A DNA stretch of 24,000 bases, taken from assembly GCF_003347515.1 (NCBI RefSeq), contig NZ_QEII01000240.1, positions 74,065-98,064 on the forward strand, read 5' to 3'. This document shows positions 1 to 24,000 of the stretch, piece after piece. The position numbers were made by a program, and so were the translations under genes. The notes below the pieces were generated by a model. It had not been told where the DNA came from and ran no database searches. It saw only the letters and a list, made by a program, of their open reading frames with translations. The stretch comes from Rhodoferax ferrireducens. GTDB lineage: Bacteria > Pseudomonadota > Gammaproteobacteria > Burkholderiales > Burkholderiaceae_C. Positions within the stretch are counted from its first letter, which is position 1, and the number at the start of each line of letters is the position of its first letter.

Positions 1-8450: not shown

Positions 8451-10138
8451 CAGACCACCGTCAAGGGTTGGCCAAAACCAAGATCTCGACGCAGGCGTGT
8501 GCAAATTTCTTCGTGTGTTAGCCCCGCTCGTGCGCCATCAACCACGGCACCGAACACATTGCCTGACGAATTATCGACCACACGCGAGATGTGGTCGAGC
8601 GCTTTGTCGACTTCAGCGACGGAGCGCCCCTTCTTCCAGGTCGCAAAATCGTCCAAATGCCCCTGCATTACGGCCGGATCAGGGCGTTCAATGAAGGGGC
8701 GCGCACTGGCGTCCTCCTCGGTCTGAAACGCGTTGACGCCTACAACAAGCTGTTCGCCCGACTCGATGCGCCGTTGGGCGCGAAGGGCTGACGCGCCGAT
8801 CATTCGTTGAATCAGTCCCGATTCGACGGCCTTGTACATTCCGCCGGCGTCATCGACCATCTTGATGATGGACCGGATCTTTTCTTCCATTTGGTCCGTC
8901 AAGGCTTCCACGTAAAACGATCCCCCGAGCGGATCAATCACATCCGTCAGGTGGGCTTCTTCGCGAAGGACGTTTTGTGTCGCGACCGCAATGCGCGCAC
9001 CGAACTCGCTGGGGCATGCCAACGCCTCATCGTAGGCATCCGTGTGCAATGACTGGAGTCCTCCGAAGATTCCAGCCATCGCCTGAACGGTGACACGGGC
9101 AATGTTATTGAGCGGCTGTTGCCGCGTCAGGTCAACCCCTGAAGTCTGTCCGTGGAATTTAAAGCGGGATGACCTCGGGTCCTTGGCACCGAGTCGCTCG
9201 CGAGTAATCTGGGACCAAATGCGTCGCCCAGCACGAAATTTGGCGATCTCCTCAAAAAGGCTCAGCGAGATATCGAAAAAGAAGGTGAAGCGCGGCAAGA
9301 AATCGTCAGGATCCATACCACGAGCGATGCAGTCTTCGGCATTCTGAATAGCAGTACACAGCGTAAAGGCCATCGCCTCGGCCGGCGTCGCGCCTGCCTG
9401 CTGCATATGTTGACCGACCACCGACATCGGATTCCAGCGGGGAACATATTGCTTGCAATACGCGATGTGATCGAGCAATACGCGACGCGATCCAGGCAGC
9501 GAAAGCCGGTAGAACATGTGGTTGGCGACAAAATGCGAGATGTAGTCACTCTGGTTTGAAGTGCCAGTGATTGATCGCCAGTCGGTGCCACGCCGTTCGG
9601 CCGCAATCAGCATGAAGGCCAAAAGAGTGAATGGCGACGGGTCGTTCAGTGCACACGAGACTTCTCCGACGTCGACCCCTTGAAGGCTGCGCTGCATGTG
9701 GTCGACGTTGTTGATCACGACCCCACACGTTCCGAGCAGTTCCTTATCGACCGAGCTCATGTCATAGCCGCGATACACGGAATTGCAGGGAATGAGGGAA
9801 ACAGCCGTCGCACCGCCCTCCATCAGGCCCAATAGACGCGCGTTGTAGTCTGCCGGTGTGCCGAGCCCGACCAGTTGCCGCTGCGTCCAGGTGCGACCTC
9901 GGTACATCGTCGCATAGATGCCACGCGTGTAGTCGGGCTGGCCAGGGTAGCTCAGCGGATCATCGCCGCCGTACCGCGCCCAGTCGCAGGGGGTGTAAAG
10001 CGGTTTGATCGGTATCCCCGACACGTTTTCGAGAGGACGCTCCGCCGGAATCGACTCACGGTATTCGGTTTCCCACGCGGTGTAAGAGGGGGTCGATTCA
10101 AGACCTGTGGTGATCGACGGTTCAATTGGCTTGTCCAT
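8450..10138 (-). CDS. Coenzyme B12-dependent acyl-CoA mutase, large (substrate-binding TIM-barrel) subunit; divergent member of the methylmalonyl-CoA mutase family
   Basis: ORF 8450..10186. I prefer the ATG at 10138 (MDKPIEP), which has AAGGAAA upstream and sits 1 nt after the small-subunit stop. Family motifs are [55 protein letters not shown] and [15 protein letters not shown]. Confidence 0.85.
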
Positions 10139-10139
10139 T

Positions 10140-10580
10140 TCAATTTCCTTTACCAAGCAAGGCGGCACCCTCAATTCGAGCCTCACGTGCGTAGTCGCGA
10201 ATGCGCGCCGTGATTTCGTCCATCGTGCTGCCAGGATGGAATACCTGCCGTACGCCGCTCTTAATTAACTGGACTTCCTCGTTGTCCGGCACGATGCCGC
10301 CAACGATGACGCGCACATTACCCAGGCCGGCCTCCCGTAGCGCCTTGATCAGCTTGGGAACGATCAGATGATCGGTTGCCAGAGAGGAGATGCCAATCAC
10401 ATCCACATCCTCCTCGAGCGTCGTTTTCACGACGGTCTCAATGCTCTGCCAGGGAGGGGTATAGATCACCTCCATTCCGGCGTCGCGGCAGGCAGCGGCA
10501 ACAATGCGGCTGCCGCGGTCGTGGCCATCCAGCCCAATCTTTGTCACCAGCACCTTCGGTTTAAAGTCCTGTGGAGTCAT
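10140..10580 (-). CDS. Acyl-CoA mutase small subunit, B12-binding domain
   Basis: 146 aa. The canonical cobalamin-binding DxHxxG is present (GLDGHDRGS), followed by GISSL and VIVGGIVP, as in IcmB/HcmB-type small subunits. Confidence 0.85.
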
Positions 10581-10590
10581 TCGCTATCCT

Positions 10591-11250
10591 TTACAGTTTG
10601 AGTAAATTCATTTTCAGCAGCTCGATGAATCGCTTGGCAATCTCGTCCGGCGTCAACGCGCCCCCTTCCCTGAACCAGGTTTGACTCCAGTTCAGTGCGC
10701 CCATGAGCAAGAGGCGCAGATCACGCCGCTCGACCGACTTCGGCAGCGGAAGCATTTCGAGCAGTGCTTCGAAGCGGTGTTCGTACGAGTTGCGAAGGAT
10801 GGCCAATTCGGCAGCGACGGCGGGGGCATCGTCGGGTCGGATGCGTATCACTACTTGCGAGTAGTCGGTACGATCCAACAGGGCTGATAGATGCCCGATG
10901 CAAGCAGCCTCGAGCCGATTCCACGGATCGTCAACGCCATCGATGGCGGCGTCGACCTTGGCAGAAATCCGCTCAACGCCCTCGCGATAAACAGCCACCA
11001 GCAGGGCTTCCTTGGTCTCAAAGTAGTAGTAGAGCGAGCCGGGCAGCATCCCAACGGGTTCGACAATCTCTCGAATCGACGCGGCGGCGAACCCCCGCTT
11101 GGCGAATACGCGCGCGGCTTCGTCAAGCAGTTTTGGCAAACGGTTGTGGGCACGCCGGGGGACCTTTGCGGCGTCTGAACTGGTCTCGGAAGAAATGTCG
11201 AGACGGGAGAGCTTTGTCACGGGCGTTTCCTTGGCTCGCTTGTCGAGCAT
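10591..11250 (-). CDS. TetR/AcrR family transcriptional regulator; first gene of the mutase-transporter operon
   Basis: 219 aa. The N-terminal HTH region LLDEAARVFAKRGFAAASIREIVEPVGMLPGSLYYYFETKEALL is typical of TetR. Only 10 nt separate its stop from the mutase small-subunit start. Confidence 0.85.
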   Translation of the reverse strand: MLDKRAKETPVTKLSRLDISSETSSDAAKVPRRAHNRLPKLLDEAARVFAKRGFAAASIREIVEPVGMLPGSLYYYFETKEALLVAVYREGVERISAKVDAAIDGVDDPWNRLEAACIGHLSALLDRTDYSQVVIRIRPDDAPAVAAELAILRNSYEHRFEALLEMLPLPKSVERRDLRLLLMGALNWSQTWFREGGALTPDEIAKRFIELLKMNLLKL

Positions 11251-11272
11251 ACCTTCGTCATAATTAGAAAAA

Positions 11273-11286
11273 CAAACAATTGTTTG
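11273..11286. promoter_or_regulatory. Perfect 14-bp palindrome CAAACAATTGTTTG; candidate TetR operator
   Basis: Read directly. It lies 22 nt upstream of the TetR start and immediately downstream of the predicted -10 box, so it overlaps the expected transcription start. Confidence 0.5.
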
Positions 11287-11292
11287 CTTAAA

Positions 11293-11321
11293 AGTATAGC
11301 CCCAGTCTCACCGCTTGGCAA
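11293..11321 (-). promoter_or_regulatory. Sigma70-like promoter for the TetR-mutase operon: TTGCCA-N17-TATACT
   Basis: On the minus strand the -35 TTGCCA is at 11321..11316, the spacer is exactly 17 nt, and the -10 TATACT is at 11298..11293. Confidence 0.45.
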
Positions 11322-11364
11322 TAGTTACTTACCGAGCCTTGTCCAATGAGGTATGAGCGTAGTA

Positions 11365-11840
11365 ATCGGCCCACTGGTCAAGTTGGGTGGGCACCATTGC
11401 GGTGGACGGCACCAAGATCAAGGCCAACGCCATCCGCGACAAGGCCATGAGCTACGACTGAATGCTCCAGGCCGAGGCCGAACTCCAGGCGCAAATCAAG
11501 GCTCTGATGGATAAAGCAAATGTGGCCGACCAAGCTGAGAGGAACGAGCCCAAGCTGGATATTCTGGGTGAGATCGCTCGCCGCCAAGACCGGCAAAGGC
11601 CAAGCCCCGCAAGCCCTACAAGCGCGAGTTTGGTGTGCCAGAGGACAAGGCGCAGGAAAACTTCACCGACTCCGACAGCCGTGTGATGAAACGCGCTGGC
11701 GGTGGACGAGACGGCGCACATTGTGGTGGCAGCAGAGTTGACCAACATGGCCGCTGACAGCGGCGAGGTACCCGCTGTGCTGCAAGCCGTCAAGGCCAAT
11801 TTGAATGTACAGCCTGCTCAAGTGCTGGCCGATGCGGGCT
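11365..11840 (+). mobile_element. Degraded internal fragment of an IS1182-like (IS4/IS5-superfamily DDE) transposase gene
   Basis: Pieces in three frames match the IS1182-type consensus as I remember it: LVKLG, then a frameshift, then IAVDGTKIKANAIRDKAMSYD. An in-frame TGA follows at 11459-11461 where Arg is expected, then MLQAEAELQAQIKALMDKA. A second frameshift gives RKPYKREFGVPEDKAQENFTDSDSRVMKRAGG, a deletion follows, and the last piece is VDETAHIVVAAELTNMAADSGEVPAVLQAVKANL..AQVLADAG. No terminal inverted repeats or N- and C-terminal parts were seen. Confidence 0.6.
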
Positions 11841-11955
11841 CCCCGTCCGGCAAGTTCGTCACCAGCGAGGTGCTCAACGTCGAGGGCGGAATGCTGCTGT
11901 GGTGTGAGTTCTGGCCGGCCGGCAAGCCCGACTACTTCAAGGTCGATCAGCCATG
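11841..11955 (+). pseudogene. C-terminal stub of a short-chain dehydrogenase/reductase, fused in frame to the transposase remnant
   Basis: SGKFVTSEVLNVEGGMLLW matches the characteristic SDR C-terminus (..ITGQxLxVDGGM..). There is no upstream Rossmann part. The reading frame switches from transposase-like to SDR-like right after LADAG. Confidence 0.4.
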
Positions 11956-12400
11956 AACGCGCAGGACCCGGCCCCATCGGCAAGTTACCTCCACGGGCCG
12001 TTTCAGCAACTCGTGGGATACGACAGCTTGAACGACGAGCGCGGCCTGTATTTCCGGCTGCCAATCCGGCGCGACCACCTCAACCCCCACGGCGTGCTCC
12101 ACGGCGGCGTGCCCTTGACCCTGCTCGATGCGGTCGGGGGCAGAACGCTGATCAACCGGCCAATCCCAGGCAGCGGCCAGCTCATCCAGTCGTCGGTGAC
12201 AGTCACGCTCACCGTGGATTTCATGCGTGCGATTGGCGCCGGAATCCTGTTTGCATCGGGAACGCCTGACTGCAGCGTCGTGCGTTCATTGCGTGCCCTC
12301 ACAGATATGGGCACGACGTTTGCGCTCACCTTGCGCACGAGGATTCGATGGTCTTATGAGATGCATCGGACCAGTACACGCACTCGCGCGGACACCCGGT
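11953..12400 (+). pseudogene. PaaI/4HBT-like hotdog thioesterase, probably decayed (3' end undefined, no stop codon)
   Basis: The start overlaps the preceding stop (ATGA). The N-terminal two-thirds is hotdog-like: HLNPHGVLHGGVPLTLLDAVGG ... TVTLTVDFMRAIGAG. After about residue 100 similarity fades. The frame then stays open until 13260 only because it runs antisense through the ADH gene. Confidence 0.4.
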
Positions 12401-12420
12401 GCACGACTTCGCGCCTTCGG

Positions 12421-14589
12421 TCATTTCTTGGGGCGTATCGCGTCTGCCGTACCCTGGATGAAGGCCTTGATCTTCTCCACATCGTCCACGCTCAGCTTGC
12501 CCGTGAAGTCAGGCATGCCCCTGCTCATGGCCGGTCCTTTGAAGATGAACTTGTCGAGGTTTTCGATGAAGGCCGCGTTCATGTAGCCGAGGTTGGGAAT
12601 GCTGCCGCTGCGGTCCACGCCGGGAACACCATGGCAGAGAACGCAGTTGCTCACATACAGCGCAGTACCCGCCGGCACCTGGGCCGGATCGTATTTCACG
12701 CCAGCCACCAGTTCGCCCATCCAGTAAGCAACAAACTCCGGCATAGGCGCTTTGCCACCCACGGCAAAGGTATAGACCGTGCCCAGGCCTTGTCGTTCGG
12801 AGGCGCGCTGGGAAACCCCGTAAGAGCCGCCCCATCCCACGGCAATCGACACGTACTGCTTGCCATCCACCAGGTAGGTGACCGGTGCCGCAATCACACC
12901 GGTGCCCGTCAGGGATTCCCACAACTTCTCGCCGTTCTGGGCGTTATAGGCAATAAATCGTCCGTCTGCCGTGCCCTGAAAAACCAGGTTGCCGGCCGTG
13001 GTCAGCGTACCGCCGTTCCAGGGCGACACCTGTTCCTGGCGCCACGCTTCTTTTTGTCGAACCGGATCCCAGGCAATCAGGCGTCCAAACGGCTTGCTTT
13101 TCGGCGGCGTTACATTGATCAAATTGCCAGTATTCCAACCCGTACCGGAGCCTGGTTGACCTGGCTTGTTGGAATTGAAGCTCCAGTTCTTGTCGTCCAT
13201 CAGGTTGACAGGTATATTTTGCGCCGGCAAGTAGACCAACCCGGTCTGTGGGTTGAATGACATGGAATGCCAGTTGTGCGCGCCGTAGGGGCCTGGAATG
13301 GCGTCAAACGGCCGATCCGTGGGGCGCGCCTCTGCGGTCTCGATGGGGCGCCCAGTCGCGTCATAGCCGGTGGCCCAGTTCACATCAACAAAGTTTTTTG
13401 CCGAGATGAACTTGCCGTTGGTGCGGTCGATCACGAAGAAGAAACCGTTCTTCGGCGCATGCAGGATCACCTTACGCGGCTTGTTATCAATCTTGAGATC
13501 GGCCAGGATCATCGGCTGGGTCGACGTGTAGTCCCAGTTGTCGCCGGGGGTTTCCTGGTAATGCCAGACGTACTTGCCGGTGTCCGGATTGAGTGCAACG
13601 ATGGAGGCCAGGTAAAGGTTGTCGCCACCTGCGGGGCTGCGCTTGGCGCGACTCCAGGGTGAGCCGTTGCCGGTCCCGACGTACATCAGATTCAAAGCTG
13701 GGTCAAAGGCCATCGAGTCCCAGGCGGTGCCACCGCCGCCCGCCGCCCAGTACTTGCCGCTGGGGTCCCAGGTTTTGGCCGCCGCGGCCATGGAGGCGTC
13801 TTCAAATGGCTTGCTTGGATCCCCTGGTACCGTGAACCATCGCCATTTTTGTTTGCCGCTGGCGGCATCGTAGGCCGTGATGTAACCCCGCACGCCGTAT
13901 TCGGCGCCACCATTGCCAATGATGACCTTGTCTTTGAAAATCCGTGGTGCGCCCGTGCTGGTGTAGGAACGGCTGTGATCAATGACGGTGTCCTGTTCCC
14001 ACGCCACTTTGCCGGATGCGGCATCGAGGGCGATCAACCGACCATCAAAGGCGGCAACGTAGATGCGACCCTTGTGCAAGGCTACGCCACGGTTAACCAC
14101 ATCACAGCAGCCTTTGTAACCGAACTCACGTTTGATTTCTGGGTCATAGGTCCAGATTCTTTTCCCGGTCCGCACATCCACGGCATGAACAATGCTCCAG
14201 GACGCGGTCACATACATGATGCCGTCCACCACCAGCGGCGTGGCCTCAACGCCTCGTGTGGATTCGAGGTTGTACGACCAGACCAGTCCCAGGTCCTTCA
14301 CATTGGAAGCATTGACCTGATTAAGCTTGCTGAACCGTGTCTCGGCATAGTCCAGCCCAGTGCTTGGCCAATCGGCGGTCCTGGCCTCGTTGGCGCGCAT
14401 GAACGCGCCATCGACCTTCTTGGTCACGGCCGCAATGTGCGCCGTCGAGCCCTTGGCCCCTTCGGCCATGGCGGCCGGCACTGCCGTGGCAAGCAGCGAA
14501 GCCACCGCCAACGTCAGGGCCAATGCAGGGCGCTTTACTAATTTCCCTTGCCGCGCCTGACGCGCCGGCTTGATCCAACTGTTCATCAT
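12421..14589 (-). CDS. Quinohemoprotein PQQ-dependent alcohol dehydrogenase (type II ADH: eight-bladed PQQ propeller plus C-terminal cytochrome c domain)
   Basis: 722 aa with a signal peptide ending PAAMA-EG. The vicinal disulfide GYKGCCDVVNRG is typical of PQQ-ADHs, and ETPGDNWDYTSTQ is the active-site region. The C-terminal heme c motif is CVLCHG, with a GMPDF Met-ligand region. The start is ATG 14589 or, with better SD spacing, 14586. It lies 21 nt downstream of the preceding gene. Confidence 0.9.
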   Translation of the reverse strand: MMNSWIKPARQARQGKLVKRPALALTLAVASLLATAVPAAMAEGAKGSTAHIAAVTKKVDGAFMRANEARTADWPSTGLDYAETRFSKLNQVNASNVKDLGLVWSYNLESTRGVEATPLVVDGIMYVTASWSIVHAVDVRTGKRIWTYDPEIKREFGYKGCCDVVNRGVALHKGRIYVAAFDGRLIALDAASGKVAWEQDTVIDHSRSYTSTGAPRIFKDKVIIGNGGAEYGVRGYITAYDAASGKQKWRWFTVPGDPSKPFEDASMAAAAKTWDPSGKYWAAGGGGTAWDSMAFDPALNLMYVGTGNGSPWSRAKRSPAGGDNLYLASIVALNPDTGKYVWHYQETPGDNWDYTSTQPMILADLKIDNKPRKVILHAPKNGFFFVIDRTNGKFISAKNFVDVNWATGYDATGRPIETAEARPTDRPFDAIPGPYGAHNWHSMSFNPQTGLVYLPAQNIPVNLMDDKNWSFNSNKPGQPGSGTGWNTGNLINVTPPKSKPFGRLIAWDPVRQKEAWRQEQVSPWNGGTLTTAGNLVFQGTADGRFIAYNAQNGEKLWESLTGTGVIAAPVTYLVDGKQYVSIAVGWGGSYGVSQRASERQGLGTVYTFAVGGKAPMPEFVAYWMGELVAGVKYDPAQVPAGTALYVSNCVLCHGVPGVDRSGSIPNLGYMNAAFIENLDKFIFKGPAMSRGMPDFTGKLSVDDVEKIKAFIQGTADAIRPKK

Positions 14590-14610
14590 GTCTCCTTTTT
14601 TTCGTGCTAT

Positions 14611-15222
14611 TTACTTTTGAGGTAAGTCGGTGATCGGGGTTTTGCGCCGCTGTCCGGTGAGCCGGTACAAGAGCCAGGCCAAGCCGATAAAGATCAAGGG
14701 CAATGGCAGGTATTTCCAGTAGTTGCGGACGCCGACGCGAAACGGAAAAACCGAGGTCTCCATCTTCCCGCTGACCGGGTCCGCAGCACTGATCAGGCCG
14801 ATGTACCAGCCAGGTTCAGTGAACCGGTGATCCAGGGTGACCGTGCCGCGCGAATAGACCTTGGCCGGCAACGCCACCAACGTCCGCTGCCCAATCCGGC
14901 TCGTATCGCCAAGATCCTCGTAGCGCGCCTTGGCACCCAGTCCATCCGCGTCACGCAGGATGCGGAACTCCACCACGCGTTCGCGCAGCGCGGGCTGGAT
15001 GAAGTCAATCACGATCACAGCCCGCCCTACCTCGGGTATGTCCTCGCAAAACTCCTGGCTGGCACGGTGCTCGGGCTGGTACCCGGCAAAATGAGCTTGG
15101 TTGCTGCCGATGCGCAGGATGCATTTGTCGTCTTCCATGCCGACCCCGCCATGCGCCCATGCCGATGCCGCAACCAACGCAAGCAGCGAGGAACTCAACA
15201 TTCGGATCAGTCGCATCTCCAT
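14611..15222 (-). CDS. Hypothetical exported protein with a C-terminal membrane anchor, co-transcribed with the CuMMO (PmoD/AmoD-like architecture; homology not established)
   Basis: 203 aa. The signal peptide MLSSSLLALVAASAWA precedes HGGVGMEDDKC. A soluble domain of about 140 aa carries two Cys, followed by one hydrophobic helix (LPLPLIFIGLAWLLYRL) and a basic tail. The start ATG overlaps the xmoB stop (TAATG at 15220-15224). Confidence 0.6.
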   Translation of the reverse strand: MEMRLIRMLSSSLLALVAASAWAHGGVGMEDDKCILRIGSNQAHFAGYQPEHRASQEFCEDIPEVGRAVIVIDFIQPALRERVVEFRILRDADGLGAKARYEDLGDTSRIGQRTLVALPAKVYSRGTVTLDHRFTEPGWYIGLISAADPVSGKMETSVFPFRVGVRNYWKYLPLPLIFIGLAWLLYRLTGQRRKTPITDLPQK

Positions 15223-16463
15223 TACCCCCCGAACAGCGGAATCATCGGCCCGCTGATTTCAACCGGGTAGCGGTTACCCTGGGCGTCAAACAAAAACAGC
15301 ATGCCAGCCACCACCGCATCCGGGGAAGCGATCATCGTCGTCATGCGCTGCGTCTCCCACATCGCGTCGTCCGCATAGATCACGATCTTTTGCGTTGCAC
15401 CCGGCTTGATCGGACCACCCTCAACACGCAACGCGTCCTGCGCTACCAGATCATCCTGATCTTTGGGCGTGACCTTCAGAACCGCCGAGTTGATGAAACG
15501 AAGGCCGCCCGAGGCAAACTCACCGATGTTCAAGGGACCCTTCCCGCTGTTGCTCACTGTGAGCTCGATACGGAAGCTGCGCCCCGGGATGCGGTAGCGG
15601 GCATCGTCCATAGTGACCGACACCGGCGAAGGCGCCATCTTCAGAGTCGGGGTCTTGACCTTGCCGGTTTGAAGCGGTGTCGTGACGGGCCAGCGCTCAG
15701 AGGCATAAATGAAACCGCCCGCAACAAGCATCAGCGTGGCTACCATGATGACCAGTGCCGCCTGACGGTCACGCGTTGTGATCATCTCGTCGGCGTTCTC
15801 GCCCAGCGCGGTGGCACGCCGGTACCTCGGCAGAACCAAAGGCAACTTGGTCAACCAATAGCCAAACCAGACCAAAGCAAGCACCAACCATGCAGCAGAC
15901 CAGACAGCCGCATTAGCGAAGCCATGCGTTTCCAAATTCAGGGTTTGGTTAAACAATGTGGTGATGCTGTTTTCAAATGTCGCCTGGTCGCCAACAACCT
16001 CGACCCAAATACCCGGTCCAATCATCGGCCCGGCATCCTTCACATTGATGATCGGATGCAGGTGATAGCGCCCGGGTGTGCGGGCCTTCAACGTGACCTC
16101 GAAGTTGTACTGCTCACCGCGCTCATACGAACTACTGCGTATGGTGGGCACACCGTTGATGCGGCTGTCCAGGCGCACAAAAGACGGCCCGGGCACACCT
16201 ATATTGAGATAGGCAGTGTTCTCAATGGAGGCCACATGGGCCGGCCAGGAGTTCGAAGGAATAAAACTTCCCTTGACGACCAGCATTTGGTTGACAGCGA
16301 GCTTGCGCGTCGATAAATCGACGTCAAACCAATGTACGGTGCGCATGCGCAAAGCAGGCTGCTGGGCCTTTTCACCATGAGCCAACGCAGGCGCTGCTGA
16401 AAGCGTAACCAGAACGACGACCAGCCCTTGAATGACTGCGAACAATTTTGCAATGAAATTCAT
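15222..16463 (-). CDS. xmoB: Copper membrane monooxygenase subunit B (PmoB/AmoB family)
   Basis: ORF 15222..16520. I prefer the ATG at 16463 (MNFIAKLF..), which has AAGGAAGAGG upstream. The signal peptide ends ALA-HGEKAQQPALRMRTVHWFD; compare M. capsulatus PmoB HGEKSQAAFMRMRTIHWYD. Other matches are RYHLHPIINV (HxH of the CuB site), two central TM helices, and the C-terminal cupredoxin region ending FLFDAQGNRYPVEISGPMIP. Confidence 0.9.
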   Translation of the reverse strand: MNFIAKLFAVIQGLVVVLVTLSAAPALAHGEKAQQPALRMRTVHWFDVDLSTRKLAVNQMLVVKGSFIPSNSWPAHVASIENTAYLNIGVPGPSFVRLDSRINGVPTIRSSSYERGEQYNFEVTLKARTPGRYHLHPIINVKDAGPMIGPGIWVEVVGDQATFENSITTLFNQTLNLETHGFANAAVWSAAWLVLALVWFGYWLTKLPLVLPRYRRATALGENADEMITTRDRQAALVIMVATLMLVAGGFIYASERWPVTTPLQTGKVKTPTLKMAPSPVSVTMDDARYRIPGRSFRIELTVSNSGKGPLNIGEFASGGLRFINSAVLKVTPKDQDDLVAQDALRVEGGPIKPGATQKIVIYADDAMWETQRMTTMIASPDAVVAGMLFLFDAQGNRYPVEISGPMIPLFGG

Positions 16464-16473
16464 GACCTCTTCC

Positions 16474-17226
16474 TTAAACAACTTTGCGCAGCCACACAGC
16501 CTTGACACCGAGCGAGCCAATCCAGGCCCAAAACCAGAGACTCAATATGGTCAGGAAGCCCGCAAAAACCGCCGTCAACGGCGTCACTGCGTCGCCGAAG
16601 GTCCTCAATGTGCTCTGCTCGATGATGCGCACATATTCAGGCATGGCGGTGCGGATGTACTCAAAGCCCATCACGTCCGCCACTGTCATCAGCGTGCCAT
16701 GCATTTCGACCGGCACCATGAACGGGGCCAGCAATGGCCAGTTCATGGGGTACAGAAGCAGCCCCGAAAGAAAGCCCGCAAAAATCCCCGTGAAAAACCA
16801 GCTGCGCGTCAGCAGCAAAGTGCAATCAATCAAGAGGCCCACACCAAGGTAGGTCGACGGCAGCACCATATTCATCGGAAAACCCGCGAACTCGTGAAAG
16901 TTAAGGTAACGACTCAACCAGCCCGTCAGCGTCAGCCCGAGAATGCTCAGCGTGGCACCCAGAGGTAGGCGCAGCAGCTTCCAAAACGCGTAGCCGAATA
17001 CGCCGGGCAGAATAACCAGCACCAGTGGCGTGACCAGCGGCCAATAACGGCGATCTCGCCAATCAATCCAGTAATCCCAGTCCCCTACCAAGAGGGCAAA
17101 CTGGAAGGCAAATACCGCTCCCAGCAGGATCACAAAGAGAGGGATGACCACCCAGTCAACCTGGGCATCAACGCGGGCCGCTTCCTGCGGGCTAAAGGCA
17201 GCCTCAGCCGGTGTCAAAACAGACAT
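16474..17226 (-). CDS. xmoA: Copper membrane monooxygenase subunit A (PmoA/AmoA family)
   Basis: 250 aa. Matches to PmoA/AmoA as I remember them: GDWDYWIDWRDRRYWPLVTP, NFHEFAGFPMNMVLPS, MNWPLLAPFMVPVE and YIRTAMPEYVRIIEQSTLRTFG. The RBS is GGAGAC. Confidence 0.9.
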   Translation of the reverse strand: MSVLTPAEAAFSPQEAARVDAQVDWVVIPLFVILLGAVFAFQFALLVGDWDYWIDWRDRRYWPLVTPLVLVILPGVFGYAFWKLLRLPLGATLSILGLTLTGWLSRYLNFHEFAGFPMNMVLPSTYLGVGLLIDCTLLLTRSWFFTGIFAGFLSGLLLYPMNWPLLAPFMVPVEMHGTLMTVADVMGFEYIRTAMPEYVRIIEQSTLRTFGDAVTPLTAVFAGFLTILSLWFWAWIGSLGVKAVWLRKVV

Positions 17227-17291
17227 TCAAAGTCTCCAAAAAAAAGGACGGGTGTGCAATTTGCCTTTGCAAGCCGCCAACACACCACGCT

Positions 17292-17317
17292 AAAAGAAAG
17301 ACCCTCAAAGGAGGGCC
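17292..17317 (-). terminator. Intrinsic-terminator-like hairpin between xmoC and xmoA (GGCCCUC cuuu GAGGGUC followed by UUUCUUUU)
   Basis: Read on the minus strand: a 7-bp GC-rich stem (one G.U pair), a 4-nt loop, then a tail with 7 of 8 U. It lies about 50 nt after the xmoC stop. Confidence 0.35.
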
Positions 17318-17320
17318 CGC

Positions 17321-17346
17321 CCCATCGGGACTAAAGTCCCAATGGG
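17321..17346 (-). other. 11-bp RNA stem-loop directly after xmoC (CCCAUUGGGAC uuua GUCCCGAUGGG)
   Basis: Read on the minus strand: ten Watson-Crick pairs plus one G.U, with a UUUA loop. Confidence 0.4.
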
Positions 17347-17366
17347 CTTGCACGTCAAGAGCAGGA

Positions 17367-18146
17367 TCAGTGAGCCGTTTGAATGGCGGCTTGTGGCGAC
17401 ACCAGCTGCTTTGTCAAATCGGCTACTCTGCTCAATATCTGAACAAGCAAGCCACCAGCCACAAACGTAGACCAACCCAGCAGCACAAAGCCGTAGTGAA
17501 TCGGCGCGGAAAACAATTCCTCGGCATAGAAGAAAGTGTGACCCCACTCATTGAAACCGACGTTGGGCATGATCATGAATGCGCCCGCAATGATGATGGC
17601 GAACGGAAGCGAGATGCGATTGCCAAAGAAAGGGATTCGTGTATGAGCGTAGGCGAAAGTAATGAAACCCCAAAACACCAGCAAAGGCACACAGAAGTAA
17701 AATAAACCAATGTGAGTGGGTGTGAAATCCGTATCCCGGATTGTCACCTGATGCCAGGCTGCATCAGCCTCTGTGTAGATCGAACCTGTTACATAAAACA
17801 TGATGGCGAACAACAAAATCATGCCCATCAGCAAGAATAGACGCCGAACTTCTTCGCGCGGCCCAATCGTGGAAAAATCCCGCACACGGGTGTTCCACAA
17901 ATACACCAGCGTCCCGGTTCCCAACGCAAGAATCAGAATCAACTGCCCATACAGCAGGCGCATCCAGTAAACATCGAACTCATGGCTGAAATAATCGAGT
18001 CCATAGGTGAACGCCGACGCCTCAGAGTAAATTCGATAGCTGGTAAATAGCAGCGCAAGCCCAAGTAGCGCCAGAAAGAACTTACCCCACGGAACCCCGA
18101 TGGCCGCCCGCGCAGCACCAGTGATGTTGATAGAACTCGTTTTCAT
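17367..18146 (-). CDS. xmoC: Copper membrane monooxygenase subunit C (PmoC/AmoC family)
   Basis: 259 aa. Matches to PmoC/AmoC: TEADAAWHQVTIRDTDFTPTH and PNVGFNEWGHTFFYAEELFSAPIHYGF. The D-x3-H-x12-H pattern is D128/H132/H145 and the N-x3-H-x13-H pattern is N199/H203/H217. The RBS is GGAGAC. Confidence 0.9.
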   Translation of the reverse strand: MKTSSINITGAARAAIGVPWGKFFLALLGLALLFTSYRIYSEASAFTYGLDYFSHEFDVYWMRLLYGQLILILALGTGTLVYLWNTRVRDFSTIGPREEVRRLFLLMGMILLFAIMFYVTGSIYTEADAAWHQVTIRDTDFTPTHIGLFYFCVPLLVFWGFITFAYAHTRIPFFGNRISLPFAIIIAGAFMIMPNVGFNEWGHTFFYAEELFSAPIHYGFVLLGWSTFVAGGLLVQILSRVADLTKQLVSPQAAIQTAH

Positions 18147-18370
18147 CGTCTTGTCTCCTGTTATTTAAAGTAAACATCCGGCCATTGAGAGCCTGCCTGT
18201 CGAATGGCAAGACCGGACTTCGTGCCAATGTGCCGGGAATGGTAAAACGAAGCATGTCCAACGTCACCTAACTTTCGTTAGGGTGTTTTCCATGACGCAT
18301 CGCAATAAACTTGCGTCCACCTCGGATTGCTATCGCAAAAGGAGGGAAAACAATATTAAAAGATACAAAA

Positions 18371-19828
18371 ATGAAGTCTGCCTCCCCTGTAATACAAATG
18401 CACCTTGTAAGTCCGGACGAGCCCGTCAAGCAGTCTGAAGTAAAGCGCATCTTCGCCGCCCAACGCGAAACGGCCTTGCGGCTTCGTCAATCGACCGCCG
18501 CGCAACGCCTCGACAAGATTGACCGCCTGAAGCGGGCCGTCCTGGCCCGCCAGGCCGACATCCAGCGCGCCGGCGCACTGGACTTCGGCAAACCAGCCGC
18601 CGAGGTCGATCTGACAGAAATTTTGCCCATCGTGGCCGAGGCCAACGACGCGCGTCGCCATCTGCGCCGCTGGATGAAGCAGCAGAAGGTTGTCCCGACC
18701 CTGCTGATGTTCGGCACGTCGAGCTATGTGCAGTGCGAACCGAAGGGCCGTTGCCTGATCATCTCGCCCTGGAACTACCCGGTCAACCTGACCTTCGGCC
18801 CGCTGATCTCGGCTATCGCCGCCGGTAACACAGCGATTCTCAAACCCTCTGAGATGACACCGCACCTGTCGGAGGTGATGGCCGAGATCGTGCGCGAGGT
18901 GTTTACCGAAGACGAGGTAGCCCTGTTCCAGGGCGAAGCGGCGGTCTCGCAGGCCCTGCTGGATCTGCCGTTCGATCACATCTTCTTTACCGGCTCGCCG
19001 GCGATTGGCCGCGTGGTGATGGCCGCGGCGGCCAAGCACCTGACCAGCGTGACACTGGAACTGGGCGGCAAAAGCCCGACCATCGTCGACGCCACGGCGG
19101 ACCTGAAAGCAGCGGCGGCCAACCTCATGTGGTCCAAATGCACCAACAGCGGCCAGACCTGCATTGCGCCGGATCACGTCTACGTCCACGAATCGGTCAA
19201 GGAATCCTTTGTCCAGCACTGCCGGGAGGCTCTGGCCAAAGCCTACGGTGAAGGCGATGCCGTGCGCACCAGCCCTCACCTGGCGCACATCGTCAATGAA
19301 CGCCATGCCAAACGCATCGTCGGACTGCTTGATGACGCGCTTCAAAAAGGTGCCAGGCTGCTGGCCGGCGGCCAGCACCAGACGGATCGCCAGTTCGTGG
19401 CACCCACCTTGATCGACCAGCTCAGCCCGGACGCGAAGATCATGCAGGAAGAAATCTTCGGCCCCTTGCTGCCCGTGATCGCCTACCGCGATCTCGACGA
19501 AGTCATCACCAAGATCAACGACCAGCCCAAGCCGCTCGCACTGTACATCTGGACCAGGGATGGCAAAGTCGCCGACAAGGTGCTGCGGGAAACGAGTTCG
19601 GGTGGTGCCTGCGTCAACCACAGCGTCGTGCAGTTCCTGCATGGCCGCTTGCCATTCGGCGGCATCAACAATTCCGGGCTCGGCAGCGCACACGGGATCT
19701 ACGGGTTCAAGGCCTTCAGCCATGAGCGCGCGGTCGTCAAGACTTGGCTGCTGCTGGCGTCGACCTTCTACCCGCCCTACACCCCTCTGTCGCGACGGCT
19801 GATCAACTGGACGCTGCGTCTGGTCTGA
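18371..19828 (+). CDS. alkH: NAD(P)+-dependent aldehyde dehydrogenase, ALDH3/AlkH-like (medium-chain or fatty aldehyde type)
   Basis: ORF 18311..19828 (TTG). I prefer ATG 18371 (MKSASPV), but the start is uncertain because the only strong SD (GGAGGG, 18341-18346) is 24 nt upstream. Motifs are PWNYPVNLTFGPLISAIAAGN, ELGGKSP, the catalytic GQTCIAPDHVYV, EEIFGPLLPV and PFGGINNSGLGSAHG. It is co-linear with P. putida GPo1 AlkH as I remember it. Confidence 0.8.
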   Translation: MKSASPVIQMHLVSPDEPVKQSEVKRIFAAQRETALRLRQSTAAQRLDKIDRLKRAVLARQADIQRAGALDFGKPAAEVDLTEILPIVAEANDARRHLRRWMKQQKVVPTLLMFGTSSYVQCEPKGRCLIISPWNYPVNLTFGPLISAIAAGNTAILKPSEMTPHLSEVMAEIVREVFTEDEVALFQGEAAVSQALLDLPFDHIFFTGSPAIGRVVMAAAAKHLTSVTLELGGKSPTIVDATADLKAAAANLMWSKCTNSGQTCIAPDHVYVHESVKESFVQHCREALAKAYGEGDAVRTSPHLAHIVNERHAKRIVGLLDDALQKGARLLAGGQHQTDRQFVAPTLIDQLSPDAKIMQEEIFGPLLPVIAYRDLDEVITKINDQPKPLALYIWTRDGKVADKVLRETSSGGACVNHSVVQFLHGRLPFGGINNSGLGSAHGIYGFKAFSHERAVVKTWLLLASTFYPPYTPLSRRLINWTLRLV

Positions 19829-19840
19829 CGGTCTCGGTTG

Positions 19841-19873
19841 CACCGGTCTAGCCCGGTGAACTTCTTTTTTCTC
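19841..19873 (+). terminator. Weak terminator or attenuator candidate after the aldehyde dehydrogenase gene (CACCGG tctagc CCGGTG followed by AACTTCTTTTTTCTC)
   Basis: A 6-bp perfect stem with a 6-nt loop and a T-rich tract, 13 nt after the stop codon. Confidence 0.3.
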
Positions 19874-19894
19874 TGAATCGCATAGGGACAAATC

Positions 19895-21535
19895 TTGAAA
19901 TTCGATTACGTTATCGTGGGCGCCGGTTCGGCCGGCTGTGTCTTGGCCAACCGCTTGAGCGCCGATCCGTCGAGGCGCGTGTGCCTGCTCGAAGCGGGAC
20001 GGTCCGACGACACCCCGCTGATCCGCACCCCCATGGGCATGGTGGGCTTGCTCACGACCCGCAAGTACAACTGGTATTTCGACACCGAACCACAAGCCCA
20101 ACTCGACGGCCGCCGCCTGTACTGGCCACGCGGCAAGACACTCGGGGGCAGCAGCTCGATCAATGCCATGGTCTACATGCGCGGACACCAAGCCGACTAC
20201 GACGCATGGGCCGCAGCTGGAAACGCCGGATGGGCCTACAAGGACCTTCTGCCGATGTTCTTGGAGCATGAGAATAACGAGCGCGGCGCCTCGACCTACC
20301 ACAGGACAAATGGACTACTGAACGTCGCCGATGTGCGCTCGCCCAACCCCTTGTCGGGCCGCTTCATCGACGCCGCCGTGCAATGCGGTATTCCGCGCAA
20401 TATGGATTTCAACGGCGCGCAACAGGAAGGTGCCGGGCCTCACCAGGTGACCCAGAAGAACGGCGAGCGCTGGAGCAGCGCGCGGGCCTTCCTGCACCCG
20501 GTCATGGACCGGTCGAATCTGACCGTGCTCACCGGCGCCCATGTCACGCGCATCCTGTTCTCTGGCAAACAGGCCGTGGGGGTCGAGATCGAACACAAAG
20601 GCGAACGCCAGCGCATTGAGGCCGAGCATGAAATCATTCTGAGTGGCGGCGCCATCCATTCGCCGCAGTTGCTGCAGCTCTCGGGCGTGGGGCCGAAGCA
20701 GGCGCTGGCCCGGCACGGCATCACCCAAGTCGCTGATTTGCAGGGCGTAGGCCAAAACCTGCAGGACCATCTCGACGTGACGGTGATGATCCGCGACCGC
20801 AGCAAGCAGGCGATTGGTGTTGCACCTGGTTTTCTTCCGAGAGCGGTCGCCGGGCTCTGGCAATACTGGCGCAAGCGCGAGGGCTTTCTGTCCAGCAACG
20901 TGGCTGAGGCCGGGGGCTTTGCCAAGTTGTCGCCGCAATCGGCGCTGCCGGAAGTGCAGTTCCATTTCCTGCCGACCTACCTGCGTAACCATGGCCGCGA
21001 TCTGGCGCCCGGCTATGGCGCCACCTTGCACATGTGCCAGTTGCGACCGAAAAGCCGTGGCTTCATCGACCTGAAAAGCGCCGACCCGCTGGCCGCACCG
21101 GTGATTCAGCCCAACTACCTGAGCCATGCCGACGACTGGGACGAGATGCTGCGCGGCCTGAAACTTGCGCGGCGCCTCTTTGAGGCCGATGCCTTTCACG
21201 ACATCCATGGCGGTGAAGTGGCGCCGGGTGCCGGCGTGCGCAGCGACCAGGATTTGCGGGCCTACATCCGGCGCAGCGCGGAAACCATTTATCACCCGGT
21301 CGGTAGCTGCAAAATGGGGAACGATGACATGGCTGTGGTCGACGCGCAGTTGCGGGTGCACGGACTCTCAAACCTGCGTGTCGCCGATGCATCCATCATG
21401 CCGACCCTCATCGGCGGCAACACCAATGCCCCTTGCATGGTGATCGGCGAGAAGTGCGCTCGCGCCATCCTGCGCAGCCACAAGCCGCAGCCAGCCCATG
21501 CGCAAGCCAACCGCACCCAACTCTTGGCGGCCTGA
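19895..21535 (+). CDS. alkJ: FAD-dependent GMC-family oxidoreductase, AlkJ/choline-dehydrogenase-like alcohol dehydrogenase
   Basis: 546 aa with a TTG start and AGGGA 6 nt upstream. The N-terminus FDYVIVGAGSAGCVLANRLS is the ADP-binding fold. GGSSSINAMVYMRG is the GMC signature, and the C-terminus carries HPVGSCKMG and the LRVADASIMP active-site region. Confidence 0.85.
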   Translation: MKFDYVIVGAGSAGCVLANRLSADPSRRVCLLEAGRSDDTPLIRTPMGMVGLLTTRKYNWYFDTEPQAQLDGRRLYWPRGKTLGGSSSINAMVYMRGHQADYDAWAAAGNAGWAYKDLLPMFLEHENNERGASTYHRTNGLLNVADVRSPNPLSGRFIDAAVQCGIPRNMDFNGAQQEGAGPHQVTQKNGERWSSARAFLHPVMDRSNLTVLTGAHVTRILFSGKQAVGVEIEHKGERQRIEAEHEIILSGGAIHSPQLLQLSGVGPKQALARHGITQVADLQGVGQNLQDHLDVTVMIRDRSKQAIGVAPGFLPRAVAGLWQYWRKREGFLSSNVAEAGGFAKLSPQSALPEVQFHFLPTYLRNHGRDLAPGYGATLHMCQLRPKSRGFIDLKSADPLAAPVIQPNYLSHADDWDEMLRGLKLARRLFEADAFHDIHGGEVAPGAGVRSDQDLRAYIRRSAETIYHPVGSCKMGNDDMAVVDAQLRVHGLSNLRVADASIMPTLIGGNTNAPCMVIGEKCARAILRSHKPQPAHAQANRTQLLAA

Positions 21536-21628
21536 GTTCCCACCAAGAGGCATCACGCGCTGCATCTCAACACGATACCCGGCCAGTGGCCGAATTTAGC
21601 CTTAACCCAAAAAACCCAAGGAGACATC

Positions 21629-23269
21629 ATGAACGGTCAAATGATGAGCGCCCCTCTGCTCATTTCCTCACTCATCACCCATGCGGCGCGCCATCACGGC
21701 GATGTGCCCATCGTCTCGCGCCGTGTCGAAGGCGATATCCACCGCACCACCTATGCGCAATTGCATGACCGGTCGCGCCAGATGGCCCATGCGCTCGGCG
21801 GTCTCGGCGTGCAAGCGTCGCAGCGCGTCGCCACGCTGGCCTGGAACGGCTACCGGCATCTGGAGCTGTACTTCGCCGTGTCCGGCAGCGGTTCGGTGCT
21901 GCACACCCTCAACCCGCGCCTGCACCCGGACCAGTTGCGCTACATCCTCGACCATGCCGAGGACCAGGTGCTGTTCTTTGACCTGACCTTCCTGCCCCTG
22001 GTCGAGGCCGTGGCGGGGCGCTGCAAGACGGTGCGCCACTTCGTCGCGATGATCGACAAGGACAAGATGCCGGCGAGCAAGCTGCCCAATTTGCTGTGCT
22101 ACGAAGACCTTGTCTCGGCGCACGAACCCGACTTCGTGTGGCCTACCTTCGACGAAAACACCGCCTCGTCGTTGTGCTACACCTCGGGCACCACCGGCAA
22201 CCCCAAGGGCGTGCTCTACAGCCACCGCTCGACGATGCTGCACACCTATGCTTCGGTCATGCCGGACGCGATTGGCATCTCATCGCGCGACGGCGTGATG
22301 CCGGTGGTGCCCATGTTCCACGTTAATGCCTGGGGCCTGCCCTACAGCTGCACGATGGTCGGCGCCAAGCTGGTGCTGCCGGGTCCGGCGCTGGACGGCA
22401 AGTCGCTGCACGAACTGATTGCTGCCGAGCAGGTGACGTTTGCGGCCGGCGTACCCACCATCTGGCTCGGCCTGCTCCAGTATGTCTCGCAGAACTCGCT
22501 CAGCCTGGCCCCTTTGAAGCGCACCATTATCGGCGGCTCGGCCGTGCCGCCGAGCATGATGCGAGCCTTCGAAGACGAGTTCGGCGTCGAAGTCATCCAT
22601 GCCTGGGGCATGACGGAGATGTCCCCGCTGGGCACGGTGTGCCGACTGCGCCAAAAGCATCTGGCCGATCCGCTGGACTCGCAGCATGCGCGGCTCGCAA
22701 AGCAAGGCAAGGCGGTGTTCGGCATAGACATGCGCATCGTCGATCCGCAAGGGGACGATGTCCCCTGGGACGGCAAGTCGCAAGGCGATCTGATGGTGCG
22801 CGGACCGTGGGTGGTTCAGAGCTACTTCGGCTCTGATGGCGCTGACCCGCTGGTAAGCGATGAGACGGGCGCGCAGTGGTTCCCCACCGGCGATGTGGCC
22901 ACGATCGACGCCGATGGCTACATGCAGATCACCGATCGGAGCAAGGACGTCATCAAGTCTGGCGGCGAATGGATCGGCTCGATCGACCTGGAGAACGTTG
23001 CCATGGCACACCCGGCGGTGGCGATGGCAGCGGCCATCGCCGTGATTCACCCGAAATGGGATGAACGGCCCTTGCTGGTGGTGGTGCGCAAGCCAGGTAC
23101 GGAGGTCACCCGCGAAGCGCTGATCGAGCACTACAAGGGCAAGGTCGCCTCCTGGTGGGTGCCGGACGACGTGGTGTTCGTCGATGCCATCCCCATCGGC
23201 GCCACCGGCAAGATGCTGAAGAACCAGTTGCGCGAGCAGTTCAAAGACCACCGGCTGCCGGGGGTCTAA
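21629..23269 (+). CDS. alkK: Medium/long-chain acyl-CoA ligase, AlkK-like AMP-binding enzyme
   Basis: 546 aa with RBS AAGGAGA. The N-terminus is [24 protein letters not shown]. Motifs are [21 protein letters not shown] and [30 protein letters not shown]. It has the same length class and N-terminal pattern as AlkK as I remember it. Confidence 0.85.
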
Positions 23270-23272
23270 AGA

Positions 23273-23323
23273 TTTGCGGCGAACAAAGATGCCGCAAAAG
23301 TAGGCCCGGCAAGTCGCCGGGCC
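23273..23323 (+). terminator. Two tandem hairpins after the acyl-CoA ligase gene (TTTGCGGC-10 nt-GCCGCAAA; GGCCCGGC-5 nt-GCCGGGCC), with no T-tract
   Basis: Both 8-bp stems are perfect and were read directly. The missing U-tail makes terminator function uncertain. Confidence 0.3.
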
Positions 23324-23343
23324 CATAACAACGTAAAGGAGAC

Positions 23344-24000
23344 ATGATGAAACAATTGGAAATTCGGCGAATGGCCAGCCTGGCTGTATTGTGCGGCATC
23401 GCGGGCGCTGTATCCGCCCAGGAATCGCCGTGGTTTGTGCGCGTTGGTGCCGCATCCGTTCAATACCAATCCGATGCGGACATTACAGTCGGGGGAGGCC
23501 CGGTGCCAGGGGCCGCGTTGAGCCTGAGTGACAGCACGACCCTCGCGGCCGAGATCGGATACTGGCTCACGCCCTCGGTAGCCCTGCGGGCAACGGTGGG
23601 GATACCGCCGAGTACGCGCATCGAAGGTCGGGGTACGGTGGCTGGCTTAGGTCAGTTAGGCGAGATCAAGTATGCGCCAGCGATGTTTACCGGCACGTAC
23701 AGCTTCGACCTCGGAACCATCAAGCCTTACATTGGTGGCGGGATCGCCTACATGCATATCCTGGAGTCAAATGACGGCGCAGTCGCGGGCCTGGACGTGG
23801 AGAGCCGGTTTGGTGGCGTGCTGCAAGCCGGCGTGGATATTCCCATCGACAAGTCGTGGGGATTGTTCGTCGACTTCCGCAAGCTGTACTGGAAAACCAA
23901 GGCAACCGGAACAGTCCCCGCATTCGGCGGAGCGCCCGTCCAGGCCGACTTGAACCCCTCTCCGTTCGTGGTGATGGCCGGGGTATCGAAGCGTTTTTGA
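23344..24000 (+). CDS. alkL: OmpW/AlkL-family outer-membrane beta-barrel (uptake channel for hydrophobic substrates)
   Basis: 218 aa, with the stop TGA at 23998-24000, exactly at the window end. The signal peptide is LAVLCGIAGAVSAQE. VGGGPVPGAALSLSDSTTL compares with AlkL VGGGALPNADVSIGNDTTL. It has an alternating beta-strand pattern and a C-terminal aromatic residue (..VSKRF). The second ATG (23347) has better SD spacing. Confidence 0.85.
   Translation: MMKQLEIRRMASLAVLCGIAGAVSAQESPWFVRVGAASVQYQSDADITVGGGPVPGAALSLSDSTTLAAEIGYWLTPSVALRATVGIPPSTRIEGRGTVAGLGQLGEIKYAPAMFTGTYSFDLGTIKPYIGGGIAYMHILESNDGAVAGLDVESRFGGVLQAGVDIPIDKSWGLFVDFRKLYWKTKATGTVPAFGGAPVQADLNPSPFVVMAGVSKRF

Follow-up and report, generated by a model that had tools for sequence, protein, structure and literature searches.

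An xmoCABD-alcohol dehydrogenase operon, probably of the betaproteobacterial alkane-type branch of copper membrane monooxygenases, next to a divergent alkHJKL-like operon

Copper membrane monooxygenases (CuMMOs) of alkane-utilizing Betaproteobacteria have been published (Rochman et al. 2020, ISME J 14:714). A later paper still assigns "unknown function" to the CuMMOs from Polaromonas and Rhodoferax (PMC8630023). In Polaromonas/Rhodoferax single-cell genomes, the genes stand in the order xmoC, xmoA, xmoB and xmoD, with a PQQ-dependent alcohol dehydrogenase (ADH) gene downstream and an operon for an aldehyde dehydrogenase (ALDH), a GMC oxidoreductase and a ligase upstream. Rochman and colleagues reportedly obtained ethane/propane labelling and expression results for these CuMMOs, and carriers of the genes are said not to have assimilated 13C-methane. 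Outside this group, CuMMOs are best compared with pmoCAB of Methylococcus capsulatus Bath (PDB 1YEW, 3RGB and 7S4H), which encodes three homologous subunits in the C-A-B order and has a methanol dehydrogenase (MDH) as its partner, and with actinobacterial hmoCAB (Mycolicibacterium chubuense NBB4 and Rhodococcus sp. ZPP). The latter is a non-methanotroph CuMMO that is used for C2-C4 alkanes and is linked to an acyl-CoA ligase. In the OCT-type alkBFGHJKL operons (pCP7-41 and a Marinobacter salarius plasmid), the hydroxylase is instead the di-iron AlkB with rubredoxins.

The locus described here lies in a window of 24,000 nucleotides, which is the whole stretch of DNA analyzed (Table 1). It has the gene order and both neighboring functions of the single-cell loci, and its products are 97% (XmoA), 87% (XmoB), 88% (XmoD) and 82% (XmoC) identical to theirs. 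From its sequence, it is quite probably an xmoCABD-adh operon that belongs to the alkane-type CuMMO branch of Betaproteobacteria and stands divergent to an alkHJKL-like operon. This is a genuine locus for hydrocarbon oxidation, but one of a kind already reported in alkane-using Polaromonas and Rhodoferax. The novelty implied by the initial annotation is not supported: Rochman et al. precede, and XmoA shares 97% identity with its counterpart in the single-cell genomes Polaromonas sp. AER18D-145 and AET17H-212.

Table 1. Features of the locus, with positions in the window
Feature	Position	Strand	Match or remark
PaaI-type thioesterase, 3'-truncated	11953..12270	+	Pfam 4HBT; ends at deletion junction 12270/12271
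Type II quinohemoprotein ADH, PQQ propeller and C-terminal cytochrome c domain	12421..14589	-	Pfam PQQ and Cytochrome_CBB3
xmoD, PmoD/AmoD homologue, 203 aa	14611..15222	-	PDB 6CPD PmoD E=3.7e-19
xmoB, CuMMO subunit B, 413 aa from ATG	15222..16463	-	Pfam Monooxygenase_B E=1.5e-121; signal peptide cleaved at ALA/HGEK
xmoA, CuMMO subunit A, 250 aa	16474..17226	-	Pfam AMO E=1.6e-76
xmoC-xmoA spacer, structured	17227..17366	-	Three hairpins, one terminator-like (17318-17299)
xmoC, CuMMO subunit C, 259 aa	17367..18146	-	Pfam AmoC E=1.2e-70
Divergent control region, xmoC to alkH-like gene	18147..18370		85% conserved in JS666 plasmid
alkH-like ALDH, 485 aa	18371..19828	+	Pfam Aldedh E=1.7e-102; ATG at 18371 by independent gene call
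alkJ-like GMC flavoprotein alcohol dehydrogenase	19895..21535	+	Pfam GMC_oxred_N and GMC_oxred_C
alkK-like acyl-CoA ligase	21629..23269	+	Pfam AMP-binding; NCBIfam PRK07008 985.7 bits
alkL-like OmpW-family outer-membrane protein	23344..24000	+	Pfam OmpW E=9.3e-22; continues past window end

The initial annotation had read positions 12421-18146 as three genes. Pfam confirms these minus-strand reading frames in the C-A-B order, but the interval holds five co-oriented genes, with xmoD and the quinohemoprotein ADH following xmoB. The start of xmoB is most likely the ATG at 16463 rather than the TTG at 16520, because an independent gene call and a Shine-Dalgarno sequence (AAGGAAGAGG) favor it. The gap between xmoA and xmoB is 10 nt, the xmoB stop and the xmoD start share one nucleotide (TAATG), and 21 nt separate xmoD from adh, which has its own Shine-Dalgarno sequence. 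A search between xmoD and adh found no terminator. The xmoC-xmoA spacer has a minimum free energy of -56.4 kcal/mol (z=-3.27), and none of 200 shuffled versions folds equally well. The corresponding Polaromonas spacer has a different sequence, yet it is structured as well (z=-4.58). In the divergent control region, conservation with the JS666 plasmid reaches the base just before the xmoC start codon. No convincing match to a sigma-70 promoter was found there, and neither a CuMMO regulator nor an electron donor is identifiable within the window.

The metal sites are intact, as the initial annotation had claimed; all nine named ligands are found in alignments to solved pMMO chains. In XmoB, the mature N-terminal His and the HLH motif of CuB correspond to His33 and His137/His139 of M. 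capsulatus PmoB (PDB 3RGB_A). In XmoC, D128/H132/H145 of CuC and N199/H203/H217 of CuD correspond to Asp156/His160/His173 and Asn227/His231/His245 (PDB 1YEW_C). The second bis-His ligand specific to Bath, His72, is Ile in XmoB. These ligand sets are identical to those of pMMO, and XmoB lies barely above the NCBIfam PmoB/AmoB equivalog cut-off (398.3 against 394.9 bits), both of which would suit a particulate methane monooxygenase in an unrecognized betaproteobacterial methanotroph. This is nevertheless a highly improbable reading. The identity of XmoA to PmoA and PxmA of methanotrophs is only 41-42% (42% for Bath PmoA, which falls in another clade), and its identity to actinobacterial HmoA, on a distant branch, is 35-37%. 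In the tree, XmoA groups with Polaromonas, an Acidovorax MAG and a Bordetella MAG in a betaproteobacterial clade with 100% bootstrap support. This clade is nested among Nevskiales and lies apart from PmoA, PxmA, Methylacidiphilum PmoA and HmoA. The phylogeny places the enzyme outside the methanotrophs and bears out a betaproteobacterial host of the Comamonadaceae type. Among the 80 nearest species-level genomes, none is a methanotroph or a nitrifier, and the reported lack of 13C-methane assimilation in carriers also speaks against pMMO.

An ammonia monooxygenase, by which the host or the enzyme would convert ammonia to hydroxylamine, is even less credible and can be almost dismissed. The classical ammonia oxidizers do belong to the host class, Betaproteobacteria, the operon contains an amoD/E-type gene, and XmoB scores 522.9 bits against a cut-off of 336 for AmoB_BACT. 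However, XmoA falls below the AmoA and PmoA equivalog cut-offs (263.5 against 290 bits for AmoA_BACT), as does XmoC below those of its family (265.1 against 319 bits for AmoC_BACT; 231 against 281 bits). AmoA was weighed outside the XmoA tree, by bit scores and by the ranking of genome matches only. The three solved AmoA chains score 199-203 bits with XmoA, PmoA scores 215 and Polaromonas XmoA about 540. The nitrifier genes hao, cycA and cycB were not found in the 24 kb, nor is copCD present, and XmoD is without the Cx7MxH motif of AmoE.

XmoD consists of a signal peptide, a periplasmic domain and a C-terminal membrane helix. It has no Pfam or NCBIfam match. A PmoD-type gene is shared with Bath, but the motif of XmoD is C34-x9-H44...C60, as opposed to the CuA-forming Cx7MxH of PmoD, and Met49 of the CuA motif is replaced by Gln. 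PmoD is missing from actinobacterial operons (PMC6189053), and none is annotated in the hmo loci of M. chubuense NBB4 and Rhodococcus sp. ZPP, whose accessory genes differ from those of the window. The presence of PmoD together with a PQQ dehydrogenase of the "methanol/ethanol family" could again be taken to favor pMMO. An MxaF/XoxF identity of the latter was considered and rejected; it matches Comamonas quinohemoprotein ADH (PDB 1KB0) with 1231.8 bits and MDH/XoxF with 260-335 bits. The initial annotation, which had noted no MxaFI/XoxF-type MDH nearby, is thereby corrected: a dehydrogenase of the wider family does occur, namely the quinohemoprotein ADH.

Both the gene order and the sequences of the plus-strand operon agree with alkH-alkJ-alkK-alkL of AlkB plasmids, which also argues against pMMO. 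The ALDH is 50% identical to that of the pCP7-41 alkB operon and 94% identical to that of JS666. The GMC protein is 56% and 55% identical to the alkB-operon genes of the Pseudomonas sp. 7-41 and Marinobacter salarius plasmids, and the ligase is 54% identical to that of the pCP7-41 operon. The OmpW-family gene, which the Polaromonas/Rhodoferax single-cell loci lack after the ligase, has 29-32% identity to OmpW genes that occupy the same place, the end of the alk operon, at two loci (L086 and L087). Unlike the alkBFGHJKL operon, the window has a copper-dependent hydroxylase whose genes lie on the other strand, and a periplasmic PQQ-ADH is added. ALDH and/or GMC homologues lie at most 10 kb from xmo in 11 of the 19 loci of the beta/Nevskiales clade.

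Plasmid 2 of Polaromonas sp. JS666 (NC_007950.1) shares the thioesterase, the PQQ-ADH, the xmoC control region, the ALDH, the GMC gene and the ligase with the window at 93-94% DNA identity. The flanks of the window are nearer to this plasmid (dS 0.12-0.22) than to the Polaromonas single-cell genome (dS 0.29-0.69). In JS666, however, xmoCAB and most of xmoD are gone; what remains is an IS5 fragment and an xmoD stub of roughly 30 codons with a frameshift. The plasmid also carries a ferredoxin-ferredoxin reductase-CYP153A insertion between the thioesterase and the ADH, 3 kb from the stub/IS5 site. Its CYP153A (965 bits with PDB 7ANT; E=2e-182 with CYP153A7) is a characterized alkane hydroxylase with reported activity on butane (G254A variant) and octane (PMC8479775). 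Since the ADH-alkHJK backbone persists in JS666 without a CuMMO, its linkage to xmo indicates compatibility, not dependence.

Such a mosaic island, with an IS5-linked loss of xmoCAB in one relative, raises the question of whether xmoCABD is a silent or decaying passenger of a mobile catabolic island. At the 12270/12271 junction, a deletion has truncated the thioesterase, whose homology to JS666 and single-cell locus L002 ends about 130 nt short of their gene ends. JS666 holds the CYP153A genes at this site; L002 holds a 3.8-kb orf-DUF2147-copC-copD/cytochrome c block after the ADH, which is missing from the window. A passenger is very unlikely all the same: all four xmo frames are unbroken and preceded by good ribosome-binding sites, and every metal ligand is kept. 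The dN/dS values against the Polaromonas orthologues are 0.04 (xmoA), 0.12 (xmoC), 0.15 (xmoB) and 0.19 (xmoD) over dS of 0.3-0.7. The xmo genes are therefore under purifying selection and not decaying.

A hydrocarbon-catabolic CuMMO in neither a methanotroph nor a nitrifier setting, as first proposed, is upheld by the phylogeny, the sub-cut-off scores of XmoA and XmoC, the alkHJKL-like neighbors and the CYP153A-bearing JS666 backbone. The narrower substrate proposals fared less well. The sequence does not allow a C2-C4 range to be demonstrated; the accessory genes belong to the medium-chain alk type, and the CYP153A found on the JS666 backbone instead of the CuMMO reportedly accepts butane (G254A variant) and octane. 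The branched-alkane proposal rests on the B12 mutase module adjoining the locus, which recurs on a Diaphorobacter plasmid without any CuMMO, and is absent beside xmo in loci L003 and L004 and in the examined part of the JS666 plasmid. This module is separable from the CuMMO and therefore does not support branched alkanes. The alkene reading is unsupported, because the window has no epoxide-handling gene.

Instead of an alkane, the substrate could be another small molecule open to attack by CuMMOs, such as acetone, in the manner of Methylacidiphilum PMO3, a chlorinated ethene, in line with the JS666 lineage, or ethylene or propylene, which would be epoxidized. CuMMOs are promiscuous, one homologue oxidizes acetone (PMC8630023), the nearest backbone belongs to a plasmid from the cis-dichloroethene degrader JS666, and the function of the clade is unproven. 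We regard this as unlikely, as the window carries no CoM transferase, epoxide hydrolase, glutathione transferase, acetol or ketone genes. The whole downstream set forms a primary alcohol, aldehyde, acid and acyl-CoA chain homologous to alkHJKL, and the JS666 backbone minus xmoCAB carries a terminal alkane hydroxylase.

For alkane oxidation, we propose the following mechanism, in which the substrate and the electron route are inferred. XmoCAB in the inner membrane would use O2 and its copper sites to convert a short or medium-chain n-alkane by hydroxylation into the primary alcohol, and the membrane-anchored periplasmic copper protein XmoD may support the CuMMO as PmoD does pMMO. The OmpW/AlkL-like porin would aid hydrocarbon entry. 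The alcohol could be oxidized to the aldehyde by the co-transcribed periplasmic quinohemoprotein ADH and/or the AlkJ-like flavoprotein. The AlkH-like dehydrogenase would then produce the acid, and the AlkK-like ligase the acyl-CoA for beta-oxidation.

Five close-packed genes occupy positions 12421-18146 of the minus strand. The initial annotation had described this interval as the three subunit genes of a copper membrane monooxygenase (CuMMO). The subunit genes, contiguous and in the order C-A-B, are confirmed by Pfam (AmoC, AMO and Monooxygenase_B), but the interval also contains xmoD and a PQQ dehydrogenase gene (adh). The xmoD product has no Pfam or NCBIfam match. It matches the solved PmoD of Methylocystis, and the operon is therefore xmoCABD. 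The metal ligands read by hand in the initial annotation are intact in alignments with solved pMMO. In XmoB, the mature N-terminal His (ALA/HGEK, the slash marking the end of the signal peptide) and the HLH motif of the CuB site align to His33, His137 and His139 of Methylococcus capsulatus PmoB (3RGB_A), in which the motif is HVH. In XmoC, D128, H132 and H145 of the CuC site correspond column for column to Asp156, His160 and His173 of 1YEW_C, and N199, H203 and H217 of the CuD site correspond in the same way to Asn227, His231 and His245.

Table. Features of the window with their positions and main assignments
Feature	Position	Strand	Basis
ABC transporter, branched-chain amino-acid type	within 1-11250		
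AMP-forming ligase	within 1-11250		
TetR regulator	within 1-11250		
MeaB-PaaI fusion	7107-8504		Pfam MeaB residues 42-280, 4HBT 347-414
Acyl-CoA mutase, large and small subunits (B12)	8450-10580		
Spurious 435-aa ORF	11953-13260	plus	
PQQ dehydrogenase (adh)	12421-14589	minus	Pfam PQQ and Cytochrome_CBB3
xmoD, PmoD homologue, 203 aa	14611-15222	minus	6CPD (Methylocystis PmoD), E=3.7e-19
xmoB, Monooxygenase_B	ORF 15222-16520	minus	Pfam E=1.5e-121
xmoA, AMO subunit A	16474-17226	minus	Pfam E=1.6e-76
xmoC-xmoA spacer, 140 nt	17227-17366		
xmoC, AmoC	17367-18146	minus	Pfam E=1.2e-70
OmpW/AlkL-like gene	23344-24000		

The start codon of xmoB is most likely the ATG at 16463, which has a good ribosome-binding site and gives a protein of 413 aa. 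A 10-kb metagenome contig of identical sequence, with its genes called independently, gave the same length. The distance from the end of xmoA to the start of xmoB is 10 nt, the xmoB stop and xmoD start codons overlap (TAATG), and the 21-nt gap between xmoD and the dehydrogenase gene includes AAGGAGA. No terminator-like site was found in this gap. The xmoC-xmoA spacer is structured (z=-3.27), with a terminator-like hairpin among its three. The counterpart in the locus of a Polaromonas single-cell genome (L002, 9790-10000) is also strongly structured (z=-4.58) and cannot be aligned with the window spacer. The structured spacer may set the C:A:B stoichiometry or may be an mRNA processing site. 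An Rfam scan of the window gave no matches. A sigma-54 promoter upstream of xmoC was sought by eye and rejected, as the spacing of TGGCAC...TTGC is wrong, and a sigma-70 scan of the divergent region between xmoC and the aldehyde dehydrogenase gene gave nothing convincing.

Compared with the Polaromonas orthologues, dN/dS is 0.04 for xmoA, 0.12 for xmoC, 0.15 for xmoB, 0.19 for xmoD and 0.13 for adh, at dS of 0.3-0.7. These ratios indicate that the genes are maintained by selection. Identity to the single-cell genome is uneven (XmoA 97%, XmoC 82%, XmoB 87% and XmoD 88%), and dS against this genome varies by gene from 0.31 to 0.72 across 15222-18146. The gene-to-gene differences in dS hint at recombination within the xmo operon.

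The initial annotation had made novelty dependent on the phylogenetic position of the CuMMO. A protein search found XmoA of 97% identity in many samples, under the NCBI name of a Hydrogenophaga MAG. When a single genome was scanned for each bacterial species, 537 XmoA matches were confirmed, of which the best were Polaromonas sp. AER18D-145, AET17H-212 and one Polaromonas MAG, all at 97%. These were followed by an Acidovorax MAG (89%), a Bordetella-labelled MAG (77%), Nevskiales such as Sinimarinibacterium, Panacagrimonas and Stagnimonas (64-73%), and assorted marine Gammaproteobacteria and Alphaproteobacteria, including Cycloclasticus (down to 44%). Methanotroph or nitrifier genera were absent from the best 80 of the 537. 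Identity to reference sequences is 42% for M. capsulatus PmoA, 41% for M. alcaliphilum (20Z) PmoA, 42% for Methylomagnum PxmA, 35% for M. chubuense NBB4 HmoA, 37% for Rhodococcus ZPP XmoA and 33% for Methylacidiphilum PmoA.

In a neighbour-joining tree with 100 bootstraps, window XmoA grouped with five betaproteobacterial sequences at 100% support. This group lay inside a Nevskiales group (69%), and every reference fell elsewhere. The comparison with AmoA was by bit score and genome-match ranking only. Three solved AmoA chains scored 199-203 bits, PmoA 215 and the Polaromonas-type sequences about 540. XmoA and XmoC remain below the curated PmoA/AmoA and PmoC/AmoC equivalog cut-offs of TIGR03080 (258.6 against 318 bits) and TIGR03078 (231.3 against 280.6), and neither AmoA_BACT (263.5 against 290) nor AmoC_BACT (265.1 against 319) is reached. 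XmoB marginally exceeds the PmoB/AmoB equivalog cut-off (398.3 against 394.9 bits) and exceeds that of AmoB_BACT (522.9 against 336). From the identities, the tree, the cut-offs and, for AmoA, the bit scores, XmoA therefore does not nest in the canonical PmoA or AmoA clades. No hao-orf2-cycAB cluster is present within the 24-kb window.

This is an already-known kind of system, since CuMMOs in alkane-using Betaproteobacteria were published in 2020 and XmoA is 97% identical to that of Polaromonas. The window resembles the betaproteobacterial xmoCABD (Rochman et al. 2020) in two respects. Its XmoA joins the Polaromonas/Rhodoferax-type sequences, apart from PmoA, PxmA, HmoA and, by bit score, AmoA, and the fourth gene, xmoD, directly follows xmoB. 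The 97%-identical Polaromonas genomes are probably the single-cell genomes of the same study. A 2021 paper described the CuMMOs of Polaromonas, Rhodoferax and Solimonas as widespread and functionally unproven.

PmoD requires Cys41, Met49 and His51 for CuA formation, within the motif Cx7MxHxnC that ends in Cys65, and members of the Cx9HxnC class bind copper but do not form CuA (Fisher et al., PMC6189053). Window XmoD reads C34-x7-Gln-x-His44...Cys60. Both cysteines and the histidine are kept, Gln occupies the Met49 position, and the CuA motif Cx7MxHxnC is not matched, which places the protein in the Cx9HxnC class. Among 72 xmo-linked homologues in the fetched loci, the Met49 position is Arg in 34, Lys in 23, Thr in six, Gln in two and another residue in the rest, and none combines Met at this position with the His. 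The surrounding block DDxC...AHF[TA]GY.P...EFCEDI is highly conserved, with the spacing DDxC-x9-HF[TA]GY.P-x6-EFCEDI, in the homologues of loci L002-L081. With no such pairing in 72 homologues, the in-operon PmoD of non-methanotroph Proteobacteria lies outside the CuA-forming subclass. Its presence separates these alkane-type enzymes from the actinobacterial ones, as PmoD is lacking in CuMMO-bearing Mycobacterium and Nocardioides (Fisher et al., PMC6189053).

The adh product is a type II quinohemoprotein alcohol dehydrogenase (QH-ADH) with a PQQ propeller and a C-terminal cytochrome c domain, close to the QH-ADHs of Comamonas and Pseudomonas. It matches the solved enzyme of Comamonas testosteroni (1KB0) with 1231.8 bits over residues 47-721, 1KV9 with 708.8 bits and 1YIQ with 662.3 bits, against 260-335 bits for methanol dehydrogenases and XoxF. 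It is the sole PQQ enzyme inside the window. A homologue is present in seven of 19 xmo loci of the beta/Nevskiales clade.

By Pfam, the products of the divergent plus-strand operon are an aldehyde dehydrogenase (ALDH), a GMC flavoprotein, an acyl-CoA ligase and an OmpW-family protein. For the GMC protein, several top-ranking plasmid matches from outside Polaromonas were inspected, and two, located on Pseudomonas sp. 7-41 pCP7-41 and on a Marinobacter salarius plasmid, lie within textbook alk operons in the order alkB, rubredoxins, ALDH, GMC, ligase and OmpW. On pCP7-41, the last four products are 50, 56, 54 and 29% identical to the window proteins and stand in the same order, and the Marinobacter plasmid is similar. 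This order and homology indicate that the plus-strand operon is alkHJKL-like, and the copper enzyme would take the role of AlkB beside it. Of the 19 beta/Nevskiales-clade loci, 11 have a homologue of ALDH and/or GMC (58-92% identity) no more than 10 kb from xmo. Only in the window is the ligase gene followed by the OmpW/AlkL-like gene. In the JS666 and Polaromonas loci a LuxR-type regulator stands there instead, and the JS666 and single-cell versions share 90% identity. Any regulator 3' of the OmpW/AlkL-like gene would lie past the end of the window.

Plasmid 2 of Polaromonas sp. JS666 (NC_007950.1) shares this backbone in two blocks. The first (12386-14700, 93% DNA identity) covers adh and the last 90 nt of xmoD, and the second (18148-23264, 94%) begins one base ahead of the xmoC start codon and extends over the ALDH, GMC and ligase genes. 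Between the blocks there are 86 bp in JS666 and 3.45 kb in the window. The scar on the JS666 locus (L082, 13075-13252) corresponds to window positions 14614-14700 and 18148, and its junction lies one base upstream of where the xmoC start codon would be. The 86 bp match IS5-family transposase genes, and after them comes a frameshifted xmoD stub of about 30 codons (PLVLIGLAWL.../...LAWLLHRLTGQWRR... against PLIFIGLAWLLYRLTGQRRK). Together, the IS5 match and the stub show that JS666 has lost xmoCAB by an IS-associated deletion. The plasmid thus offers a natural "knock-out" comparator.

Three kb away, between its PaaI thioesterase and ADH genes, JS666 carries ferredoxin, ferredoxin reductase and P450 genes. 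For the P450, the match with the solved chain 7ANT is full-length (965 bits), and similarity to the alkane hydroxylase CYP153A7 is very high (E=2e-182). The JS666 CYP153A is reported to hydroxylate butane, as the G254A variant, and octane (PMC8479775; Scheps et al. 2011, as cited elsewhere). One backbone is thus found with xmo in the window and with the ferredoxin, ferredoxin reductase and P450 in JS666, that is, with a CuMMO or a CYP153A. The window has no insert at this site. Its PaaI thioesterase gene has lost the final ~130 nt at a deletion junction (12270/12271), where homology to both JS666 and the Polaromonas single-cell genome ends, to resume just downstream of adh. The truncated thioesterase frame runs on antisense to adh, producing the spurious ORF of the table. 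At this variable site, the single-cell genome has no P450. Directly after its ADH gene (L002, 14820-18474) come a 201-aa unknown ORF and genes for a DUF2147 protein, for CopC and for a 697-aa protein in which CopD, cytochrome c and an AhpC/TSA-like (thioredoxin-like) domain are fused. This copper-handling set resembles those beside amo/pmo operons, and the window is without it. By dS, the window flanks resemble JS666 (0.12-0.22) more than the single-cell genome (0.29-0.69), which suggests that the xmo locus lies on a Polaromonas-type, possibly plasmid-borne, island.

The initial annotation had also raised branched alkanes as substrates. The B12 mutase module in 1-11250 does not support a reading of this kind, as it is separable and in Diaphorobacter is present without a CuMMO. 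Among solved structures, the mutase large subunit best matches the 2-hydroxyisobutyryl-CoA mutase HcmA (E=3e-101). At the positions that we take to determine specificity (Ile90, Asp117 and Gln208 in HcmA; Tyr89 and Arg207 in MCM), the window protein has Leu, Asn and Ile. It also reads RQLVGLG where RQxAGF (RQ[YFI]AGF) is usual, SLIPCNS, that is, PC, where S.(A/D)FD.P, that is, FD, is usual, and QSDYISH where QNDILKE (Q(N/A)DILKE..(R/Q)) is usual. Its substrate-pocket motifs differ from those of MCM, ICM and HCM. A 66%-identical orthologue on a Diaphorobacter sp. HDW4B plasmid has the same divergent motifs within a TetR-mutase-MeaB-ligase-ABC module, and no CuMMO lies near it. We therefore rejected a role as 2-hydroxyisobutyryl-CoA mutase in a tert-butanol/isobutane pathway, on the differing pocket positions and the recurrence of the module without a CuMMO. 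Only the window and one Polaromonas single-cell genome have the module next to xmo, and we treat it as a putative separate acid-uptake module. As listed, the ORF of the MeaB-type G-protein chaperone, with its C-terminal PaaI/4HBT thioesterase domain, overlaps the mutase large-subunit ORF by ~55 nt.

The gene identities, metal ligands, junctions, phylogeny, selection and the differing hydroxylases on a shared backbone are directly observed. From this basis we infer the substrate and regiochemistry, together with the electron donor and the function of XmoD. In the proposed pathway, predicted XmoCAB would hydroxylate an n-alkane at the terminal carbon. The periplasmic QH-ADH and/or the AlkJ-like enzyme would then form the aldehyde, the AlkH-like enzyme the acid and the AlkK-like ligase the acyl-CoA, and the OmpW/AlkL-like protein may assist uptake. 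Carriers of the Polaromonas/Rhodoferax genes in the 2020 study were reportedly enriched and labelled on ethane and propane. They are said to use these gases, but not methane, for growth or assimilation, and propane reportedly induces xmoA. In contrast, the window's accessory genes belong to the medium-chain type, as does the JS666 CYP153A, and the likely substrate range is therefore kept at "short to medium-chain n-alkanes", nothing narrower.

The locus leaves the known host range of CuMMOs unchanged. Three details may be new: CuMMO and CYP153A as alternatives on one backbone, including the IS5 scar left by the deletion in JS666; the homology of the divergent operon to alkHJKL; and the consistent non-CuA motif of in-operon XmoD. 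They leave the system within the known kind. The locus is a further intact, strongly constrained example of a proteobacterial alkane-type CuMMO. It also provides comparative evidence that the original claim did not include: in close relatives, a shared catabolic backbone bears either a CuMMO or a CYP153A, and in Pseudomonas and Marinobacter the homologous alkHJKL module follows an AlkB hydroxylase. The argument for an alkane-hydroxylase role is about as strong as sequence alone permits. It seems rather unlikely that the CuMMO is a drop-in replacement for AlkB/CYP153 on a mobile Polaromonas-type alkane island, oxidising C5+ liquid alkanes as well as gases, with the co-transcribed periplasmic QH-ADH returning alcohol electrons directly to the monooxygenase. 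QH-ADH and CuMMO would then reproduce, within a single operon, the "direct coupling" that has been proposed between pMMO and methanol dehydrogenase. If true, this would widen the physiological substrate range of CuMMOs and would provide a genetically tractable handle on their electron donor.

Follow-up and report, generated by a model that had tools for sequence, protein, structure and literature searches.

The xmoD gene of Rhodoferax ferrireducens encodes a protein that is almost certainly a member of the PmoD/AmoD family, whose copper proteins are periplasmic and anchored in the membrane. We consider it fairly probable that XmoD, with its Cx9H motif, is a copper-handling accessory of a short-chain-hydrocarbon copper membrane monooxygenase (CuMMO) operon. 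The family has been described before; what makes this member interesting is a conserved histidine at the predicted mature N-terminus, a candidate copper ligand. The CuMMOs oxidise methane, ammonia and short alkanes, and the isolated enzymes are much less active than whole cells. For the PmoD/AmoD proteins, even those of methanotrophs, electron delivery, copper loading and stabilisation have all been proposed as functions.

The xmoD gene and its operon

The xmoD gene is real and conserved, far beyond chance. The original prediction described an ORF of 203 amino acids, and this ORF exists, on the minus strand of the window, by which we mean the whole 24,000-nucleotide stretch of DNA that was analysed (Table 1). 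For XmoD, 220 clusters of homologs were found, and 741 representatives at E<=1e-3. Comparisons with the Polaromonas and Hydrogenophaga orthologs give dN/dS values of 0.16-0.22. A second ATG at 15216 is an alternative start that yields 201 amino acids, as in most database homologs. The possibility that the ORF is spurious was rejected; the plus-strand ORFs at 14827-15270 and 15159-16316 are themselves unsupported and lie across real genes.

The operon in the window has the order xmoC-A-B-D, followed by a PQQ alcohol dehydrogenase gene that begins 21 nt past the xmoD stop. It comes from a Polaromonas-like bacterium of the Comamonadaceae, and the enzyme that it encodes is putatively a short-chain-alkane (short-chain-hydrocarbon-type) CuMMO and not a pMMO. 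The xmoB gene probably starts at the ATG at 16463 (MNFIAK..). As read from the sequence, the mature N-terminus of XmoB is HGEK (..APALA/HGEKAQQ, with cleavage at the slash), in agreement with what had been proposed, and XmoB retains the HxH as HLH at 153.

As predicted, the ATG of xmoD overlaps the TAA stop of xmoB, by 1 nt (..GGGGGGTAATGGAGATG..). The two genes share one transcript region, and no terminator-like sites were found between xmoB, xmoD and the dehydrogenase gene (14589 to 15222). From the overlap the original prediction had argued for translational coupling and stoichiometric co-production. A tight and probably translational coupling to xmoB stands; stoichiometric co-production is an extrapolation from the overlap by itself.

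Table 1. Features of the xmoD region, in coordinates of the window
Feature	Coordinates	Strand	Basis or remarks
xmoC	17367..18146	-	Pfam AmoC 1.2e-70
xmoA	16474..17226	-	Pfam AMO 1.6e-76
xmoB	15222..16520	-	Pfam Monooxygenase_B 1.5e-121; NCBIfam AmoB_BACT
xmoD ORF, PmoD/AmoD-family	14611..15222	-	203 aa; ORF list, phmmer, AF2/Foldseek, homologs, dN/dS
Predicted Sec signal peptide, residues 1-23	15154..15222	-	Ends in SPase I site A-W-A; read from sequence
His24 codon CAT, family 'H1', predicted mature residue 1, then Gly25-Gly26-Val27	15151..15153	-	Conservation counts
Periplasmic cupredoxin-like domain, residues 24-168 (~145 aa)	14719..15153	-	6CPD alignment; AF2 beta-sandwich, pLDDT mostly >90
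Cys34 codon, = PmoD Cys41 (C1, invariant)	15121..15123	-	6CPD alignment
Gln42-Ala43-His44	15091..15099	-	His44 = PmoD His51 (H2); Gln42 at the place of Met49; Cx9H, not Cx7MxH
Cys59 codon, = PmoD Cys65 (C2, invariant), within the invariant QEFCEDIP block	15046..15048	-	6CPD alignment
C-terminal TM helix (~169-189) and basic cytoplasmic tail (190-203)	14614..14718	-	AF2, hydropathy
PQQ-dependent alcohol dehydrogenase with C-terminal cytochrome c domain	12421..14589	-	Pfam PQQ 6e-80, Cytochrome_CBB3

Family membership and domain layout

A phmmer comparison with the PmoD of PDB entry 6CPD aligns residues 33-164 of XmoD to chain residues 5-128 with E=3.7e-19. The AF2 model of XmoD (pLDDT 87) matches 6cpd_A in Foldseek with E=5.9e-12, a TMt of 0.84, 34% identity and an rmsd of 2.6 A over 130 columns. 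The original prediction had seen no convincing sequence similarity to known proteins; these matches make XmoD a clear PmoD/AmoD homolog. For the CopC and YcnI families, which the original prediction also named, and for LPMO_10, the Pfam models gave no match to XmoD at E<=1.

The features that define the family (Fisher et al. 2018, PMC6189053) are present in XmoD: a predicted signal peptide, a 6CPD-like domain, two cysteines, a C-terminal TM helix and a position next to the B gene of a CuMMO operon. The helix covers residues 173-189 in the AF2 model, with a Kyte-Doolittle peak at 170-190, and it is followed by the basic tail QRRKTPITDLPQK. This layout of helix plus tail is conserved across the homolog alignment. 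The arrangement of signal peptide, soluble domain, single TM helix and basic tail had been correctly likened to that of PmoD/AmoD beforehand.

Pfam and NCBIfam scans of the XmoD ORF gave no match at E<=1. No curated model covers the PmoD/AmoD family, which accounts for the 'hypothetical protein' labels. Some other assignments were considered and rejected. XmoD is not a lipoprotein, as there is no lipobox and DDK precedes Cys34, and it lacks the twin-arginine motif of Tat export. It is not a CopC either; there is no PF04234 match, whereas the true CopC of one relative (L009) scores 4.5e-21.

The description of this type of protein as uncharacterised also needs revision. An ortholog from Solimonas aquatica DSM 25927 (Ga0070002_104146, locus L032), with 53% identity to XmoD, is already catalogued in Supplementary Data 2 of Fisher et al. 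2018, as an in-operon PmoD of group 'other' with H1=H and a Cx9HxnC motif, in a table that has an 'H1' column for that very histidine. The orthologs of Polaromonas sp. AER18D-145 and AET17H-212 are closer still, with 88% identity. The Solimonas and Polaromonas proteins share the pattern AHGGV..C..x9H..QEFCEDIP with XmoD, and their genes also sit right after xmoB.

The copper motif

Of the close homologs, 120/120 have both cysteines, C34 and C59, which are also present in 143 and 147, respectively, of 150 representatives; His44 (C1+10) is found in 119 of the 120 close homologs. Position 42, a Gln in XmoD, is mostly basic in the same set (R 94, K 14, Q 5; n=120) and is M in each of 119 alpha-methanotroph in-operon PmoDs. 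The CuA subclass requires Met at C1+8 (Met49) and His at C1+10, and XmoD has only the histidine.

The consequences of this difference can be read from published biochemistry. CuA has been seen only in Cx7MxHxnC proteins, and an M49A substitution abolished it; the Cx9HxnC member that was tested bound Cu without CuA features, and all four PmoD motif classes tested in vitro bound Cu (Fisher et al. 2018, PMC6189053). With the Met of the Cx7MxH motif missing, XmoD should therefore not form CuA; most likely it is an accessory protein that binds copper in a mononuclear site. As the clade from hydrocarbon CuMMOs is without the CuA motif, CuA cannot account for what in-operon PmoDs do in general. It is possible that Cys34 is not a ligand, since its counterpart Cys41 is disulfide-bonded to Cys65 in the 6CPD crystal (Fisher et al. 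2018, PMC6189053).

The predicted N-terminal histidine

XmoD begins with MEMRLIRMLSSSLLALVAASAWA/HGGVGMEDDKC..., where the slash marks the predicted cleavage site. The n-region of the signal peptide has two Arg, its h-region is rich in Leu and Ala, and an A-x-A site follows. Cleavage before His24 is a prediction, supported by the clean SPase I logo that emerges from 134 diverse representatives at 50% identity: Leu-rich at -12..-7, polar at -6..-4, A/V at -3 and A/G/S at -1. In this logo +1 is H in 125/134 (3.9 bits) and +2 is G in 133/134 (4.3 bits). This supports the AWA/HGGVGMEDDKC site as a prediction, and with it the emphasis that had been put on its histidine. Proteomics has detected the soluble domains and C-terminal helices of PmoDs and not their signal peptides (Fisher et al. 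2018, PMC6189053).

Alignment counts tell the same story, with His at the H1 position in 117 of 118 close homologs and 128 of 137 representatives, and [AGS]HGG[VL] can be read at all 76 of the resolved genome loci. The nearby methionine, to which attention had also been drawn, is not conserved: position 29 varies between M, I, V and L among homologs. His44, a possible second brace histidine, is conserved as well, and H1 persists in members that have lost H2: it is kept in 23 of the 25 representatives without H2, which means that the two are not obligatorily coupled. Around the predicted N-terminus (residues 21-30) the AF2 pLDDT falls to 63.

As judged from these alignments, the predicted N-terminal His24 is a candidate copper ligand, and the best-conserved one in the clade. 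The predicted His-Gly-Gly N-terminus is near-universal in PmoD/AmoD outside the alpha-methanotroph in-operon branch, nitrifier AmoD and AmoE included. It is conceivable, although we rate the chance as rather less than even, that this N-terminus forms a brace-like mononuclear Cu site, and that these proteins use it as their physiological metal site. The site would be made by the alpha-amine and the imidazole of H1, possibly completed by Asp32 or His44. Such a site would have been invisible to published biochemistry: the only crystallised PmoD, the CuA protein, has Glu at the H1 position and its construct starts 11 residues further in, while all published PmoD constructs carry an additional vector-derived Ser-Met pair, which blocks the native alpha-amine. 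The best-conserved candidate ligand of the clade is thus free in no published construct. If the site is real, the N-terminal-His chemistry of the B subunit's CuB site would recur in the accessory protein, and a direct hand-over of copper from one His-brace to another would be suggested.

Gene neighbourhood in relatives

The D protein alone was used as the query to collect 80 related genome loci. Every one of these has xmoB as the immediate upstream neighbour of D, in the same orientation, which confirms the gene as a conserved fourth member of the CuMMO operon. The gap between the xmoB stop and the D start has a median of 13.5 nt, with an overlap of 1 or 4 nt in 33/76 loci and gaps of up to 193 nt in many relatives. 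There is, in other words, a large and coherent PmoD clade that is fixed right after xmoB in the hydrocarbon-type CuMMO operons of bacteria that are neither methanotrophs nor nitrifiers. Its hosts include Comamonadaceae, Nevskiales, Porticoccaceae and Macondimonas, among others.

What follows D is more variable. In relatives we find downstream either a multicopper oxidase (29 loci) or CopC (14 loci) and a CopD-cytochrome c fusion (20 loci). Unlike many of these, the operon in the window has no copC/copD or multicopper oxidase gene beside D, and cop genes are likewise absent alongside D in its Comamonadaceae relatives. In the Comamonadaceae clade a PQQ-ADH/cytochrome c gene lies ~20-50 nt past D, and the order of D then PQQ-ADH is the same in loci L001-L008, i.e. 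8/80. The orthologs introduced above fall on both sides: Solimonas has copC-copD past D (pattern 'cabdcd'), whereas the window and Polaromonas have the PQQ alcohol dehydrogenase.

Comparison with known systems

The PmoD of Methylocystis sp. ATCC 49242 (Rockwell; Met49242_1452, PDB 6CPD) is of the same family and fold as XmoD. The two proteins agree in signal peptide, periplasmic cupredoxin-like domain, C-terminal TM helix, two invariant Cys, a His at C1+10 and a gene directly 3' of the B subunit gene. They differ around the metal site. Methylocystis PmoD has M42-V-M44 where XmoD has I-L-R, Met49 in place of Gln, Asn in place of Asp32, and Cx7MxH in place of Cx9H. Its mature N-terminus is Glu-Gly-Gly (..RA/EGGAGPEAMSMGNMC) against His-Gly-Gly in XmoD, with E/D at this position in 97/108 aligned sequences. 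The host enzymes also differ, pMMO in Methylocystis and the putative short-chain-alkane CuMMO here.

The nitrifier proteins AmoD (orf5) and AmoE (orf4), e.g. NE0941/NE0942 of Nitrosomonas europaea, are PmoD-family members encoded directly after amoB. They have H1, C1 and C2 as in XmoD (Fisher et al. 2018, Supplementary Data 2) and the same membrane-anchored layout. Unlike XmoD, both have a Met next to H2, in a Cx8MH motif in AmoD and Cx7MxH in AmoE. The beta-AOB have two tandem AmoD/AmoE copies, whereas the window has a single XmoD.

A further comparison is with the His-brace proteins, namely the CuB site of PmoB, CopC, methanotroph PCuAC, YcnI and the AA10 LPMOs. In these proteins, as in XmoD, the first residue predicted to remain after SPase I cleavage is a His, and a Gly comes next; the AA10 LPMOs begin with HG.. 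in their mature form. All are extracytoplasmic or periplasmic beta-sandwich domains. The Foldseek matches of XmoD to AA10 LPMOs and to Methylosinus CopC are weak (E 2.5e-3 to 3e-2, TM 0.3-0.5); the structural likeness goes no further than a generic beta-sandwich.

Proposed role and alternative explanations

After export and cleavage of the signal peptide, the soluble domain of XmoD would sit on the periplasmic face of the inner membrane, where it may adjoin the periplasmic copper-binding domain of XmoB. There it would most likely bind one copper ion through a cluster of residues near its N-terminus. The candidate ligands are the N-terminal His24, Asp32, His44 and possibly Cys34. XmoD may be dedicated to the CuMMO, and would load, re-load or stabilise the copper sites of the enzyme. 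Disruption of pmoD is reported to give a copper-dependent growth defect on methane. We put a copper-binding accessory role for the CuMMO at somewhat better than even, and XmoD is probably neither a catalytic nor a structural subunit.

One alternative is that XmoD is a CuA electron-transfer protein, a dimer with a Cu2S2 core bridged by Cys34 of each monomer that passes electrons to the CuMMO. The search for the CuMMO reductant continues, and electron donation has been proposed for PmoD. XmoD shares fold and family with the CuA-forming PmoD of Methylocystis, and two of the latter's CuA ligands, Cys41 and His51, have invariant counterparts in Cys34 and His44. However, Met49, the remaining required ligand, gives way to Gln in XmoD and to Arg/Lys in the clade, and both the M49A result and the behaviour of the Cx9HxnC representative speak against CuA here. 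The CuA dimer is itself an in vitro species of unproven physiological relevance, and we regard this role as unlikely for XmoD. A structural role was also raised by the original prediction, which named a fourth subunit as an option. XmoD would then be a stoichiometric part of the enzyme, in which its TM helix packs on XmoC/XmoA and the soluble domain on XmoB. A 2026 review finds no strong evidence for PmoD in the pMMO/AMO cryo-EM structures, which leaves this option unsupported. There is an unassigned helix beside PmoC in pMMO/AMO structures that could be claimed for it, but in Methylocystis and Nitrosomonas other small ORFs have been given as its source. The membrane anchor does put XmoD in the enzyme's own membrane, and the overlapping stop and start codons and strict gene order would suit a subunit; the wide xmoB-D gaps in many relatives would not. 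Actinobacterial hydrocarbon CuMMOs function without any PmoD, so that the protein is not universally required. We think it improbable that XmoD is a subunit.

The remaining alternatives separate XmoD either from the enzyme or from copper. XmoD could serve general periplasmic copper homeostasis, in buffering or resistance, and lie beside xmoCAB merely since the operon needs copper, with no specific interaction with the enzyme. The CopC, CopD and multicopper oxidase genes downstream in relatives fit this, as do the many methanotroph PmoD paralogs that sit away from pmo operons, beside copC, PCuAC or MCO genes. It is at odds with a family that is essentially limited to CuMMO-bearing genomes (98.5%, Fisher et al. 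2018, PMC6189053), with the fixed place of D past xmoB and with the lack of neighbouring cop genes in the window and its Comamonadaceae relatives, and we give it little credence. The least probable of the explanations, in our view, is a thiol-disulfide or non-metal adaptor with a structural disulfide that, for example, organises CuMMO arrays or docks the downstream quinohaemoprotein ADH. The H/D/H/C residues conserved close to the N-terminus are of the kind that typically binds metals, and every PmoD class tested in vitro bound copper. The disulfide in 6CPD and the closely spaced dehydrogenase gene of the Comamonadaceae clade point the other way, but the linkage to the ADH is confined to the few loci noted above.

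For the copper-handling accessory role that we prefer, the cultured Polaromonas strains are of practical value, as their 88%-identical ortholog offers a heterotrophic system for PmoD genetics.

Family membership

The protein encoded by xmoD, the gene that follows xmoB in the window, almost certainly belongs to the PmoD/AmoD family. Searching PDB sequences with phmmer matched its residues 33-164 to PmoD of Methylocystis sp. Rockwell (6CPD, E=3.7e-19). With an AlphaFold2 model built with 35 homologs (mean pLDDT 87) as the query, Foldseek gave strong PDB matches to 6cpd_A and 6cpd_B only (E=6e-12, target-normalised TM 0.84-0.85, 33-34% identity). The next-best structures, AA10 LPMOs and Methylosinus CopC (E 2.5e-3 to 3e-2, TM 0.3-0.5), are both His-brace proteins, and their likeness to the window protein is at the level of a generic beta-sandwich. 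No Pfam or NCBIfam model covers the protein.

By the published definition (Fisher et al. 2018, PMC6189053), PmoD proteins carry a signal peptide at the N-terminus and a TM helix at the C-terminus, have a cupredoxin-like periplasmic domain in which two cysteines are strictly conserved, and occur in genomes that encode a CuMMO. The window protein has all four features. It reads MEMRLIRMLSSSLLALVAASAWA up to the predicted cleavage site and HGGVGMEDDKCILRIGSNQAHFAGYQPEHRASQEFCEDIP beyond it, carries a hydrophobic stretch at about 169-189 followed by a basic tail at the end, and its Cys34 and Cys59, invariant in 120/120 close homologs, align with PmoD Cys41 and Cys65. The signal peptide, predicted AWA/HGG site, hydrophobic stretch and tail had all been recognised in the original prediction, and its guess of PmoD/AmoD from this layout was right, given the 6CPD matches and the four features. 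Its remark that no convincing similarity could be seen reflects only a limit of unaided reading.

The clade is already present in the published dataset, since Solimonas aquatica Ga0070002_104146, which shares 53% identity with the window protein and has the same coordinates as one of our loci (L032), is listed there in group 'other', in a CuMMO operon, with H1=H, class Cx9HxnC and neighbourhood 'cabdcd' (Supplementary Data 2, PMC6189053). The window protein is a new member of a known family rather than a new kind of protein, and sits in a large hydrocarbon-CuMMO clade that has drawn little notice. A word-indexed search gave 220 homolog clusters, the closest of which (84-91% identity) are found in Polaromonas, Rhodoferax, Hydrogenophaga and other Comamonadaceae, and an exhaustive profile search at E<=1e-3 gave 741 representatives clustered at 50% identity.

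Operon layout and linkage

The 203-aa ORF was confirmed; its strand, minus, had gone unstated. At the junction, ..CTGTTCGGGGGGTAATGGAGATG.., the A of its ATG is part of the xmoB TAA stop, so the overlap that had been proposed stands, at 1 nt. A second ATG two codons into the ORF is the start in most database homologs (201 aa). The mechanical xmoB ORF has a TTG start at 16520 and overlaps xmoA by 47 nt. With the downstream ATG (MNFIAKLF..) the signal peptide is normal and ends ALA/HGEK, and the gap from the xmoA stop is 10 nt, so this ATG is probably the real start; the suggestion that XmoB matures to HGEK agrees with this reading of the sequence, and XmoB also retains HxH.

Features of the xmo region and the adjoining mutase genes
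Feature	Window position	Strand	Remarks
xmoC	17367-18146	minus	
xmoC-xmoA spacer	17227-17366		140 nt
Terminator-like hairpin	17299-17318	minus	within the xmoC-xmoA spacer
xmoA	16474-17226	minus	
xmoB	15222-16520	minus	likely true start ATG at 16463, MNFIAK
xmoD ORF	14611-15222	minus	203 aa
Asp32 codon of xmoD	15127-15129		
His44 codon of xmoD	15091-15093		
PQQ alcohol dehydrogenase, C-terminal cytochrome c domain	12421-14589	minus	722 aa; 21 nt after the ORF
Relic of 201-aa secreted protein	12344-12379		12 aa
B12-dependent acyl-CoA mutase, small B12-binding subunit	10140-10580	minus	
B12-dependent acyl-CoA mutase, large subunit	8450-10186	minus	
MeaB-type GTPase fused to 4HBT thioesterase domain	7107-8504	minus	then acyl-CoA synthetase

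Scanning the region for terminator-like hairpins found none between xmoB, the ORF and the alcohol dehydrogenase (ADH) gene. The strongest such hairpin of the region lies between xmoC and xmoA (GGGCCCTCC-TTTG-AGGGTCT then TTCTTTT; 8 pairs, 5 G-C). It may be an attenuator or an mRNA-processing/stability element setting the C:AB ratio.

We scanned one genome per species with seeds made only from peptide patterns of the window protein; of 114 confirmed loci the best 80 were kept. All 80 of these have a homolog of xmoB as the next gene upstream in the same orientation, and xmoA precedes xmoB wherever the contig allows. In the 76 resolved loci among these 80, the xmoB stop and the inferred start of the xmoD homolog (D) are a median of 13.5 nt apart, the genes overlap in 33 (mostly by 1 or 4 nt) and every gap is <=193 nt. 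Hosts among the best 80 of 114 loci are Comamonadaceae, Nevskiales (Solimonas, Nevskia, Panacagrimonas, Sinimarinibacterium), Porticoccaceae, Macondimonas, Thiotrichaceae and unclassified Gammaproteobacteria, with no classical methanotroph or nitrifier genus names. The dN/dS of the window gene against three orthologs is 0.16-0.22.

Relatives (loci from the best 80 of 114) typically carry a copper gene after D: a multicopper oxidase follows in 29 loci, a CopC overlapping the D stop in 14 and a CopD-cytochrome c fusion of about 640 aa in 20. In 32 loci a small protein encoded about 1.7 kb downstream of D has a weak multicopper-oxidase-domain (cupredoxin-type) match. Loci L009-L032 and others have such neighbours. 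The PQQ-ADH follows D in the Burkholderiales branch only, window included (best 80 of 114 loci).

Copper motif

In Methylocystis PmoD, the purple CuA site requires Cys41, Met49 and His51 from both monomers; CuA was found in Cx7MxHxnC proteins only, and the copper-binding representatives of Cx9HxnC, Cx8MxnC and CxnC showed no CuA features (Fisher et al. 2018, PMC6189053). The window motif is C34-ILRIGSN-Q42-A43-H44. With Gln at the Met49 position, this rule places the protein in the Cx9HxnC class, and by its sequence it should bind copper and not form CuA. Among 120 close homologs, 94 have Arg, 14 Lys and 5 Gln at the CuA Met position; in the alpha-methanotroph in-operon PmoDs it is Met in 119/119. 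The crystal residues Met42 and Met44 also differ, being Ile and Arg in the window protein. In-operon position was linked to the classes with Met (Cx7MxH, Cx8MH) and Cx9H to copC neighbourhoods (Fisher et al. 2018, PMC6189053), whereas the entire in-operon clade here reads as Cx9H.

The N-terminal histidine

A logo of 134 diverse 50%-identity representatives, anchored on the Gly after the His, is that of a textbook predicted SPase I site: Leu-rich at -12 to -7, polar (S/P/G) at -6 to -4, A/V at -3 (2.4 bits), A/G/S at -1 (3.3 bits), His at +1 (125/134, 3.9 bits), Gly at +2 (133/134, 4.3 bits), Gly at +3 and Val/Leu at +4. In this logo, conservation of the mature protein starts exactly at the predicted N-terminal His, which is present in 117/118 close homologs and in the 76/76 resolved loci from the best 80 of 114. 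The nearby Met that had been put forward as a further feature, Met29, is not conserved (M/I/V/L). Proteomics has detected PmoD soluble domains and C-terminal helices, and never signal peptides (Fisher et al. 2018, PMC6189053).

This His is not peculiar to the window clade, because the 'H1' column of Supplementary Data 2 (PMC6189053) has H for AmoD (NE0941/NE2060, Noc_2500), AmoE (NE0942/NE2061) and many gamma-methanotroph PmoDs. The only crystallised member, however, Methylocystis PmoD (P0272), is an exception, ..APQSRA/EGGAGPEAMSMGNMC.., and Glu/Asp occupies the position in 97/108 aligned alpha-methanotroph sequences; in their in-operon PmoDs it is paired with Asn at position 32. Furthermore, the 6CPD chain starts SMGNMC at Gly38 (SM-GNMC..), 11 residues into the predicted mature protein, and the residues left out, EGGAGPEAMSM, include two Met and the equivalent of the family N-terminal His. 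Published constructs also all bore two additional residues from the vector, Ser-Met, which block the native alpha-amine. Hence the PmoD-family proteins used in experiments so far have all lacked a free His alpha-amine. The phrase 'histidine brace' is absent from the main text of Fisher 2018 (PMC6189053), and among the full texts searched none names it together with 'PmoD'. This family-wide His, out of reach of the published constructs, is of interest.

An N-terminal His copper site is plausible, for the whole family rather than for the window gene in particular. Among 137 50%-identity representatives, His24 is retained in 23/25 that lack His44, so a brace of both is not obligatory. Asp32 and His44 covary strongly in this set (Asp in 108/112 with His44 and 4/25 without, kinship ignored), which suggests that they act together. 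The AlphaFold2 model is of moderate confidence only at residues 21-30 (pLDDT 63). That PmoD/AmoD proteins use a His-brace-type site as their physiological copper site is a tentative idea, and we think it rather doubtful.

Proposed function

For the window protein, the family, fold, architecture and operon position are established, as are the lack of the CuA Met and the conservation of the predicted N-terminal His. We propose that XmoD is exported, that its signal peptide is cleaved, and that its C-terminal helix would then tether it with the copper-binding N-terminal face in the periplasm beside XmoB. It would bind a single copper ion, for which His24, Asp32, His44 and perhaps Cys34 are candidate ligands, and would serve the CuMMO copper sites by loading, repair or stabilisation.

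We lean towards this reading of the function of XmoD. It fits the copper-dependent growth defect after pmoD disruption in Methylosinus, the restriction of the family to CuMMO genomes (Fisher et al. 2018, PMC6189053) and the copper-gene neighbours in relatives. A CuA electron-transfer dimer, as in Methylocystis PmoD, is contradicted by the absent Met and is improbable. A true fourth CuMMO subunit finds no support in the reviewed cryo-EM structures, and we give it little credence; a role in general copper homeostasis or as a non-metal adaptor seems similarly remote. Polaromonas offers a tractable heterotrophic host for work on PmoD function.

Genomic context

The rest of the window resembles an island for the utilisation of short-chain hydrocarbons or alcohols. 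It encodes a divergent aldehyde dehydrogenase, a GMC oxidoreductase, an acyl-CoA synthetase, OmpW and a TetR regulator, together with the large and small subunits of a B12-dependent acyl-CoA mutase, a MeaB-thioesterase fusion, a second AMP-binding enzyme and an ABC transporter of the Liv type. The mutase stretch (7107-10580, minus) adjoins the alkane-oxidation genes, which suggests isomerisation of a C4 acyl-CoA (putatively of the isobutyryl/butyryl- or 2-hydroxyisobutyryl-CoA type).

From 12417 to 21116 the window aligns collinearly with Polaromonas sp. AER18D-145 (86-90% nucleotide identity); we take this strain to be among the isolates of Rochman et al. 2020 that utilise C2-C4 alkanes. The synteny stops right after the ADH gene. 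The stretch of about 1.1 kb up to the TetR gene (window 11250-12420) holds short ORFs only, with no Pfam matches. In the Polaromonas strain and about 20 loci (from the best 80 of 114), the ADH is followed by a 201-aa secreted protein (..VALA/TEHAHAASKSG..) with no Pfam match, of which the window keeps only a short relic.

Follow-up and report, generated by a model that had tools for sequence, protein, structure and literature searches.

In the window, the whole 24,000-nucleotide stretch of DNA analysed here, the genes of a copper monooxygenase (CuMMO) and a set of ALDH-GMC-ligase-OmpW genes stand back to back, and they probably form a two-operon alkane catabolic unit, the right half of which is alk-like in order and function yet not alk-derived. 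This right operon looks like an independently built alkHJKL look-alike, and not like an alk operon in which the iron hydroxylase was swapped; the region as a whole departs only modestly from known alkane clusters. Its features are:

11953-12270, plus strand: PaaI-type thioesterase gene, 3'-truncated (blastn against JS666, junction sequences, protein alignment)
12421-14589, minus strand: quinohemoprotein PQQ alcohol dehydrogenase (PQQ-ADH) with a C-terminal cytochrome c domain (Pfam, TIGR03075, PDB)
14611-15222, minus strand: xmoD, PmoD homologue, 203 aa (PDB 6cpd, PmoD, E 3.7e-19)
15222-16463, minus strand: xmoB, CuMMO subunit B (PF04744, E 1.5e-121; NF041640, 523 bits)
16474-17226, minus strand: xmoA, CuMMO subunit A (PF02461, E 1.6e-76)
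17367-18146, minus strand: xmoC, CuMMO subunit C (PF04896, E 1.2e-70)
18147-18370, no strand: divergent xmoC/ALDH intergenic region, 224 bp; the ALDH ATG at 18371 is kept in relatives
18371-19828, plus strand: ALDH3-type aldehyde dehydrogenase (ALDH), AlkH position, 485 aa (Pfam PF00171, NCBIfam)
19895-21535, plus strand: GMC FAD alcohol dehydrogenase (GMC), AlkJ-like, 546 aa, TTG start (Pfam, NCBIfam)
21629-23269, plus strand: AMP-forming acyl-CoA ligase, short/medium-chain, AlkK position, 546 aa (Pfam, NCBIfam)
23344-24000, plus strand: OmpW-family outer-membrane barrel, AlkL-like in the broad sense, 218 aa (PF03922)

The original prediction had four plus-strand families in alkH-J-K-L order paired divergently with xmoCAB, and alkB, alkF and alkG missing. 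This picture holds: Pfam and NCBIfam confirm families and order at these positions, the 224-bp spacer runs from the xmoC start (18146, minus strand) to the conserved ALDH ATG (18371), and tblastn with the canonical alk-operon AlkB and rubredoxin found nothing in the window, the final codon of which is the stop codon of the OmpW-family gene. That the full route from uptake to CoA activation is encoded is plausible from the gene families present. In such a unit, acting on alkanes of probably short to medium chain, the hydrophobic substrate would enter across the outer membrane through the OmpW-type porin, and the left operon (xmoCABD and the PQQ-ADH gene) would provide an inner-membrane copper monooxygenase together with a periplasmic quinohemoprotein alcohol dehydrogenase. 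GMC may act as a further alcohol dehydrogenase, linked to quinone and associated with the membrane, while ALDH would carry out the aldehyde oxidation step and the ligase the CoA activation that feeds beta-oxidation. The roles of AlkH, AlkJ, AlkK and AlkL have been described (PMC8918992), and uptake and whole-cell oxidation assays have reportedly been carried out for AlkL (PMC5376172).

The four families of the window (ALDH, GMC, acyl-CoA synthetase, OmpW; below, H, J, K and L) recur, in this order and on a single strand, in the GPo1-type alk operon of the P. putida OCT plasmid and its relatives. Unlike these operons, the window is without AlkB, rubredoxin and AlkT: where alkB and a rubredoxin gene would precede H in the same operon there is the divergent xmoC, the hydroxylase being a CuMMO on the opposite strand, and a periplasmic PQQ-ADH is present in addition. 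Our canonical comparators came from Pseudomonas sp. 7-41 (pCP7-41), Marinobacter sp. NP-4, Phaeobacter sp. G2 and Sphingopyxis fribergensis plasmids. Identity to canonical H/J/K/L is 50/56/54/29 %, with H, J and K aligned over their full length, and window H, J and K hit the same best NCBIfam models as AlkH, AlkJ and AlkK with similar scores. In distance-based NJ trees (samples picked by similarity to the window proteins), canonical AlkH, J, K and L each make up a separate tight clade at 45-70 % identity to the Pseudomonas proteins, whereas the window ALDH, ligase and porin lie outside them, grouping with non-alk homologues. In 50 bootstrap trees built from larger sets, the window clade was recovered in 50/50 replicates and the alk clade in 50/50 and 49/50; an exclusive joint clade appeared in 0/50.

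Taken protein by protein, the ALDH is of the class-3/fatty aldehyde dehydrogenase type (best solved-structure matches 4qgk and 1ad3; also 3sza), and its alignment with AlkH extends to the C-terminus, AlkH-like tail included. It is nevertheless 66 % identical to stand-alone non-alk homologues as against 50 % to AlkH, which ranks only 71st-85th of 86 ALDHs by distance from it. The ligase falls in the DmdB/AlkK-like subfamily of PRK07008, matches PDB 6ihk with 693 bits, and reaches 986 bits on NF005426 (cut-off 822), where AlkK itself, at 798 bits, stays slightly under; it shares 54 % identity with AlkK and 60-66 % with generic Burkholderiales ligases. Since it passes the NCBIfam 3-(methylthio)propionyl-CoA ligase equivalog, its main substrate may be another. 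The porin has the OmpW-fold 8-stranded barrel and, among solved structures, is nearer AlkL (6qam, 102 bits, E 2.9e-28) than OmpW (33 bits, E 3e-7) or OprG (~21 bits). A place in the AlkL clade proper was considered for it and rejected, as it is 29-33 % identical to AlkLs (29 % to that of the canonical operon) versus 40-44 % to the OmpWs that end the bph operon of P. naphthalenivorans CJ2 or lie on the Xanthobacter Py2 plasmid. Judged by sequence relationships, the GMC enzyme is the only one of the four that appears Alk-like: 6 of the next 7 plasmid matches after JS666 are AlkJ-type genes on plasmids with alk-type operons, AlkJ members rank 7th-28th of 80 by distance from it, and, seen from AlkJ, only one group lies nearer than the window clade. 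The proposed likeness to alkHJKL stands, then, for families and order, for the NCBIfam models of H, J and K, and perhaps for the relationships of J; H, K and L are no closer to Alk proteins than to paralogues of their families.

The nearest comparator is plasmid 2 of Polaromonas sp. JS666 (NC_007950.1), with ~94 % DNA identity either side of xmoCABD. It has in common with the window the PQQ-ADH, the intergenic region (itself ~94 % identical in DNA) and ALDH-GMC-ligase, the proteins being 95-97 % identical, as well as the same palindrome and the same neighbouring PaaI thioesterase. JS666 carries a CYP153-FdR-Fdx set, retains a 3' remnant of only 26 codons of xmoD and is missing the AlkL-like gene, whereas the window has xmoCABD and a truncated PaaI gene, without the P450. 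The junction lies at 12270/12271, where JS666 continues with the rest of the PaaI gene followed by ferredoxin, ferredoxin reductase and CYP153 P450 genes; in the protein alignment with JS666, the final 41 conserved residues of the window PaaI are replaced by unrelated sequence. The JS666 copy is flanked by IS elements and has mosaic surroundings. Its P450 is of the CYP153A alkane hydroxylase type (PDB 7ant), and hydroxylation of butane and octane has been reported both for the CYP153A and for a CYP153 homologue from JS666 (PMC8479775). From the two deletion scars, the truncated PaaI gene and the xmoD remnant, it follows that the recent events were probably a reciprocal loss, in which the window lineage deleted the CYP153-FdR-Fdx cassette and the JS666 plasmid xmoCAB with most of xmoD. 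The hydroxylase exchange that is demonstrable as a recent one is between CuMMO and CYP153, not CuMMO and AlkB, and both hydroxylases occur on a single contig (L091), where ~1.1 kb separates xmoCABD from a P450 that shares 94 % identity with the JS666 one. Throughout Polaromonas and Rhodoferax, a PQQ-ADH and HJK(L) chassis has probably remained stable while hydroxylase cassettes were gained and lost.

Every close Polaromonas/Rhodoferax relative found, except the scarred JS666 copy, shows the divergent pairing (~14 loci, some being redundant assemblies), with a right-hand gene set of HJ, HJL, HJK or HJKL. The pairing is retained in loci L083-L089 and in 6/6 metagenome contigs with a GMC at least 79 % identical, and in L103, which shares 92 % protein identity with the window for H, J and K and 88 % for L, no alkB is present in the 7.5 kb past the AlkL-like gene. 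Just 1/80 genomes with the closest other ALDH homologues has an adjacent GMC gene; together with the divergent layout in the ~14 other loci, this indicates that the gene order is more than chance. The spacer contains a perfect palindrome, CCTAACTTTCGTTAGG (CCTAAC-TTTC-GTTAGG, 18267-18282), ~90 nt upstream of the ALDH start. These 16 bp are kept while their flanking sequence diverges, and each of 13 near-clade loci has a single copy of them, in every case within the xmoC/ALDH spacer, as against 0/169 other loci. The palindrome is a candidate operator: one regulator probably binds it and would control both operons from the shared 224-bp region. No sigma-70 promoter came up in this region in a consensus scan. 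In the relatives, MalT/LuxR-type regulators flank the unit, much as AlkS lies near alk operons; the ~890-aa protein beside it shares just 22 % identity with an AlkS-type protein. No AlkS-type regulator was seen in the window, and no AlkT rubredoxin reductase in the window or its relatives.

The original prediction also took the locus for a modular replacement of AlkB by a CuMMO, that is, an alkBFGHJKL-type operon with its alkB/F/G segment replaced by xmoCAB, which would make HJKL direct descendants of alkHJKL. The shared families, order and orientation, the 50-56 % full-length identity of H, J and K, the common top NCBIfam models, the AlkJ affinity of GMC, and the HJL sub-order found in both Sphingopyxis alk and Rhodoferax are all consistent with such a descent. 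Nonetheless, we hold it to be quite unlikely and do not retain the replacement: ALDH, ligase and porin are nearer non-alk homologues (66/66/42 %) than Alk proteins (50/54/29 %), AlkH is among the most distant ALDHs sampled, and no bootstrap replicate joins the two clades. Because three of the four genes are nearer non-alk homologues, the right operon does not appear to descend from an alkBFGHJKL operon that lost alkBFG. Moreover, xmoCAB lies on the opposite strand, outside the alkB slot, and tblastn with AlkB and AlkF revealed no alkB or rubredoxin remnant in any xmo-linked locus compared, the only scars being those of CYP153 and xmoD. Common ancestry with alk in an ancient HJ(KL) operon is conceivable, especially for J.

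It is also unlikely, if somewhat less so, that HJK(L) is a general medium-chain alcohol/aldehyde/acid module serving CYP153 or other substrates, with the adjacency of xmoCABD a by-product of a catabolic island. That JS666 retains HJK with CYP153 and without a CuMMO does indicate that the HJK module is independent of xmo, and the xmoCABD clusters farther off (L090, L092-L095) are without GMC, ligase and OmpW. The DmdB equivalog fit of the ligase and the IS elements and mosaic flanks around the JS666 copy point the same way, as does the fact that the CuMMO partner conserved most widely is the PQQ-ADH and not GMC. However, all close-relative loci (H, J and K 79-97 % identical) except JS666 keep the divergent xmoCAB(D) at an XmoC identity of 71-100 %, the common control region retains its palindrome, and an ALDH divergent from xmoC recurs at XmoC identity as low as 64 %. 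Far more doubtful is a CuMMO that oxidises ammonia, methane, acetone or alkenes and not alkanes, in which case the cluster would be no alkane pathway. XmoA and XmoC score under the NCBIfam Amo/Pmo equivalog cut-offs, so that family membership assigns no substrate, and an acetone-oxidising CuMMO homologue is known (PMC8630023). Against this, the neighbours are alcohol, aldehyde and acyl-CoA enzymes with a hydrocarbon-type porin, sister loci carry a CYP153 alkane hydroxylase, and hydroxylamine or methanol/formaldehyde pathway genes are absent from the window. Furthermore, Rochman et al. 2020 reportedly tie this CuMMO lineage to ethane and propane use.

The left half of the two-operon alkane unit that we favour has AmoC, AMO (A) and Monooxygenase_B in C-A-B order, then the PmoD-like gene. 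For xmoB, the 413-aa start was taken from the gene call on the identical contig L083, the ORF reaching back to a TTG at 16520. The xmoD product, which has a signal peptide and a C-terminal transmembrane helix and no Pfam match, is encoded after xmoB in all relatives compared. The CuMMO lineage is already published: the xmoCABD clusters of alkane-utilising Rhodoferax and Polaromonas that Rochman et al. 2020 are said to describe have the lineage, the xmoCABD order and the Comamonadaceae host group in common with the window. Other CuMMO short-chain alkane systems, and the quinoprotein butanol dehydrogenases of butane oxidisers, likewise couple a Cu monooxygenase to PQQ-ADH and ALDH, and these CuMMO systems have another host phylum, a different order of genes and other accessory genes than the window. 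Against proteins labelled Rhodoferax sp., XmoC shows 82-100 % identity (88 % to one of them), and an identical protein is found on Logan contig SRR6920759_917. The PQQ-ADH, a second alcohol dehydrogenase of the locus that had been overlooked earlier, is encoded in the same orientation as xmoCABD, its gene starting 21 nt past xmoD and following xmoD in the relatives as well; it matches Pfam PQQ and Cytochrome_CBB3, TIGR03075 (680 bits) and PDB 1kb0 (1232 bits).

The four plus-strand genes of the original prediction were borne out by an ORF map and by Pfam and NCBIfam scans, as was the 224-bp divergent gap that separates them from xmoC. They occupy the positions of AlkH, AlkJ, AlkK and AlkL (H, J, K and L) and face the copper membrane monooxygenase (CuMMO) operon xmoCABD, behind which lies a PQQ-dependent alcohol dehydrogenase gene (PQQ-ADH).

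Genes of the two divergent units (window positions)
12421-14589, minus strand, quinohemoprotein PQQ alcohol dehydrogenase (PDB 1kb0, 1232 bits), starting 21 nt past xmoD
14611-15222, minus strand, xmoD, 203 aa, a clear PmoD homologue (PDB 6cpd, E 3.7e-19) without a Pfam match
15222-16463, minus strand, xmoB (Pfam/NCBIfam scans)
16474-17226, minus strand, xmoA (Pfam/NCBIfam scans)
17367-18146, minus strand, xmoC (Pfam/NCBIfam scans)
18371-19828, plus strand, class-3 aldehyde dehydrogenase (ALDH; top solved structures human fatty aldehyde dehydrogenase 4qgk and class-3 ALDH 1ad3)
19895-21535, plus strand, GMC flavoprotein (passes NCBIfam subfamily model PRK02106, 640 bits)
21629-23269, plus strand, acyl-CoA ligase, 546 aa (PRK07008, 986 bits, above cut-off; closest structure 6ihk, an AMP-binding-domain protein)
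23344-24000, plus strand, OmpW-family barrel, its end coinciding with the window edge

The ALDH ATG at 18371 is the start conserved among relatives. Neither AlkB nor a rubredoxin was detectable in the window by tblastn with canonical alk-operon proteins, which agrees, for this stretch, with the absence that had been predicted. The gap between the ALDH and GMC genes contains a GC-rich hairpin, CACCGG-TCTAGC-CCGGTG, with a T-run behind it (19841-19858), which could be a candidate attenuator or mRNA-stabilising element; such hits in this region do not exceed the shuffled expectation.

As a stand-in for GPo1 we used the canonical alkB-alkF-alkG-alkH-alkJ-alkK-alkL operon of Pseudomonas sp. 7-41 plasmid pCP7-41, whose AlkL is 84 % identical to that of GPo1 (PDB 6qam); the order and gene roles of the alk operon have been reviewed (PMC8918992). 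Identity of the window proteins to these Alk proteins, over approximately the full length, is 50 % (H), 56 % (J), 54 % (K) and 29 % (L). The top NCBIfam models are common to both sets, with similar scores, and no other solved structure matches the porin nearly as well as AlkL does (102 bits, against 33 bits for OmpW). Judged by these identities, models and structure matches, the four genes fall into the subfamilies of AlkH, AlkJ, AlkK and AlkL.

So are they specifically Alk-derived? The canonical H, J, K and L proteins of the Pseudomonas, Marinobacter, Phaeobacter and Sphingopyxis operons compared are 45-70 % identical to the Pseudomonas proteins, and form a tight clade for each set. In NJ bootstraps, which are distance trees on samples picked by similarity, the window clade was recovered in 50/50 replicates for both H and J and the alk clade in 50/50 (J) and 49/50 (H), while an exclusive joint clade of the two appeared in 0/50 for H and 0/50 for J. 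ALDH homologues at 52-66 % identity occur in at least 80 loci of species-representative genomes, and among the matches listed, which are a sample of homologue contexts that does not include JS666, a GMC, ligase or OmpW neighbour is almost never found beside them; AlkH proteins rank only 71st to 85th of 86 in distance from the window ALDH. For the ligase, generic homologues from Variovorax, Ralstonia and Caballeronia reach 60-66 % identity and AlkK 54 %, and the porin is 40-44 % identical to the OmpWs at the bph-operon end of P. naphthalenivorans CJ2 and on a Xanthobacter Py2 plasmid, compared with only 29-33 % to AlkLs. The GMC enzyme looks like the sole Alk-like member of the four: of the seven plasmid matches that rank behind JS666, six are AlkJ-type genes on plasmids with alk-type operons, and seen from AlkJ only one group is nearer than the window clade. 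The proposed Alk-specific likeness may hold for J, but does not for H, K and L, which are nearer to non-alk homologues. These sequences lend no support to a recent origin in an alk operon; an ancient H-J core common to the window and the alk operons is conceivable.

On plasmids, the nearest relatives of the porin adjoin other hydrocarbon or epoxide pathways (L101, L102 and plasmid matches): the CJ2 bph-operon end, coenzyme-M biosynthesis genes on pXAUT01 of Xanthobacter Py2, and plasmids from Pseudomonas, for example from P. putida ND6. Placement of an OmpW-type porin beside such pathway genes may be a recurring pattern that is not Alk-specific.

The pairing of the CuMMO with an alk-like operon is real and conserved. 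Exact-sequence searches with the AlkL-like protein and the ligase gave no match; an identical XmoC is on a 10-kb Logan contig, which has the same layout up to its end inside the ligase gene. All contigs with an XmoC of 82-88 % identity (one of them a Rhodoferax sp. assembly) carry ALDH-GMC divergent from xmoCABD-PQQ-ADH. The 3' end of the ALDH-GMC operon is variable and reads HJL, HJ or HJK in these contigs. When metagenomes were scanned with the GMC protein, six contigs came up at 79-92 % identity (one a duplicate of a known contig), all six with a divergent xmoCAB(D) and two with the full HJKL set; the remaining matches, at 57 % identity or less, have a different context. More distant xmoCABD clusters (XmoC 64-74 %) keep the PQQ-ADH and/or the divergent ALDH without GMC, ligase or OmpW, and one of them uses a FadL/TodX-type porin instead. 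Since the window ends at the AlkL-like gene, the region beyond it was judged from a relative (L103), in which the next 7.5 kb contain no alkB, and hold genes for a Phenol_MetA_deg outer-membrane protein, a chalcone-isomerase-like protein, a transposase fragment and a chemotaxis receptor.

Divergence from the window is uneven among relatives: L103-L105 are 97-98 % identical in XmoA, 82 % in XmoC, 87-89 % in XmoB, 86-87 % in XmoD and 90-92 % in H/J/K, and L106-L108 are 71-82 % identical in the xmo genes and 79-93 % in H/J/K. Such differences may reflect recombination, or an exchange among xmo paralogue lineages carried by one chassis. Copper-handling genes (DUF2147, CopC, a CopD-cytochrome c fusion and, in some, a TonB receptor) lie beside xmoCABD-PQQ-ADH in L084, L085 and L087-L089 (downstream of PQQ-ADH) and in L092-L095; none occurs in the equivalent slot of the window, which is the CYP153 slot in JS666.

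Alignment of the intergenic regions revealed a perfect palindrome, CCTAAC-TTTC-GTTAGG (18267-18282), with a neighbouring block TTTCCATG-CGCAT, both of which are conserved between diverged flanks. In 13 near-clade loci the palindrome occurs as a single copy, every time in the intergenic region, and it is missing from all 169 other comparison loci. No sigma-70 promoter was predicted between the two units (18147-18370), and the terminator-like prediction made there is the conserved palindrome itself. Because of its position and conservation we read it as a candidate operator rather than a terminator, to which a regulator would bind, co-regulating the two units. Regulators of the MalT/LuxR type, of ~890 aa, flank the xmo/alk-like unit in relatives; AlkS is of the same broad type, but only 22 % identical to them.

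The informative comparison is with plasmid 2 of Polaromonas sp. JS666 (L001). Megablast aligns the two at ~94 % in two stretches, PQQ-ADH and the intergenic region with ALDH-GMC-ligase, and 3.4 kb of xmoCABD is absent from JS666. What JS666 retains beside PQQ-ADH is the last 26 codons of xmoD (L001 ~15600-15772; window 14611-14700 and 18147), translating as ...GLAWLLHRLTGQWRRAAIGNLPQK where the window has ...GLAWLLYRLTGQRRKTPITDLPQK, followed by an 85-bp filler without a match in the window or any fetched locus, after which homology restarts exactly at the xmoC start codon. The remnant and the resumed homology indicate that JS666 deleted xmoCAB and most of xmoD, and this well-studied strain thus appears to have lost a CuMMO operon recently. 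The converse, insertion of xmoCABD into a JS666-like ancestor, was rejected, as the 3' remnant of xmoD in JS666 speaks for a deletion there.

Conversely, JS666 carries a ferredoxin, a ferredoxin reductase and a CYP153A P450 (matching PDB 7ant; a known alkane hydroxylase) between its PaaI thioesterase and PQQ-ADH genes; butane and octane hydroxylation has been reported for CYP153A and a CYP153 homologue from JS666 (PMC8479775). The window lacks exactly this segment, and its PaaI-type thioesterase gene (11953-12340) is truncated at 12270 with the last 41 conserved codons gone, which argues that the window lineage deleted the P450 cassette and that the truncation is the scar. The window also has an extra ~45 bp (12341-12385) that is absent from JS666. 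The two hydroxylases can also lie side by side: on a metagenome contig with a more distant xmoCABD (L091; JGI 3300057309, Ga0586319_15346, 10001-16948; XmoC 74 % identical to that of the window), the genes are followed within 1.1 kb by a P450 with 94 % and a reductase with 98 % identity to their JS666 CYP153-system counterparts; its sister contig L090 has SDR-SDR-MaoC-TetR in their place. The simplest reading of these sequences would be that an ancestor had the two hydroxylases together on one chassis, and that the two lineages each lost a different one.

Taken jointly, there is in our estimate an even chance that Polaromonas and Rhodoferax share a stable chassis, consisting of PQQ-ADH and the alk-like ALDH-GMC-ligase-porin operon under one palindromic operator, on which xmoCABD and CYP153-FdR-Fdx would be alternative cassettes, gained and lost. 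The common ancestor of the window and the JS666 plasmid would have had both hydroxylases, with one kept per lineage, making JS666 a recent ex-CuMMO organism, and the alkHJKL-like order would reflect convergence or a very old shared inheritance rather than transfer of an alk operon. The original prediction was correct in what it observed and reasonable in its functional picture, but its evolutionary claim, replacement of AlkB by a copper enzyme, is not what the data show.

In the proposed pathway, alkanes would pass the outer membrane through the OmpW/AlkL-like barrel, by analogy with AlkL (PMC5376172, PMC7474606), and be hydroxylated by XmoCAB with XmoD as accessory protein. The periplasmic quinohemoprotein and/or the AlkJ-like flavoenzyme would oxidise the alcohol, the class-3 ALDH the aldehyde, and the ligase would activate the acid. 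The DmdB-like ligase and PQQ-ADH are consistent with short to medium chains.

The downstream half of an alkane pathway can thus have the same organisation around three unrelated hydroxylases, AlkB, CYP153 and CuMMO, and the locus offers a dated, sequence-level case of hydroxylase-cassette exchange on one chassis. The locus lends support to an alkane role of an uncharacterised CuMMO lineage, points to an operator candidate and a type of regulator for co-regulation, and provides a natural gene set for CuMMO-pathway expression (porin, two alcohol dehydrogenases, ALDH and ligase). It is not a system of a new kind, and the CuMMO lineage of Polaromonas and Rhodoferax was reportedly already published by Rochman et al. 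in 2020. What is new here is the alk-like organisation of the partner operon, the conserved candidate operator and the CYP153/CuMMO reciprocal-loss scars; among the papers searched, none linked a CuMMO with alkH/J/K/L.

Upstream lies an acyl-CoA mutase cluster (5110-11250), which might, speculatively, serve C4 or branched acyl-CoAs from short alkanes.

Genes of the acyl-CoA mutase cluster (window positions)
5110-7056, minus strand, FadD11-like ligase, 648 aa
7107-8504, minus strand, MeaB GTPase-PaaI-like thioesterase fusion
8450-10186, minus strand, acyl-CoA mutase large subunit (top PDB 2-hydroxyisobutyryl-CoA mutase 4r3u, 343 bits)
10140-10580, minus strand, B12-binding small subunit
10591-11250, minus strand, TetR regulator

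Further left, Liv-type ABC transporter genes (periplasmic binding protein, two permeases and ATPase) occupy 902-5092 on the minus strand. A similar set is present on the JS666 plasmid, of which only 142 bp aligns, at 75 % identity, which makes the left half of the window a mosaic in comparison with JS666.
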